Part shown: positions 1 to 64,000 of the stretch, in pieces | Layout of the letters: the number at the start of each line of letters is the position of its first letter | Numbering within the stretch: the first letter of the stretch is position 1 | Source: a virus | DNA length: 64,000 bases | Virus record (IMG/VR): IMGVR_UViG_3300031521_000001 | Direction: 5' to 3' (one strand) | The notes under the pieces: generated by a model | Told to the model about the DNA's origin: nothing | What the model saw: only the letters and a program-made list of their open reading frames with translations | Databases searched by the model: none | Translations under genes and position numbers: made by a program

Positions 1-7735: not shown

Positions 7736-8605
7736 ATGCAAAGAGTATTAGTAACAGGAGGTTCTGGATTTGTAGGAACTAATCTTATTAAATATTTAAA
7801 TAAAAATTATAAAGGTATTGAAATATCATCATTAGACAATTACTTCACAGGTAAAGAAGAAAATCATGTAGATGATGTTACATATTACAATGGTAATACA
7901 TGGGATGCTCCTGAAATATTAAAAAATAAGAAATTTGATACAGTTTTTCATTTTGGAGAATACTCTAGAATTGTAAAATCATTTGATGATATTAAATATG
8001 TCGAAAAAACAATTTTATATGGCACACCAATAATAATGGAATTGTGTAGAGAATGGAATGCAAAATTAATATATTCTGCTTCATCTTCTAAATTTGGAAA
8101 TAATGGTGAAAATGAAAATTTAGCTCCTTATTCATGGATGAAAGCAAAGATTGTTGAACTTATAAAAAATTACAATAAATGGTATAATTTACAATATGAA
8201 ATTTGCTATTTTTTTAACGTGTATGGTGAAGGTCAAATAATGACAGGAGATTATGCTACTGTAATAGGCATATTTGAGCATCAATACTCAGAAGGTAACA
8301 AATGTACAGTTGTTGAGCCAGGTACTCAGAGCAGAGACTTTACCCACATTGAGGACATTGTTAGAGGTGTAGTATTATCATCTTTTACAAATATGAATCA
8401 TGAATGGTATTTACGTTCTGGAATAAATACTAGCATTATAGATGTTGCTAAAATGTTTGGAGAATTTGAATTTGTGTCTAAAAGAAGAGGAGAAAGATAT
8501 AATTCAGAAGAATTTGAAACTGATACAGAAAGAGAATTAAATTGGGTACCAGAACACAAATTAGATGATTGGATTAAATCAATAAAAAACAAAAAGAGAG
8601 ATTAA
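7736..8605 (+). CDS. NAD-dependent epimerase/dehydratase (extended short-chain dehydrogenase family; UDP-sugar epimerase or decarboxylase-like)
   Basis: N-terminal Rossmann fold VLVTGGSGFVGTNL; catalytic YxxxK (YSWMK). Confidence 0.85.
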   Translation: MQRVLVTGGSGFVGTNLIKYLNKNYKGIEISSLDNYFTGKEENHVDDVTYYNGNTWDAPEILKNKKFDTVFHFGEYSRIVKSFDDIKYVEKTILYGTPIIMELCREWNAKLIYSASSSKFGNNGENENLAPYSWMKAKIVELIKNYNKWYNLQYEICYFFNVYGEGQIMTGDYATVIGIFEHQYSEGNKCTVVEPGTQSRDFTHIEDIVRGVVLSSFTNMNHEWYLRSGINTSIIDVAKMFGEFEFVSKRRGERYNSEEFETDTERELNWVPEHKLDDWIKSIKNKKRD

Positions 8606-8614
8606 AAATCTCTC
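8596..8614. terminator. hairpin gagagatt-aaa-aatctctc overlapping the stop of the epimerase gene
   Basis: 8-bp stem, A/T flanks, convergent gene junction. Confidence 0.5.
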
Positions 8615-8620
8615 ATTTTT

Positions 8621-8842
8621 TTATAATGCTCCTGATGTCCTCATATCATCTTCTAATTTTAAAACTCTTTCTTCAAGAGCTTCTTTTTTATCTTTCCACA
8701 TGTAAGCTACGTTATTGTAGAATTCTAACCTCCATAATCTATTTGAATATTTCCATTCTGAATGACGTTTTAATCTGTCAATTAATGAATAATATTCAGG
8801 ACTATAAGTTTGTGAGACGTTTTGAGTTGAGTCGTTTCTCAT
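8621..8842 (-). CDS. hypothetical small charged protein
   Basis: ORF in tandem minus-strand series; preferred over the overlapping plus ORF 8626..8844 (hydrophobic, low complexity). Confidence 0.5.
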   Translation of the reverse strand: MRNDSTQNVSQTYSPEYYSLIDRLKRHSEWKYSNRLWRLEFYNNVAYMWKDKKEALEERVLKLEDDMRTSGAL

Positions 8843-8847
8843 GATTA

Positions 8848-9153
8848 TTATTTAGTTACTCTTACAATAGTAAATTTTTCAGAAAAATCACCATTATCAT
8901 GCTTTGTTTTTTCAACTTGAAATTCTCCTTTATTTAAAGAATTTAAGTATTTAGAAAAATTTGATTCTTCTCCTTTTGAATTTTTTCCTGAATAACCTAT
9001 ACAGTTAAATTCTTTTATTTCTTCTTCTGTGAGAAAATTTAATTTATCATAAAAAGATGATAAATATCCACTATTTGTTACTATGTTATGAATTTCTATA
9101 GCCATAATATTAATTAATTTCACATATTTGTAATTCTGAATTAACTTTTTCAA
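8848..9153 (-). CDS. hypothetical protein (start may be the internal Met, giving 8848..9105)
   Basis: ORF; a 44-nt overlap with the upstream gene is removed if the internal start is used. Confidence 0.6.
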   Translation of the reverse strand: MKKLIQNYKYVKLINIMAIEIHNIVTNSGYLSSFYDKLNFLTEEEIKEFNCIGYSGKNSKGEESNFSKYLNSLNKGEFQVEKTKHDNGDFSEKFTIVRVTK

Positions 9154-9496
9154 CGAAAATTAATATTTTTTCTACAACTTTTTCTATTGATTTGACTGTA
9201 CATTTTCTGAATTTAGAATTTAATCTATCTCTACTTGATGAATTTTTTTGATGTAAAGAACATTCAAATACTTCTACTTCACCAGATTGTTCAATACAAA
9301 ATCTCAAATAGTTTGAATTTTGAATATAGCCATAATGCCAATTTTCTTTTTTATCAAAAGATAAAGTCAACATAATAGTATCTTTACCAATGCTAGCCTT
9401 TGATACATCAAGATACTCTACTTTGCCAGTTAGTTCATTACGTAAAAATTCAATTGCATCTACTCTTAATAAATTTTCAATATTGAAGATTCTCAT
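9110..9496 (-). CDS. hypothetical protein
   Basis: 128-aa ORF. Confidence 0.65.
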   Translation of the reverse strand: MRIFNIENLLRVDAIEFLRNELTGKVEYLDVSKASIGKDTIMLTLSFDKKENWHYGYIQNSNYLRFCIEQSGEVEVFECSLHQKNSSSRDRLNSKFRKCTVKSIEKVVEKILIFVEKVNSELQICEIN

Positions 9497-9590
9497 ATAT
9501 TTATAACTTTAAATGATTAATTTATAATACAAAAGTACAAATAATTAGTCACATATGGAAAAAACATAAAAAGTTTTAATATTTTTTATA

Positions 9591-9917
9591 CTATTCTTCT
9601 ATTATATTACCTAATTTATCTAACTTAGTCTTTCTTACATACTGAACACATTCATCATAATATTTTTTACAATCTCTATTATAAAAAGTTTCTACATTCT
9701 GCCGTCCTTTCTCATTTGCTTCTTTAACAACATCTTTTAAGCATTCTTCACAACAGTATGACCACAATGTACTCATTCTAGTATCATCACCAAGAAAAAC
9801 TGAAAATTCTTGTTTATGAGTTTTGCAGTTGTTACATAATATTGAACTTGTTCCTGAATATCCTACTATAACATGACTAAATAGTTTATAATATTCATTT
9901 TTATCTGGTTTTTTCAT
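9591..9917 (-). CDS. Cys-rich hypothetical protein; start proposed at MKKPDKN (9917) rather than the track start 9974
   Basis: the ATG at 9915-9917 lies 1 nt after the upstream gene's stop; CxxC...CC..C pattern. Confidence 0.6.
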   Translation of the reverse strand: MKKPDKNEYYKLFSHVIVGYSGTSSILCNNCKTHKQEFSVFLGDDTRMSTLWSYCCEECLKDVVKEANEKGRQNVETFYNRDCKKYYDECVQYVRKTKLDKLGNIIEE

Positions 9918-9918
9918 A

Positions 9919-10335
9919 TTATAATATAAATCCAAATTTGATACCAATTCCTGTGCTATTAGTATAAAATACACTAGTAATCAATGTATTTTCATAAATA
10001 TATCCTATCTCTGCTCCTCCACTAAATAATTGTTTATTACTTACTAATTTAATATCATTTTGAGGTGTTGCACACATACCAGCTAACCCCATAATATAAA
10101 AATTAGAATCAAAAACATAACCTATTCCATAATTAAAATAATCTGGTAGTCTATCATCAACTGGTAATGATATGCTTAAACATTGATAAATTGATTTTTC
10201 AGAAATATATCCAAAATCTACACCAACTGATTTGCTAGAGTATGATAATTTTGTGATTAACTTAGTCTGATCATTTTGTGAAAACATTGAAATTGATATA
10301 AATAACAATACAATGATTAATTTAAAGTTTTTCAT
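9919..10335 (-). CDS. secreted small outer-membrane beta-barrel protein (OmpX/Ail/Lom-like)
   Basis: N-terminal signal peptide MKNFKLIIVLLFISISMFSQ; alternating hydrophobic strands; C-terminal ...GIGIKFGFIL ends in an aromatic/hydrophobic residue, typical of OMP barrels. Confidence 0.6.
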   Translation of the reverse strand: MKNFKLIIVLLFISISMFSQNDQTKLITKLSYSSKSVGVDFGYISEKSIYQCLSISLPVDDRLPDYFNYGIGYVFDSNFYIMGLAGMCATPQNDIKLVSNKQLFSGGAEIGYIYENTLITSVFYTNSTGIGIKFGFIL

Positions 10336-10628
10336 AATTTATTTAATTTATTTAATTTTTTCCTTCTCAAAAATTGCTCAATTTTCATATCAAGAAGTTG
10401 TTTACTAACAAAATAACTACCTCTTCCTGCGGTATAATCACACTGATCAAGCCATAATTCAAATGATATTCCGTCATCTTCAATATTTTCATGAATAATA
10501 CTAGAATATTTTCCAAATTGACCAGATTTATTTAAAATTTCAGTAGCCAATTCTAAATATTGTTCTGTAATAGAATCAGCTTTAATTATTAATTTTGATC
10601 TTTTTTCAAATGTTTCGTCGTAGTTCAT
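10332..10628 (-). CDS. hypothetical protein with RK-KL tail (FLRRKKLNKLNKL)
   Basis: ORF; C-terminal tail motif. Confidence 0.65.
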   Translation of the reverse strand: MNYDETFEKRSKLIIKADSITEQYLELATEILNKSGQFGKYSSIIHENIEDDGISFELWLDQCDYTAGRGSYFVSKQLLDMKIEQFLRRKKLNKLNKL

Positions 10629-10960
10629 TGAATTTCATCTTTTAACCAATTTAAAAAATCTTCTTCATTTGAAAAAGACAAAATAGAATCTTCATCATAT
10701 GGAAATTCACACATAACACTTGAACCAGATGTATTTTTTTCTATTTTTATATTATCTGATGTGAAAATAATTTTGACTTGAGTAGTTTCTCCTTCTTCAT
10801 AATCAGTCCAACCATAAGTTGCTTCAATAATATTATCAAAAGTTACATCATAATCTAATATTGGTCCAGTTTCACTACCATTACTATAATGTTCAGAATT
10901 TATTTTTTCTTCTTTATCAAATAAAGCAATAGCATTTAACATTACATCTGTTACATTCAT
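10625..10960 (-). CDS. hypothetical acidic protein
   Basis: ORF; first gene after a divergent region 10961-11053. Confidence 0.65.
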   Translation of the reverse strand: MNVTDVMLNAIALFDKEEKINSEHYSNGSETGPILDYDVTFDNIIEATYGWTDYEEGETTQVKIIFTSDNIKIEKNTSGSSVMCEFPYDEDSILSFSNEEDFLNWLKDEIQ

Positions 10961-11053
10961 AATATTTATATTATTAGAGATTATTAGAATGCAAAGATAC
11001 TAAATATAATTCGAATAAAAAAATATTATTTGTTTTTTTAAATTTTATTTTTA

Positions 11054-11431
11054 ATGATTATATTTAATATATATAGTCATATGAAATACTTAAAAACATT
11101 TGAATCATTATTATATAGTGATTATAAGGCTGGAGATTACGTACTACTTGATTTAATTAAAATAAAATCTAATAACAAAGATAATGATTATGAAATGGAT
11201 GAAGTTGATGAATATGGCAATTCTATACCAATTGATGAATTTGCATTAATAAAGGATAAGACTGTTGAATTAAATAATGGACTTTATTTATATAGTGTAA
11301 CTTTTTATAATTATAATAATGAAAAAAATGATTCTTATGGTGTTGAGTCAGATGAAATAATAAGAAAGCTAAATACAAATGAGATAGAAGAGTTCAACAG
11401 AAAAAAAGAAGCATTGAAATACAACATATGA
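11054..11431 (+). CDS. family A protein (MKYLKTFE...GDYVL...ALKYNI)
   Basis: array III. Confidence 0.75.
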   Translation: MIIFNIYSHMKYLKTFESLLYSDYKAGDYVLLDLIKIKSNNKDNDYEMDEVDEYGNSIPIDEFALIKDKTVELNNGLYLYSVTFYNYNNEKNDSYGVESDEIIRKLNTNEIEEFNRKKEALKYNI

Positions 11432-11862
11432 AATATTTAAAAAAATTTGAAAATAGATTAACTAACGTATTTAAATCTAAAGATGTAGATATGTGGGATG
11501 AATATATAGAAACTGAGTTAGAAACCGAATATGGATATAATAAACTCATTGGGGCTGTACATGCTGGAAATCTTAAAAGATTTGAATATTTATTACCAAT
11601 ATATAAAAATAAAATAAATAATATTTATGATGGAAAGAATGTATTAATTGAGGTTATAATACGAGATATTGATTTATATGAAAAAAAGAAAATGATTGAA
11701 TTATTATTGGATAATGGAGTTAATTATAAGCTCGAGTTTGGAGGTGATACATTTTATGATTTGATTACTAATGATAAATTAAAAAAATGGTTTGACGATA
11801 AATATCCAGATATAGTAAAAGAGCTTAATTTATATAAAAATACAAATAAATATAATTTATGA
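11428..11862 (+). CDS. family A frame carrying an ankyrin-like repeat core (MKYLKKFE...NKYNL)
   Basis: LIGAVHAGNLKRFEYLL...LLLDNGVNYK ankyrin-like repeats. Confidence 0.75.
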   Translation: MKYLKKFENRLTNVFKSKDVDMWDEYIETELETEYGYNKLIGAVHAGNLKRFEYLLPIYKNKINNIYDGKNVLIEVIIRDIDLYEKKKMIELLLDNGVNYKLEFGGDTFYDLITNDKLKKWFDDKYPDIVKELNLYKNTNKYNL

Positions 11863-12173
11863 AATATATAAAAACATTTGAAAAATTAGATAGAAAAATA
11901 AAAAAAGGAGATTATGCTATAATCGATTTTAAAACAACTAATCCTGGAGTTACAGAATTTTTTCAAAATAATATTAGTAAAATTATCGAAGTAAGAGGAA
12001 TATGGATTAAATTTGGTTATAAATATGTACCAGAAGAAATCAAGGAATATTTTTATAAATCTAGAGTATATTATATATATCAAATAGAGTTAAACTTAGA
12101 AGATGTTTACTCTTATGCTATCTCAAAAGAAAAATTAGAATTAGAATTATCAACAAAAAAATTCAACATATGA
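11859..12173 (+). CDS. family A small protein (MKYIKTFE...GDYAI...KKFNI)
   Basis: array III. Confidence 0.75.
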   Translation: MKYIKTFEKLDRKIKKGDYAIIDFKTTNPGVTEFFQNNISKIIEVRGIWIKFGYKYVPEEIKEYFYKSRVYYIYQIELNLEDVYSYAISKEKLELELSTKKFNI

Positions 12174-12748
12174 AATATATAAAAACATTTGAATTATCAA
12201 CTTTTTATGATGAAAAAGATATATTTTGGTATATCCATAATATTAATTTACCTAAAATTAAAGAATTAGTATCTGAAATACCTAATATTAATCTTAATAT
12301 TAAAGATAGTACTGGTGAAACACCTTTGCTTCAGTCAGTTAGGTTTAGTTTATATAACGTGTTTAAATTTTTGATAGAATCAGGAGCAGATGTAAATTGT
12401 ACATGTACTAATGGAGTCACTCCATTGATGATAGCAGCAAGAAATAAAAAAGAAGAATTTGTTCAAGATTTAATAGATGCTCACGCAGATTTGAATATTA
12501 AAAATGATGACGGCGAAACTGCATTAATTATGATTTCTAGCTACACAGATAAAAAGGCTTTTAAAATAATTGAAAACTTAATTGAAAGTGGTGCAGATTG
12601 GAATATATCTGATAATTATAATAATACTTTTTTGATGCATTTACAACCTGCATATATGAAAAAAATAATAGAAAAATATCCAGATAAATATGAAGAATTT
12701 ATTAAAGAATATAATTTTAAAAATGATATAAAAAAATTCAATTTATGA
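12170..12748 (+). CDS. ankyrin-repeat protein in family A frame (MKYIKTFE...KKFNL)
   Basis: 3-4 ankyrin repeats (TGETPLLQSV..., NGVTPLMIAARNKKEEFVQDLIDAHADLN, DGETALIMIS...). Confidence 0.8.
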   Translation: MKYIKTFELSTFYDEKDIFWYIHNINLPKIKELVSEIPNINLNIKDSTGETPLLQSVRFSLYNVFKFLIESGADVNCTCTNGVTPLMIAARNKKEEFVQDLIDAHADLNIKNDDGETALIMISSYTDKKAFKIIENLIESGADWNISDNYNNTFLMHLQPAYMKKIIEKYPDKYEEFIKEYNFKNDIKKFNL

Positions 12749-13146
12749 AATATATAAAAAAATTTGAAAGTGAAATATCAGATGATGAGAAAGCTATTTT
12801 GGATAGTCAAAAAGCGGAAGATAATTATCTTAGACAAAGATATAAAGATATGAAGAAATATTTATTTTTTAAAGATAGAACGGGTAATATAGATAATGGA
12901 ACATATTTTATATTAGAAAAAGATAGAATGGAAGCAGTATATGATCACACTAACCTTTTTATTGTGACTAACAAATTATATACATATAATTTGAACACAG
13001 ATAAATTGAAAAATGAAAAAAGAAAAGATAAGCATTACAATTTAAATAAATATAAACTTGGTTATATAATGACAGATTCAGATAATTTACAGGATTTATT
13101 AGATTATATACCTGCTCTAAAACACACAAATAAATTTAATCTATGA
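12745..13146 (+). CDS. family A protein with unrelated core (MKYIKKFE...TNKFNL)
   Basis: array III. Confidence 0.75.
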   Translation: MKYIKKFESEISDDEKAILDSQKAEDNYLRQRYKDMKKYLFFKDRTGNIDNGTYFILEKDRMEAVYDHTNLFIVTNKLYTYNLNTDKLKNEKRKDKHYNLNKYKLGYIMTDSDNLQDLLDYIPALKHTNKFNL

Positions 13147-13616
13147 AACACATTAAAACGTTTGAAAATGCATTCACTGACATATTTAAAAAAAGGAAGA
13201 AATTACCTCACGAAGTTATTAATTTTGGTGATGTATTAACTAAATTTATAGAGAAAAATATTGATATGGAATGGGATGTTTATTCAAATACATATGAAAG
13301 TAGTAATAAAAAATATTATGATGTTGTAAGAATTTTTATTGACCCACATGATATAGATGATGCTGCTGAAGTTTTGGAATTGCATTATAATTATGATAGA
13401 AATTCTATTTTATATTGTTACCATCCAATAATGAATTTTATGGAAGATATTAAAGACTATTTAGGAAATATTGTAAAGAATAGTTCTATTGAAGATGTTT
13501 CATCTGCTGGAGATAATAGATATTGGATACCACTAGATAAATTACCTGAAATAATAAATAAAATAAATAGCTCTGATTTTGATTATTATAAGTCGACAAA
13601 AAAATTTAACATATGA
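13143..13616 (+). CDS. family A protein with unrelated core (MKHIKTFE...TKKFNI)
   Basis: array III. Confidence 0.75.
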   Translation: MKHIKTFENAFTDIFKKRKKLPHEVINFGDVLTKFIEKNIDMEWDVYSNTYESSNKKYYDVVRIFIDPHDIDDAAEVLELHYNYDRNSILYCYHPIMNFMEDIKDYLGNIVKNSSIEDVSSAGDNRYWIPLDKLPEIINKINSSDFDYYKSTKKFNI

Positions 13617-13990
13617 AATATATAAAAAAATTTGAACGTAAAAAGAATGAATTTTATACAATTAAAAATGAATTAATTAATGCTGTATATCATGGTAATT
13701 ATTCTAAAACTAAAAAATTATTAGATTCTGGCTTTGATGTTAATAGTAATATAGATGGAAGAAATTCTGCATTATTATATGCTTCTTATAAAGGAGAATG
13801 GAATATTTTATTTCTAATATTAAAATATAATCCTGATTGGTACATAAAAGATATTTCAAAATATGATTTTATTGACTATATAAATGATCATATAGATGGA
13901 GATAAAGTAATAGAAAAAATAACAAAAAAATATCCTGTTAAATACAATGAGTATTTAATGATAAAAAAATCAGAAAAATTTAATTTATAA
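13613..13990 (+). CDS. ankyrin-repeat protein in family A frame (MKYIKKFE...SEKFNL)
   Basis: ankyrin repeats (LINAVYHGNYSKTKKLLDSGFDVNSNIDGRNSALLYAS...). Confidence 0.75.
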   Translation: MKYIKKFERKKNEFYTIKNELINAVYHGNYSKTKKLLDSGFDVNSNIDGRNSALLYASYKGEWNILFLILKYNPDWYIKDISKYDFIDYINDHIDGDKVIEKITKKYPVKYNEYLMIKKSEKFNL

Positions 13991-13992
13991 AT

Positions 13993-14298
13993 ATGAAAGT
14001 AGAAAAATTTAATGAGCATAATTTTACAACATTTGATGATGATATTGTATATGCAGGTAAATCTAAATACCCAGTAGGCACCAAAATTAAATTTAAAGAT
14101 GATGGTGAGTATTTAACTGGTACTTTGACACATCCATTTGGTTATGGTGATGTTGGTGTATTCTTAGATGAAAAAGGTAAATATAAATATGATAGGGTAT
14201 CACTAAAAAACAATGAATATACAGTAATTGATGATGATGTTGATAAATTCATTAAAGATCACAATTTCAAAAAAGATATAAAAAAATTCAATTTATAA
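13993..14298 (+). CDS. family A-related small protein (atypical N-term MKVEKFNE; C-term IKKFNL)
   Basis: last gene of array III. Confidence 0.7.
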   Translation: MKVEKFNEHNFTTFDDDIVYAGKSKYPVGTKIKFKDDGEYLTGTLTHPFGYGDVGVFLDEKGKYKYDRVSLKNNEYTVIDDDVDKFIKDHNFKKDIKKFNL

Positions 14299-14344
14299 GT
14301 GAAATAGCTTATAACTTATGTTTATAAGTGAAATAGCTTATAAC
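14295..14344. repeat. 21-bp direct repeat ataagtgaaatagcttataac, 2 copies (14295-14315 and 14324-14344), overlapping the stop of the upstream gene
   Basis: exact duplication 29 bp apart. Confidence 0.8.
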
Positions 14345-14345
14345 G

Positions 14346-14385
14346 AAAAAATCCTATCTAATTTTTCAATTAGATAGGATTTTTT
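14346..14385. terminator. 18-bp-stem hairpin aaaaaatcctatctaatt-tttc-aattagataggatttttt
   Basis: perfect inverted repeat with A/T runs. Confidence 0.7.
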
Positions 14386-14682
14386 TTAATATTGCTTGAG
14401 AATACAGCATTATAGAGAAGAACTTTAGAAACTATTATTTTTTTCTCACTAACATTTGAATTAGTATTCTTCTAATACAATCTAAGAAATAATTAAACTT
14501 CTTTTGTTGTTAGATAGTTCGGTAAAATGATAAAAAATAATTAAATTCATTAAATTTTAATTAATATTTTACTTTTTTTTCTTCATTCATAGAGGATCTA
14601 ATGGATTTACTCTCCTGAAGCGTTAATTTGGGTGAACTCAACCCTATTTTAATATTTTTTTATTAAAAATAAATAAATGAAA
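14386..14682. ncRNA. about 300-nt ORF-free segment bracketed by two strong hairpin terminators; candidate small-RNA gene (strand unknown)
   Basis: delimited by hairpins at 14346-14385 and 14683-14719; contains GC-richer segments (ggatctaatggatttactctcctgaagcg, gggtgaactcaaccc). Confidence 0.3.
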
Positions 14683-14719
14683 AAAAACACTACTTAATAT
14701 TGAATTAAGTAGTGTTTTT
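14683..14719. terminator. hairpin aaaaacactacttaat-attg-aattaagtagtgttttt
   Basis: about 13-bp stem with A/T-run flanks. Confidence 0.6.
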
Positions 14720-16039
14720 ATTTGTAATAGGCTGAGAAATATACCTTATACAGAAGAATCTTAAAAAGTTATTATTGTTTCTACTTTCTTTCCACTAATA
14801 TTGGTTTCCCTAACATTAGTAATTCTCAATGACAGTCAATTAGATTAACTAATCCTTTTGTTGTTAATTACTCTCTCAGTACTTATTACCTATCTAGGTT
14901 GCCACCCAAACTCAATCTTGCTACAGATTTAAGGAATTTTTCTGAAAATCATGTCAAACTTGGGGTTCTTCACGGCTACGACGATTTTCATCTCATAACT
15001 AGTAGTCACCTTTCATCAACAACAGTCGAACACTTTTCCTTTATTTGTTTTATTTTAATTGTGCATTAAATTTGCAATTTAAAGTTTGTTTTGTGGATAA
15101 TGAAAGTAGTGGTTCGACAACCAGCGTCTCCATCTTTTGAACGGAAATATACTAAACTACTCTCTGAGATATCCCTATCTCCATATTTTAAGTCAACTAA
15201 GATACTCTCATAGCACTTGGTAATGCTAAGGTAACCTTAATAACAGCACCACCTGTACATTGTATTACAATCTAATATTACCTTTCGGTTTTAAGCTAAC
15301 TCTCATAATGGACAACGCAATTATACAACTGGAAATCGTATTTCTTGCAATAATCCTTCAGGTTATTCTTATTGATGTTCCCATCTCACTTAGACTACCC
15401 ACATAGCCTTTGCATTAAACCACTTTCTCTACAGTGTTACCCTCGATAATTAAGGTTTAATGATATCCTGATTGTCTGCTCAAACACTAAATAATGTATT
15501 AATAACAAATTAACTAACTATTAACTATTCATATTAATGAGTATGTGAAGAATCTTACCGAAGCAAAATCAATTACACACAAAAAAATGTGTCAAATTAA
15601 TAATTGTTGTATCTGTTGATTAATAAATAATTTAATGTCGCAAATATATAGAAACAACTACATATTCACTTTATCCTACTTTCGTAGTTTATTTAATGAC
15701 TACAGACAGCCAAATATTTTCAATTTTTACAAAGAACGCTTTTAATAAAAAACAAACATTTAGATTGTAGTAAAAATTTATACTATCACTTCTTAACTAA
15801 AAGAAGTTAGTTCTAATAAAAGGAATTAACCTTTTAAACTTGTAAATTAACCATTTTCATAGTTATATATACTAATCAATCTAAATGTGTTGTTTCTTGT
15901 TGTTTCAAGTACGTTTACTTGAAAAATGACACAAATCTATTTCAGTCCATTTTTTTCTTTTCAGAACTTTTTTCAGTGGAACAATAAACATTTGGTATGT
16001 TCATTATATTTACTGTTATAATATAAATCCTTAAATTTG
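14720..16039. other. unique ORF-free, GC-richer (pyrimidine-rich on the plus strand) noncoding segment of the 3.8-kb island
   Basis: no ORF of 60 aa or more on either strand; composition differs from coding flanks. Confidence 0.5.
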
Positions 16040-16607
16040 TATTACATTTGCAACATTTACTTCTGTAATATTAATCGTACACTTTTGCAAGCTTCAAGTT
16101 GGCTTTTGCCTTTGATTATTTTTATTACTTTTTCAATTTCATTAATATCTAAGTGTGTTTAGTTGCACTATCTCCTTTTGCAAGCTTCAAGGTGGTTTCT
16201 GTACCATTAGATTTTTCATTGCTTTTACTATCTAAGTGTGTTTAATTGCACTATCTCCTTTTGCAAGCTTCAAGGTGGTTTCTATACCATTAGATTTTCA
16301 GTTTCATTTACAATTTAGTTTATTTCTACATGTGTTCATTTATAGTTATACACCTATTGCAAGCTTCAAGGTGATTTCTGTATCAACATTTTTCATTGTA
16401 TTTGAAATATATAAGTGTGTTCATTTGCACTATCTCCTTTTGCAAGCTTCAAGGTGGTTTCTATACCATTATATTTCTCATTGTATAAGCAAGATAATTA
16501 ATATGTAAGTGTGTTCATTTGCACTATCTCCTTTTGCAAGCTTCAAGGTGGTATTTTATACCATTACATTTTTCATTGCTTCAATCTGAAATTTGATTTG
16601 TTTCATT
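16040..16607. repeat. tandem minisatellite RA, 83-95 bp units, about 6 copies (about 16040 degenerate, 16148, 16231, 16326 degenerate, 16411, 16504); core ctaagtgtgttcatttgcactatctccttttgcaagcttcaaggtggtttctataccattagattttt
   Basis: head-to-tail near-identical units read directly from the sequence. Confidence 0.85.
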
Positions 16608-16608
16608 A

Positions 16609-16693
16609 TTGTAGTTCAAAATTACAAAAAGTTTTTTGTTTTACCAAATATTTAATGTTAAAGTTTTGAACTTTTTCAAGTACTCTTACTTGA
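16609..16693. repeat. RB element copy 1 (about 85 bp, MITE-like): TIR agttcaaaa...ttttgaact, terminal hairpin tcaagtac-tct-tacttga
   Basis: repeated at least 6 times in the island. Confidence 0.8.
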
Positions 16694-16815
16694 ATGAGTA
16701 TTAAAAAACCAAGTCATTTATAAGTTCTGTTAGCTTCTCAGCTTAGAAAAATAAACTTTCATTTGTCATATTTATTCTTGTAACTTTACAAATCTGCGAA
16801 ATGTATTATTATCAA

Positions 16816-16885
16816 TCTAAGTGTGTTCATTTGCACTATCTCCTTTTGCAAGCTTCAAGGTGGTATTTTATACCATTAGATTATC
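16816..16885. repeat. RA unit, isolated copy 6
   Basis: near-identical to the 16504 unit. Confidence 0.8.
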
Positions 16886-16915
16886 TATTAAATCTGATAT
16901 ATGTTTTGCTTTTTT

Positions 16916-17003
16916 ATTGTAGTTCAAAATTACAAAAAGTTTTTTGTTTTACCAAATATTTAATGTTAAAGTTTGAACTATTTTTTCAAGTACTCCTACT
17001 TGT
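16916..17003. repeat. RB element copy 2
   Basis: same sequence, including the caagtactcctacttg hairpin. Confidence 0.8.
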
Positions 17004-17083
17004 TTTTGTTATGAATAATAATCAAGGAACTTACTTCTTCTGACAAGTCAGTGTTTCAGTGTTAAAATTAATATTCATAGTGA

Positions 17084-17166
17084 AGATAGATGGAGTTGAA
17101 CCCAGTGTCAGTAACACTTGCCTTCTGCACAATTCGAATCGTGCTGCACCCTGTGTGCTTATCTTC
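17084..17166. ncRNA. GC-rich structured element flanked by a 7-bp inverted repeat (gaagata...tatcttc), with internal stem gcac-aattcgaatc-gtgc
   Basis: local GC-rich island in an AT-rich noncoding region; contains a T-arm-like ggagttgaacc but no complete tRNA cloverleaf. Confidence 0.3.
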
Positions 17167-17500
17167 ATCATTTTTATAATTTAATCAATAGTCAGTCCTT
17201 GTAGAGAAATAATAGCAGTCAGTCACTGATCATCTGACATTAGGTTCACACATCATCAAAAATTAATTTGATAGGTAATTTCCACGGTGTAGTTACTATT
17301 TACATTTATAACAAGATAAGTTCTACAGTTCTCATATCTATTTCAATGGACTTTTCATCTTTGATAATTTTCATTATCATTAACTCACCACTATTAGCAT
17401 CAAATTCATCTGGTTCATATATATTTTGTTACAAACATATACACTCTGATTTCAGATATTGCTGATATTTCTTGTTTAAATCTGATTTTTTGATTTAAAT

Positions 17501-17592
17501 TATTGTAGTACAAATATACAAAAAGTTTTTTGTTTTACCAAATATTTTTTGATATTTTTTCTACATTTTTTACTCAAGTACGTTTACAAGAG
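17501..17592. repeat. RB element copy 3 (divergent)
   Basis: attgtagtacaaatatacaaaaagttttttgttttaccaaatatt...actcaagtacgtttacaagag. Confidence 0.65.
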
Positions 17593-17764
17593 TTTTAAAA
17601 AATCAAATCATTTTTCAGTTCTTTTTATCTTCACAGATTAGAAATAACATTTTTTCATTTGTTATATTTACTTCTGTAACATTAAATTTATGTATTTTCA
17701 GTTTCACTATAATCTTGTTCAAGATTAAGGGTGGTTTCCTTACTACTAAATTGTGATTACTTTA

Positions 17765-17833
17765 ATCTAAGTGTGTTCATTTGCACTATCATTCTCTTGC
17801 AAGCTTTGAGAGGTTTTTATACCATTAGATTTT
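17765..17833. repeat. RA unit copy 7 (divergent)
   Basis: ctaagtgtgttcatttgcactatcattctcttgcaagctttgagaggtttttataccattagatt. Confidence 0.7.
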
Positions 17834-17861
17834 TTTCAATCTGAAATTTGATTTGTTTTTA

Positions 17862-17930
17862 TTGTAGTTCAAAATTACAAAAAGTTTTTTGTTTTACCAA
17901 ATATTTAATGTTAAAGTTTTGAACTTTTTT
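17862..17930. repeat. RB element copy 4 (lacks the terminal hairpin)
   Basis: attgtagttcaaaattacaaaaagttttttgttttaccaaatatttaatgttaaagttttgaact. Confidence 0.8.
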
Positions 17931-17971
17931 TCAATTGAAATTTAATTTTTGTGATTATATTTCTTTTGATA

Positions 17972-18056
17972 TTGTAGTGCAAAATTACAAAAAGTTTTTT
18001 GTTTTACCAAATATTTAATGTTAAAGTTTTGAACTTTTTCAAGTACTCTTACTTGA
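17972..18056. repeat. RB element copy 5 (complete, with hairpin)
   Basis: near-identical to copy 1. Confidence 0.8.
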
Positions 18057-18071
18057 AGTTTTTTGTTTTTT

Positions 18072-18135
18072 ATTGTAGTACAAAATTAATAAAAGTTTTT
18101 GATACTACCAAATATTTAATGTTAAAGTTTCAGTT
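18072..18135. repeat. RB element copy 6 (partial), abutting the stop of 18136..18474
   Basis: attgtagtacaaaattaataaaagtttttgatactaccaaatatttaatgttaaagttt. Confidence 0.65.
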
Positions 18136-18474
18136 TTAATATACGCATTCATATCCATCTGAATTCTCAAGTGTTTCAATAATTTCCAATAAAAAATCAT
18201 TAAAGTTTTTACTTGTATAATCTTTTGAAAAGAAATAATGATATTTTTCTAAAATCTCATCTCCTCTATTATAAAACAATTTTAATTTTGTTGCAGTATC
18301 TAATGCATCATCTTTTGACATTTCATGAGCCATATCTGCATAGTGCTCATTTTGACAATATTCATTATCTTGAAATTTCGCACCAATTTCTCTACATAAA
18401 GTTTCAATTAGATGTTCTCTATTTATGCTTGTTATAAACTTAATACCACTTTTTGTAATAATAGTTTTACTCAT
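18136..18474 (-). CDS. hypothetical protein
   Basis: 112-aa ORF; the overlapping plus ORF 18213..18437 is rejected. Confidence 0.7.
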   Translation of the reverse strand: MSKTIITKSGIKFITSINREHLIETLCREIGAKFQDNEYCQNEHYADMAHEMSKDDALDTATKLKLFYNRGDEILEKYHYFFSKDYTSKNFNDFLLEIIETLENSDGYECVY

Positions 18475-18496
18475 ATATTTATGTTTTTAAACTGAA

Positions 18497-18545
18497 TTAC
18501 AAAATTACAAAAAGATTTTCATACTACCAAACATTCACAAGTTAA
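18497..18545. repeat. RB element fragment (copy 7) in an intergenic spacer
   Basis: ctgaattacaaaattacaaaaagattttcatactaccaaacatt. Confidence 0.5.
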
Positions 18546-18549
18546 TTTT

Positions 18550-18894
18550 TCAATTATTTTTAAAATCTTCCAATGTTTTGTAATAACTACACATATTTTC
18601 AATTGAATAGAAAACTAATATATTATTTTTTATTGCAAATTCAACTTCCTTATCTGCACCACTTGATTCTCCTGGTAATCTCAATATACAATCACATACT
18701 GGAATCCACTCAAAATCAATTTTAAGCCAATCTTCATATGGTCTAGGATGAGCCATATGCTGAAAATGTGAATATAATGGTGTAAATGGCACAAAACCTT
18801 TATTCATTAATTCATCTGCTGTGTCCATTTGTATTTTAACATTAACAGCAACATCACCTTTTGTATATGGTGAAGCTATATAAACTTTAATCAT
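18550..18894 (-). CDS. nucleoside 2-deoxyribosyltransferase-like protein (DUF1937/DUF4406-like Rossmann fold)
   Basis: N-terminal VYIASPYTKG and ESSGADKEVEFA motifs resemble the IYLAGP and SxG..E signatures of that family. Confidence 0.5.
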   Translation of the reverse strand: MIKVYIASPYTKGDVAVNVKIQMDTADELMNKGFVPFTPLYSHFQHMAHPRPYEDWLKIDFEWIPVCDCILRLPGESSGADKEVEFAIKNNILVFYSIENMCSYYKTLEDFKNN

Positions 18895-18929
18895 ATTTTT
18901 ATTTTATTTTTTAATATATATATGATATA

Positions 18930-19457
18930 ATGAAAAATATAAAAAGTTTTGATAAATACAATGAAGATGTACTAACTGATGGTTTTACTCCTGAGAATGC
19001 AAGGTATAATGCAGGTATAAAAGCAAATAGAATAATATATCAACTTAAAAATTTATTATTACCTGTTGGTAAATTAACTGAGCAAGTTGTCACAAGGTCA
19101 ATTGAATCAATAAATTCATTAAATAGAATTATTAATGATGAAATTATTGAAGATGATGCTATGATAACTCAATTAAAAAAATCAGATACTTCAAATACAA
19201 TATTTGATGTTATAAAAAATATTGAAGTTAATCAAAATGGTATAAATAGATCTACAAATAAATACTCAGCTACAATAAATACTTTGTGGTTAGGAGGAAA
19301 AAAATATGATTTAATAGTAAAGCCATTATCATTTTGGTTGAATATGGCAAAAAAAGACAGAGAAACAGAAAATAAAATATCCAATCAACTATGTGGTTGG
19401 ATAAATAGTAATATAAATTTAACTATTGAATCATTAAATAAAATAACACACAAATGA
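18930..19457 (+). CDS. hypothetical protein
   Basis: 175-aa ORF. Confidence 0.7.
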   Translation: MKNIKSFDKYNEDVLTDGFTPENARYNAGIKANRIIYQLKNLLLPVGKLTEQVVTRSIESINSLNRIINDEIIEDDAMITQLKKSDTSNTIFDVIKNIEVNQNGINRSTNKYSATINTLWLGGKKYDLIVKPLSFWLNMAKKDRETENKISNQLCGWINSNINLTIESLNKITHK

Positions 19458-19999
19458 GCAAACCAATTAAAATAATAGGTATAATATTATTTAGTTTTAT
19501 ACTTATTTTTATAGCATATGAAATATTCATACCAACTAAAGATTATCCTTTTAGTAAAATTGAAATTGTTAATTATCATCATCTATATAACTTAACAAAT
19601 AGAACTTATCTAGATACAATTGTAGAATCAGGATTACAATCACTTAAAATTGATACTGTTACTGTTGTTATTAAAAATATTGATAAATCATCAATAGTAA
19701 TTAATGGCGAAGATATTGATTTGAAAGCATATATAGTAGTTAATAACGATACATATTATATATTTATTGGTGACTATAGTAGAAATGAAAGTATTACAAT
19801 ATTATCTCATGAATTAATTCATTTAAGACAATATTATGACAAAATGTTATTAATTAGTAGAACAGGAGTTTATTTATGGCTTGGTGATGTTATAGATATA
19901 TCAAATATGGATTATAATCAAAGACCTTGGGAAATAGAAGCATTTGATAATCAATCAGATAATGCAAATGCAATGAAATATATTTTATATAAATTATAA
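19454..19999 (+). CDS. membrane-anchored putative zinc metallopeptidase (HExxH)
   Basis: N-terminal TM segment; SHELIHL motif. Confidence 0.45.
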   Translation: MSKPIKIIGIILFSFILIFIAYEIFIPTKDYPFSKIEIVNYHHLYNLTNRTYLDTIVESGLQSLKIDTVTVVIKNIDKSSIVINGEDIDLKAYIVVNNDTYYIFIGDYSRNESITILSHELIHLRQYYDKMLLISRTGVYLWLGDVIDISNMDYNQRPWEIEAFDNQSDNANAMKYILYKL

Positions 20000-20341
20000 G
20001 TTGAATTTTTTTGATGCATTAATTATATTATAAAACTCTTCTGTTGTAAATTTATTTGGAAAAAAGTATTTACTATCTCCGTCATCTTTATCACAAATAA
20101 TATATCCTTTTTTATCTCTAAGTGTTATTATATCTCCATCACCTATTTTATAAACATTATTATAAGATCTCTTACCATTATATTCTGAATATTTTAAAAT
20201 AGAATCAATAATATATATCTCACCATATTTCAAATAATTACTCTGAAGTCCAATATATATAATTTCATCACCTATTTTTAAATCATTTAAGTAATCAGGA
20301 TTATCATGTTGTACTTCATATATTTTAAAATTTGTTATCAT
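19994..20341 (-). CDS. family A-related small protein on the minus strand (MITNFKIYE...GDEIIY...KKFNL)
   Basis: C-terminal KFNL; ATGA overlap. Confidence 0.7.
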   Translation of the reverse strand: MITNFKIYEVQHDNPDYLNDLKIGDEIIYIGLQSNYLKYGEIYIIDSILKYSEYNGKRSYNNVYKIGDGDIITLRDKKGYIICDKDDGDSKYFFPNKFTTEEFYNIINASKKFNL

Positions 20342-20691
20342 ATATTAAATTTATTAGTTTGTGTTAAAAATTCTAATTTTGATTTATCATCAGATATATG
20401 AATCAATTCTTCTAATGAAAAAGACATGGCATTTTTATATTTTTTGCTATAATCTATTTCGCTATGATAAATTTGATATGATTCTAAATAATCAGGAATA
20501 TAATCAAATTGAACTATAAATCTATCCCAACGATATTTAATATCAATAATTTCTATTATCTGTCCTATATTACTTAATGTAAAACTATTTAGTTCAGTAA
20601 AATCAATACTTTCACATATAACATAATCTCCAATAGATGGTAGTATTGATGATTTTTTATTTTTTTCATATATTTTAAAATCTGTTATCAT
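20338..20691 (-). CDS. family A-related small protein (MITDFKIYE...GDYVI...TNKFNI)
   Basis: paralog. Confidence 0.7.
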   Translation of the reverse strand: MITDFKIYEKNKKSSILPSIGDYVICESIDFTELNSFTLSNIGQIIEIIDIKYRWDRFIVQFDYIPDYLESYQIYHSEIDYSKKYKNAMSFSLEELIHISDDKSKLEFLTQTNKFNI

Positions 20692-20987
20692 ACATTAAAA
20701 TTGTTGGATTTATTAATTAATTTCAGTCTATCTTCTAATATTTTTCTAACTGATGAGTATTTGTATACATCTTTTTTATCTATCCAAAAACCATCTTCAT
20801 GATAATAATCTTTAAAATCAATTTTATATTGTGATTTACTTTTATTTATTATTTTAAAAATATTATTGCTTATTTTGGTTTTATATTGAATATCATAATT
20901 TATTCCTTTAAGAACAGGTATAACATAATAATCAACAGGTATTTCTATCTGGTTATTAACAAATTCATATTTTTTTATATATTTCAT
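20688..20987 (-). CDS. family A-related small protein (MKYIKKYE...SNNFNV)
   Basis: paralog. Confidence 0.7.
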   Translation of the reverse strand: MKYIKKYEFVNNQIEIPVDYYVIPVLKGINYDIQYKTKISNNIFKIINKSKSQYKIDFKDYYHEDGFWIDKKDVYKYSSVRKILEDRLKLINKSNNFNV

Positions 20988-21093
20988 AATTATATTTTAT
21001 AATTTATATTTTTGATATACTATATATTAAAAATAAAAATAACAATCTTATTTTTTTATATATAATATAAACAATAAAACAGCACAATTATAT

Positions 21094-22737
21094 ATGTTAA
21101 AATATGATGATTATAATAAATTGAATGAGGCTTTCTTTCATCGTAGTAAAGATGAGTTAGAAAATCTCATACATTCATTTAAAAGCTTGATTATAAATCT
21201 AAAACAATCAATAGATAAAAAATATACATTAGATTTCTATAAAACTCAAATCAAAGAGGATTTAGAATCATATAAAATAAATATATTGAATAATTACAAT
21301 AAAAATACAATTAGTAAATTTAAAGATTTGTTTAAAGAATTTTTAAATAATGTAGATAATGACATAATTAAGCATATGAAATTAGGTAAATTTGCTAATG
21401 ATATATTAAAGATATATTCTATTAATAATTCTTTTGATATTAACATAAAGAATGTAAATAGTGTGTTTAAAGCTTATCTTGATAATGTTGATAGATATAT
21501 AGACAACACATATGATTTTTTCTACAATAAGATTGAGACTGATAAATCATATGAACCATATAATAAAATTGATATTAAAATAAATAAAGTCCCTATTGAT
21601 GAATATCAAAAAACAAAATACAAATATCAAATTGAGTTATTAAAATTACAAGAATGGATTACATACAACAATAAAAAAGTATTGATTATATTTGAAGGTA
21701 GGGATGCTGCAGGAAAAGGTTCAGCGATTAGAAATATCACAAGATTTCTAGATCCAAAGCATTTTAGAGTACAGACATTTGGTATACCTACAGAAGAAGA
21801 GAGTAATAATTGGTTTGATAGATATGAAAAATCTTTACCTAAAAATGGAGAAATTGTTTTTTTTGATAGATCTTGGTATACAAGAGGTTATGTTGAACCA
21901 GTGATGAAATATTCAACTGAAGATAAATATAATAAATTTATGAAAGAAGTCAATAACTTTGAAGATAAATTAATAGATGATGACATCATACTTATAAAAA
22001 TATGGTTCTCCATATCTCAAGATGTACAAAAAATGAGATTTGAATTAAGAAAATCTAATCCATTGAAATACTGGAAGTTTAGTAAGAATGATGAGCAAAC
22101 ATTAGACAAATGGGATGAATTTACTAAATATATAAATGAGATTTTCAAAAAAACAAATACTAAAGATTCTCCTTGGATAATAATAGATGCTGATGATGAA
22201 AATTATTCAAGATTAGAATCTTTCAATAGTATAATAAAATCAATAGAAAAAGATAAATCAAACATCAAAGAGGGTGGAATAAAAGTAATATTTGAAGATT
22301 TAGATGGACCATTAATTCCATATGATAAAAATTCAGATACCGACTATCATAAATTTTTTAATGATCCAGAAAAATGGAGTAAGACTGCTATGAGCAATTT
22401 AAACAATATTATTGAAAAGACAGAAGCAAAAGTAGTATTATCTTCTTCATATAGAGATGATAAACCATTAAGCGAAATAGAAAAGATGATGAAAACTGCT
22501 GGATTTAAATATAAAATATATGACGTTGTTCCAAATGACAAATCTAAAAAACGTGGATCTGATATAAAAGATTGGTTAAAGAATAATAAATCAGTTAGTA
22601 ATTTTATTATTATTGACGATAATAAGCATGACTTATATGAAGTATTTAGCAAAAAACACATTGTTAAAACTACTCATGAATTAGGAATAACAGATGATAT
22701 TAAAGATGAAGCTATTGATAAATTAAATACTAAATGA
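21094..22737 (+). CDS. ppk2: polyphosphate kinase 2 (PPK2) with an N-terminal extension and a C-terminal HAD-like phosphatase domain
   Basis: Walker A FEGRDAAGKGS and PPK2 motif FFDRSWY; C-terminal HAD motifs FEDLDGPL (I), VVLSSS (II), IIIDDNKHD (IV). Confidence 0.8.
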   Translation: MLKYDDYNKLNEAFFHRSKDELENLIHSFKSLIINLKQSIDKKYTLDFYKTQIKEDLESYKINILNNYNKNTISKFKDLFKEFLNNVDNDIIKHMKLGKFANDILKIYSINNSFDINIKNVNSVFKAYLDNVDRYIDNTYDFFYNKIETDKSYEPYNKIDIKINKVPIDEYQKTKYKYQIELLKLQEWITYNNKKVLIIFEGRDAAGKGSAIRNITRFLDPKHFRVQTFGIPTEEESNNWFDRYEKSLPKNGEIVFFDRSWYTRGYVEPVMKYSTEDKYNKFMKEVNNFEDKLIDDDIILIKIWFSISQDVQKMRFELRKSNPLKYWKFSKNDEQTLDKWDEFTKYINEIFKKTNTKDSPWIIIDADDENYSRLESFNSIIKSIEKDKSNIKEGGIKVIFEDLDGPLIPYDKNSDTDYHKFFNDPEKWSKTAMSNLNNIIEKTEAKVVLSSSYRDDKPLSEIEKMMKTAGFKYKIYDVVPNDKSKKRGSDIKDWLKNNKSVSNFIIIDDNKHDLYEVFSKKHIVKTTHELGITDDIKDEAIDKLNTK

Positions 22738-22741
22738 TATT

Positions 22742-23149
22742 ATGAAATATTTAAAAAAATATGAAATGTTAAACAAATTAGACACATCAGATAATCCTAT
22801 ATTTATAGAATTTATGATTAATTTCATAACATCTTTAGATTATGACTTAACCACAAATTACAATAAAAAATACTCTAGAAATGAGATATTTTTTTATAAC
22901 AAAGATATAAATTCTGAGGGTTTAAAATTTTGTATTGAAATAACAAATGATGAATTAATTTTTAAAAAATACCATAATAATTTTAAGATTATTGAAGAAT
23001 ATTTAGAAACTATCAATGGATTAAATTTAATAAATATTGATCATCACATATACAACTTTAAGATATCAGGAAATACTCTAGATATCGAAGAACAGATAAC
23101 AAAAAAGAATTTTGATATGTTTAGAGAAGCAAATAAATTTAATTTATGA
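22742..23149 (+). CDS. family A protein (MKYLKKYE...ANKFNL)
   Basis: array IV. Confidence 0.75.
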   Translation: MKYLKKYEMLNKLDTSDNPIFIEFMINFITSLDYDLTTNYNKKYSRNEIFFYNKDINSEGLKFCIEITNDELIFKKYHNNFKIIEEYLETINGLNLINIDHHIYNFKISGNTLDIEEQITKKNFDMFREANKFNL

Positions 23150-23487
23150 AATATTTAAAAAAGTTTGAATCTAAAGAAGTAGATTTATTTAATGCTATTG
23201 TAAATGACAACACAAAAAGAGTTGAATATTTAATTAGACTTAATGCTGATATAAACATTCAAGATGCTGAAGGTAGAACTCCATTATTTTATGCAGCAAA
23301 TCATGATTTTATGAGTATTGTTAATATACTTATTGAAGCAGGAGCGGATTGGAATATTATTAACAACAAAGGATATGATTTTACATATTTATTAAGTGAT
23401 AAACAATTTGATTATATTATGAAAAAATATCCTGATGAATATAAAGAATATTTAATGAAAAAAACAGCAAACAAATTTAACTTATGA
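23146..23487 (+). CDS. ankyrin-repeat protein in family A frame
   Basis: NADINIQDAEGRTPLFYAANHDFMSIVNILIEAGADWN. Confidence 0.8.
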   Translation: MKYLKKFESKEVDLFNAIVNDNTKRVEYLIRLNADINIQDAEGRTPLFYAANHDFMSIVNILIEAGADWNIINNKGYDFTYLLSDKQFDYIMKKYPDEYKEYLMKKTANKFNL

Positions 23488-23915
23488 ACCATTTAAAAAT
23501 ATATGATAATTATAAAGATAAAATGAATTCAAAGAACAAATTCAATAATATGATAAATGAGTATATACCAGGATATTACATGATATATAAATCTAATACT
23601 TATCATTGGAAGCAACATAGATACAATGAATATATAGTATTATGTAGAATTATAAATCCAGAAGTTTTTGATGAAGTGGATCTAAGATTAAACATAGATA
23701 TTCTATCTTATTTTTGTGAATTAGAACAACATGAATTAAGGGAAGATGAAAAAATAAAGACTGGAAAACAAATAATAAATCCAAATCATTCAACGTTTGA
23801 AAGATTATTTTTGTCATCGTCATTAAAAACATCTCAAGATAAATTTGAAGAATTGAAAGAAACTACATATTATCAATGGGAATTAAATAAAGTCACAGAT
23901 AAATTTAACTTATGA
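23484..23915 (+). CDS. family A-related protein (MNHLKIYDN...TDKFNL)
   Basis: array IV. Confidence 0.7.
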   Translation: MNHLKIYDNYKDKMNSKNKFNNMINEYIPGYYMIYKSNTYHWKQHRYNEYIVLCRIINPEVFDEVDLRLNIDILSYFCELEQHELREDEKIKTGKQIINPNHSTFERLFLSSSLKTSQDKFEELKETTYYQWELNKVTDKFNL

Positions 23916-24298
23916 AAACATTCAATCAATACAATGAATCTATAAAAAATAAACATTTTCCTATATATTTTAGAAGATATTATGAATCAGGTAGATATAA
24001 AATATCAGATATATATTACGACATTGAACAAGCAAATAAATATAGTATTGAATATGTTCTATTTAATAATACCACTAAAGGAGATGAGTTCTTTTACTTA
24101 TATTTATTTCCATGTAATGAAAATGAATCTAAAATTATTAGTTCTGAGTTAATAGGTATGTTTAATCTATCAAGTATATTTAATGAAGACTTAACAACAG
24201 AAGAAAATATAGAATTAATAAAAACATCAAAAAATGCGAATATTATAAATTTAGAAGATGTAAATTTAATAATAAATTCAAATAAATTTAATATATGA
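23912..24298 (+). CDS. family A variant, N-term MKTFNQYNE (T4 CTS-like), C-term SNKFNI
   Basis: array IV. Confidence 0.75.
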   Translation: MKTFNQYNESIKNKHFPIYFRRYYESGRYKISDIYYDIEQANKYSIEYVLFNNTTKGDEFFYLYLFPCNENESKIISSELIGMFNLSSIFNEDLTTEENIELIKTSKNANIINLEDVNLIINSNKFNI

Positions 24299-24726
24299 AA
24301 ACATTTATACAGTTCAATGAAACTGAAAATTATGGAGAACCAATGTACAGTAATACAAATAGAATAACTCTTAACCTTTATTCTTATAATGACGAAGAAA
24401 ATGATTTTCCTCTTTTAGAACGAGATATCAAAAAATTAGAAGAAAATAATATTTATTATATTATAATTAGTACAACAGACAATTATATTAACTCTACACA
24501 ATTTCAAACAATGTTTAAAATTTATGCATTACCAAAAAATAAAGAACAGAGAGATATAACTTATTATAATATGAATTTTTCTTATAATACTAAAATTAAC
24601 ATAGAATACAATGGTGAAAATTTAGATGAAGTTTTAGATGCAATTAAAAAAAGAAATAAAAATTTTTCAATCATAAATAAAGAAGACTTATATGTTATTA
24701 TAAATTCAAATAAATTTAATATATGA
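24295..24726 (+). CDS. family A variant, N-term MKTFIQFNE (CTS-like), C-term SNKFNI
   Basis: paralog of 23912..24298. Confidence 0.75.
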   Translation: MKTFIQFNETENYGEPMYSNTNRITLNLYSYNDEENDFPLLERDIKKLEENNIYYIIISTTDNYINSTQFQTMFKIYALPKNKEQRDITYYNMNFSYNTKINIEYNGENLDEVLDAIKKRNKNFSIINKEDLYVIINSNKFNI

Positions 24727-25082
24727 AAACATATCAACAATTTAATGAAATGAGCAATGTTGGATGTACTATATTTTTCAAAGTATATTTTAAATTTGAA
24801 AATGTGTATAAACAAATTGAGATATTAGATGAAAATAGAATAGATTATGATATATCTTATCATAATAAATTCATTAAAATAGATGCTTATGCTTATTCTA
24901 TAAGTGAGTATAATTTTCTTATATCAATTGAATTCAAAATAAATAAAAAATCACAAGAACTAATAAATCCAAATATGTCACTTGATAAAATTAGAAGTAT
25001 TGTAAAATCAGACAAAGGTTGGACGCCAACAAGTAAAGAAGAATTACCATACATTAATGATATAAATAAATTCAACTTATGA
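24723..25082 (+). CDS. family A variant, N-term MKTYQQFNE (closest to T4 MKTYQEFIAE), C-term INKFNL
   Basis: array IV. Confidence 0.75.
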   Translation: MKTYQQFNEMSNVGCTIFFKVYFKFENVYKQIEILDENRIDYDISYHNKFIKIDAYAYSISEYNFLISIEFKINKKSQELINPNMSLDKIRSIVKSDKGWTPTSKEELPYINDINKFNL

Positions 25083-25585
25083 AATATATAAAAAGATTTG
25101 AAAGTATAATAACAGAATTGAATTACTCAAGTAAAGGATTAACTTCTTTACCTGAGTTGCCTGATACATTAAAGAATTTGGGATGTCATCATAATAAATT
25201 AAGATATCTACCAGAATTACCAACTACATTAGAAGAATTGTTTTGTGGCGATAATGAGTTAAAAAAATTGCCAACTTTACCAAACACAATAACAAATTTA
25301 ATGATTCATCATAATGATTTGACAGAATTGCCAGATCTACCAGATTCATTGATAAATTTTTCATGTGGGCATAATAATTTAACTGAAATACCAAAATTAC
25401 CAAATAATTTAGTATATTTTTTATGTGATAATAATAATTTATCTGAATTACCAGAAATGCCAGAAACTGTAACTCAATTTAGTTGTAAGTATAATAATTT
25501 ACCATATGAAGATTTGAATGGATATTGGGATTGGTTTTATGATAGAAATCCAGAAAGAAAACAAGCAAAAAAATTCAACTTATGA
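25079..25585 (+). CDS. leucine-rich-repeat protein in family A frame (MKYIKRFE...AKKFNL)
   Basis: about 7 tandem LRRs of 20-22 aa (LPELPDTLKNLGCHHNKLRYLPELPTTLEELFCGDNELKKLPTLPNTITNL...). Confidence 0.8.
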   Translation: MKYIKRFESIITELNYSSKGLTSLPELPDTLKNLGCHHNKLRYLPELPTTLEELFCGDNELKKLPTLPNTITNLMIHHNDLTELPDLPDSLINFSCGHNNLTEIPKLPNNLVYFLCDNNNLSELPEMPETVTQFSCKYNNLPYEDLNGYWDWFYDRNPERKQAKKFNL

Positions 25586-26097
25586 GATATTTAAAAAAAT
25601 TTGAAAAATATAATGCATCTTTAGATTTAAATTATATTTTAGAAGATGATGTATATAGTGATTCAGATGCAATAAAATTATTAAAAAAAGTGAAATATGC
25701 TATTGACAATGATTGTGTTATTGATAATATTAATATACATTGGATGGAAAGAACTCCTTTAATTACATGCGCTGTTTTAGACTGTCATATAAAAACCCAG
25801 TCTAAATATAGAAATATATTTGAGCAAATAGCAAAAGAACTAATTAATTCAGGAGCTAATATAAATCATATAGATAAAGATAACAGAAGTGCTTTAATAT
25901 GGGCTACAGATAGAGGACATTTTGATGTAATGGAACTATTAATTGAAAATGGCGCAGATTGGAATATTATGGATGTATTCCATCATGAATTTCATGAATA
26001 TTTGAGTGATGAACATTTTGAAAAAATTATTCATAAATATCCAGAACAATATGAATTGTATAACATGAAAAACAACACGAACAAATTCAATTTATGA
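25582..26097 (+). CDS. ankyrin-repeat protein in family A frame
   Basis: ELINSGANINHIDKDNRSALIWATDRGHFDVMELLIENGADWN. Confidence 0.8.
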   Translation: MRYLKKFEKYNASLDLNYILEDDVYSDSDAIKLLKKVKYAIDNDCVIDNINIHWMERTPLITCAVLDCHIKTQSKYRNIFEQIAKELINSGANINHIDKDNRSALIWATDRGHFDVMELLIENGADWNIMDVFHHEFHEYLSDEHFEKIIHKYPEQYELYNMKNNTNKFNL

Positions 26098-26585
26098 AAC
26101 ATATAAAAACATATACTCAGAAAGAATTGGATGATAATTTGTTGAAATATTCAGCAAAACAGGCATCTTTGCAAAAAGTAAGAGAATTGATAACAGATGG
26201 AGCTAACGTTAATTGTTTTGATCGTATCAGATATAACACGCCATTAATTAACGCATCACAACAACTAAATTATAGTACAATTAAATTGTTAATAGAAAAT
26301 GGTGCTGATATAAATTTAGTAAATAAAAACAATAAAAATTGTATATTTTATATTGTTAATCAAAACACATATACTTATACTAAATATAAAAATAAAATTA
26401 ATAATATAATTGATTTATTAATTTCATCTGGAATAAATTTAAACAATAAAAATAAAAGTGATGTTGATATTTTTGATAATATTCAAGAATCAAATCCTTT
26501 TATTCTTCAATATATAATAGATAATTATCCAGAAGAATACAAAGAATATTTAATGAAAAAAACTGCAAACAAATTTAACTTATGA
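26094..26585 (+). CDS. ankyrin-repeat protein in family A frame
   Basis: LITDGANVNCFD...NTPLINASQQLNYSTIKLLIENGADINLVNKNN. Confidence 0.8.
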   Translation: MKHIKTYTQKELDDNLLKYSAKQASLQKVRELITDGANVNCFDRIRYNTPLINASQQLNYSTIKLLIENGADINLVNKNNKNCIFYIVNQNTYTYTKYKNKINNIIDLLISSGINLNNKNKSDVDIFDNIQESNPFILQYIIDNYPEEYKEYLMKKTANKFNL

Positions 26586-26902
26586 AATATATTAAAGCAT
26601 ATGAAACAGTTGAAGTCTGGAACGATAATAAAAGGATAAAAACATATGATTCATCAGAATACGAATTAAGTGATTATGTGATTTTGAATAAGCTTTATTT
26701 TCCAGATATAAGTGATAATTACACATATCTTATAGGTAAAATAATAGACATTTCAGAAAATAATAATATGTTTTATTGGGTTATTAAATTACCAGATAAA
26801 AAAGTAGTATGGACTGGAGATTATGAAATACATAAAACTATAACAAAAGAAGAATATGAAACGCTAGAAATAAAAAATTCATCAGATAAATATAATATAT
26901 AA
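26582..26902 (+). CDS. family A-related small protein (MKYIKAYE...SDKYNI)
   Basis: array IV. Confidence 0.7.
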   Translation: MKYIKAYETVEVWNDNKRIKTYDSSEYELSDYVILNKLYFPDISDNYTYLIGKIIDISENNNMFYWVIKLPDKKVVWTGDYEIHKTITKEEYETLEIKNSSDKYNI

Positions 26903-26906
26903 GAAT

Positions 26907-27239
26907 ATGATAAGTAAATATAATGACTTCATTTTAGAAAATAAATATGAAGATGAACGTGAAGATGTCACAGGTAAAGTTAACAGAAGTAAAAAGTTAT
27001 CGAAAGAAATGAAGGAAAAAATATTACCTTTGATTATTCCTGGTAATACAAAATACAAAAATGGTAGAATTTTTGATTTACATATACCTAAAATCGAAGG
27101 TAAATCATTTAAATTAGTAAGCTTAGGTGCAGATAAAAATGGATTTTTTGTATTTACTCATAGAGCAAGATGTAAATCTAAACCAAATATTGAAGATATT
27201 CCAAATAAAGATATTGAATTTATTGAAACAACAGGATAA
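26907..27239 (+). CDS. hypothetical basic protein
   Basis: ORF, no family termini. Confidence 0.6.
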   Translation: MISKYNDFILENKYEDEREDVTGKVNRSKKLSKEMKEKILPLIIPGNTKYKNGRIFDLHIPKIEGKSFKLVSLGADKNGFFVFTHRARCKSKPNIEDIPNKDIEFIETTG

Positions 27240-27257
27240 TAAAATAATATATAGAAT

Positions 27258-27476
27258 ATGAAAATTAAAAAATTTAAAGAATTAAATGAAGCTGATACTA
27301 ATCAGATACCAGGTACATCATTAGATAAATATTATTCTTATTATAAAAGATGGTGTGATGAAAATGGATTTGAATATAATTTTAAAGATATATCAGAAGA
27401 TGAAATTATTGAGATAGCAAAAAAATACGCTGATGATAATAATTTACCGAATATGACATATTACAGAAATGATTAA
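27258..27476 (+). CDS. hypothetical small protein
   Basis: ORF followed by a hairpin. Confidence 0.6.
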   Translation: MKIKKFKELNEADTNQIPGTSLDKYYSYYKRWCDENGFEYNFKDISEDEIIEIAKKYADDNNLPNMTYYRND

Positions 27477-27490
27477 TATATTTAACAATA

Positions 27491-27523
27491 AAAAAATGAA
27501 TTATTTATTATAATTCATTTTTT
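27491..27523. terminator. hairpin aaaaaatgaattat-ttatt-ataattcatttttt
   Basis: 9-bp core stem extended by A/T-run pairing. Confidence 0.6.
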
Positions 27524-27558
27524 TTGATTATATTCGTAGATAAAAATAAATAGATAAA

Positions 27559-27741
27559 ATGACAAAAATATTAGATATTATAAATAAATTATTCTTATTT
27601 TTTGCTTTGCTTTGGTTAGCCTTATCATTGTGTGTAATAATTATATTATCATTAATTAAAACTTTTTTGAGAATAACATATAAATCAATTAAGAATAAAA
27701 TCAAAAGAAAAAATGAAAAAAAAATTACTATGGTTGGATGA
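27559..27741 (+). CDS. possible small transmembrane protein
   Basis: hydrophobic core LFLFFALLWLALSLCVIIILSLI; overlaps the next gene by 29 nt; the alternative minus ORF 27528..27755 is also hydrophobic, so strand is uncertain. Confidence 0.3.
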   Translation: MTKILDIINKLFLFFALLWLALSLCVIIILSLIKTFLRITYKSIKNKIKRKNEKKITMVG

Positions 27742-28051
27742 TTCTCGTAATCCATTAGAAAATGATTGGTTAGTTTTTAGTCCAATTGGAAAAGATGTAG
27801 AAGTGAGTTGGGTTATGACTCAAACTGAATTTGAAGATTGTATTATGATTAATGGATTACCTGATGCAATATGTTTTGATCATGACTTGGGTACAGGTAA
27901 TGGTGATGGATATGAGTGTGCCAAATGGTTATGTAGATACTGTGACAACAAAAAATTAAAACTACCTTTATATGCTATGCAATCAGCTAATACAGTAGGA
28001 AGAGAAAATATTGATTGCTATTTAAAAAATTATATGAAACACTGCTATTAA
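27713..28051 (+). CDS. stand-alone receiver (CheY-like/cREC-like) domain protein
   Basis: KKLLWLDDSRNP ... AICFDHDLGTGNGDGYECAKWL pattern resembles REC-fold phospho-acceptor and cyclic-phosphate-processing receiver domains. Confidence 0.45.
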   Translation: MKKKLLWLDDSRNPLENDWLVFSPIGKDVEVSWVMTQTEFEDCIMINGLPDAICFDHDLGTGNGDGYECAKWLCRYCDNKKLKLPLYAMQSANTVGRENIDCYLKNYMKHCY

Positions 28052-28055
28052 TATT

Positions 28056-28253
28056 ATGAAAAACGAAAAAGAAAAAGAAATAAAGGATTTTGAAAAATGG
28101 AGAATAAAAGAAGAATTAACTCTTCAAATTTTGATTGGATTAAATAAATCAATTGAAGATTTTAAATCTACTACAATTGAAGGATATAAACCAACAAATA
28201 AAGATATAAATTCTGTTCTAAGTACAATTTTAAGCAAAAGGTTAAATAAATAA
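28056..28253 (+). CDS. hypothetical small protein
   Basis: ORF followed by a hairpin. Confidence 0.55.
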   Translation: MKNEKEKEIKDFEKWRIKEELTLQILIGLNKSIEDFKSTTIEGYKPTNKDINSVLSTILSKRLNK

Positions 28254-28254
28254 A

Positions 28255-28286
28255 AAAAGAGTTATGATTTAAATCATAACTCTTTT
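28255..28286. terminator. perfect 32-bp palindrome aaaagagttatgattt/aaatcataactctttt between convergent genes
   Basis: perfect inverted repeat. Confidence 0.7.
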
Positions 28287-28290
28287 ATTT

Positions 28291-29013
28291 TTATTTCTGA
28301 AATGATGGTTTCAGCCACATTTTTGTGTGTTTAAAAATATAATCTCTTAATTCTGGAAATTCATTCAGCATCAAAATTGTTTTTAATGTATCATACTTAA
28401 AACACTTTGTAAGTTCATCTTGAATTCTTTCATTAGAAACTACTTTCATTTTTGATTCATAATCATAATTTTTGATAGCGATTTCAATATCATCAGTCAT
28501 TCTGAATCCTTTTGTGATACAAAAACGGACGCATCTCAAAATCCGTAGGCTGTCCTCATCAAATGTAAGTTCACATGGTCTTGGAGTTCTAAGAATTCCC
28601 ATTTTTAAATCTTTCACACCATCAAACAAGTCAATCAAAGTACCATTCTCATCAACAGCCATAGCATTTAATGTGAAATCACGTCTTATTAAATCATCTT
28701 CTAGTGTACCAAGTTCTAAAATTGGACGTCTTGTACCTTCATAATAGCCAATTTCCTTTCTTGCCATTACAAAATCTGCTGTCAATCCTTCATGCTTATG
28801 TCCTTTTGGAAATTTTGCTTTGATAGTAAAACATCTTGGTGTTGAATTGTATATAGTGTAACCATTTTTACGTAGCCATAACTCCATATCCATAAATCCA
28901 GATTCAACTGATTGATTCATATCATCTAATACAAAAGTAAAGTCAATGTCTTTACAATCAACTCCTAAAATACGGTCACGAACCGCTCCTCCCACTTCAT
29001 AAATTTTTGGCAT
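28291..29013 (-). CDS. nucleotidyltransferase, tRNA CCA-adding/poly(A) polymerase head domain (Pol-beta superfamily)
   Basis: motifs GGAVRDRILG...DIDF and RRDFTLNAM. Confidence 0.8.
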   Translation of the reverse strand: MPKIYEVGGAVRDRILGVDCKDIDFTFVLDDMNQSVESGFMDMELWLRKNGYTIYNSTPRCFTIKAKFPKGHKHEGLTADFVMARKEIGYYEGTRRPILELGTLEDDLIRRDFTLNAMAVDENGTLIDLFDGVKDLKMGILRTPRPCELTFDEDSLRILRCVRFCITKGFRMTDDIEIAIKNYDYESKMKVVSNERIQDELTKCFKYDTLKTILMLNEFPELRDYIFKHTKMWLKPSFQK

Positions 29014-29085
29014 ATTTTTATTTTTATTTAATTCTCACAAAGATATGGAGAATAATTGATACTAGCAAATCTTTAAGTTAAAAAA

Positions 29086-29649
29086 TCAATCTATAGGTAA
29101 TCCACCAAAAGTCTTTTGAGCCCATACAGCTAATGAGTGTCTTTCGGAATCTGTGTAATTATTAACATGGTTGTGGTAGTAATTATAAGTTTTAACTTCC
29201 TCAGCATATCTTCTATCTTCTATTTCCGATTTTAAAGTACTGTTAACTTCTATACCTTTTATATTATTGTGATTGAGTAACGTTTCTAGTATTGAAGTTT
29301 TAATATCTTCTAACTTGTAATCCTTAATTACAGAACCTATTACAATAGGTAACCTCTTTGTATTATCCAATACTGAATTGAGTGTGTTTGGATCAGTAAA
29401 CTTTAAATATACATAAGCCCCATACATATCAATATCTAAGTTATACATGTCAAATAGTATTACGTTCTTGGAACAATAATTACCATGACAAAGAAGAGAA
29501 TGTAAACTAATATGATTCTCATGAAGACAATACCTATCATCTAGTGATAACTCTTTTAATACTTTCTCAAAATATTCAGGAGTAGTTTTCTTATCTTGAA
29601 CTGCCTGATGGACAATTCCTGCATTAGGGTGATATTTGTAATCTCTCAT
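29086..29649 (-). CDS. hypothetical protein (weak phosphotransferase-like HGNYCSKNVIL segment)
   Basis: 187-aa ORF between the NTase and Pnkp genes. Confidence 0.65.
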   Translation of the reverse strand: MRDYKYHPNAGIVHQAVQDKKTTPEYFEKVLKELSLDDRYCLHENHISLHSLLCHGNYCSKNVILFDMYNLDIDMYGAYVYLKFTDPNTLNSVLDNTKRLPIVIGSVIKDYKLEDIKTSILETLLNHNNIKGIEVNSTLKSEIEDRRYAEEVKTYNYYHNHVNNYTDSERHSLAVWAQKTFGGLPID

Positions 29650-29654
29650 GATTT

Positions 29655-29885
29655 TTATTTTTTATATTTTTTAAACCACATACTGTAAATCGAATATATA
29701 TACACACTTAGAAGAAACAAAATAAACACACCTAGTATAATACAAATACTAGTAAAATCTACATTATGATTATTTATATTTGAATTATAAATTATCATAA
29801 TAACTTTAATTGACATTGAAATAAGATACATATACATAGCTGATACTGCTATTGTACCGAAAATTTTAAAAAATTTAATGTTCAT
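29655..29885 (-). CDS. small two-TM membrane protein
   Basis: hydrophobic ORF. Confidence 0.55.
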   Translation of the reverse strand: MNIKFFKIFGTIAVSAMYMYLISMSIKVIMIIYNSNINNHNVDFTSICIILGVFILFLLSVYIYSIYSMWFKKYKK

Positions 29886-30048
29886 ATCTTTTTTTATTTA
29901 TATGTTTATCTTCTATTTTATCAGCGAATTCATTAATATCTTCTGATAATGCTATTAATAAGAAGCCTATTAATATAACACAAGTAAAAATACCAATGAA
30001 GCCTATTAATAAAGCTAATAATCTCAATAATGTTATTATGAATCTCAT
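29875..30048 (-). CDS. small membrane protein, 57 aa (MRFIITLLRLLALLIGFIGIFTCVILIGFLLIALSEDINEFADKIEDKHINKKRYEH); below the 60-aa track cutoff
   Basis: translated by hand; ATG at 30046-30048, TAA at 29875-29877; third of three consecutive small TM ORFs. Confidence 0.35.
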   Translation of the reverse strand: MRFIITLLRLLALLIGFIGIFTCVILIGFLLIALSEDINEFADKIEDKHINKKRYEH

Positions 30049-30059
30049 ATTATTTTTTT

Positions 30060-30293
30060 TTATTTTTTTAATATCTTATATGAAAAAATTAATATTATAA
30101 TAATTAAAAAAAGAGTGATAATTGTTCCTATTCCAAAAAAAATATAATTCTCTATACATTTATTTAATGAATAATAATTAACATCATATAGATAATGTGT
30201 CATTTTAATTCCATCAATTATATAATATAACATGTATCCGTATCCAATCAATAACAAAAAATTAAAAACTATATTAAAAATTTTTTTCACCAT
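30060..30293 (-). CDS. small two-TM membrane protein
   Basis: hydrophobic ORF. Confidence 0.55.
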   Translation of the reverse strand: MVKKIFNIVFNFLLLIGYGYMLYYIIDGIKMTHYLYDVNYYSLNKCIENYIFFGIGTIITLFLIIIILIFSYKILKK

Positions 30294-30301
30294 AATATTA
30301 T

Positions 30302-30574
30302 TTATAGTTTAAATACATAACCTTCTGGAAACTTCTTTCTACATTCTGAACCAACTCCCATAACCCATGCATTATCATAAGTTTCTTTATCATCTGCTTT
30401 ATACATTCCACCACCAAATATTGAATTGATGAAATATTTTGGCTCTTTTAATATTCTACCGCAACATGGACAATGATCCATATTCATACTATCTGCTTTA
30501 TCAGCATTAGAATAATATAAATCAAGATTCTCAATTGTAGGAATACTAATAATATCTTCAGGTTCTTTATTCAT
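30302..30574 (-). CDS. small zinc-binding protein (HCPCCG...GSECRKKF)
   Basis: Cys/His cluster. Confidence 0.6.
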   Translation of the reverse strand: MNKEPEDIISIPTIENLDLYYSNADKADSMNMDHCPCCGRILKEPKYFINSIFGGGMYKADDKETYDNAWVMGVGSECRKKFPEGYVFKL

Positions 30575-30613
30575 ATAGTTGATTATTTATAATTACAATA
30601 CAAAGGTATATAA

Positions 30614-30642
30614 AAAGCCTTGAATAAAAAATATTCAAGACT
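30614..30642. terminator. hairpin agccttgaata-aaaaa-tattcaagact (one mismatch)
   Basis: inverted repeat between tandem minus-strand genes. Confidence 0.45.
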
Positions 30643-30666
30643 TTATTTAATATATTTTAATACTAA

Positions 30667-31605
30667 TTAGAAAAAATTGGAAGCGTCAACATATTTGAAT
30701 CCACATCTTTTAGCGAATGTTTTATCACTTGTCAAATCTCCAACCATTGTACATTGTGATGAGTCAAGTTTATATTTTTCAATAAAATCTACACCTAATC
30801 CTACACCTGGTTTTCTACAATAACAAATTATTGGAGGTACTGAATGTCCACAATATTTATAATCAATATTAACTCCTAACATTTCATTTGTTTTTTCAAA
30901 ACAAGCTATTGCAGTTTCATGAGTTAATAAGCCTTTTGCTATACCGCTTTGATTTGAAACCCCTAGTAGTATATAACCTTGTTTCTGTAATTCTAAAAGT
31001 TTTTCTGTTCTACCAGGAATAATTTCTATATCATTCACATCAGTAGGGAAATGTCCTCCACTTTTAGTTACTCTTAAAGTACCGTCATAATCAAATAAAA
31101 TAGCTTTATTTGTATATTCTGATGGTTTACGTTTAAAATCAATTTTTTCTATATCATCAATTCCTTCTGATAGTTCTGGTGCTTCAAAATGTTTATTAAT
31201 TTTATAAAGTGCTGCAACAGGAAACATATGTGGATCATTAACTTTAGAATAATCACTTAAATTTGTAAACAACCTACCTTGAGTTTTTATCATTCTGGTA
31301 ACAGCATTGAACATACAATCTTCAATTTTTGTTGTGAAATAAAGACACAATACATAGTAGCCATATTTTTTTGCTAATGCAATAGCATCAGCCCTAGATA
31401 ACTTAGTAGAATATGTACCATCTAAGATAATATCTACTCCATCTATCATCAAGTTTTCAAGTTTTTTGTTGAGTGAACTTAATGTACCACCTTCAATATC
31501 TCTTGAAAGTAATGTACACTTATAATCAACCCATTTTTCAACAATACTTGATTTTCCTGCTGCTGGTAATCCACAAGTTATAACTAATTTTTTATCTTTT
31601 ATCAT
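30667..31605 (-). CDS. pnkp: polynucleotide 5'-kinase / 3'-phosphatase (T4 Pnkp-like)
   Basis: N-terminal P-loop ITCGLPAAGKSS; C-terminal HAD phosphatase motifs ILFDYDGTL (DxDGT), LLGVSNQSG, VGDLTSD. Confidence 0.85.
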   Translation of the reverse strand: MIKDKKLVITCGLPAAGKSSIVEKWVDYKCTLLSRDIEGGTLSSLNKKLENLMIDGVDIILDGTYSTKLSRADAIALAKKYGYYVLCLYFTTKIEDCMFNAVTRMIKTQGRLFTNLSDYSKVNDPHMFPVAALYKINKHFEAPELSEGIDDIEKIDFKRKPSEYTNKAILFDYDGTLRVTKSGGHFPTDVNDIEIIPGRTEKLLELQKQGYILLGVSNQSGIAKGLLTHETAIACFEKTNEMLGVNIDYKYCGHSVPPIICYCRKPGVGLGVDFIEKYKLDSSQCTMVGDLTSDKTFAKRCGFKYVDASNFF

Positions 31606-31936
31606 TTTTTGATATTTTTTTTATAAAATCACAATATTCTAACCACATCACACTTGAAACATCAGTAGAATATCCTATATCCTTATATGACTTTATAAAT
31701 AATTCTTCAGTTATTTTGTCAGAAATTTCGTTTTTATATATAATATTAGTTGTTAATCTATCAAGATGCTCCCTGGCATATGATAATATTCTTTGTTTTA
31801 CGAATTTACTTTTTTGTTCTTGTAATTCTTCTTCTGTTTCTAAAATTTCAGTCTTAGTTGTTTTTGAAGTATGGCCTTCATATGTTTTCATGTCACCTCC
31901 CCAGTGTTCAATCAACATTTTACCAAATGCACCCAT
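31592..31936 (-). CDS. hypothetical protein
   Basis: 114-aa ORF overlapping the Pnkp start by 14 nt. Confidence 0.6.
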   Translation of the reverse strand: MGAFGKMLIEHWGGDMKTYEGHTSKTTKTEILETEEELQEQKSKFVKQRILSYAREHLDRLTTNIIYKNEISDKITEELFIKSYKDIGYSTDVSSVMWLEYCDFIKKISKNDKR

Positions 31937-31948
31937 ATTTATTACTAT

Positions 31949-33160
31949 TTAATATCTATAATTATTCCATTTATCATTTTCATCTACAATTTTTCCATTG
32001 TTATCATAATAATAGTTATTAATAATTACATAAGTAGATAATCCTAATGATACTATAAGTATAATAATAAATAACCAAATTTGCTGTGTTCCACTTAAAT
32101 CTACATCAATATAATCAAAATCTTTAAATTGCTTTCTTTGCCAGTATTTTGGTATATTGCTTTCTGTCCAATTTGCTAATTCTTCTAGATTTAATTTATC
32201 TTTACCATTATAGTAACTTCTAAAATTAACTTCAAATGTTGGTTTATCACTCCATGAGAATGCATCTACCCACTGTAGTTTTTTTGATACTGAGTCCATA
32301 CCAAAACATAATATGAGTTCATTCTTATTACCACCTAACCAATAGCTTTGTTGTTCTTTTACTATTGAACGAGATTTATTATAATAAAACATTAAAAATA
32401 CTCTTATCTGATTTCTTGGACCATAATAGCCATTGATATATTGCCAAGATTTCAATTCTTTTAATGTTGGTTTATAACCTAAAAAAGGAGATTGCTCAGT
32501 TGTACTGCTTCCTGAAAACATACCACTATCACCATCATTATTTGAATATAATTTTGGATAATCATATAATCCATCTATTTTTGCATCCTCTTTAGAAATT
32601 TTTGAAAATCCAAATATAGAATATGAACTATTTATTTTATTCGTGTATGTATGTTCAGTTGTTATTGTTTTTGAACTATAAATATTATTGTCCCATTTGA
32701 TATTATACATATTACCATCATGATTATAAAAATCTCTGTTCATATCTACAAATATTTTTTGAGCATTCCAAGATTTCAACAATCTATAATATTCATTTTT
32801 TGAGATTTCTTGCTCTTTACCATTTGATAATACTTGTGACCAATGTTCAGGATGATCGTCTCTATGAGAACAATCATATGATTCACTGTGAGATTTACCA
32901 TTACCATCATCTACTGTTCTTGAACAAGTTTCTGTAATCCATTCATCCCAAAATTCATAATAATGTGCCTCAGTAACATAGTTACCAAAATACTCAGTTG
33001 CTTGTGTCTTACTATGAATCATTATAGTACTAATAAGTAAAGTTAGTAATATAGATGGTACAATAACAATGAGATATTCCCACCAAACAACTTTTGTTCT
33101 GAAAAAAATAAAAATTAAGATAGCAATTAAAATTGGAATGAAATAAATGAATGTTGTCAT
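31949..33160 (-). CDS. membrane protein with N- and C-terminal TM helices and a Cys-containing ectodomain
   Basis: 403-aa ORF; TM helices at both ends. Confidence 0.75.
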   Translation of the reverse strand: MTTFIYFIPILIAILIFIFFRTKVVWWEYLIVIVPSILLTLLISTIMIHSKTQATEYFGNYVTEAHYYEFWDEWITETCSRTVDDGNGKSHSESYDCSHRDDHPEHWSQVLSNGKEQEISKNEYYRLLKSWNAQKIFVDMNRDFYNHDGNMYNIKWDNNIYSSKTITTEHTYTNKINSSYSIFGFSKISKEDAKIDGLYDYPKLYSNNDGDSGMFSGSSTTEQSPFLGYKPTLKELKSWQYINGYYGPRNQIRVFLMFYYNKSRSIVKEQQSYWLGGNKNELILCFGMDSVSKKLQWVDAFSWSDKPTFEVNFRSYYNGKDKLNLEELANWTESNIPKYWQRKQFKDFDYIDVDLSGTQQIWLFIIILIVSLGLSTYVIINNYYYDNNGKIVDENDKWNNYRY

Positions 33161-33184
33161 AATTTTAAAATTTTAGTTTTTAAA

Positions 33185-33604
33185 TTAAATATATTTATTT
33201 TTATGTTCTGAATAATATTTTTTCAATTCTTCAAAAGATTTCATATCTTTGTGAATAACACATCTTTTATAAGATTGTAATTCTGATAAAGAAAAATCGG
33301 AGAATTCATTATTTGGTATAAATTCATATTCATTATTCTCATTTAATTTCAAATACTTCTCTAAATATTCATCTCCATCCATAAACCAATGATCAACAGA
33401 TGATGAAAAACTAACACTTGAAATATTATATTTTTCTTTTTCTTCTCCATCAAATACAATTTTACAGAAATCGTACCAGTCAATCAAAGGATTACCAGTA
33501 TCAAATCTCATTTCTTTCTTATCACCATAATATAGAATAAGAGCCACATATGATGATTGTAATGAATCATCATAATCTACAGTTAAAAATCCAGAGTTAT
33601 CCAT
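33185..33604 (-). CDS. hypothetical acidic protein
   Basis: ORF. Confidence 0.65.
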   Translation of the reverse strand: MDNSGFLTVDYDDSLQSSYVALILYYGDKKEMRFDTGNPLIDWYDFCKIVFDGEEKEKYNISSVSFSSSVDHWFMDGDEYLEKYLKLNENNEYEFIPNNEFSDFSLSELQSYKRCVIHKDMKSFEELKKYYSEHKNKYI

Positions 33605-33640
33605 ATTGATTGAGTTTTAAATTGTGTACAAAGATAATAA

Positions 33641-33676
33641 AAAAAAGTCACTTATATACAAATAAGTGACTTTTTT
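33641..33676. terminator. hairpin aaaaaagtcacttat-atacaa-ataagtgactttttt
   Basis: 15-bp perfect stem between tandem minus-strand genes. Confidence 0.65.
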
Positions 33677-33695
33677 TAAATAAATTTAATTTTTA

Positions 33696-34235
33696 TTATA
33701 GAGAAATCTCATTATCATCTACTCGAGTCTTCATTACTTCTTTTGTTACTGAGCAAGAAATTGGAACATATACAAATTGTTTAGAATTTTCTTTTGTTAC
33801 AAACCATTTTGCTGGTATTTGAGTTATATATGTATCATAATCACGTTTCATATCAATCATTCTTTTTTGCTGATTAGCGAAGTTTGTACGTTGAATTTCA
33901 ATACTATTCATTAAAGTTACATAGAGAGTATTATCAAATTTAGGATTAGATTCTTGAATCCATTTCATTAATGTACCATCACCTTTTGAATAACGTCCAC
34001 CAATCATATCAGTATAAATTTTATCAAAATTGTCTGCATATGCTGCAGGAACTTTTGCTTGATCTTTAAGAATTGTCCACATTTCATTATGAACTGCTTC
34101 AATGTTACCGTTCTGCGCTCCACAAGCTTTGTACTTTTGAATTGCATTGTTATTTACTGATACATAAGTAAAAAATACTGAAATTGCTAACAGTGCAACA
34201 ATTCCTACAACAGTGAGAATAATAATTTTTTTCAT
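33696..34235 (-). CDS. membrane-anchored protein (N-terminal TM/signal anchor)
   Basis: MKKIIILTVVGIVALLAISVFF. Confidence 0.7.
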   Translation of the reverse strand: MKKIIILTVVGIVALLAISVFFTYVSVNNNAIQKYKACGAQNGNIEAVHNEMWTILKDQAKVPAAYADNFDKIYTDMIGGRYSKGDGTLMKWIQESNPKFDNTLYVTLMNSIEIQRTNFANQQKRMIDMKRDYDTYITQIPAKWFVTKENSKQFVYVPISCSVTKEVMKTRVDDNEISL

Positions 34236-34411
34236 TTTTTTAAAAAATTTTTAATTGTTTTTATTAATATTTATTTGCATTTAGAATTAAAAAGTTCTGA
34301 TATAATTATTTTATTTTACATTTTATTGTTTTTAAATTATATGCAAAGATAATTATAATTATTTATATAAAAAATTATATTTACAATATTTAACAAAAAA
34401 TGTTATAATAT

Positions 34412-35089
34412 TTATTTTATAAATCCAAGTAGTTCTATTAAAAATTCATCTTTACCTTTAATTAATTGAATTGTAGATTCTTTTGCAAAATTTCCTTCAT
34501 ATCCTACGTTATTACGTCCAAAATTTTCATTTTCAATTAATAATGGTAGAATTTCTATTTTAGTTCCAATCCAGAATTCTTTAGTAATTTCAATTTCATT
34601 AAGATATTCTTTAGTTGGAAATTCAGTAGTAGGAATCAACATCTTTCTCAAACTTCTCATTTTAGAATCCCATGATATATCTGCTTTATTATATGTTATT
34701 TTTTTCCATTCATTATTACATTCATTACATTTATTAATTTCAACTGTATCTATACTACCACTAATTGATGAAGAAGATATGAAATTAGGTAAATTTGTTG
34801 ATGATGATGAAGCTTCAATATTACCTTTCAATTGACATATTTTATCAACCACTTTATTGGATTTACATTTTGGACATGTTTCATTTTCGTGCTTGACTCT
34901 TTTATTTTCTTGAATTTCATAATTTGTTTTTTCTTCAAATATTTTATCATTTAAACGCTCACTTTCTATTAAATAAAGTGCATGTAATCTATCATCTTCA
35001 AGTTTTTTAGAAATCTCTTCCTGTTTAACTATATCAGATTTAATTCTATCACGTTCTTTACGTGCACTACTTTTTAAAAAATTCCACAT
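34412..35089 (-). CDS. hypothetical protein with a zinc-ribbon-like CPKC...CNEC
   Basis: 225-aa ORF. Confidence 0.7.
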   Translation of the reverse strand: MWNFLKSSARKERDRIKSDIVKQEEISKKLEDDRLHALYLIESERLNDKIFEEKTNYEIQENKRVKHENETCPKCKSNKVVDKICQLKGNIEASSSSTNLPNFISSSSISGSIDTVEINKCNECNNEWKKITYNKADISWDSKMRSLRKMLIPTTEFPTKEYLNEIEITKEFWIGTKIEILPLLIENENFGRNNVGYEGNFAKESTIQLIKGKDEFLIELLGFIK

Positions 35090-35112
35090 AGTATTTAATT
35101 TTTAGGTTATTT

Positions 35113-35742
35113 TTATACATCAAATCCATTTATATGAGTATTATTAATCAAGAAATCATCAATTTTTTTCATATTTTTAAGTGGATAAATTACAACATCA
35201 TATTCAACTCCAACCACGTTATTCTTTTTTCCTATTTTATATCTTTTATATTGTATTTCAAGTCCTGACATTTCTTTTTCTAAATCTTCTATTGAATAAT
35301 CAGTAGATAAAAAATGAACAACATATAATTTAGAATGATGAAAAGTATCAAATATTTTCTCAAACTTAAATAATACAATCATAACTATTAGCACAACTAA
35401 TAGAACGAATAGAGCTAATGAATAATGTTGATATCCTATGCACATACCTATTGCTGATGCCATCCAAATGATAGCGGCAGAAGTTATACCACGAACATTT
35501 CCTCCTTCTTTAAAAACAACCCCAGCACCAATGAAGCCAATTCCTGTTACAATATTTGAAGCTATTCTATCGCCACTAATCAAATTAACTGATAGTATAG
35601 TAAACAAGCATGAACTAACGCAAATCAATATCATTGTTTTGAAACCTGCAGGTTTACCATGAAATCCTCTTTCTATTCCTAATATAGATCCAGCAGCTAA
35701 TGATGCTAATATTTGTATTATATTTTCGTATTCTGGTAGCAT
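35113..35742 (-). CDS. mgtC: MgtC/SapB-family membrane protein
   Basis: ILGIERGFHGKPAGFKTMILI...GIGFIGAGVVF... matches the MgtC N-terminal signature (GxER..K.AGxRT); hydrophobic core plus a C-terminal soluble domain. Confidence 0.8.
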   Translation of the reverse strand: MLPEYENIIQILASLAAGSILGIERGFHGKPAGFKTMILICVSSCLFTILSVNLISGDRIASNIVTGIGFIGAGVVFKEGGNVRGITSAAIIWMASAIGMCIGYQHYSLALFVLLVVLIVMIVLFKFEKIFDTFHHSKLYVVHFLSTDYSIEDLEKEMSGLEIQYKRYKIGKKNNVVGVEYDVVIYPLKNMKKIDDFLINNTHINGFDV

Positions 35743-35745
35743 ATT

Positions 35746-35955
35746 TTATTTTTTTTCTAAAAAATTACAACATTTTTCTTTAGCATCTTTAATATTACCT
35801 TCTCTTGAACTAAAATATCCTACTGTTGGTATAGCAAAACCGACATATCTTTTACAAAGAGCAGAATGAAAACAAACCGCACCACAATAGTACATTTTGT
35901 TTTCTTTCTTTATATCCTTTTTTTTATTACCAAACAACATTTCAAATAAGTTCAT
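35746..35955 (-). CDS. small Cys-rich protein
   Basis: ORF. Confidence 0.5.
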   Translation of the reverse strand: MNLFEMLFGNKKKDIKKENKMYYCGAVCFHSALCKRYVGFAIPTVGYFSSREGNIKDAKEKCCNFLEKK

Positions 35956-36224
35956 ATTTTATTGAATTGAATAATACTTTTATGATTTAGGCGTACATAT
36001 TTTATTTTCTACTTCTTTTCTTGATTGAATTGCTTTATAAATAAAATCTGTATTTATAAAATCTGTATTGAACACATCAAATACTTTTTTATAATAGTCT
36101 GATAATAATAATTTATTGTTTTTTTCTTCAGTCTTTTGCATATCATTTTTAATTATGATGCAAAACTACTATTTTTTTTACTGTGTTCCAAAAAATAAAA
36201 TACTATTTATATTTTTTTCACAAC

Positions 36225-36749
36225 TTAATTATATTTATTAATGTTTTTTTCAGATATATAATCATAAACATGTCCAATATTTTTCAATTTATATAGCCAA
36301 TCATATCCATCAAAGTACATTTTTTCTATTATGACATTCTTTTTATCATAATTGAATTTAACTTCATTACTATATTTTGGATAAGTTTTTGGTTTTTCAG
36401 GTTTGATAATTTCGAAATGGGATTTGATTATTTCATCTGTGACATCATTTGTTTTATATAATTTTTTTATTTTACCTCCTAAAATTTCATAAGGAATTTT
36501 ACATTTCGCATAAAGCTCATTTATATCAAATTTTTCTCCTACAAAAACAGTTTTCCACAAACGTTTATTCCAACCAATGCTATTAGGAGCATCGCTATAA
36601 CAATTAAACTTTGAGTCAATCATTCCTTCAAAATCTTCTGCCCAAAGTTTACTTTTTAATGCATAATCATAAACTATCGCAACTTCTCTGAAATGTTCAG
36701 CAAATTTCTCAATAAAATATATCTTATAATCTACAACTTTGAATTCCAT
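36225..36749 (-). CDS. hypothetical protein
   Basis: 174-aa ORF. Confidence 0.7.
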   Translation of the reverse strand: MEFKVVDYKIYFIEKFAEHFREVAIVYDYALKSKLWAEDFEGMIDSKFNCYSDAPNSIGWNKRLWKTVFVGEKFDINELYAKCKIPYEILGGKIKKLYKTNDVTDEIIKSHFEIIKPEKPKTYPKYSNEVKFNYDKKNVIIEKMYFDGYDWLYKLKNIGHVYDYISEKNINKYN

Positions 36750-36835
36750 AATTTTACTTTTTTAAATATTGTCCACAAAAATACAACAATTATTTCAATT
36801 GAAGAATTTAATTAAGTTTTTTTAATATATAAAGT

Positions 36836-37159
36836 ATGAAATATATAAAGAAATTTGAAAATACTGAAGATAAACCAAAAGTTGGTGATTATGTATTGAT
36901 ATCAATTGATAATGATGAAGAAAATGATTTTTACTCTAATAATCCAGGACAAATTATTAAATTTTTTACTCTACAAAAATATAGGTTTACAGTTATGATA
37001 TCATATGGTAAAAACATTCCTGATAACATGAAAAATATATTATTACTTAATAAAAGATGTGGTTATTATAAAATTTTTGACTATGAAGATATCTTCATAT
37101 TTTCTAAAAATAAAGAAGATTTAAAACTAAAAATAGCATCAAATAAATTTAACTTATGA
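36836..37159 (+). CDS. family A small protein (MKYIKKFE...GDYVL...ASNKFNL)
   Basis: array V. Confidence 0.8.
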   Translation: MKYIKKFENTEDKPKVGDYVLISIDNDEENDFYSNNPGQIIKFFTLQKYRFTVMISYGKNIPDNMKNILLLNKRCGYYKIFDYEDIFIFSKNKEDLKLKIASNKFNL

Positions 37160-37473
37160 AATATATAAAATCATTTGAAAAAATAAATAATACAATTCAT
37201 TATAAAATTCCAGCATATCCGTTAGAAGTATATTTTATTGCAATAACTAAAATTGGTATGACACAAGATGAAATATCTCATTGGATTAATAATAAATACG
37301 CTCAATATTGGAATAACTCACATTTTAAATTTATATATTTAAATAACACATACAATGATTATACTAAAAAATATCAATGGAGTTGGACAAATAACATAAA
37401 TAAAGCAAATGAGACTGTAATAGAAATAACTGTTGAAGATTATGAAATTGATGCAAACAAATTTAACATATGA
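37156..37473 (+). CDS. family A frame with divergent core (MKYIKSFE...DANKFNI)
   Basis: array V. Confidence 0.75.
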   Translation: MKYIKSFEKINNTIHYKIPAYPLEVYFIAITKIGMTQDEISHWINNKYAQYWNNSHFKFIYLNNTYNDYTKKYQWSWTNNINKANETVIEITVEDYEIDANKFNI

Positions 37474-37793
37474 AATACATTAAGAAATTTGAAATGATTG
37501 AAGATAGCCCAAAAGTTGGAGATTATGTCTTAATGAATATTAGTTATGATAAAAATTCAGATTTTTATCTTAATTATCCAGGTAAAATAATTAAATTTTT
37601 TACAATAGGAAAATATCGTCAAGGTGTAAATATATCATATGGAGATAATATTCCTGATAATATGACAGAAATATTAGGGTATACAAAAAAACATGGATAT
37701 TATAAAAATTTTCAATATAAAGAGATATATGCATTTTCAAAAAATAAAGAAGATTTAAAAATTAAAATAAGCGCAAATAAATTCAATATATGA
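37470..37793 (+). CDS. family A small protein
   Basis: paralog of 36836 (about 60% identity). Confidence 0.8.
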   Translation: MKYIKKFEMIEDSPKVGDYVLMNISYDKNSDFYLNYPGKIIKFFTIGKYRQGVNISYGDNIPDNMTEILGYTKKHGYYKNFQYKEIYAFSKNKEDLKIKISANKFNI

Positions 37794-38158
37794 AATACTT
37801 GAAAAAATTTGAAGATAATATAAATGAGCCTGAAGTTGGAGATTATGTATCTATAATAGGTAAAAAATTTATTAATCATTTAAGAAGATACTATGATGAT
37901 AAAGATATTGTTAATTTGAAAAAATATCTTCTTAATTTTCCTGGAAAAATTCATAGTACCTTTAATGATAAAAGAATAGGTGTGACATATGGTTTTGATG
38001 TTCCAGAAGATGTAAAAAAATTTTTACAATATGATAAACCTTATGGAGGTTACAATAAAATATTTAATTATGAAGATATAAATGCATTTGGAAAAACAAT
38101 AGAAGAATTAAAATATAAAATAGAACTTAAAAATAACATTAACAAATTTAATATATGA
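37790..38158 (+). CDS. family A small protein
   Basis: array V. Confidence 0.8.
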   Translation: MKYLKKFEDNINEPEVGDYVSIIGKKFINHLRRYYDDKDIVNLKKYLLNFPGKIHSTFNDKRIGVTYGFDVPEDVKKFLQYDKPYGGYNKIFNYEDINAFGKTIEELKYKIELKNNINKFNI

Positions 38159-38466
38159 AATACATAAAATCATTCAAAAATAAAAATTTAGAATATGAGG
38201 TAGGAGATTGTGTTAAAATAAAAATAATTCCTGATTATGTAAGTCATATAGAAAGAATTGAAGATAATTTATTTGTAAAAATAATAGAAATGAATTTTTT
38301 GACGAATCATAATAATAGTGATATTGATAATATATTTATTGTGTTTGAAACATTAATCACTAAACAAAAAATATCTGGTAATATATATTTCATTTCTAAA
38401 AAAATGACTGAATCAGAAATAGATTATTGTAAGATTAAATCAGAAACAAATAAATTCAACTTATGA
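38155..38466 (+). CDS. family A small protein (GDCVKI variant)
   Basis: array V. Confidence 0.75.
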   Translation: MKYIKSFKNKNLEYEVGDCVKIKIIPDYVSHIERIEDNLFVKIIEMNFLTNHNNSDIDNIFIVFETLITKQKISGNIYFISKKMTESEIDYCKIKSETNKFNL

Positions 38467-38756
38467 AATACTTAAAAAAATTTGAAGATATTGAAAATAC
38501 TCCAGAAATTGGTGATTACATTATTCCAAATGTAGAAACATTGAATCATCTTATTGACAATAAAATTAATAATCATGTATATCAAATAATAGGAACAAAA
38601 GAAAGAAATATGGGTGGTTTTTTATATATCATTAAAGTAAAATTGAATGATAATCAATTAGATGACTGGTATTTATCCAATTATGAAATAATGCATTTAT
38701 CAAAAAACAAAGAAGATTTAGAAGTATTATTACAATCAAATAAATTTAACATATGA
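38463..38756 (+). CDS. family A small protein
   Basis: array V. Confidence 0.8.
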   Translation: MKYLKKFEDIENTPEIGDYIIPNVETLNHLIDNKINNHVYQIIGTKERNMGGFLYIIKVKLNDNQLDDWYLSNYEIMHLSKNKEDLEVLLQSNKFNI

Positions 38757-39034
38757 AATATATAAAAACATTTGAAAGAATTAATTATTATATACCAGAA
38801 AAAGGTGATTATGTTATTTGTGGTGGTAATAATACATGGGATAGTAAATTCGCAAAATTTATATCAAACAACATTGGAGTATTAATAAATCATTTACCTA
38901 ATCAATATAGAATAGATTATGATTATATTGATCCATATTCAATATATTTAACAAATAGAAAAGATATATTATATTGGTCAAGTGATAAGAAAGAATTAGA
39001 AGAAATTCTACAAGCAAACAAATTTAATTTATGA
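38753..39034 (+). CDS. family A small protein
   Basis: array V. Confidence 0.8.
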   Translation: MKYIKTFERINYYIPEKGDYVICGGNNTWDSKFAKFISNNIGVLINHLPNQYRIDYDYIDPYSIYLTNRKDILYWSSDKKELEEILQANKFNL

Positions 39035-39342
39035 AACACATTAAAACATTTGAAAATAATTATGAATATGCAGAAGTTGGAGATTATGTTATTATTAATG
39101 TGAATAATCTAAAATTCAGCAATGATAATATAGGTAATATTTACAAGAAAATGTTAACTGATAATGTATATAAAATAATTGACAGTAAAATAGTATCAGG
39201 AAACAGACAAATATATCTAATTGATTTATATGACGATGAACATATTAACGGATATTATATTGATAGTAAGAATGTATTAGCATTTGATAAAGATAAAGAA
39301 TTTGTTAAATGTAAAAATGATATAAACAAATATAATTTATAA
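39031..39342 (+). CDS. family A small protein (C-term INKYNL)
   Basis: array V. Confidence 0.8.
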   Translation: MKHIKTFENNYEYAEVGDYVIINVNNLKFSNDNIGNIYKKMLTDNVYKIIDSKIVSGNRQIYLIDLYDDEHINGYYIDSKNVLAFDKDKEFVKCKNDINKYNL

Positions 39343-39672
39343 AATATTTAATTTTTCTAACTTCCTCTTTCTTTGAATTGATTTATAATCAAAATGCTCA
39401 ATTATTTCTTCTTCAGTTAATAAGGCTAAATTACAATTACGATTAGAATAAATATATATTTCTGATTCTACTGTATAACATTTATATTCAAGGCAATAAT
39501 GTGCATATTTATATTTATTACCTTTTATAAATGTGTGATTTTGAAAACCTAAATCATATTTTGTCCAATCATCTAATGATATTAGAATATCTCCTACACT
39601 TAAATCAAGCTTATTCATATCTATTAATTTTATATCAAACAAAGATACAAAATATTTTTGGTTAAATAACAT
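39337..39672 (-). CDS. hypothetical protein with RK-KL tail (QRKRKLEKLNIL)
   Basis: ORF convergent with array V. Confidence 0.65.
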   Translation of the reverse strand: MLFNQKYFVSLFDIKLIDMNKLDLSVGDILISLDDWTKYDLGFQNHTFIKGNKYKYAHYCLEYKCYTVESEIYIYSNRNCNLALLTEEEIIEHFDYKSIQRKRKLEKLNIL

Positions 39673-39718
39673 TTTAATAATAAACTTTCATATAATTTTT
39701 GATACAATAAAATAAACT

Positions 39719-40612
39719 ATGAAAGAATTAGAATTAAAAAAATTAGTACATTCAACTATAGACAACACTATCAAGTATATTTTTTATACTGAAGATAAAT
39801 TGATAGTTGAATTTTCTTATATCAATAAGAATGATGGTAAAAATATTATTTGCTGTCCAGTTTCAACATTTTGTAATATAGGCTGCAAATTTTGTCACAC
39901 AGCAGAATATATTGGTAAAATTAAAAATAGAAACCTAACATCATTAGAGATTTCAAATGGAGTTGATTATATTTATAATGATTTGAAACTATCTGAAAAC
40001 CCAAAAACTTTATTGATAAGCTCCATGGGTATTGGTGAAATTGTAACCAATGTTGATGAAGTTGTAGAATCAATGATAAATATTCAAAATACTTATCTTA
40101 AAGATATATATGTTAGATTTGCATTTGCAACATCTTTACCTGAATCTCACAAAATCGAGTTTTTCAAATTGACAAATAAAATTGCAGAGAATAATTTACC
40201 TGTTAAGTTGCATCTATCATTACATTATACAACAGATGAATTAAGAAGTCAATGGATGCCAATGTCAATGAAAATTGAACCAACTATTGCAGCAGTTGAT
40301 TACTATAAAGCAACTACAGGAAATGATGTTGAAATACATTATGCACTAATAGAGAATGTTAATGATAAATCAGAAGATGCTATGAGATTAAGCAATCTTA
40401 TTAAAGGTAAAGGTTATAATGTTAAATTTTTATTCTATAACAAGAAAGATAATATAGACGCTGAACCATCTAACATTTCTAAAATTAGAAACTTTGTTGA
40501 TATATTTAGTCTTGTAGGAATAAAACATGAATACTATGTACCTCCTGGACTCACAATTGGAGCATCTTGTGGTCAACTATCTATAAATGAGTATATTAAA
40601 ATAAAAAAATAA
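39719..40612 (+). CDS. radical SAM enzyme of the RlmN/Cfr family (RNA adenine C2/C8 methyltransferase), N-terminally truncated relative to bacterial RlmN
   Basis: CNIGCKFCHTAE (Cx3Cx2C, compare RlmN CALECKFCSTAQ) and C-terminal GASCGQL (compare the RlmN Cys355 motif AACGQL). Confidence 0.75.
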   Translation: MKELELKKLVHSTIDNTIKYIFYTEDKLIVEFSYINKNDGKNIICCPVSTFCNIGCKFCHTAEYIGKIKNRNLTSLEISNGVDYIYNDLKLSENPKTLLISSMGIGEIVTNVDEVVESMINIQNTYLKDIYVRFAFATSLPESHKIEFFKLTNKIAENNLPVKLHLSLHYTTDELRSQWMPMSMKIEPTIAAVDYYKATTGNDVEIHYALIENVNDKSEDAMRLSNLIKGKGYNVKFLFYNKKDNIDAEPSNISKIRNFVDIFSLVGIKHEYYVPPGLTIGASCGQLSINEYIKIKK

Positions 40613-40630
40613 TAATTAAATAATAATTAA

Positions 40631-42091
40631 ATGAATAATAGAAACTTCATATTACATATAAAAGAAGATAAATACAAAAAATTATTAATTGATTATATTT
40701 TTAAATATCGTCAATTCGAAAACTTATATCTTATAATATTAAAAGAGAATAAGGATGATTTTAATTTTTTATCTAATTATAAAGTAATGAGAGCTATTCT
40801 TGCGGAAACTACTGGAGGTAAAGATAAAAATGAAGTTGATTTTATTAGATATAAATATAAAGAAAATGATAAAATGAATGAATTAATTATTTTATCAAAA
40901 AGTCTTAAAATACATAATATTTCAGATTTGATTAAAAGAGTAAAATCAAATTATAAATCTTTTTTCACTAAAATAAGAAATAAAGTTAAAGCCAACGTTC
41001 CATGTACAAAAAAGTTATCACTATTGACTAAATATTCCATTCTAGTTGATAAAATTGCATTTTCAATAAAGAAAAAGGATAAAATTGGAATCAACTTGAG
41101 TAATAAAATGTTTTATATTGATTTTAAGCATAAAATATTACCAGATAATATACAAAGTCTTAAAGTCGTTTACTCAAATAAAGAAGTTTATTTACATTTT
41201 AATTACTTGACTGAAGATATATTAAACACAAATAATTCATTAATAAAAGAAGCAGGAATAGATGTAGGTATTAATAATTTATTAGCTATATTTATTGATG
41301 ATAAAACATCTAAATCAATAATTGTTGACGGAAATATTTTTAAAACTTATAATTCAAAATTCAACAGGTTCTTGTCTAAACTTAATGAATCAATTTCTAA
41401 AGAAGTCATAGAATTTAAACTCAGTAATACTGGTACTAAATATGCAGTTAAGTGGACTAAAAGAGGAATAGAATTACGTAAATATAAGACATTTATTTAT
41501 GAAAAAAGAAATCGTTATTTTTATGATCAATTTCATAAAGTTAGTAAACGTGTGGTTGAATTATTGAAATTAAATTCTGTAAACAATCTAACAATTTCAT
41601 ACAATCTAGCTAGATTAAAATATAATGGTGATTGTAAATTAAATAAAAAAGTAAAACAAAATTTCATACAAATTCCTTTCATAAAACTACTAAATTACAT
41701 TCAATATAAAAGTAATGAAGTTGGAATTCAAGTAGATATAATTGATGAATCTTACACATCAAAGTGCTCATGTATTAGTGATAATGTGAATGATCCGTTA
41801 GATAAAGAACTAAATGGTGTTCGTTCTAAAAGAGATTTATTTACTGATAAACTAATAAATAAAACAATGAATGCTGATTTGAACGGTGCTGTCAATCATA
41901 TAAAAAAATCAAACAAAAATAATAATTTTTCTTGGTTGGAAAATTATATGTTTAAACTGTGTAATCCAGTTAAAATTAAATGCGACTACGATTTCTTTAA
42001 ATATTTAAAGAATAGTGTGCTCTGGCAAGGAATTTCATCAAAAGAAGTTCAAACGTCACTTCATGTACAAAATTGTACAAGTTTAAGTTGA
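40631..42091 (+). mobile_element. tnpB: IS200/IS605-family (IS1341-like) TnpB RNA-guided nuclease homolog; no tnpA
   Basis: RuvC-I GIDVGINNL, RuvC-II RVVELL, hallmark ESYTSKCSC, RuvC-III NADLNGAVNHI; second CxxC of the zinc finger is missing. Confidence 0.85.
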
Positions 42092-42216
42092 CGAATTTGA
42101 TTACTGCTGTATATGTTAAGTAATTTTAATAAAATTAAAGATGATGAATTTCATGAATTAAGAAGACAATATATTGAAAAGTTCAAAATTATTAGAAGAT
42201 TATATAAATAATAAAT

Positions 42217-42432
42217 GTGATGGAAAAATTTAAAATTGGAGATAATGTAATTAAAAATAAAGAAATCTGGATAAGTAATGATTTTGATGGTTGGGGTAGA
42301 GGAATTGGAATTGGTATTGTTATGGAACCTCCATTTGAGATGAATGACAATGAAGTTGATATTAGATGGAACGGTGGTAGATGTTTTGAATTTACAGAAG
42401 AATTAATAAATATTAGTATAGAAAATGAATGA
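42217..42432 (+). CDS. hypothetical small protein
   Basis: ORF downstream of tnpB; preferred over the antisense ORF 42192..42440. Confidence 0.5.
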   Translation: MMEKFKIGDNVIKNKEIWISNDFDGWGRGIGIGIVMEPPFEMNDNEVDIRWNGGRCFEFTEELINISIENE

Positions 42433-42459
42433 GTAATCACGCATTAAGTATAAAAAAAC

Positions 42460-42491
42460 AAAAGATTGAATGAGTAATCATTCAATCTTTT
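42460..42491. terminator. hairpin aagattgaatga-gtaa-tcattcaatctt
   Basis: 12-bp stem with A/T flanks; direct repeat gaatgagtaatca at 42427 and 42468. Confidence 0.65.
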
Positions 42492-42748
42492 TTTATAAAT
42501 TATTACAGGTATTTATTTATAAAATGGCATACTTCAGTTCTTTTTTGGATCCCTCTGTAACTTAGACCTATTAATTTTTTTAGTCCTGCGACGAACTTGC
42601 TATCGTTTTTCAATGGCATCGTAGTTCCACTTCGTCTTACAAATATAATATCATAAAATCACCAAGACAGTATGGTATCGCTTGTTGTAATTTCAACAAA
42701 ATGAATAACATAACTTTACAATAATAATACTTTAATAATTTATATTTA
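42492..42748. ncRNA. GC-richer ORF-free 250-bp segment with internal inverted repeats; candidate small RNA, or the right-end/guide-RNA scaffold of the TnpB element
   Basis: composition shift relative to the flanks; inverted repeat gacgaa...ttcgtc. Confidence 0.3.
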
Positions 42749-43129
42749 TTAATTAAAGCTAAAGTTAAAAAATAAAAAATTTAAAATATCATCACATTTC
42801 CTTATAGAATTAATGAACTCTAATCTATTTTGATATAATGCTTCTAAACCAATTGAAATACCATCAAACTCTTCTAATTTATACTTAGTCCTTGGTACAT
42901 TAAAATAATCATAACCACCAAAAATTTTATGAGTTATCATAGATATATTAGCAAGACAAAAGTGTGTTCTCAAATCAGGTTGTAAGTAAGTATTGTTAAT
43001 CTCACTCACTTCCTTTAATGCATATTCTATAAGCTTCCTTTCAACAATATTACGAACAATACCATTAAACTCTATTTGGTGAGTATCAATTGTTAATTCT
43101 TCTTCTGGTGGATAAACTGCTACTGACAT
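42749..43129 (-). CDS. hypothetical protein
   Basis: ORF. Confidence 0.65.
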   Translation of the reverse strand: MSVAVYPPEEELTIDTHQIEFNGIVRNIVERKLIEYALKEVSEINNTYLQPDLRTHFCLANISMITHKIFGGYDYFNVPRTKYKLEEFDGISIGLEALYQNRLEFINSIRKCDDILNFLFFNFSFN

Positions 43130-43169
43130 AATTATAGTGTTTTTTAATTGTTTGACTTAATTGAATACA

Positions 43170-43204
43170 AAGATACCACATATAATTAATATATGTGGTA
43201 TCTT
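43170..43204. terminator. hairpin aagataccacatata-attaa-tatatgtggtatctt
   Basis: 15-bp perfect stem between tandem minus-strand genes. Confidence 0.65.
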
Positions 43205-43222
43205 AAAAGTTAAATAATATTA

Positions 43223-43624
43223 TTAATAACTAATATGTATTAAAACGCTATTTCTTACTATGGCTTTTTTAAGAATATCTATAAATTCTGCATGTTCTTC
43301 ATCAGTCCAATGCTTATTTTCTTTCATTAAACTTTTTATGTTTATAATATCGCTCTCTTTCATATTTACAATACAATCATTGAGTTCATTATTTTTATAG
43401 AAAGATTCTTTATCATCTTTTATAATTCCATACTCTCCAATCAAATAAGATAGAAGAACCCAATTATTTCTAAGATAGTAAATCTCTGTTACTAATTTCT
43501 CAAAGTCTTCAAATATGATTGAATCTTTTTTTTGTTCATCACTATATTCTACATCTTCATATATAACTGGAGTAACTTCCTTATATGAATCCTTTGTTTT
43601 ATAAAATGTTATATCAAGTCCCAT
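43223..43624 (-). CDS. hypothetical protein
   Basis: ORF. Confidence 0.65.
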   Translation of the reverse strand: MGLDITFYKTKDSYKEVTPVIYEDVEYSDEQKKDSIIFEDFEKLVTEIYYLRNNWVLLSYLIGEYGIIKDDKESFYKNNELNDCIVNMKESDIINIKSLMKENKHWTDEEHAEFIDILKKAIVRNSVLIHISY

Positions 43625-43626
43625 AA

Positions 43627-43920
43627 TTATGTTGTTTTTTCTTTGTGTCTAATCATCAATCCAGTACCACTTGGAGAATTTAAGCAATAATATATTTCCA
43701 GATTATGAGTAACTAAATATCTAATTAATCCATTATATTCTTCTGCTGATACTTCTTTTGATTTTTGTGCTCTCAATTCTGTACCATCAATAAATCCTTT
43801 TGAATACCCTAACTTTCTACCATTCTCAAATGATTCAGTATCATTTTTGTATTTTAAAAGAGTAATTTTAATTCTCATCTCGCATATCATATTAAAGATA
43901 TAATCAAAAAATTTTTTCAT
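43627..43920 (-). CDS. hypothetical protein
   Basis: ORF. Confidence 0.65.
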   Translation of the reverse strand: MKKFFDYIFNMICEMRIKITLLKYKNDTESFENGRKLGYSKGFIDGTELRAQKSKEVSAEEYNGLIRYLVTHNLEIYYCLNSPSGTGLMIRHKEKTT

Positions 43921-44128
43921 TTGATATTTTATTTAATTTACGTTTTCTATATTCTGATAATGTTATAAATTCATGATATTCAGTTATAAAAACAACATCT
44001 TTAAATTCAAGAAATTCAAAAGCAGTTTCATTATTACCAATACAAATAATATGTAATGGTTTAAAAAGTGGAAAATCATTATTCATAACTTTATTATTAG
44101 TACAAATTACTATATCACCTATTTTCAT
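43904..44128 (-). CDS. small protein with RK-KL tail (EYRKRKLNKI); ATG start at 44128 (the track start at 44143 is a TTG)
   Basis: internal ATG MKIGDIV...; 4-nt ATGA overlap with the upstream small ORF. Confidence 0.6.
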   Translation of the reverse strand: MKIGDIVICTNNKVMNNDFPLFKPLHIICIGNNETAFEFLEFKDVVFITEYHEFITLSEYRKRKLNKISNEKIF

Positions 44129-44304
44129 AATCCTATTGTCCAATCAATTGGTCCTTCTTCAATATAAACACTTTCATACTTTGTTTGAAGTTCATCAAAA
44201 ATGCTACTAATTAGTTCATATTCAGAAACTGTTAAATATCTCTCAATTCTCATATTATCTGTTCCAGATATTTCAAGATTATATAATTTTTTTTCGGTTT
44301 CCAT
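44125..44304 (-). CDS. 59-aa small protein (METEKKLYNLEISGTDNMRIERYLTVSEYELISSIFDELQTKYESVYIEEGPIDWTIGL), below the track cutoff
   Basis: translated by hand; TAATG overlap with the upstream gene and ATGA overlap with the downstream gene. Confidence 0.45.
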   Translation of the reverse strand: METEKKLYNLEISGTDNMRIERYLTVSEYELISSIFDELQTKYESVYIEEGPIDWTIGL

Positions 44305-44624
44305 TATATTTTTGGTTTTAAATTTTTAACTTTTTTTCTTCTTAAATATTTTTCAATAACATCAACACCAATTGTATCTAAAAATTTATCATCAATTAAA
44401 GCCTTAGGATTCATATAGTATTCCCATCCGTCAGCCCACTCATGTAAATTAAAGTCATGATGAAGATCCATAAAAATTTTACTTTTAGTAAATATAACAT
44501 AGATTCTATTATTAAGTATTCCTAAAAATATCATTTCTTCTCCTAAATAAGAACCATCATCTCCATGTGATCTTTCTGTTCTAACTATGCTATCTCCTTT
44601 TTTGAATTTTAAAATTGAACTCAT
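44304..44624 (-). CDS. hypothetical protein with basic tail (YLRRKKVKNLKPKI)
   Basis: ORF. Confidence 0.65.
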   Translation of the reverse strand: MSSILKFKKGDSIVRTERSHGDDGSYLGEEMIFLGILNNRIYVIFTKSKIFMDLHHDFNLHEWADGWEYYMNPKALIDDKFLDTIGVDVIEKYLRRKKVKNLKPKI

Positions 44625-44632
44625 TTATTTGT

Positions 44633-45124
44633 TTAAAATTTTGTTGTCCATTTTGGATTAGGTAAATAATTAACCTCTTCATATTTTTTTAATAGTTTAT
44701 AAAGTGGTTCCCAATCTGAATCTGGAAAAAACGCTGCCTTATCATCCAGGATCACGTTGAAATACATCTTCTTATCATAGAATCCGAAATTTCCATTATT
44801 AGATGATATGTTTGGATTTTCATTTATATTATCAAAATGTATAAAATTATTATCAAACTCTTTTATATAATTACTAATTTCATTTTGATATGATGATGTC
44901 CACATTATTATATGAATATCATTTCTATTAGTTAATATTTGAAGTACTTCTTTTGCGAAAGGATAGAACTCAATAGTTTTATCATTCAAGTTATAACTTG
45001 GTTTAATTACAGTTGAATGCAAATCTATAACCCAATAAGTTGTATACCATTCTTTTTTAAAAGAATTGGTAAACACCTTATCAATGTATTTAGTCATGGA
45101 TGTCGTTAATAATTCTTCAAACAT
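44633..45124 (-). CDS. possible HAD-like hydrolase/5'-nucleotidase with a variant motif I (DLHST)
   Basis: VIDLHSTV, IIMWTSS, VILDDKA resemble HAD motifs I, II and IV. Confidence 0.35.
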   Translation of the reverse strand: MFEELLTTSMTKYIDKVFTNSFKKEWYTTYWVIDLHSTVIKPSYNLNDKTIEFYPFAKEVLQILTNRNDIHIIMWTSSYQNEISNYIKEFDNNFIHFDNINENPNISSNNGNFGFYDKKMYFNVILDDKAAFFPDSDWEPLYKLLKKYEEVNYLPNPKWTTKF

Positions 45125-45127
45125 ATT

Positions 45128-45436
45128 TTACTTATTATCTATATCAAATTCCTTTTTCAACTCAAGATATCGTTCTAATCTATTTTGTTTCAACCTTTCG
45201 TCTGTTTTCACCTTTTCAATCATTCTTTGATTATATTGCTCATCAGTTTCTTCTATCATTCTACTAATTTCGACATCGAAATATCCATCATGTTCATATT
45301 TTGTTGTACACTCAGGTTCTATATATTCACAAATGATTATATCATCATCCTGAAATTGTATATGTTTCAATTCTTTCCAAGTAATATTATTATCAGAAGT
45401 TTTAGAAAAAATTATTTTTTTAATTTTCTTTTTCAT
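45128..45436 (-). CDS. hypothetical protein
   Basis: ORF. Confidence 0.6.
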   Translation of the reverse strand: MKKKIKKIIFSKTSDNNITWKELKHIQFQDDDIIICEYIEPECTTKYEHDGYFDVEISRMIEETDEQYNQRMIEKVKTDERLKQNRLERYLELKKEFDIDNK

Positions 45437-45440
45437 ATTA

Positions 45441-45848
45441 TTAGTCGAATGGTTCTATAATTTTCTTAATATATTTAACTGGTATATCAACTTCACAACA
45501 CAAATGATTTCTATTAGATGACATATCTTGGTTTGAGAAGTTATCATCATAAAAAGTTATACCATCTTTAATTAATTCTTGTGTATCAAGTGCAACTATA
45601 AATGAATCATCATAATACCTAAACATATCGCCAGTTGTATGTTTAATAGGATACGAAAAGAACAACATTCCTGTATCAACAATTGATTTGTGTTGTGGTT
45701 GGTTAATTTTTAGTCCTTCTTTTTCAATATTTTCTATTCTATCTTCAGTAGTTACATGGTATAAAACATCATATTTGCTAATATCATGCTGATTAAACTC
45801 TTTTTCATACGTTTCACCTGTAAAAGGTGATGTGAATTGTTTTTTCAT
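45441..45848 (-). CDS. hypothetical protein
   Basis: ORF. Confidence 0.65.
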   Translation of the reverse strand: MKKQFTSPFTGETYEKEFNQHDISKYDVLYHVTTEDRIENIEKEGLKINQPQHKSIVDTGMLFFSYPIKHTTGDMFRYYDDSFIVALDTQELIKDGITFYDDNFSNQDMSSNRNHLCCEVDIPVKYIKKIIEPFD

Positions 45849-45849
45849 A

Positions 45850-46068
45850 TTATTTAATTAAAGTACAATTATTACATTTTTCAATTAATTCTACTGTGTG
45901 AATTTCACTATTTTCAACAGAATAATAAAAAAATGTCCAGTTTTTCATTGCATATCCTATATTGAATGGCTCTGTAGTACCAAAATCCTTTATACATGAA
46001 GGAATGAATAAATATTTTAATTTATTTTTAAATTCTTCTCGACTTGTTACTATTTCAGTAGTATTCAT
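45850..46068 (-). CDS. hypothetical small protein
   Basis: ORF. Confidence 0.55.
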   Translation of the reverse strand: MNTTEIVTSREEFKNKLKYLFIPSCIKDFGTTEPFNIGYAMKNWTFFYYSVENSEIHTVELIEKCNNCTLIK

Positions 46069-46069
46069 A

Positions 46070-46372
46070 TTATTTCATCATTGTTTTTGCTTCAACTAAT
46101 TCTTTAATTATTTGTTCCATTTGAATGATGTTGTTACTGTGTAGTCCTGGTATTTTTTTATAAACATCATTAATTAAATTATCAAAATTTTCTGATTGAT
46201 ATATGAAATTATGAGTTGGAAACCATTTTTTGAGTACATCTTCTAATACATCACAACTTTCATCACCATCAAATGGTTCTTCCAATCCTAAAATAATATT
46301 ATTTTTATCATCAATAGCAATAACATTATCAGATATTGGTTGAAGTGTACCCCAATTATTATAATATGACAT
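46070..46372 (-). CDS. hypothetical protein
   Basis: ORF. Confidence 0.6.
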   Translation of the reverse strand: MSYYNNWGTLQPISDNVIAIDDKNNIILGLEEPFDGDESCDVLEDVLKKWFPTHNFIYQSENFDNLINDVYKKIPGLHSNNIIQMEQIIKELVEAKTMMK

Positions 46373-46508
46373 AAATCTTAATTCATATCTTTCATTGAAA
46401 ATTCTTTGACTTTCAAATTTAAATGGTAATCCAAGTGAACAATCATAAAACTCATCAGATGAATTATTTAGGAAATCTATAATTTAATTTCCATTAATTT
46501 TATCTAAA

Positions 46509-46868
46509 TTAATCATTATCTTCAATATAATAATCCAAATCTAAACCATTTTTATCACAATAATCTTCAAATTCTACTGAGTAATCAGTACCATATTTTT
46601 CAATTAATTCATTACAATTGTCTGGCATACCATCGCAAACACCAAAATAGCATACTTCTCCATCATATTTATCTGATGATACATATAAATTTCCACAAGG
46701 AACATTATTTTCTTTTGAGAATTTTTCAAAGAAATGTAAAACAATATTTATTGCCTCTTTACTATTTTTAATATGTTCTTTATAGAAAATATCAAGAGTG
46801 TCTATAATCATATAAAAATCTTTTGATTTTTCACTTGTAATAACTGGGTAATCTTTAAAATCTTTCAT
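46509..46868 (-). CDS. hypothetical acidic protein
   Basis: ORF. Confidence 0.65.
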   Translation of the reverse strand: MKDFKDYPVITSEKSKDFYMIIDTLDIFYKEHIKNSKEAINIVLHFFEKFSKENNVPCGNLYVSSDKYDGEVCYFGVCDGMPDNCNELIEKYGTDYSVEFEDYCDKNGLDLDYYIEDND

Positions 46869-46877
46869 TATTTTATT

Positions 46878-47052
46878 TTATTTTATTTTGTTTAATTGTT
46901 CTAATTTCTTTTTTCTTACATAATCCTCAATATCTTTCAGTTTCATATCACCAAGAACATTCCAACCATATTGCATAAATAAAAATTCTAGTTGTTTTGC
47001 TGTCCAATCTCCTGGATTATTCTTAATATTTTCAGAAAAAATTTAATATTCA
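46878..47052 (-). pseudogene. frameshifted remnant of an RK-KL-tail small gene (C-terminal ...DIEDYVRKKKLEQLNKIK in one frame; the ATG at 47052 opens a frame that stops after 6 codons)
   Basis: hand translation: the frame carrying the tail motif has no ATG for more than 32 aa, and the upstream ATG frame hits TGA at 47032-47034. Confidence 0.35.
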
Positions 47053-47056
47053 TGAT

Positions 47057-47239
47057 TTATTTTTTTATTTCAATGCAACCATGTCTTGTTCCTTTATAAC
47101 CAATCATAATTTCTAAGAATGGTGTAATCTGTAAAGAATAAATGCTTGATTTATTACTAAATTTAGTTATGCTCACTCCGATTACAAATGGAATTATTCT
47201 ATAAAATTTTGTATTAATAATACCTTTATAAGTTTTCAT
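47057..47239 (-). CDS. hypothetical small protein
   Basis: 60-aa ORF. Confidence 0.35.
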   Translation of the reverse strand: MKTYKGIINTKFYRIIPFVIGVSITKFSNKSSIYSLQITPFLEIMIGYKGTRHGCIEIKK

Positions 47240-47241
47240 TT

Positions 47242-47607
47242 TTATTTATTTTCATTTTTATATTCATTTAAAAATTCTTCAATATATTTTAATTCTATAC
47301 TTTCAAGAACACTATATATTGGATTATCATTTTCTTTACTAATTAAAGATTCATCTAAACATTCCAATTTCTTAATTCTTAAAAAAGATTCAATATTTTT
47401 AATACTCATACCTTTAAGTGATTTATTGATTATATCTATTTTAAACCTAAGGTTAGATAACTTACTTTGTATTTCTACACAATCATCATTGGCTATGCTC
47501 CAATATAAATTACCGCCCATCATATCTCGAATTTCAATGGCTTTATCCAAATTTTTCTGTCCTTCTTCTACTTTATCAAAGTTCAATAGTTCACTGAAAT
47601 TATGCAT
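47242..47607 (-). CDS. hypothetical protein
   Basis: ORF. Confidence 0.65.
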   Translation of the reverse strand: MHNFSELLNFDKVEEGQKNLDKAIEIRDMMGGNLYWSIANDDCVEIQSKLSNLRFKIDIINKSLKGMSIKNIESFLRIKKLECLDESLISKENDNPIYSVLESIELKYIEEFLNEYKNENK

Positions 47608-47610
47608 ATT

Positions 47611-47922
47611 TTAATAGTGTAAATTTTTAAATTCTAATTTTATACCATTCAATTTTTCAGAAATAAATTTATCTTTATTCCATAAAATTAAAAACTTCTT
47701 CCACTTTTTAGATAAATTATTATATTGTGTTTTTGTTAAATGTTTATTATGATCATCATAATTCATAATATTAAACCAATGTTTATTTATGACAATATTC
47801 ATTTCTACTGATTTTTCAATAATAAATTCAGCATAAAGTTCTTCTACATTATCAAAATTTACATCCCAAACACTTTCAATATAGCTATAATAATCTGAAT
47901 ATCTACTTGTTATACAAATCAT
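47611..47922 (-). CDS. hypothetical protein
   Basis: ORF. Confidence 0.65.
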   Translation of the reverse strand: MICITSRYSDYYSYIESVWDVNFDNVEELYAEFIIEKSVEMNIVINKHWFNIMNYDDHNKHLTKTQYNNLSKKWKKFLILWNKDKFISEKLNGIKLEFKNLHY

Positions 47923-47937
47923 ATTAAAATATTTTAA

Positions 47938-48555
47938 TTAGTGATATAAATTATTTTGATGTATGTATTTATCAACATCTAATGGTACAAAGATACTAAT
48001 ATCTTCTGAATTGGCAACATTATTTCTTATTTTTGTTGATGATAATGATGATATTTTAAAATCTTTAAGAAAAACAGTATCTTTATTTATAATTACATTA
48101 TCACTAAGTAATTCAGATTTTTTATATTCAAAACATTTTTCATTTGTTTCATTATCAAAATCTCTTGGTAAAACTAAAAAAGGATAGTTTTTACATATAA
48201 CTTTAAAATTTTTCCATTTATCTATATCTAGCCAAATATCTAATCCCATTATCATATAATAATTAGTATCTGGATTAGAATTACTTAGTGAAGTTAATGC
48301 ATTAATTGTATATGATGGCAAAGGTAAATACTGTTCAACGGTATTGACACTAATATTATCATAGTCTTCTACAGCTAATTTACACATATTACATCTATCC
48401 AAATAATCAGCCAAGTCATATTTGAAAGGATTTTGTGGTGATACTACTAATTGTACTTCGTCAATATAATTTAGCTTATATATATACTCAGCTATCTTAA
48501 CGTGTGTATTATGGCAAGGATTGTAGCTACCAAAAAAAAGTGCAACATTTTTCAT
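47938..48555 (-). CDS. nicotinate/nicotinamide mononucleotide adenylyltransferase (NadD/NMNAT family)
   Basis: FGSYNPCHNTH (GxFxPxHxxH nucleotidyltransferase motif) and C-terminal SSTKIRNNV (ISSTxIR motif). Confidence 0.75.
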   Translation of the reverse strand: MKNVALFFGSYNPCHNTHVKIAEYIYKLNYIDEVQLVVSPQNPFKYDLADYLDRCNMCKLAVEDYDNISVNTVEQYLPLPSYTINALTSLSNSNPDTNYYMIMGLDIWLDIDKWKNFKVICKNYPFLVLPRDFDNETNEKCFEYKKSELLSDNVIINKDTVFLKDFKISSLSSTKIRNNVANSEDISIFVPLDVDKYIHQNNLYH

Positions 48556-49058
48556 TTGAATATGTTATTGAGTTTTACTGAAATTTCATTATTTGTTGAT
48601 ACATAAAATTTATGTAAATCAACTAAATCATCAACAAAAATTTCCAAATCTGATTTGGTTGATAATTTTTTTTCTTTATTCTTACTATATACTAAAGAAA
48701 TATTATTAGAGCTAAAACTCATCAATCCAATATTTTCATGTTCATTTTTACAATCATCATCATATTTTCCACCACAAAATATAATATTCGATGCAAACCA
48801 ATTTAATGGATAATCTTCTCTATATTTCTCAGTGGAGTCTTTTAATGTCAAAGTAATATTAAAACTACTAACAATTGAATTATTGAGTATATTTTTAATA
48901 TCATCTAATACTAAAGTGTTAAATTTAACACAATCATAATCTCTAACTATATTTTCTCCATTTATACTAAAATGATATGTTGATTTATCATCAGAAAAAA
49001 TATTATGCATTAACAATTCTTCAAAAATTAGTATAATGAAATTTTTTATTTCTTCCAT
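48552..49058 (-). CDS. hypothetical protein, overlaps the start of the NMNAT gene
   Basis: ORF. Confidence 0.65.
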   Translation of the reverse strand: MEEIKNFIILIFEELLMHNIFSDDKSTYHFSINGENIVRDYDCVKFNTLVLDDIKNILNNSIVSSFNITLTLKDSTEKYREDYPLNWFASNIIFCGGKYDDDCKNEHENIGLMSFSSNNISLVYSKNKEKKLSTKSDLEIFVDDLVDLHKFYVSTNNEISVKLNNIFK

Positions 49059-49273
49059 GATATATTTTTATATTCACCTAAATAGTTATCAAATGCTGTC
49101 ATCCAAGCATATACATCTTCTTCATATGATGTATCTGGATCATAATAATCCAATTTGACTTTCATTGACATATCATCAGAAAAAATCAAATCATATTTAG
49201 CATTCCAGCTCAAGTCAGAATTTACAATTTCATGAGCTTCTATGTTTAAATCTATTAATTCACCTATTTTCAT
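49046..49273 (-). CDS. hypothetical small protein
   Basis: ORF. Confidence 0.55.
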   Translation of the reverse strand: MKIGELIDLNIEAHEIVNSDLSWNAKYDLIFSDDMSMKVKLDYYDPDTSYEEDVYAWMTAFDNYLGEYKNISWKK

Positions 49274-49278
49274 ATTGT

Positions 49279-49509
49279 TTATTTTAATTCAATTCTTATT
49301 TTATAATAACAATTTTCTAACCCAGCATTTTTCAGTGCGTTGTAAACTTTCATTGCTTCTTCTTCATGATTATATGAAGTAAAAACTTCAATTGCCACTT
49401 TAGCCTTACCTTCTAATTCTCCTCCTCTTATCCAAAGTTCACGTGGATTATTATTTAACACATTCAAATTATCATTCTTGTCGATGTAAAAACTTTCTGA
49501 ATTTGCCAT
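49279..49509 (-). CDS. hypothetical small protein
   Basis: ORF. Confidence 0.55.
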   Translation of the reverse strand: MANSESFYIDKNDNLNVLNNNPRELWIRGGELEGKAKVAIEVFTSYNHEEEAMKVYNALKNAGLENCYYKIRIELK

Positions 49510-49511
49510 GA

Positions 49512-49721
49512 TTATTTAATTTTTTTTATTGACAATATAATAAATACTATACCGCCTGAAAAAATCACAAAAGAAAAAATAAATGATATTATCGCTAAAT
49601 CTAATACACTAAAAGGTGATTTACCAACTAATGATAAAAGAAAAAAGAATAACCATGTTGTTAATATGGTATATTTCATTTCCAGCATAACTGAAAAATA
49701 TAGTTTTAAAAATTTTTTCAT
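49512..49721 (-). CDS. small two-TM membrane protein
   Basis: hydrophobic ORF. Confidence 0.5.
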   Translation of the reverse strand: MKKFLKLYFSVMLEMKYTILTTWLFFFLLSLVGKSPFSVLDLAIISFIFSFVIFSGGIVFIILSIKKIK

Positions 49722-49899
49722 GTTATTTAAGTTTTTTATAATTGTTATACGAAAAAATATTAATAATCAATAGTATAGGAAGAATAATTCCAGCAGCAAT
49801 AAGAATAGAAGATTGTCCTTTGTCACAAATATACAAAATAAAAATAGCAGACCAAATGAATACAGTTGATATAGAAATTCCAATTATGTCAGTTTTCAT

Positions 49900-50121
49900 T
49901 TATTTATAATTTACATTTTTAGTTTTTTTATTATATTTAGGTCTTGAATATTTATTCTTTTTTGCATCAGTAATCCAATATTGAAGAAAATGAAATAATC
50001 TTTCATTGTCAGATATTCCGCCATAATTAGCCAGTTGAAACCTAACTTCTCTACAAATATCTTCTGCAGATTTGTTTCTGCGTTGTTCACGTTTATTTAC
50101 AATTGATTTCATATTGAACAT
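49900..50121 (-). CDS. hypothetical small basic protein
   Basis: ORF. Confidence 0.5.
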   Translation of the reverse strand: MFNMKSIVNKREQRRNKSAEDICREVRFQLANYGGISDNERLFHFLQYWITDAKKNKYSRPKYNKKTKNVNYK

Positions 50122-50194
50122 TTTAATGTTATTAAATACAAAAGTAATAAATAAATATTACATTAAAACTAAATTATAATTTATTAACAGAAAA

Positions 50195-50581
50195 TTATAG
50201 ATTATTATACCATTTAATATTTTCAACTAACTGTTTCCAGGCATCATCTATTTCATAGCATGATACCTCATTATCTAATTTATCGCACAATTTTTCGTAT
50301 TCACTATAATATTGTATTACTAAAATATCTTTATCATTAATTACGTCCCATTTTTTACAAACAGGCATAAATAAATCCCATTTAGCATTAAAAAGTAGTG
50401 GATTATCTTCTCCATTATTATTTTCCAATGAATTTGCGATATTATCTAAATGTAATAATGCATCATCATAACCGTTACCCCATTCAGATTCTGATATAAT
50501 ATATAATTCTTTTTCTATATCATATGATATACCAATGAATTTTGAAATCAGTTTATTTCCTTCAATAATGTTTTTTTTCAT
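50195..50581 (-). CDS. hypothetical protein
   Basis: ORF. Confidence 0.65.
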   Translation of the reverse strand: MKKNIIEGNKLISKFIGISYDIEKELYIISESEWGNGYDDALLHLDNIANSLENNNGEDNPLLFNAKWDLFMPVCKKWDVINDKDILVIQYYSEYEKLCDKLDNEVSCYEIDDAWKQLVENIKWYNNL

Positions 50582-50584
50582 AAT

Positions 50585-50827
50585 TTAGTCTATTTCTTCA
50601 ATAGTTATTTTAACTTTTTTACCTATAAATTTATCAAAATCTTTATGCTCTAAGTTTTCATCCCAAGAGCACAATTTTATAAACATACCATTATCAGCAT
50701 TTTCATCCAAATCGATATGAAAACATTTGTAATGCATATCATCTTCAGTGTCCATCTCTTTTTCATTTAATTTATAATCAAAAGATACAAATGATTTTTC
50801 TTCTGTTGGTTTTTTTAATTCTTCCAT
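50585..50827 (-). CDS. hypothetical acidic small protein
   Basis: ORF. Confidence 0.55.
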   Translation of the reverse strand: MEELKKPTEEKSFVSFDYKLNEKEMDTEDDMHYKCFHIDLDENADNGMFIKLCSWDENLEHKDFDKFIGKKVKITIEEID

Positions 50828-51222
50828 TATTTATTTAATTTGTAAATTATTTCAATTTTATTGTAATCATCAATAATATAAAAATATCTATCATTTTTAT
50901 ATTCATAAATTGATAATGTATAAATATCATCTGTATAGAAGCTATCTAGACTTATATTATTACTATAATTTTCAAGTTTCTCATTTAAATAATAATAGAC
51001 AGTAGTATTATTTAATGCTAAAGTTATTTTTCTATTATCTTTGTCAATATACAATTGTCCATTTATCTTTTGCCAAGGTTGCCAATTATATAGAGAATAA
51101 CAATTTTCATATTTAACATTATTGACTCTTACTTTAACACTATCAATAATATATTTGTTGATAGGATATATATTTAAAAATATACCTGATACAAATATGA
51201 AAATTGTTATTATTCTTTTCAT
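50827..51222 (-). CDS. secreted or lipoprotein-like protein (N-terminal signal peptide)
   Basis: MKRIITIFIFVSGIFLNIYP. Confidence 0.6.
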   Translation of the reverse strand: MKRIITIFIFVSGIFLNIYPINKYIIDSVKVRVNNVKYENCYSLYNWQPWQKINGQLYIDKDNRKITLALNNTTVYYYLNEKLENYSNNISLDSFYTDDIYTLSIYEYKNDRYFYIIDDYNKIEIIYKLNK

Positions 51223-51407
51223 TTCTATAATTTATTTAACATTATCAATTGAATCTTCTTCTGTTTCATTATAAGATTCATTAATATCAACATCAGGTGT
51301 CAATACAGTTGATTCAGTTACTTCAGTTTCAGGAATTTCATGTTCTACATATGAATTGATTCCAATTTCATTTACCCCCACACAATACGTTGCTTTTTTC
51401 ATTTTAT

Positions 51408-51737
51408 TTAATTTATTTGTTTTTTCTTTTTAATATAAATAATACTATTTTTAATTTCTAATGCGTTTGATAAAGATGCAATAAAAAACAAAAAAGGTAA
51501 TATAAGCATAAGCCACAATGATTGAATCTTATTATTATCATTCAATAAAAAAATAAGAACATCATAAATTATACTCCAATAAATCATTTTTTTCCAATTA
51601 TTACATTTTTTCCATATTTCAAAATATGACAAATTTAAATAATTTTGACATAAGAGTTCATCTGTCAACTCTTTTTCCTTTTCTTTAATTGAATACAATT
51701 GATCTTGTAATTCTTCCTTTGTTAATTTGCTTTCCAT
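51408..51737 (-). CDS. membrane protein
   Basis: two hydrophobic segments. Confidence 0.55.
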   Translation of the reverse strand: MESKLTKEELQDQLYSIKEKEKELTDELLCQNYLNLSYFEIWKKCNNWKKMIYWSIIYDVLIFLLNDNNKIQSLWLMLILPFLFFIASLSNALEIKNSIIYIKKKKQIN

Positions 51738-51738
51738 T

Positions 51739-52125
51739 TTATTTTAATCTTTTTAATTTTTCAACCTCAGTATCTCTTATATAAATTCCGTTGACTTTTT
51801 TACCCAACATGAAATCAGAGAATTTTAATCCAGAATAACATTGCACAAGTCCGTCAAATTTAGCATCAAATGGATTAGTGAAATGTTTATCACAATGATA
51901 TGTAAAATCATGATTATCTTTTCCCCTTACTTTTGATATTTGATATCCACAAAATTTTTTAAAACTTCCATTTTTAAAATCCATTGAACAGTAGCTAGTA
52001 CAAATATAAATATTAAAGTTGTCATATAGCCATTTAATTATTGATTCAACTTCTAAATAACTTTCCAGTCCTTTTGGTTCATATCCTAAAATCTTGTATC
52101 TTTTTATTAATGTTTCATATTTCAT
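51739..52125 (-). CDS. hypothetical Cys/His-containing protein
   Basis: ORF. Confidence 0.6.
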   Translation of the reverse strand: MKYETLIKRYKILGYEPKGLESYLEVESIIKWLYDNFNIYICTSYCSMDFKNGSFKKFCGYQISKVRGKDNHDFTYHCDKHFTNPFDAKFDGLVQCYSGLKFSDFMLGKKVNGIYIRDTEVEKLKRLK

Positions 52126-52352
52126 TATTCTATATTTTTAATGTTGGTTTGTTTGACTTTTTCTTCTTTATTTAATATTGAATAACAAAAAACACAAGTC
52201 CAATATGTCAATAATGCTATGTTAAATAATAAAAATTTAATTTTAATCTCAACACCTAATACATAATAAGATATCATATCTATTAATAGATATGTTATTA
52301 CTAACATCAATAAATAATAGAATAATAACTTCATTTTTTTGACTATTTTCAT
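52125..52352 (-). CDS. small two-TM membrane protein
   Basis: hydrophobic ORF. Confidence 0.5.
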   Translation of the reverse strand: MKIVKKMKLLFYYLLMLVITYLLIDMISYYVLGVEIKIKFLLFNIALLTYWTCVFCYSILNKEEKVKQTNIKNIE

Positions 52353-52750
52353 TTTAGATACAATTTTAATAATGATTCACAAATATCTTTCCAGTTAATT
52401 GTTTTATCATTAAATATGCACATGACTTTTGTTTCATCATTAATAAATTCCATGGCATCATCATCATCATCAAGATGCCAAATAAATTCTGGATTATCTA
52501 AAAAAAATTTATATTTATCTTTCATATTAAGAAAATGAATATTGTTTTTATCAATGCCCAATTTATTTACAACTTCAAATAAATATTTATTATTATATGC
52601 ACATTTAGTAGTATCTTCAAATCTATCAGTAACAATATGAACTTCTATTCCTTTTTCGATTAAAGATTTAGCATATTCCTGAATATCAGTTTTTGATAAT
52701 GTACTATCGAAATCAAATGAAACTTTTAGTTTTTTAGTTTGACTGTTCAT
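52349..52750 (-). CDS. HAD-superfamily small phosphatase (5'(3')-deoxyribonucleotidase-like)
   Basis: motif I FDFDSTL (DxDxT), motif II HIVTD, motif IV HLDDDDD. Confidence 0.65.
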   Translation of the reverse strand: MNSQTKKLKVSFDFDSTLSKTDIQEYAKSLIEKGIEVHIVTDRFEDTTKCAYNNKYLFEVVNKLGIDKNNIHFLNMKDKYKFFLDNPEFIWHLDDDDDAMEFINDETKVMCIFNDKTINWKDICESLLKLYLK

Positions 52751-52955
52751 CAGTTTGATTATTAAAATTATCTTCAGTCTTGTCTTTGTCAGTTTTTATT
52801 AATGCGATTAAAATATATGGATATAATGTAACATTTATAAACATTAAGAATAAGATTCTGATTAATAATAAATCAACATTAAAATATTTCGACAATCCAG
52901 AGCAAACTCCACACACCATGCCATTTTTAGTATCTAAATAAAATTTTTCTTTCAT
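52734..52955 (-). CDS. small membrane protein
   Basis: hydrophobic ORF. Confidence 0.5.
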   Translation of the reverse strand: MKEKFYLDTKNGMVCGVCSGLSKYFNVDLLLIRILFLMFINVTLYPYILIALIKTDKDKTEDNFNNQTDEQSN

Positions 52956-53185
52956 ACTATTTTTTTGATATTATTTAATTTTTTTTTTCTATATTCAGTA
53001 TTAGTTATAAAACAATCCTCTGAATATGTAAACTCTGGATGTTCCTCAATATAAATATCATATCTTGTAAATCCTACTATATGATAATCTTTTAGAGTAT
53101 AAACTCTATCTACATACAATCTTGGTTTAGGATCATATGCACCTCTTTTATTCAATATACAAACAATCTTATCACCTGGTTTCAT
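52952..53185 (-). CDS. small protein with RK-KL tail (EYRKKKLNNIKKIV)
   Basis: ORF plus tail motif. Confidence 0.6.
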   Translation of the reverse strand: MKPGDKIVCILNKRGAYDPKPRLYVDRVYTLKDYHIVGFTRYDIYIEEHPEFTYSEDCFITNTEYRKKKLNNIKKIV

Positions 53186-53189
53186 AGGA

Positions 53190-53450
53190 TTAGTAAGATA
53201 TTTTATATTTTTCTAAAATTGGAATAGAATCAGGACGATTAATAGCTAACAAAGCTATATCATATTCTGTCTCGTGTTCACCATCTGTTAAATAACATCT
53301 ATATGTGTCATGAACGTCATCAACTTTAAGAATTAGATTGGCATCCACTTTTTCTGAATGTCCCCACATGTTTCCTAAGTTAACTTTACATGATACAGAA
53401 TAAACAGTTTTATATTTACTTTTAGTAAATAATTTTTTAAAAAAATTCAT
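53190..53450 (-). CDS. hypothetical small protein
   Basis: ORF. Confidence 0.55.
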   Translation of the reverse strand: MNFFKKLFTKSKYKTVYSVSCKVNLGNMWGHSEKVDANLILKVDDVHDTYRCYLTDGEHETEYDIALLAINRPDSIPILEKYKISY

Positions 53451-53498
53451 AATTGTATAGTTTTTTAATTAATTAGATATTTTTTATAAAATTTATAT

Positions 53499-53975
53499 TT
53501 AATTTAAGATTTCATATTTAGCATCTACATTATATGTAAAATCAGAAGGAGTATCCCACCAATGTTCAGTTTTAAATGGATATATCCGAATTTGTTGTTT
53601 TTCTATCCATTGAGGTCTGTTATATATAATTTCTTCTGTATATAACCAAACAGTTTTTGAAATATCTGTAATTGTTCTTGTCTTTTTATTTGTGGAAACT
53701 TCAAAATTAACATTCTCTATATCATTAACAAGTTTTACCATTGTTGGTGAATTGCCATGCACAACATTAAAATCTTTACTTAATAATTCTGATAATGATT
53801 CTCCAGGTAAATCGCATTTTGAACATCTCAAATATTTATCAGATAAATCTAATATTGCTTCAATTTCTGTTAAATATTCACCTTCTACTGTCAATTTCCA
53901 TGTTTGTAGTCTATATTTCATATTCTTAATTTTCATATTAATAATAAATCCATAATATAATGTACAAATATACAA
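53499..53975 (-). CDS. hypothetical protein
   Basis: ORF. Confidence 0.65.
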   Translation of the reverse strand: MYICTLYYGFIINMKIKNMKYRLQTWKLTVEGEYLTEIEAILDLSDKYLRCSKCDLPGESLSELLSKDFNVVHGNSPTMVKLVNDIENVNFEVSTNKKTRTITDISKTVWLYTEEIIYNRPQWIEKQQIRIYPFKTEHWWDTPSDFTYNVDAKYEILN

Positions 53976-54018
53976 CTATATTATGGATTAACCAAATAAA
54001 AAATCTAATATTTTAATA

Positions 54019-54297
54019 TTATTTCAAAGATTCAAAAAAATCTTTATCTTGATCGCAAACTTCCCATTTATTACATTTAGGACCGTCATAATCTACAAAT
54101 CTAGTTATCTTAGATTTTGTGTTTTTATCTAATAAGCATATTCCTGCAGATGCATAATAATTTTTAAAATTTTTACATGTACAGCAACAATCTAACATAA
54201 ATGTTCTCTCAAGAATAGCATCTTCTTCTGTGTATTCTTCTATTTTTTGATTTTCTATATCAAAAAAACTACTAAAATCTAATTCTTCTGTTTTCAT
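54019..54297 (-). CDS. Cys-rich hypothetical protein (CCCTC...C...C)
   Basis: ORF. Confidence 0.6.
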   Translation of the reverse strand: MKTEELDFSSFFDIENQKIEEYTEEDAILERTFMLDCCCTCKNFKNYYASAGICLLDKNTKSKITRFVDYDGPKCNKWEVCDQDKDFFESLK

Positions 54298-54489
54298 AAT
54301 TTAAAATTTATTATTCAGCATAATAACCGCCGTGTCTACCTATTTTCAAATATAAATATCCTAAAATTCTTAAATATCTATAACCTTGTAATGTATATAC
54401 AATTCTAACATCTGTATAGTCAGCAAATATAAATTTAAATAAAGTATTGTTTTTTTTGAGTATGAGTTTTCATATTTTTAATTTTGTAG

Positions 54490-54578
54490 GAAGAATGACT
54501 GGATTCGAACCAGTAATAATTTATAATTTTTTACAAATGCTTTTTTGGCTACTAGTTTACCGATTAACTTACATTCTT
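54490..54578 (-). tRNA. tRNA-like gene, 89 nt: perfect 7-bp acceptor stem, D-arm AGTT-AATCGGTAA-AACT, T-arm ACTGG-TTCGAAT-CCAGT. The anticodon region is about 15-20 nt too long (intron or long variable arm); anticodon unresolved
   Basis: reverse complement of 54490-54578 folds into acceptor, D and T arms with canonical GG and T-Psi-C-like motifs. Confidence 0.55.
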
Positions 54579-54583
54579 CTATT

Positions 54584-54661
54584 TGGTGGAATTATGGGAG
54601 TCGAACCCAAGTTTAATCAATTTAAAATTGACGCTTTAATGGCTATAAAATCCGTTATTCC
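54584..54661 (-). tRNA. tRNA-like gene, 78 nt with genome-encoded CCA: T-arm GGG-TTCGACT-CCC, acceptor 6/7 bp, candidate anticodon stem-loop GTCAA-TTTTAAA-TTGAT giving anticodon UUA; the D-arm is poorly formed and position 8 is C
   Basis: the reverse complement ends ...ttcgactcccataattccacca; cloverleaf only partially satisfied. Confidence 0.4.
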
Positions 54662-54709
54662 ATTTTTTTAAGTATTTTAAATATTTTTGGTATATTAATA
54701 TTTTAACTG

Positions 54710-54809
54710 TAGTTAAGGCGGGACTCGAACCCGCATGAGAAATTAATCTCTGAGATACCTCATTAATAGGATTTTAATCCTAAACGTCTAACCATTTCGT
54801 CACCTAACT
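54710..54809 (-). tRNA. tRNA-like gene, 100 nt: acceptor AGTTAGG/CTTAACT (one G-U pair), U8, D-loop AAATGGTTAGA, T-arm GCGGG-TTCGAGT-CCCGC. About 26 extra nt in the anticodon/variable region (stem-loops aggat-taaaa-atcct and atgag-N21-ctcat), probably an intron
   Basis: strong acceptor and T-arm pairing read from the reverse complement. Confidence 0.5.
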
Positions 54810-55115
54810 ATCTCCACCTGAGTCTACGATGAATGGATGTAACCGATGTTTTATTTACTTTGAAAAAACAACTTAATCATCTTACTGAATAAAAAAAGTC
54901 ACCTAAAAATGGGGAATTGGTTATTCCTAATCCATTTAGCACTAACTAAACCATAGTACAATCTGTATCATTTTTATACGTAAATGATAAATCGTTAAGT
55001 GTCTCTTGCTTAATTAATTGAAAATTAAATTAATAATATTCAATCATAAACTATATATAAATATTTTAAATTTGCAATTTGCAAATTGCAAATATAATTT
55101 ATAGTTCTTTGTTAA

Positions 55116-55322
55116 TCAATTATTTAAGCTCTCTTTTTCTATTAAAAATTCGACAATATCGTTTGTTAAATATGCTGTTGATTCTAGAGTATCTCCTGCA
55201 TCAGAATGCTTCTTTCCTATTAAGTATGCATTTTGTAGCATTTCATTATTTGGTACATTAAAATAATCCATTTCATTTTTGAATCCTAACATATAGAATT
55301 CTAATAATCTTTCATTTTTCAT
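55116..55322 (-). CDS. hypothetical small protein
   Basis: ORF; the overlapping plus ORF 55079..55261 is rejected. Confidence 0.55.
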   Translation of the reverse strand: MKNERLLEFYMLGFKNEMDYFNVPNNEMLQNAYLIGKKHSDAGDTLESTAYLTNDIVEFLIEKESLNN

Positions 55323-55534
55323 AATTTATTAATTTTATCAAGTTTTTCTTTTCTTAATTCTTTTTTATCATAATATAAAAATGTGTATATTAATTCGTTA
55401 TTATCATTAAATGATTGTTTAAATTCTTTAATTTCAATATCATTATTGTAATTTAACCATTTGGTTATATCAGATTCAAAATCTCTCAAATCATATGAAT
55501 CTCTCACATGGTTTTTAAATATTTTAATTTTCAT
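55319..55534 (-). CDS. small protein with RK-KL tail (ELRKEKLDKINKL)
   Basis: ORF plus tail motif. Confidence 0.6.
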   Translation of the reverse strand: MKIKIFKNHVRDSYDLRDFESDITKWLNYNNDIEIKEFKQSFNDNNELIYTFLYYDKKELRKEKLDKINKL

Positions 55535-55538
55535 ATGA

Positions 55539-56240
55539 TTAAATATTTAAAATATAACAAAAATCAGGTAGAGCATCAATATAAGTAATGGATGTATTAT
55601 CTTTTTTTGATTCATTATGAGCTATCTTATCTAAGTGAGTATGGCCACAAATTTGATGATAATTTTTTAATGATTTAGTCCATGTTTCAGTTTTATCAGC
55701 CCACAATGGACCGCCAACCTGGAAACGACCGTTTCTTATATATCCACAATCAACTAAACAACTCAATTCAAATTCTTGTGCTAAATTTAATTTTTCTGCT
55801 ATTGTACCTTCAAAATCTGATATTTTTTTAAATTCTCTCAAAAATTTATCATACCATCCACGGTGAATACCAGCATGAGTCCAAATATAATTTTCATATT
55901 GATATGACATTTGAAATAATTTTAAATTGATGTGGAATATATCATACAAATCGAAATGCATATCTGCTCTATAACCAGTACAATATCCTAATATTTTCAT
56001 TTGGGGTGGGCGTATTGCATATTGGTAATCGTGATTACCTAATAATAAAACAACTTTATCTGGATATTGTTTTTTAAATTCAATTATATCTAATAAATTA
56101 TTTAATATTGTAATATTACTTAGATTATATTCATCTACATAATCTCCAACAAATATAATTTTATCATATTCTGATATATCTTTAACGAATTTCTTCCATG
56201 AATCAAAACCATGAATATCACCTATACTTAAAATTTTCAT
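55539..56240 (-). CDS. calcineurin-like metallophosphoesterase (Ser/Thr phosphatase / ApaH-like)
   Basis: motifs GDIHG, GDYVDEY, GNHD. Confidence 0.85.
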   Translation of the reverse strand: MKILSIGDIHGFDSWKKFVKDISEYDKIIFVGDYVDEYNLSNITILNNLLDIIEFKKQYPDKVVLLLGNHDYQYAIRPPQMKILGYCTGYRADMHFDLYDIFHINLKLFQMSYQYENYIWTHAGIHRGWYDKFLREFKKISDFEGTIAEKLNLAQEFELSCLVDCGYIRNGRFQVGGPLWADKTETWTKSLKNYHQICGHTHLDKIAHNESKKDNTSITYIDALPDFCYILNI

Positions 56241-56412
56241 TTGATAATAAAATTTGAAATGTCCCTACTAATAATATTACATGCTACAACAATAGCATCT
56301 TCATCTATATCGAATTCACTTATTTCAATTGAGTCTAATACGTCATCGACATTTTTAGTATCTTCAACATCAATAATCAATTTAAAAACACAATCAATTT
56401 CTATCCTTTTCA

Positions 56413-56715
56413 TTATATTAATATGAAATTTTCATTTAAATATTCTTCTGAATGAGAACCTAATGATGTTTCAATTTCATTCACATCAAATATAATATAA
56501 TTATTCATTGCAACTGATTCACTTATCATACCATATTCTCCTCGATGAGATATTATTAAAACATTCTCATCTCCATAGATATCTTTTCCAGCTTTTAATG
56601 TATCTTCGTGTGTTTTATTGAATGATTCAACTGCATTATTGATTTCATCAATAATTGCAAAATCTCCTACCCATTGAAACACCAATATATCTTCTAATCT
56701 TCTATATCTTTTCAT
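56413..56715 (-). CDS. hypothetical protein
   Basis: ORF. Confidence 0.6.
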   Translation of the reverse strand: MKRYRRLEDILVFQWVGDFAIIDEINNAVESFNKTHEDTLKAGKDIYGDENVLIISHRGEYGMISESVAMNNYIIFDVNEIETSLGSHSEEYLNENFILI

Positions 56716-56954
56716 GTTATTGTAATTTCTTTTATTGTTACTTTGATTTTATCATTGATAACATTCATTCTTTCAGATAATGAAATATCGTGTTCCATAG
56801 AATGTTCTAAATGATCTATATTCCTATAACCATTACAATCTAAATCAACTTCAAGTCCAAATTCTTTAAGAGCTTTTACAATTGCTAATGTAACTGTAGA
56901 TTTGCCTATAGCTGTTGCTCCTTCAACTTTAATAGTAATATTATTTTTGTTCAT
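56712..56954 (-). CDS. small P-loop-containing protein (GATAIGKST)
   Basis: Walker A-like motif in an 80-aa ORF. Confidence 0.5.
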   Translation of the reverse strand: MNKNNITIKVEGATAIGKSTVTLAIVKALKEFGLEVDLDCNGYRNIDHLEHSMEHDISLSERMNVINDKIKVTIKEITIT

Positions 56955-57150
56955 TATTTTTGTTTTTATTTTGTGTTGTTTTTTTTTCTAAATATAAAAA
57001 ATATTTTAAATATGCTAAAAAAAAGACTGATATGATTACAATTTGTAATTTAATATCAAAAGGATAAGACATTAGATATCCTAAAACTCCAAATGATATA
57101 ATAAGTATAAATAATTTAAAATATGTTGTTTTTTTCATTTTAATTTTCAT
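56941..57150 (-). CDS. small two-TM membrane protein
   Basis: hydrophobic ORF. Confidence 0.5.
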   Translation of the reverse strand: MKIKMKKTTYFKLFILIISFGVLGYLMSYPFDIKLQIVIISVFFLAYLKYFLYLEKKTTQNKNKNNEQK

Positions 57151-57629
57151 TTTTCATAATACAAATTTTTAAAATCTATTCTAAATTTATATTCAGATGC
57201 ATTTTTATCAACTGTAATATATTTAAGTTTAAAATTATTAACTATTGGACTTAATAATTCAGAACCAATTAAAAAATATTCAGTATCTTCACTGATAGTA
57301 TCTTTATCAAGAGTACTATCATTATAAGTTTGAACGAATAAAACATAGTTATTTTTAACTCCTATAACTTTTTTATTTATTTTAATCTCTTGTTTAAATG
57401 GATCATTTTTATAAATATTATAACTCCATGTTTGACCAACTTCAATTTTTTGTTTAATAGTAGGTGTCATTAAAGTTACATAATCTTCTTTTTCTGATTC
57501 TTGACTAATCATAGTTCCAAATTGAAAAGACATAAATGAAACGAACGCTATACCTACAACAATTAGAGCGTGTTTAAAAGATGATAATCTCCTAGATTGC
57601 TTGTAATCATAATAATCATTTTCTTCCAT
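57147..57629 (-). CDS. membrane-anchored protein (N-terminal TM)
   Basis: HALIVVGIAFVSFMSFQFG. Confidence 0.65.
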   Translation of the reverse strand: MEENDYYDYKQSRRLSSFKHALIVVGIAFVSFMSFQFGTMISQESEKEDYVTLMTPTIKQKIEVGQTWSYNIYKNDPFKQEIKINKKVIGVKNNYVLFVQTYNDSTLDKDTISEDTEYFLIGSELLSPIVNNFKLKYITVDKNASEYKFRIDFKNLYYEK

Positions 57630-57730
57630 AATAAAATTTAAATTATTTTTTGTTTAATATAACATTTCACAAAGATACAATAAAATATTGATATATTGTT
57701 TATATAGTAATATTTTTTTTATGTTTAACT

Positions 57731-58021
57731 TTAAAATCTAATATTTGATAAGCCATATTTTTTTAATATGGTATAAAAACTTGTCCAGGTTACAAAATAT
57801 TGATTCTTATTGTGATGAGATTCGTAAATGATGCAAATTTCAGTGTCTCCTTCTAATATTGGCTTAGAAATACTGATACATGGTTTAGAACTACTATAAG
57901 GAATTACAAAAATTTCAGTTGGTGATTTTTCAATAAATAATTTTTTTATTTCATGAAATGTCAATTCAATTTCAATTTGTTTTGTTATTGTTTCAATTCT
58001 TATTAATCTATTATCTGTCAT
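57731..58021 (-). CDS. hypothetical protein
   Basis: ORF. Confidence 0.6.
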   Translation of the reverse strand: MTDNRLIRIETITKQIEIELTFHEIKKLFIEKSPTEIFVIPYSSSKPCISISKPILEGDTEICIIYESHHNKNQYFVTWTSFYTILKKYGLSNIRF

Positions 58022-58035
58022 TTTTTATATAATTT

Positions 58036-58323
58036 TTAAGGAAGTGATAAACTAAATGGCGAATATACATAAACATTAGCATCTATTGATATTATTCCAC
58101 CGTGTTTAGTTTTAAAATAGTCAAATATAGCCATCTCAGCTTCAAAGAATGAATCATAATGATAATTAAAATTTATCAACATATGTACACTCACATCACT
58201 TGCTATCACCCAACCAATAAAATTCTTCTTATATACTACAAAATATGTTTTATTATGTTGATATGTATGAACTTGTTTAATTATTTTAAATTTATCCATA
58301 TGTTTAATATTTAGGAAATGCAT
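58036..58323 (-). CDS. hypothetical protein
   Basis: ORF. Confidence 0.6.
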   Translation of the reverse strand: MHFLNIKHMDKFKIIKQVHTYQHNKTYFVVYKKNFIGWVIASDVSVHMLINFNYHYDSFFEAEMAIFDYFKTKHGGIISIDANVYVYSPFSLSLP

Positions 58324-58537
58324 GATTTTTATCTAACCAATAAATTGAGCCACACCACAATTTAGTCCAAAAATAGTCATGATTAAATATTGATAAAAAC
58401 ATAAAAATGATTGCGAATGGAAATAATACTAAACCGATAATACAATAATTAATTGTAATAAATATCATTTTTAATATACTTAAAATTATCAGCAATAAAA
58501 TTTTAATTATCAGCAATAAAATTTTAATTATTTTCAT
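58304..58537 (-). CDS. small membrane protein with an internally duplicated N-terminus (KILLLII x2) caused by a 21-bp tandem DNA duplication
   Basis: ttatcagcaataaaattttaa repeated at about 58477-58518. Confidence 0.5.
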   Translation of the reverse strand: MKIIKILLLIIKILLLIILSILKMIFITINYCIIGLVLFPFAIIFMFLSIFNHDYFWTKLWCGSIYWLDKNHAFPKY

Positions 58538-58539
58538 GT

Positions 58540-58809
58540 TTATTTGTTATTTTCATTAATTTCATCTAATTTTTCTTTTCTTAAATTCATTGGATCAATA
58601 GTAAGCAATTTATCTAATTCTGATAGAACTTTATTTACTTCTTCAGATGAATCAAAATCAATAATCAATTCACAGATACCATCTTTAGATTTCCTTTCAA
58701 CTATAATATTCCAAAAATTTAATCTATCGCAAGGATAATATGCAAATATGCTATTTAAATTTAATCTATAAATACCAATTTTAATACACTTTTTTATTTT
58801 ACATTTCAT
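58540..58809 (-). CDS. small protein with RK-KL tail (NLRKEKLDEINENNK)
   Basis: ORF plus tail motif. Confidence 0.6.
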   Translation of the reverse strand: MKCKIKKCIKIGIYRLNLNSIFAYYPCDRLNFWNIIVERKSKDGICELIIDFDSSEEVNKVLSELDKLLTIDPMNLRKEKLDEINENNK

Positions 58810-59059
58810 CTTTATTTAACTCAATAAGTTTCTCTTTTCTTTTGTAGTTATTAATATTTAAAACAAACAAAGAATCTAATTCATCTATTGTTATTTTCAA
58901 ATCTAATTCGTTTTCAAAAGATATATCAAATTCGTCTATATTATCCAGTAACAGACGTTCAATAACAAGATTTTTATTATTATAAGTATAGTAGCCAAAT
59001 ATACTATCAATTTTTATTCTTCTACCTCCAATTATTATTTTATCTTTATCTATTACCAT
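58799..59059 (-). CDS. small protein with RK-KL tail (YKRKEKLIELNKDEM)
   Basis: ORF plus tail motif. Confidence 0.6.
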   Translation of the reverse strand: MVIDKDKIIIGGRRIKIDSIFGYYTYNNKNLVIERLLLDNIDEFDISFENELDLKITIDELDSLFVLNINNYKRKEKLIELNKDEM

Positions 59060-59391
59060 AAATCTTCTGATGTTAATTCACTACCTAATAACTTATTTTT
59101 TAATTGCCCATTTGATTTAACTAATTCTAATGCTTCTTCTCTTGTTAGAAATCTATTTTTTGTAGTTAGAAATCCCTGTACTGTTAACTCACCATATTTT
59201 TCAAATGGATAAATTCTATTTGTTTGTTCAAATATAGAAGGATGACGATTACCGCTATATACAATTCCTTTATTTATATTATATGGTTTATATAAATAAT
59301 CAATTCCGTCATCAATCCAATTTGCTGCACACACAACATATTCTATCTCACCATTATTAAGGTGGACTTCTAATCTTTCTTTGTCTATCAT
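59053..59391 (-). CDS. hypothetical protein
   Basis: ORF. Confidence 0.6.
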   Translation of the reverse strand: MIDKERLEVHLNNGEIEYVVCAANWIDDGIDYLYKPYNINKGIVYSGNRHPSIFEQTNRIYPFEKYGELTVQGFLTTKNRFLTREEALELVKSNGQLKNKLLGSELTSEDLW

Positions 59392-59801
59392 TTACAATTC
59401 ATGGTTTTGTTCCAACTTTTTATTACAACATCTCTCAATGTATCAAGAGTAAAATCATCATATACTAATTCCTCAGAATTTTGTCTCATTTCTAATCCAC
59501 AAGTGTTACATTTAACATAAGCATAACCACAATTATTTAATCCTGTATGACTACAATTAACTTCAGCATTACCTCCACAAACACATTTACTAACACCACT
59601 TTCAGAAAATGATGGATTCCACCTATCTATTAATTTCTTATAAAAGAATAATAATTCATAATCACCAATATTAACAAAGTCTAAATCACTAGCATCTTTA
59701 CAAATATTTCCATATGAAAAATCTTTAAATTCATCACCTGTAAAATTATTAGTTTCTTCTCTAATATTTTCTATCTCTCTTAGTATAAAAGTTCTATTCA
59801 T
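59388..59801 (-). CDS. zinc-ribbon protein, possibly Lar-like restriction-alleviation family
   Basis: KCVCGGNAEV...YAYVKCNTCGLEM resembles the Lar CPFCGG...V.C..CG pattern. Confidence 0.35.
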   Translation of the reverse strand: MNRTFILREIENIREETNNFTGDEFKDFSYGNICKDASDLDFVNIGDYELLFFYKKLIDRWNPSFSESGVSKCVCGGNAEVNCSHTGLNNCGYAYVKCNTCGLEMRQNSEELVYDDFTLDTLRDVVIKSWNKTMNCK

Positions 59802-59813
59802 CTATTTTTATTT

Positions 59814-60113
59814 TTAATTATAATTTGGATAGATTATTGATTCAAATTTATCAGTTAATCTTTCTTTAATATTATCAATAGCTTCTTCTAGCGTAATAAC
59901 ATTAATACCAATACTTGAAATATGAGTTTTAAAATGTTCATCATATTGTTCATCAGACATTTTTTTAAAAAAATTGCATGATTTGCGATTTTTAATATAA
60001 TATTCTTCAATCTTTATATCATAAAGTTTAGTTGCTTCATCTTTATCTGAAAAAACTTCAATTATTTCAGATACGCATAAATCATATACTACCCAAGTGT
60101 CAATTAATTTCAT
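59814..60113 (-). CDS. hypothetical protein
   Basis: ORF. Confidence 0.6.
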   Translation of the reverse strand: MKLIDTWVVYDLCVSEIIEVFSDKDEATKLYDIKIEEYYIKNRKSCNFFKKMSDEQYDEHFKTHISSIGINVITLEEAIDNIKERLTDKFESIIYPNYN

Positions 60114-60120
60114 AACATTT

Positions 60121-61227
60121 TTATTTTAGCCAATAATTAGTTTTATTTGTTCCTTTTACATTCATCATTTGTAAGAATTCTTTTGGAAATTCTGTACCCC
60201 ATGCAAATCCAACATCACAATGAGTATCTTCAGAAAAATCTGTTATTATATTTGATGTAGAAAAAATTAGAGGATCTTCCCTTCTTGCTAATGCTTGCTG
60301 AACTTCAAGCTTCAATGTTTTAATTTGTTCTGCTTGCTGTATAGCCATTTGCTGTTGACGAATTTGTTCTTTTGATATTTTTTCAAGTTCAGATTGTATT
60401 CTACCAATATTTTGTTCGATTCCTTTTACTTGTTCTTTGAGTATCTTTGTTGAATTTTCAAGTGCATCTACTCTATTACCAAGATTTACCATTGTTTCAT
60501 ACATACTTCTAAATAATGGTAAATTCATACCAACATTCATACTAACCATTGATAATGAATTTGGAAAATATACATCGTAATATTTTTGACTCTTTACGTG
60601 TTTTTCAAAATCATAAAAACCAATAGGACATAATATATAAAAGTTTCTTTCTGAGTTAGCATTTTTGTAGTTATTAATAGCAGACTCAATATCTTTTGAT
60701 GCCCTTTTTGGGTCACAAGTCAGAATGGAATTTTTTGCTAATTCTAATGGAATAATCATAAATCCAAAAGTCTCTGCAATTTGAACAATAGAACTAAGAT
60801 TCGAATTTAATCTTGAGTTAAGGTACTGATTGTAATTTTTGTCTATTTGAATTTCAACTTGATCATATCTGTCGCCTGAAGAAGTTCTTTCTTTTTTTAT
60901 CAAGTTGTATTTTATTAAGTTTTCAGGAATCTTAACATTATATGATTTCAAACTGCCTAATATATTATTATATTCAGTAACTTTTTCGTTGATTGAATAT
61001 CCTAACTGTTTAAAAATTTCCCTTTTAGTAGAAAAATTAGTTTTGGTTTCATCATAATAGGAATTAGATCTAATAATATTGGCTTTTTCTAACACTTTTA
61101 ATGTTAACATAAATTCTTTTAAATCAGAGTCTATTAATTTTAGCTTATCAATTAATAATTGACTCTTTTCAGTGCTTTTTGCTGCACCTGATACATTTTT
61201 TGTTGGAGTGACATTTAATAAATTCAT
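60121..61227 (-). CDS. coiled-coil protein (368 aa)
   Basis: long heptad-like stretches (LKEQVKGIEQNIGRIQSELEKISKEQIRQQQMAIQQAEQIKTLKLEVQQALARRE). Confidence 0.75.
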   Translation of the reverse strand: MNLLNVTPTKNVSGAAKSTEKSQLLIDKLKLIDSDLKEFMLTLKVLEKANIIRSNSYYDETKTNFSTKREIFKQLGYSINEKVTEYNNILGSLKSYNVKIPENLIKYNLIKKERTSSGDRYDQVEIQIDKNYNQYLNSRLNSNLSSIVQIAETFGFMIIPLELAKNSILTCDPKRASKDIESAINNYKNANSERNFYILCPIGFYDFEKHVKSQKYYDVYFPNSLSMVSMNVGMNLPLFRSMYETMVNLGNRVDALENSTKILKEQVKGIEQNIGRIQSELEKISKEQIRQQQMAIQQAEQIKTLKLEVQQALARREDPLIFSTSNIITDFSEDTHCDVGFAWGTEFPKEFLQMMNVKGTNKTNYWLK

Positions 61228-61317
61228 AATAATAATTTTTAATTACACAAAAATTGAAATAATTTTTAATTTCAAACACAAAGATAATAAAAAAAATCAA
61301 TTACACAAATTAATTGT

Positions 61318-61758
61318 TCATATATTATTCAATTTATTTAGTTTTTTCTTTCTTAAATATAAATTATAATTACCATTATGATTTAACATATTAATATAAT
61401 CTTTTAATGTCAATTCAGATAACTCAGAAATATATTTATTTAGTTTTACTTTATAATCTCTAAGACTAACTAAAAAATCTTTATCAAAAAAATAAAACAT
61501 CAATAATATTAAATCAAAAAAATCAGAAATTTCTTCATTTTTTATTCGTAGTAAGTCATCTTTTAATTTTAATGACAAATCATATAAAGAAATAAATTTA
61601 TAATCATTTTTTTGATATTCAATTATAGTATTTAATAATTGATAAAAAATACGGGAATATCTTTCATCAATAGCCTGAATATCTACTAAAAAAAGAAATC
61701 TATTACGATATAACATATCATTATATTTCTTAGTATCAAGTTTTTTGATTTCAATCAT
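61318..61758 (-). CDS. hypothetical protein with RK-KL tail (LYLRKKKLNKLNNI)
   Basis: ORF plus tail motif. Confidence 0.65.
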   Translation of the reverse strand: MIEIKKLDTKKYNDMLYRNRFLFLVDIQAIDERYSRIFYQLLNTIIEYQKNDYKFISLYDLSLKLKDDLLRIKNEEISDFFDLILLMFYFFDKDFLVSLRDYKVKLNKYISELSELTLKDYINMLNHNGNYNLYLRKKKLNKLNNI

Positions 61759-61966
61759 TAATTTTTTTTGATAATTGTATTAACTTCTCTTTTCTAATTT
61801 CTATCTTCGCTTTTGAATAATATTCTAAATAGTTATCGTGTTCTAACAGGAAATCAAAAAATGTATGATTTACACCACGATAAGGTGTATCTTCATCTTG
61901 ACCACAATATAAATCATATGCTTTATGATCTAATTCAGTAATAATATAATCATTATAATTAATCAT
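61751..61966 (-). CDS. small protein with RK-KL tail (IRKEKLIQLSKKIND)
   Basis: ORF plus tail motif. Confidence 0.6.
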   Translation of the reverse strand: MINYNDYIITELDHKAYDLYCGQDEDTPYRGVNHTFFDFLLEHDNYLEYYSKAKIEIRKEKLIQLSKKIND

Positions 61967-62276
61967 TTGATTCTGTTATTTTATTTAACTTATCTATTCT
62001 TAATTTAGTTTTTAAATTAAATGCAACAGCATGAGCATACTTTGAGTGACAATCATCTATTGATTTCATAATATAAATATATTCATCATAATCTTCTTCA
62101 TTGGTTATTTCAAATTCTTCATTTAGTTTAATTTTTTCAAAATAACGTAATTCTGATTCAAAATAATTTATTTCTGATAGTATATTTTTTTCATTTATCA
62201 TAATTTTATATTTTACCTTGAACAAAAAACTCAAGTATAAATACAAGTTTAGACTCAAATTCTTTATCTTCTTCAA
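61959..62276 (-). CDS. small protein with tail variant (KLRIDKLNKITESND)
   Basis: ORF plus tail motif. Confidence 0.6.
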   Translation of the reverse strand: MKKIKNLSLNLYLYLSFLFKVKYKIMINEKNILSEINYFESELRYFEKIKLNEEFEITNEEDYDEYIYIMKSIDDCHSKYAHAVAFNLKTKLRIDKLNKITESND

Positions 62277-62454
62277 TCTCTTTCAACATTTTATAATAAT
62301 ATGATGTGTCTAATGTATTATCATCAGGCTCACCACTTCTTAAAAACATCTGATAATGTTCATTAACATAGTTGTCAATATTTCCATATTTATTTATCTC
62401 AACTATAGATTCTTTTATCTTATTGATAATTTCTTTTGATTCGCTATATCTCAT
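62206..62454 (-). CDS. hypothetical small protein
   Basis: ORF overlapping the previous by 71 nt; the start may be internal. Confidence 0.5.
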   Translation of the reverse strand: MRYSESKEIINKIKESIVEINKYGNIDNYVNEHYQMFLRSGEPDDNTLDTSYYYKMLKEIEEDKEFESKLVFILEFFVQGKI

Positions 62455-62492
62455 TTTTGTAACTTTTTTATTTTTTTATCATATAATATAAC

Positions 62493-62981
62493 ATGGAAAT
62501 ATTAGATATTAAATTTAGAATGGAAGGCTTAGAAAAAAAACTATCGAATTTATATCCATATGAATTCGAGATTGATGGCGTATCTGTGGCTTCATATGAA
62601 GGCTTTATACAGTCATTAAGAACTCCAGACATACAAATTAAAGAGAGTATATGGAAACTATCAGGGTTTGAAGCATGGTCAGCTGGTCAATGTTTAGATT
62701 GGATAGATACTCAAGAATTATATTGGATATCTACACCAATCAATAGACAATCTGAAGAATATGATGAACTAATAAAACGATCATATGATTGTTTATTTGA
62801 ACAAAATGAATCTTTCAGAAACAGTTTAAAAGAATCAATACCTTATAAATTAGATCACACTATTGGTAAATCTGGCAAAACTAACACATTAATGACAAAA
62901 AGTGAATTCTTAATCCAATTAAATAGATTAAGATCCAAATTGACAGAAAAGAAGTTTTTTAATTTACTTGACTTGTTCTGA
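62493..62981 (+). CDS. NADAR-domain protein (YbiA/DUF1768 family; NAD and ADP-ribose processing)
   Basis: YPYEFEIDGVSVASYEGFIQSLRT matches the NADAR core F..FEIDG..Y.S.EH.FQA.K. Confidence 0.6.
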   Translation: MEILDIKFRMEGLEKKLSNLYPYEFEIDGVSVASYEGFIQSLRTPDIQIKESIWKLSGFEAWSAGQCLDWIDTQELYWISTPINRQSEEYDELIKRSYDCLFEQNESFRNSLKESIPYKLDHTIGKSGKTNTLMTKSEFLIQLNRLRSKLTEKKFFNLLDLF

Positions 62982-63308
62982 TTTATAATAATTTCTAAAT
63001 CTCATCAATGTTTCACAAACCCAAGATTCAACTTCTTTTGCTTTCCATCCATGTTTAAGCTGAAGTATTGCTAATTTAAGTACTCCTCTTTCATATCTGG
63101 TTGATGCACCTCCTTTGTACATATAGATAAGACTTGCTACTTTCTCTGCTTCTGATACGTTTGTGCCATCACGTACAATAACTTTTCTACAGTTAACTGA
63201 CTTATTTGTATCTGCTTCGGCTTTAACATTACTTGAATGTCTATCTCTTAAAATTTCACAAGAAATAACCTTTAAATTCTTATCATAATAAACTGCTGTG
63301 TAATCCAT
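62964..63308 (-). CDS. hypothetical protein
   Basis: ORF convergent with and overlapping the NADAR gene end by 18 nt. Confidence 0.6.
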   Translation of the reverse strand: MDYTAVYYDKNLKVISCEILRDRHSSNVKAEADTNKSVNCRKVIVRDGTNVSEAEKVASLIYMYKGGASTRYERGVLKLAILQLKHGWKAKEVESWVCETLMRFRNYYKSEQVK

Positions 63309-63437
63309 GTTTTTTTGTTTAATTATTTAAATTTTGGTGGCTTTGGTATATTATATCCACCTTTATCTAGAAATGTGCTAATTGCCATATATATGAATAA
63401 TATGGTAAATGGAACACAAATACATAATACTAATATA

Positions 63438-64000: not shown

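Follow-up and report, generated by a model that had tools for sequence, protein, structure and literature searches.

A probable 5'-truncated IS607-family insertion sequence retaining tnpB and a predicted guide RNA in a phage genome

The tnpB locus and its protein

The window, a 64,000-nucleotide (nt) stretch of the viral record IMGVR_UViG_3300031521_000001, contains an open reading frame (ORF) of 486 amino acids (aa) on the plus strand (positions 40631 to 42091), which a preliminary description had correctly read as tnpB. The gene is preceded by an RlmN/Cfr-like radical-SAM gene and followed by a 71-aa ORF (42217 to 42432), a terminator-like hairpin (42460 to 42491), and a segment (42492 to 42748) once proposed as an RNA partner of TnpB; the 71-aa ORF, which is conserved in a sister phage, and the hairpin downstream of it are both present as first described. 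tnpB is co-oriented with the phage genes and lies 18 nt downstream of one of them. The surrounding genome is bacteriophage-like and carries a GOLLD RNA; a megablast search of GenBank phages with 20 kb gave no match, and tblastn recovered no relative above 33% identity.

The protein matches the Pfam families PF01385 (OrfB_IS605; 32.9 bits against a cutoff of 30.5) and PF07282 (Cas12f1-like_TNB; 41.7 bits against a cutoff of 26.3). On the NCBIfam profile NF040570 (guided_TnpB) it scores 81.8 bits, under the cutoff of 100, and therefore belongs to a divergent subfamily. TnpB has at least 289 homologues, and all relatives are 450 to 560 aa long. The AF2 model (pLDDT 83.5, with a disordered tail at residues 464 to 486) is matched in Foldseek by Cas12f (E = 1e-13), ISDra2 TnpB (8H1J; 1e-11), ISFba1 TnpB (8IAZ), and Fanzor2 (9B0L; 3e-10) over approximately 450 to 490 columns, and the model and its matches together display the WED/REC plus RuvC fold. 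A single-sequence phmmer search of the PDB returned nothing, and a family profile was needed for comparison with the PDB.

A predicted acidic triad is intact, as the report of all three RuvC motifs had implied, but its second member is not the glutamate originally named. In an alignment of 22 relatives, D211 (GIDVG), E373 (IDESYTSK), and D416 (NADLNGAVNHI) are invariant, with D211 in RuvC-I and D416 in RuvC-III (NADLN). When the family profile is compared with the PDB, the slot of the canonical RuvC-II glutamate is occupied by an invariant serine (Ser323), and the glutamate of VVELL, to which the catalytic role had been assigned, is E310 in the preceding helix. E373 falls at the position of the proline in the canonical VDPxYTSQ, which is the relocated-glutamate position (PMC10711439). 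Judged by alignment position and invariance, the predicted catalytic glutamate is this relocated E373.

CxxC pairs are absent from the window protein and from all of 21 relatives, leaving no C4 zinc finger. Because such loss has already been reported in "some large TnpB branches" (PMC10691335), the absence does not exclude TnpB membership. Both the loss of the zinc finger and the length of the protein are traits of the whole family, including its multicopy bacterial elements, and neither is phage-specific, so that the "degenerate zinc finger" first noted is real as an absence but not as a modification special to this virus. Nor is there an N-terminal extension of about 200 aa: the match to the NCBIfam TnpB profile begins at residue 43 (profile positions 17 to 385 of 389), and the extra length lies between RuvC-I and RuvC-II and in the disordered tail.

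Family assignment, element ends, and insertion site

The locus had been taken for a TnpB-only element of the IS605 family; a tnpB gene without a transposase is indeed what the window holds, but the family is IS607. Among the relatives, a tnpA gene sits directly upstream of tnpB and overlaps its start in L143 (84% at the aa level), L144 (55%), and the Caloranaerobacter locus L023. In all three, TnpA is of the IS607 type, a serine recombinase with an N-terminal MerR-like helix-turn-helix (HTH), and that of L143 scores 184 bits on NF033518 ("IS607 family transposase"). The window encodes no serine recombinase anywhere, and only ~30 nt of the 3' end of tnpA are left. Since the relatives keep tnpA and only this 3' remnant survives here, the lineage is IS607 and the window copy is a truncated derivative. 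A Y1 transposase adjoins none of the relatives, whose partner enzyme is the serine recombinase. These recombinases, together with a left end of ~100 nt in the relatives, led to the rejection of an initial reading as a Y1-type IS200/IS605 element whose left end is very short.

Homology to L009 (98.4% nucleotide identity), L001/L002, L006, and L143 is restricted to approximately 40599 to 42094, with unrelated flanks and a sharp right end. Related elements of 75 to 98% DNA identity (98.4% for the closest) thus sit in unrelated surroundings, and the bacterial copies of the family are multicopy. Copies elsewhere with canonical ends had been named as the mark of a plain active insertion sequence, and this is the situation in the relatives, whereas the window copy itself has no left end. 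The L143 element is inserted at a site homologous to window position 25520.

Two sister phage contigs, L010 and L011 (~88% nucleotide identity), share more than 10 kb of synteny with the window but not the element, and their empty site reads …GAG-GG-ATTTGATTATTGC…. This shows the insertion point to be the GG in …AATGAG-GG-ATTTGATTA…, within a small phage ORF located between the radical-SAM gene and the 71-aa gene. What remains of this ORF (42095 to 42216, plus strand) lacks its first ~55 nt and carries two frameshifts; by pairwise alignment, its L010 counterpart is an intact 65-aa ORF (5899 to 6096). An early idea, that the radical-SAM ORF would become longer (…KIKK+NLITAVYVK) without the element, was abandoned because the empty site shows the same gene length, the flank to the right of the element belonging to the separate 65-aa ORF.

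The right end of the element is well defined. Family tails end in CGG in 71 of 75 cases, and homology to L009, L001, L006, and L143 stops at …GTTGACG(G/A), the terminal dinucleotide (42093 to 42094, plus strand), which is the IS607 crossover position, being GA in the window and GG in nearly all relatives. On the left, the flank ends in AGG in L143, L001, and L144, and most of the 12 C. azorensis copies have AGG in the left flank followed by one variable nucleotide (L037 exactly). These AGG/CGG ends match the GG crossover and GGG motif reported for IS607 and ISXfa1 (PMC10711439), and the same GG appears in L010 as GAG-GG-A; in the window, the right end reads GA and the left junction is deleted.

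Intact or multicopy solo copies keep a left end of ~100 nt that starts TA(A/G)(T/A)T…CAGTTACAAAA after AGG, and no such motif occurs anywhere in the window. Instead, junction alignment places a deletion junction and the tnpA 3'-end remnant at 40603 to 40638 (plus strand). The window matches the empty site of L010 up to 40606 and the 3' end of L143 tnpA from 40603, and because these matches overlap, the shared AAAA is a microhomology. The upstream radical-SAM gene terminates within the remnant, at a TAA (40610 to 40612). The 11-bp tandem duplication noted just upstream of tnpB exists (40607 to 40639; TRF period 11, 2.9 copies, 95% matches). As an insertion scar it was ruled out, since it also occurs in L009 and, in alignment with L143, falls on the 3' codons of tnpA; it represents the last codons of that gene. 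The contig of L009, the closest relative, ends on the upstream side of the element, so the 5' comparison with it stops there. The deletion, with its junction in the A run at 40603 to 40606, came after the insertion and took out the left end together with ~55 bp of the adjoining target and almost the whole of tnpA; the element now consists of the final ~30 nt of tnpA, the intact tnpB gene, and the right end. Lacking a left end and tnpA, the window copy would no longer be able to transpose.

Guide-RNA scaffold and the downstream segment

Covariation and a covariance model place the scaffold of a right-end guide RNA (reRNA/omega RNA) at 41982 to 42094 on the plus strand. The scaffold (~113 nt) lies wholly inside the last ~37 tnpB codons plus the stop codon and ends at the element boundary. 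Its helices, all on the plus strand, are P1 (41993 to 42001 with 42004 to 42012), P2 (~42030 to 42036 with 42044 to 42050), P3 (42066 to 42071 with 42076 to 42081), and a closing helix (42054 to 42058 with 42089 to 42093). RNAalifold on 26 relatives recovers 27 pairs, 19 of which show compensatory changes. In this alignment 91.4% of cells are paired, as opposed to 36 to 49% when the structure is slid, double-change cells number 115 against 17 to 32, and none of 500 shuffles scored as high. The window sequence alone adopts the same fold (z = -2.86). The covariance model has a single match in the window, at 41982 to 42094 (84.2 bits, 10 bits under L009), and also matches L143, L145, and L146, which lie outside its training set; L144, though family-like by eye, was not reported, probably through filter loss. 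Synonymous sites are more conserved from approximately codon 447 onward, and dS drops from ~0.8 to ~0.1 over the last 37 codons, a suppression of synonymous change that agrees with a scaffold in the tnpB tail. Pairing of the terminal AAGTCGACGG with the first conserved block (GCGACTAC), which would make a pseudoknot, showed no consistent covariation by eye. An Rfam search of the whole window at gathering thresholds, and of 41700 to 42800 in E-value mode, returned nothing relevant to the element or to the downstream segment.

The predicted guide, ATTTGATTACTGCTGTATAT (42095 to 42114, plus strand), is placed by the right-end boundary and corresponds to the flanking sequence directly 3' of that end, with a start uncertain by 1 to 2 nt. 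The empty allele of L010, GAG-GG-ATTTGATTATTGCTTTAGAC, is identical to it at 16 of 20 positions, including all of the first 9, with mismatches at positions 10, 15, 18, and 20, and may therefore escape cutting. The window contains no other match to the guide at two or fewer mismatches. In the proposed mechanism, TnpB would process its own transcript so that the 3' ~16 to 20 nt (from 42095) serve as guide; the complex would then recognize an (R)AGG/GGG-type motif followed by a guide match, which is the unoccupied allele, and the RuvC site formed by D211, E373, and D416 would cut it, favoring retention of the element or its copying by recombination (homing).

The segment at 42492 to 42748, which had been suggested as the right-end/omega-RNA scaffold or a guide-RNA-like partner, has no role in the TnpB element: the scaffold sits in the 3' end of the ORF, and the segment is resident phage DNA with a small ORF of its own. 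It is ~91 to 93% identical in sister phages that have no TnpB, the scaffold covariance model finds no match in it, and a 17-nt pattern taken from it occurs, among the viral contigs searched, only in the same two sister contigs. Folding, proposed as a check for omega-RNA-like structure, is unremarkable on both strands of 42496 to 42748 (z = -1.2 and -0.7). Its supposed GC richness amounts to 26.8% against a window mean of 23.7% (standard deviation, 4%), a value reached by 22% of 257-nt windows, and it is not ORF-free, containing on the minus strand a 38-aa ORF (42503 to 42619) with a conserved counterpart of 39 aa in L010.

Interpretation and relation to known systems

The locus is very probably a 5'-truncated IS607-family insertion sequence within a phage genome. 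The element itself is an ordinary selfish IS607-type insertion whose transposase and left end are gone and whose tnpB and guide RNA are kept. Against relatives at 75 to 84% identity, tnpB evolves at a dN/dS of 0.11 to 0.17. Against L009, the ratio is ~0.96, based on just 18 differences, which split into 3.5 synonymous and 14.5 nonsynonymous, the neutral expectation. The window protein carries G402D at a glycine invariant in 20 of 20 relatives; T126, R328, L464, and W465 are also derived, and the most conserved scaffold motif, GTGTNCGGG, contains two substitutions. G402D and the two motif changes indicate that this copy may already be decaying, and together with the dN/dS of ~0.96 they suggest that it may be inactive.

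How far this decay has gone separates the main reading from one with the same anatomy in which TnpB, the RNA, or both are nonfunctional and only the recency of the truncation explains the open ORF. The neutral split of the 18 differences, the residues derived in the window, and a scaffold model score 10 bits lower all fit such a relic, which is possible though doubtful: the reading frame is uninterrupted for 486 codons, the three acidic residues and every scaffold helix are preserved, several of the changes fall on the L009 branch, and very recent divergences often lie near a dN/dS of 1 without loss of function. It is very unlikely that the window holds instead a complete TnpB-only (IS1341-like) element, mobilizable in trans, with a left end formed by the ~20 to 30 nt before the ATG. 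Solo TnpB copies are common in the clade (L006, L145, L001, and C. azorensis), but those that are intact or multicopy keep the ~100-nt left end whose motif the window lacks; the sequence before the window ATG aligns to tnpA coding sequence and not to a left end, and the absence of ~55 bp of the target gene is not a product of site-specific integration.

The preliminary description favored a domesticated RNA-guided nuclease, that is, a fixed, zinc-finger-less TnpB using RNA from 42492 to 42748 against host or competitor DNA. The intact triad, the immobility of a copy without left end and tnpA, and the co-orientation of tnpB 18 nt behind a phage gene would suit such a role. Domestication is nonetheless extremely unlikely, being contradicted by presence/absence polymorphism, mobile relatives, and relaxed constraint: sister phages at ~88% identity do without the element, copies 75 to 98% identical in DNA occupy unrelated flanks, multicopy bacterial elements show the same size and the same lack of a zinc finger, the supposed RNA partner is conserved without TnpB, folds ordinarily, and does not match the scaffold model, dN/dS against the nearest relative is ~1 with a change at an invariant glycine, and the insertion came at the cost of a resident ORF. 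TldR and other exapted TnpBs are likewise phage-borne and immobile, but TldR is nuclease-dead, fixed in its lineage, and directed at host promoters, whereas here the triad is kept, the locus is polymorphic with a dN/dS of ~1, and the guide corresponds to the element's own insertion site.

Read as a truncated IS607 element, the locus resembles H. pylori IS607 and ISXfa1 (Yoon et al. 2023, PMC10711439) in the MerR-HTH plus resolvase TnpA of its relatives, which overlaps the tnpB start, in the GG at both junctions and the G-rich motif flanking the left end in those relatives, and in a right-end-encoded guide RNA overlapping the 3' end of tnpB. It differs from them in having lost tnpA and the left end, in its terminal dinucleotide GA, and, as a clade, in the missing C4 zinc finger and a scaffold entirely within coding sequence. 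The NADLN RuvC-III, the nonacidic Ser323 slot, the invariant glutamate two residues before YTS, and DVG/DIG in place of DPG are shared with the relocated-glutamate TnpB clade with a D-hydrophobic-G RuvC-I (Yoon et al. 2023) and the "derived" NADXN and RuvC-II-rearranged clades of Altae-Tran et al. (2023, PMC10691335); members are common in Aquificae. ISDra2 TnpB and its omega RNA (IS200/IS605; 8EXA, 8H1J; homing/retention model) share the overall fold, a guide taken from right-end flanking DNA, and a predicted target that is the unoccupied site, but ISDra2 relies on a Y1 HUH transposase and single-strand transposition 3' of TTGAT, has the canonical glutamate and a C4 zinc finger, and is only ~13% identical in sequence. 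Fanzor2 of giant viruses (9B0L) is also virus-borne, of IS607 ancestry, with a relocated glutamate and a structural match; unlike the window protein, which belongs to a bacteriophage-like genome, its motif is DPG, it has a zinc finger, and it resides in viruses of eukaryotes.

By itself, the locus is an ordinary, apparently decaying insertion sequence and mainly a worked example. The filled and the empty site are both known, as are a full-length relative and the multicopy bacterial relatives, and from these the flanking motif, guide, and scaffold can be predicted concretely for an IS607 TnpB clade with a relocated glutamate and no zinc finger, of which no member has been characterized. Pattern searches requiring CxxC motifs would miss this clade, as would that of Yoon et al., which demanded CxxC…CxxC (PMC10711439). 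The lesson is that phage TnpB-only genes should be checked against sister genomes before domestication is called. A more speculative and rather unlikely extension is that the stranded tnpB and guide RNA are kept as an RNA-guided counterpart of free-standing phage homing endonucleases: during mixed infection, sister phages with the uninterrupted GAGGG-ATTTGATTA… allele would be cut by them and then converted or out-competed, the L143 element could do the same to this phage, and large AT-rich phages would form a network of reciprocal targeting. With paired filled and empty alleles present in related phages, TnpB homing between co-infecting phages becomes directly testable.

An IS607-family element and its empty site

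The tnpB locus at 40631-42091 (+) is a 5'-truncated IS607-family element, comprising a tnpA remnant, tnpB, and a right end that encodes a guide RNA, residing in a phage whose sister phages preserve the empty site. Each close relative shares DNA homology with the window only over approximately positions 40599-42094, and the flanks are unrelated in all of these relatives (L009, with 98.4% nucleotide identity to the window element; L143, with 84%; L001 and L002, IMG/VR contigs of 208-222 kb, with 83%; and L006-L008, with 78%), which share the right end …GTTTAAGTTGACG(G/A). In three loci with related TnpBs (L143, 84% identical; L144, 55%; and L023 of Caloranaerobacter), a MerR-HTH and resolvase gene of 197-203 aa overlaps the tnpB ATG. 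The L143 product scores 184 bits against the NCBIfam profile "IS607 family transposase" (cut-off, 110). This is a mobile element of the IS607 family, not of the IS605 family to which the preliminary description had assigned it.

The left ends of relatives start following AGG (slashes mark junctions): AAAAGG/TTAGATTCCGTTACAAAAAATTTAAAC… in L143, AAGAGG/TTAGATTCAGTTAC… in L001 (which has an internal tnpA deletion and retains its left end), GAAGG/… in L144, and typically GGAGG(N)/TAATTAACAGTTACAAAA… in the 12 copies of Caloranaerobacter azorensis. These AGG ends and the CGG terminus present in 71 of 75 family tails agree with the IS607 crossover between GG dinucleotides and with the GGG motif of the ISXfa1 TnpB (PMC10711439). 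The Caloranaerobacter element typically lies between a Shine-Dalgarno-like GGAGG and an ATG a few nucleotides past the right end (right flanks, L014, L020, L023, L033, L048, L052, and L054; left flanks, L036-L057), and thus separates the ribosome-binding site of host genes from their start codon. The 13-kb contig L006, whose TnpB is 75% identical, encodes a second, different TnpB (406 aa, HTH_OrfB_IS605 domain) 4.4 kb downstream at 10003-11223 (+), as well as a D12 methyltransferase and a dUTPase.

The element is missing from two IMG/VR contigs, L010 and L011, whose synteny with the window exceeds 10 kb (76-89% identity); positions 4614-5896 and 5952-6611 of L010 correspond to 39330-40614 and 42089-42748 of the window. 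In L010, the radical-SAM and 71-aa genes flank an intact ORF of 65 aa that includes …AAA ATG GAA AAT GAG GGA TTT GAT TAT TGC…. Homology restarts exactly at …GAC-GA/ATTTGATTACTGC, which places the insertion at the GG of GAG-GG-ATTTG. To the left, the L010 match runs to 40606 and a match to the last ~30 nt of the L143 tnpA starts at 40603, so a deletion with AAAA microhomology took out the left end of the element, nearly all of tnpA, and ~55 bp of the target in which the 65-aa ORF starts. The 65-aa ORF remnant has two frameshifts, and the window contains no left-end motif, serine recombinase, or second tnpB. An 11-bp repeat (TRF, 40607-40639) was rejected as a target duplication, being part of the tnpA remnant (…KLNNNLNNE codons) and also present in L009. 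A second indel difference near the TnpB site occurs at L010 6612-7277, where two additional minus-strand ORFs of 97 and 123 aa separate the conserved non-coding segment from the homologue of window ORF 42749-43129.

Resident phage DNA around the insertion

The segment at 42492-42748, previously described as a GC-richer, ORF-free tail and possible omega-RNA or guide-RNA partner of TnpB, is resident phage DNA and not part of the element. It lies 400 bp past the right end, beyond a resident gene (42217-42432) and a terminator-like hairpin with an A-run and a T-run on its flanks (42460-42491), and the sister phages, which have no TnpB, keep it at ~91-93% identity. Its G+C content of 26.8% is equalled by 22% of same-size windows, its folding energy is ordinary, and it matches neither Rfam nor the scaffold model; the omega-RNA-like scaffold lies instead at 41982-42094. 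Nor is it free of ORFs, containing on the minus strand a basic ORF of 38 aa (MPLKNDSKFVAGLKKLIGLSYRGIQKRTEVCHFINKYL, 42503-42619), conserved as 39 aa in L010 and followed by the hairpin with its T-run. The segment is possibly a small minus-strand gene ending at this hairpin. The ~250 bp around the ORF are better conserved than the adjacent genes, and, judged from a single comparator, 42503-42619 may encode a small protein or an RNA.

The very AT-rich window (23.7% G+C) appears to come from a large phage genome, and no close relative was found among GenBank phages. It carries many small paralogous genes and a full-length GOLLD RNA (14729-15164, minus strand; 243 bits and E 7e-68 against Rfam RF02032). 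GOLLD RNAs, which are large and structured and have no known function, occur in phages and in lake metagenomes. Two unusually long tRNA-like matches of 90-100 nt on the minus strand, at 54489-54578 (ARAGORN: tRNA-Phe, anticodon AAA) and 54710-54809 (Rfam only), may contain introns or be atypical. The radical-SAM protein at 39719-40612 (+) has its best matches among RlmN/Cfr rRNA/tRNA adenine methyltransferases (TIGR00048 at 133 bits, under that profile's cut-off) and is 91% identical to its L010 and L011 counterparts. The tandem paralogues occupy ~25 sites (e.g., 338, 681, 988, 1302, 1634, 11423, 12154, 13597, 23128, 25069, 25582, 26565, 37140, 37773, 38447, 38737, and 39013), and some members have LRR-like or ankyrin-like repeats. 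Their C termini, …(N/K)KFNL, overlap the start of the next gene (…TTTAACTTATGAAATATTTAAAAAAATTTGA…), resulting in a ~40-nt junction repeat scattered across the window.

The TnpB protein and its active site

The 486-aa product scores above the Pfam cut-offs for OrfB_IS605 and Cas12f1-like_TNB, and positions 17-385 of the 389-position NCBIfam TnpB profile align to residues 43-422 with a score (81.8 bits) that falls short of the cut-off of 100, indicating a divergent TnpB subfamily. Its AlphaFold model (pLDDT 83.5) matches Cas12f, the ISDra2 and ISFba1 TnpBs, and the mimivirus Fanzor2 over ~450-490 aligned columns, so the first ~200 residues, earlier taken for an N-terminal extension, are the normal WED/REC part; all homologues (at least 289) are 450-560 aa in length.

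In an alignment of 22 relatives, including Aquificae, Caloranaerobacter, Caminibacter, and Desulfurella genomes, D211, E373, and D416 are invariant, and CxxC pairs are absent from every sequence. The zinc-finger degeneration reported for the window copy is therefore not peculiar to it, the loss being a trait of the whole family; similar losses are reported in large TnpB branches (PMC10691335). When the family profile is aligned to Cas12f, the canonical RuvC-II glutamate slot is an invariant Ser323, and E373 aligns with the proline of VDPxYTSQ, the relocated-glutamate position known in Fanzors and in a TnpB clade whose RuvC-I motif is D-hydrophobic-G (PMC10711439). We infer from these alignments that E373 is the catalytic glutamate; E310, the glutamate of VVELL initially assigned to a RuvC motif, sits in the preceding helix. 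The NADLN motif puts this TnpB into the "derived" NADXN group (PMC10691335). One family member, P0108 (627 aa), is annotated as a single protein with MerR/HTH_17 domains fused ahead of TnpB and may represent either a fusion of tnpA to tnpB or an overlap that was mis-called.

Guide-RNA scaffold, predicted guide, and reciprocal sites

At least 70 family loci share a common architecture in the ~115-180 nt 5' of the right end: three hairpins, of which the first is followed by AATAGTGTGTCGGGTAAG, the second by GGCGTCGC, and the third by GTAAGTCGACGG. Among 26 representatives, RNAalifold predicts 27 pairs, 19 of which show compensatory changes. Pairing occurs in 91.4% of cells, as opposed to 36-49% after the partners are shifted by 1-3 columns, with 115 double-change cells versus 17-32 in the shifted controls, and none of 500 shuffles reached the observed values. 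The window scaffold (41982-42094, +), which has the family architecture, folds alone into the same helices (z, -2.86) and scores 84.2 bits against a covariance model that has no other match in the window and does not match the TnpB-less L010; the model also matches L143, L145, and L146, which were left out of its building. The last ~37 codons of tnpB contain the scaffold, and there dS drops to ~0.1 (versus ~0.8) and dN/dS is at least 1; dN/dS in the first 450 codons is 0.11-0.17. Synonymous-site identity climbs from ~0.6 to ~0.8 past codon 447, and residues 464-486 are disordered in the AF2 model, indicating that the C-terminal tail is an RNA-constrained read-through rather than a domain.

The predicted guide is the flank starting at 42095, ATTTGATTACTGCTGTATAT, with a start uncertain by 1-2 nt because the first flanking nucleotide of ISXfa1 belongs to the scaffold. 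The L010 allele, GAGGG-ATTTGATTATTGCTTTAGAC, is identical to this guide at 16 of 20 positions, with a perfect match over the first 9 nt. The right flank of the L143 element (2411-2593) matches window 25520-25702 (82.7%); the L143 element at that site is a full IS607 (tnpA plus tnpB, 84% aa identity), and the window has there an uninterrupted AATGG/ATATTGGGATTGG (AATGG/ATATTGG) at the 3' end of ORF 25079-25585. The window phage and L143 thus each carry the other's empty site, and the lack of homology between the left flank of L143 and the window indicates that the L143 site is also rearranged. These reciprocal empty sites have the geometry that TnpB-mediated retention or homing would be expected to show. 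Domestication as an RNA-guided nuclease, proposed previously, is not supported, since the empty site persists in sister phages.

Only 18 differences in coding sequence separate the window copy from that of L009 (synonymous, 3.5; non-synonymous, 14.5), a neutral ratio. Among the changes derived in the window copy are G402D, which falls in the KRGLF motif (glycine in 20 of 20 relatives), T126, R328, L464, and W465; the last two correspond to a pair of substitutions in the scaffold motif that is most conserved (GTGTGTTCGGGC to GTGTGCTCTGGC), and the covariance-model score is 10 bits under that of L009. Together these changes fit an early relaxation following stranding, though on small counts.

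From this locus, a scaffold, a guide, and a flanking motif can be specified in full and put to the test for a clade of IS607 TnpBs that is uncharacterised, lacks a zinc finger, and has a relocated glutamate; the locus also offers a natural set-up for a test of inter-phage homing.

Follow-up and report, generated by a model that had tools for sequence, protein, structure and literature searches.

A nadD gene of a probable jumbo or mega phage and the lineage-specific ORFan beside it

The gene pair described here is best explained as a lone phage nadD, which would boost a single adenylylation step of NAD+ synthesis, lying beside an unrelated accessory ORFan; we put the probability of this reading at roughly 0.7. 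The pair lies in a 64-kb stretch of viral DNA, the whole of which we call the window. A first-pass annotation had proposed that an NadD-type adenylyltransferase and the 168-aa ORF overlapping its start form a minimal two-gene NAD salvage module. The coordinates and sizes it gave for the two ORFs are correct (47938..48555, minus strand, 205 aa, and 48552..49058, minus strand, 168 aa), as is the assignment of the first to the NadD family, and both of the motifs on which that assignment was based are intact. The claims made for the second ORF and for the module fared poorly.

Under the explanation that we prefer, nadD would be an ancient gain from bacteria (among its nearest cellular homologs, those with a name belong to Bacteroidota), and purifying selection would have kept it in a clade of jumbo or mega phages whose DNA is very rich in A+T. 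The encoded enzyme would move AMP from ATP onto NaMN, possibly also onto NMN, to give NaAD or NAD+, and one step of NAD+ synthesis would be reinforced in the infected cell. The mononucleotide would be supplied by the host or by enzymes encoded beyond the window, with NadE carrying out the last amidation if NaMN is the substrate used. The benefit would lie in an NAD+ pool kept up for the NAD+-using functions of the phage, with some relief from NAD+ depletion; a role in sustaining NAD+ during infection, possibly against NAD-depleting defenses, is plausible. The 168-aa ORF (hereafter ORF168) would be an unrelated, fast-evolving ORFan that landed between nadD and another small gene, orf75, in some lineages.

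Identity and phage setting of nadD

The nadD product matches the NCBIfam NadD model TIGR00482 with 142.1 bits (E=2.1e-41), against a curated equivalog cut-off of 112.45, and the alignment is full-length, with residues 6-204 of 205 placed on profile positions 1-194 of 194. It is also recognized by the Pfam CTP_transf_like model (PF01467, E=2.4e-15) and by bacterial NadD structures in the PDB (8aih at 1.2e-16, as well as 2h29, 1kam, and 1k4k), with which GSYNPCHNTH aligns against GTFNPVHLAH and SSTKIR against SSTKIR or SSTMIR. The two diagnostic motifs, FGSYNPCHNTH and SSTKIRNNV, occupy residues 8-18 and 172-180, respectively. Matches to models of other adenylyltransferases are poor by comparison: the NadR model for NMNAT, TIGR01526, yields no more than 14 bits, and PHROG 3462, a nicotinamide-nucleotide adenylyltransferase family, reaches only E=0.029. 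Membership of this family would predict NaMN as the substrate, with NMN as a further possibility.

An alignment of the window protein with eight homologs from its phage clade and 11 cellular ones (20 sequences) indicates that the core of the enzyme has been retained. The two histidines of the (H/T)xxH nucleotidyltransferase motif, H15 and H18, are invariant in all 20 phage and bacterial sequences, so that the His motif, whose loss would have spoken for an inactive enzyme, is intact. Likewise invariant across the phage and Bacteroidota sequences are the SPQNPxK, PSYT, and MGxD..WK motifs (the invariant positions being S39-P43, K45, P80, S81, T83, G104, D106, W114, and K115) and S172, I176, and R177 of the C-terminal SSTxIR. 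The phage clade differs in two respects: the glycine of HxGH, which the Bacteroidota keep, is replaced by threonine (once by valine), giving HNTH, and about 22 extra residues precede SSTxIR (roughly residues 138-160) relative to the nearest cellular relatives. These differences could reflect an altered specificity or regulation of NadD. The eukaryotic NMNATs also lack the glycine of HxGH; a residue other than glycine is tolerated in the superfamily at this position, and the glycine is not required for catalysis. The nearest cellular NadDs are 39-41% identical, and the named ones come from Mucilaginibacter, Chitinophagales, and a "Bacteroidetes bacterium." Measured by the Nei-Gojobori method against four related lineages, dN/dS of nadD is 0.17-0.28; the gene is real, intact, and under purifying selection.

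The genomic setting is phage-like. The window has a G+C content of 23% throughout and about 147 ORFs, mostly small and densely packed in long same-strand blocks. Apart from the genes discussed below, it encodes a T4 gp30.3-family protein, a GOLLD RNA, TnpB, and ankyrin and LRR proteins; it holds no structural gene. The IMG/VR viral relatives described below, together with the gp30.3-family protein, the GOLLD RNA, and the dense small ORFans, suggest that the window comes from the genome of a jumbo or mega phage. An origin from a reduced bacterial genome was considered and rejected on the same grounds. When compared with 50,697 deposited phage records, the region from 44.5 to 52 kb showed no DNA similarity. 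In DNA so rich in A+T, a scan for promoters and terminators at the nadD locus gave no useful signal, with 38 sites against 38 expected and no terminators.

Within its clade, nadD keeps a syntenic position. The identical protein (P0003) is recorded on 13-20 metagenomic contigs, the longest of 711,471 bp, and relatives with 66-86% identity occupy the same syntenic position, among them those on nine viral contigs from IMG/VR that are 113-256 kb long (81-86%). Synteny extends over L007, L011, L013, L015, and L018-L026; at least five related jumbo-phage lineages share the position. For closer comparison, contigs were chosen by NadD identity (P0004, 86%; P0005, 84%; P0007, 81%; P0010, 67%). All four of these lineages have nadD in the same syntenic block, with an ORF of 69-83 aa directly upstream that either ends no more than 4 nt before the nadD start or overlaps it. 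The window possesses such a small ORFan as well, orf75 (49046..49273, minus strand), here separated from nadD by ORF168. By tblastn, homologs of orf75 are 82-83% identical in L007-L012, where they end 1-6 nt before the nadD start or overlap it. The orf75 homolog directly adjoins nadD in L007 and L011, and this junction marks the point at which ORF168 was inserted.

ORF168, a patchily distributed neighbor

The first-pass annotation had called ORF168 (48552..49058, minus strand) translationally coupled to nadD and had suggested that it could be a partner enzyme, for example an atypical activity producing NMN, in a minimal two-gene module for NAD salvage. Taken more widely, as a module for NAD+ salvage or reconstitution in which ORF168 makes NMN or NaMN, the proposal is not without a basis, as the ORF168 stop overlaps the nadD start by 4 nt (ATGA) and two diverged lineages, namely, that of the window and that of the contig L017, have ORF168 immediately before nadD. 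Nevertheless, the comparative data largely refute it, and we regard a module of this kind as exceedingly improbable.

The overlap offers no evidence of partnership, since it is a generic spacing throughout the window: 42 of the 129 adjacent same-strand gene pairs overlap by exactly 4 nt, making this the commonest gene spacing, and 17 more overlap otherwise. In L011 and L015, nadD likewise overlaps upstream genes other than ORF168. Decisive against a partnership is the distribution of ORF168 itself. Neither tblastn nor a family HMM detects it in the L007, L011, L013, and L015 lineages, all of which carry nadD; there is also no room for it in these, because the upstream gene abuts or overlaps nadD. 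The two methods likewise find none in nine 20-kb IMG/VR loci (L018-L026), and the family HMM, when run against six-frame ORFs, detects no paralog in the window. As a neighbor of nadD, ORF168 is confined to the lineage of the window (L001-L006) and to L017, a 987-bp contig with a 63% identical copy. NadD sequences do not pair the window with L017 as nearest relatives, and hence the distribution is patchy.

Members of the family also occur apart from nadD. An exhaustive HMMER scan, covering 1.84 billion representative sequences, recovered only eight further relatives of ORF168, two of which could be placed on contigs (L027 and L028), and neither has nadD nearby. One follows a homolog of an unrelated gene of the window that encodes a 403-aa protein (31949..33160), whereas the other sits among ORFans. 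Where the two genes do co-occur, they evolve at different rates: between the window and L017, ORF168 is 63% identical and NadD 83%, indicating a faster divergence of ORF168, for which the same genome pair gives a dN of 0.24 and a dN/dS of about 0.44. Judged by these comparisons, ORF168 is not a conserved partner of nadD. A functional link confined to certain lineages is possible, given that ORF168 stands intact upstream of nadD in two diverged ones.

Neither sequence nor predicted structure suggests an enzyme. With ORF168 as the query, no match in Pfam, NCBIfam, or PHROGs fell below E=0.2; ten members of its family yielded only noise against Pfam, and a profile search of PDB sequences only noise at E=2. 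A structure model built from two sequences was too poor for use (pLDDT 54), and a model from ten sequences was used instead. It predicts a small alpha/beta sandwich with a helix/sheet/helix layout, the nearest shapes being small binding proteins of the alpha/beta-sandwich class, namely, the TriTu immunity protein (7zhm_D), CyaY/frataxin, AcrIIA11 (9utm_B), and the C-terminal domain of T4 MotA, as well as the C-terminal domain of Med17. Foldseek comparisons of this model with the PDB and BFVD gave nothing below E=0.08, and none of the enzyme folds was matched significantly. The Nampt, Namat, PRPP-synthetase-like, and nucleosidase folds that had been suggested for the partner are absent from both the sequence and the structure matches; a partner with no fold of nucleotide metabolism was one half of what the first-pass annotation had named as refuting its proposal. 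The residues invariant in the family (K5, N67, W87, F94, and F115) are mostly hydrophobic and do not have the look of a catalytic set. We conclude that ORF168 is an accessory ORFan, which probably encodes a non-enzymatic binding protein of the type that serves host takeover or counter-defense in phages.

NAD+-related genes around nadD

If ORF168 is set aside, a salvage module would have to draw on other genes, and none of the required kinds was found in the window. Every ORF of at least 90 aa was compared with Pfam at E<=1e-3, and no domain of the NAPRTase/Nampt, Namat, Adps/PRPP-synthetase-like, PncB, NadE/NAD synthase, PnuC, NadR, or Nudix type was found among them. Nor is there a biosynthetic gene for NAD in the 5-10 kb around nadD in those relatives that have Pfam annotation; the neighbors over this distance, in the window and its relatives, are ORFans, PspC, Metallophos, radical SAM, and TnpB genes. 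In the Preiss-Handler scheme, NadD depends on PncA and PncB for the preceding steps and on NadE for the following one, or else on a supply of NMN, should it accept that substrate. Acting alone, NadD cannot regenerate NAD+ from ADP-ribose plus nicotinamide. Neither a producer of NMN or NaMN nor a NadE was found in the window, and nadD is not a minimal salvage module. Partner enzymes may lie elsewhere, since the 64 kb examined belong to a possibly much larger genome.

The first-pass annotation had also named NADAR and PARG proteins in the window as possible sources of ADP-ribose for such a pathway. The PARG is real: a microbial-type poly/mono-ADP-ribose glycohydrolase is encoded at 6020..6823 on the plus strand (PF10021, E=1.7e-19), directly followed by an HD-domain protein (6826-7578; PF01966, E=2.6e-11). 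A NADAR (DUF1768) was found neither by Pfam in the ORFs of at least 90 aa nor by a six-frame motif scan. The PARG gene lies 41 kb from nadD on the opposite strand.

A further neighbor is orf135 (45441..45848, minus strand). It belongs to the gene block of nadD, some 2 kb farther downstream, and encodes a conserved small protein of 135 aa that resembles the NAD+-binding lobe of Tpt1/KptA. It matches PHROG 5470 ("RNA 2'-phosphotransferase") at E=1.2e-4, with residues 16-129 aligned to profile positions 86-180 of 183. Nine of the 12 members of its family weakly match Pfam PF01885, the best at E=0.0014 and still short of the threshold; orf135 itself reaches only 19.1 bits where 26 are required, and its match is limited to profile positions 98-167 of 177, which make up the C-terminal NAD+ lobe. 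An identity as a two-lobe Tpt1/KptA, in which the N-lobe carries the catalytic Arg-His-Arg residues, was rejected, as the PF01885 threshold is missed and only the C-terminal lobe is covered; at most, orf135 is a single ART-fold lobe standing by itself. One of the 12 family members matches DarT, and the match of the orf135 profile in the PDB, to Tpt1 (8tfz), is insignificant (E=0.74), with the invariant LYHVT aligned to LYHGT. From these sub-threshold matches, orf135 may be a stand-alone NAD+-using protein of the ADP-ribosyltransferase fold. Among all the relatives that carry nadD, its identity is 83-87%, which makes it as conserved as nadD, and its dN/dS is about 0.11-0.14. Since frameshifts split it in L004 and L013, it is not obligatorily linked to nadD, and we treat it as a lead rather than as part of a proven module.

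The proximity of this candidate, together with a set of RNA-repair-type genes in the window (PPK2 fused to HAD_SAK, a Pnkp-like kinase/phosphatase, a CCA/poly(A)-polymerase-like protein, and a cREC_REC domain), raises the question of whether the NadD homolog has been repurposed, such that HNTH and the 22-aa insertion would signify another substrate or role: for example, an NMN-preferring one-step synthesis of NAD+ that feeds orf135 and the RNA-repair genes, or the synthesis of a non-canonical dinucleotide. The conservation of the clade-specific sequence features across phage lineages would fit such a shift, as would the presence, 2 kb downstream, of a conserved candidate user of NAD+ and, elsewhere in the window, of the PPK2-HAD_SAK, Pnkp-like, CCA/poly(A)-polymerase-like, and PARG proteins. 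However, the curated NadD model matches the protein from end to end with a score above the threshold, all the residues that are invariant in cellular NadDs are kept, the superfamily tolerates the change in HxGH as described above, and the potential client, orf135, has a sub-threshold assignment and is broken in two of the contigs. Repurposing in this general sense thus strikes us as very unlikely. We would lend slightly more credence, still of a speculative order, to a more specific form, in which the divergent NadD is an NMN-accepting one-step NAD+ synthase, retained for the very purpose of supplying NAD+-consuming weapons or repair enzymes of the phage (orf135, PARG, and the RNA-repair set), with ORF168 as a lineage-specific modulator. 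Were this true, the locus would be an island of NAD+ supply and use and not a reconstitution pathway directed against host defenses.

Comparison with known phage NAD+ systems

Phages that encode NAD-biosynthesis genes have been described before. A 2024 survey of jumbo phages in Microbiome described "NAD-jumbo phages" that carry nadD, NAMPT, nadR, nadM, and nadE in varied combinations, some of them with pncB-nadD-nadE clusters or full salvage pathways (PMC11662467). The existence of these phages, and that of contigs of up to 711 kb bearing the identical NadD, of which 64 kb are seen here, leaves room for the view that the window's nadD belongs to a complete phage pathway whose other genes lie beyond the window, either Preiss-Handler-like (pncB-nadD-nadE) or NARP2-like (Nampt with an adenylyltransferase), and which would make the phage autonomous. 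We hold this to be unlikely. In published cases the genes tend to lie in clusters, yet neither pncB nor nadE is next to the window's nadD, and no NAD-biosynthetic partner was found elsewhere in the window or, among the Pfam-annotated relatives, in the 5-10 kb that flank nadD. Moreover, the same survey provides a precedent for a solitary gene in the 735-kb phage LR756501, which has nadD and no other NAD-biosynthesis gene (PMC11662467).

LR756501 is also the closest parallel to the lone nadD favored here. Both cases involve an NadD-family gene in a very large phage, and the NadD of LR756501 is detectable by tblastn from the window's protein, but the two are only 28% identical, and the window's nadD was probably acquired independently. 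This low identity, along with the lack of any DNA match among the deposited phage records, indicates that a separate, undeposited phage clade carries the gene. Relative to the bacterial enzymes, the window's NadD is of the same size class (205 aa) and shares the ATP-binding motif GxxNPxHxxH, SPQNPxK, PSYT, MGxD..WK, and SSTxIR; it differs in its identity of 39-41% at best, its HNTH, its approximately 22 additional residues, its phage-like genome, and the absence of an adjacent nadE.

The resemblance to the dedicated NAD+ reconstitution pathways is more distant. NARP2, comprising Nampt and Nmnat, is known from Vibrio phage KVP40, and 94% of the phages with Nampt also have Nmnat (bioRxiv 10.1101/2024.02.11.579819). 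Its last step, the adenylylation of a pyridine mononucleotide, is like that predicted for the window; nevertheless, no Nampt was found in the window, and its adenylyltransferase is of a different family. NARP3 combines a PnuC-like transporter with a NadR-like bifunctional kinase/adenylyltransferase (PMC13464706), and NARP1 combines Adps with Namat. With both of these, the window shares only the general theme of a phage-encoded NAD+ supply, lacking as it does the PnuC and NadR domains of the former and the PRPP-synthetase-like and NAPRTase-like domains of the latter, and the predicted fold of ORF168 is unlike any component of either. From the case of ORF168, where the tempting operon reading is wrong, we would draw a general caution that a single adenylyltransferase and a neighboring ORFan are insufficient grounds for inferring an NAD+ reconstitution pathway.

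Two observations from the jumbo-phage survey bear on what a lone nadD might accomplish. Overexpression of nadD was argued to increase NAD+ synthesis, and the NAD-biosynthesis genes of phages were found to be accompanied by NAD+-consuming genes (PMC11662467). The co-occurrence of nadD with orf135, PARG, and the RNA-repair-type genes fits this published pairing of NAD+ synthesis with NAD+ use. If NadD should prefer NMN, or orf135 prove to be an NAD+-using effector, the locus could become a modest model for the coupling of NAD+ supply and consumption in giant phages; for the present, it counts as an auxiliary metabolic gene of the ordinary sort. Phage nadD, even as a solitary gene, is already known, and the window adds to it a divergent member from an undeposited clade, by which one more group of very large environmental phages joins the known carriers of nadD.

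Gene overlaps across the window

Among the 129 adjacent same-strand gene pairs of the whole window, 42 show an exact 4-nt overlap of the ATGA type and 17 more overlap in some other way. Because such arrangements are so frequent, a start/stop overlap is uninformative about functional partnership in this genome, and this applies equally to the 4 nt shared by nadD and the upstream ORF168 (48552-49058, minus strand), once proposed as its partner. There are two plus-strand runs of consecutive ORFs, six at 4-2002 and eight at 36836-39342, in which each ORF is about 100-115 aa long and overlaps the next one by 4 nt; these runs may represent tandem paralogue families.

A possible ADP-ribosyltransferase-fold protein and RNA-repair-type genes

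The conserved 135-aa protein encoded downstream of nadD, orf135 (45441-45848, minus strand), matches PHROG 5470 (E=1.2e-4), and 9 of the 12 members of its family weakly match PF01885. Its likeness to the RNA 2'-phosphotransferase Tpt1/KptA is confined to the NAD+-binding lobe, and the motifs LYHVT and FFSYP are invariant in the family. The product of orf135 may be a stand-alone ADP-ribosyltransferase-fold protein. Frameshifts split the gene in L004, a contig of the window's own lineage, and in the related nadD-carrying lineage L013. A 163-aa protein (44633-45124, minus strand) matches PHROG 1238, annotated as “phosphoheptose isomerase” (E=2.5e-8), while Pfam offers weak HAD/NIF-phosphatase-like hints and nothing stronger; it is retained as a 163-aa ORF in L013 and in L015, another nadD-carrying relative.

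The window also carries a set of RNA-repair-type genes, at 21094-22737 (plus strand), 30667-31605 (minus strand), and 28291-29013 (minus strand). The set comprises a fusion of PPK2 with the HAD domain known as “Swiss Army Knife” (E=1e-72 and 8e-24), a Pnkp-like protein combining an AAA_33 kinase with a PNK3P phosphatase, and a protein that resembles CCA-adding enzymes/poly(A) polymerases. The window's ORFs of at least 90 aa also yield a match to cREC_REC, the cyclic-phosphate processing receiver domain.

Structured RNAs

Within a nearly ORF-free stretch of 3.8 kb (14298-18136) lies a GOLLD large ornate RNA (14729-15164, minus strand), recovered as a full-length match to Rfam RF02032 (model positions 1-416 of 416; 243 bits, where the gathering score is 150). 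RNAs of this class assemble into large complexes made of RNA only (PMC12286853); the present copy is carried by a mega-phage-like genome of 23% G+C. Downstream of it in the same ORF-poor region are two tandem-repeat arrays, one at 16141-16581 with 2.5-5 copies at a period of 83/179 nt, the other at 17851-18130 with 2.7 copies at a period of 110 nt.

Two minus-strand tRNA-like genes, at 54490-54578 (89 nt) and 54710-54809 (100 nt), each score 41 bits against the Rfam tRNA model and are unusually long for tRNA genes. ARAGORN calls only the former, as a tRNA-Phe with an odd AAA anticodon. These genes may contain introns or encode otherwise atypical tRNAs.

Unusual cargo and the TnpB locus

The window encodes eukaryote-like repeat proteins, four of them of the ankyrin-repeat type and one of the LRR type, alongside an MgtC-family membrane protein (E=5e-35). 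Encoded at 11054-13990 (plus strand), 25079-26585 (plus strand), and 35113-35742 (minus strand), the ankyrin-repeat, LRR, and MgtC-family proteins are unusual phage cargo. Elsewhere, a TnpB/Cas12f-like protein with OrfB_IS605 and TNB domains (40631-42091, plus strand) adjoins a gene for a weakly matched radical-SAM protein (39719-40612, plus strand). In the relative L013, the corresponding position holds a radical-SAM gene and no TnpB.
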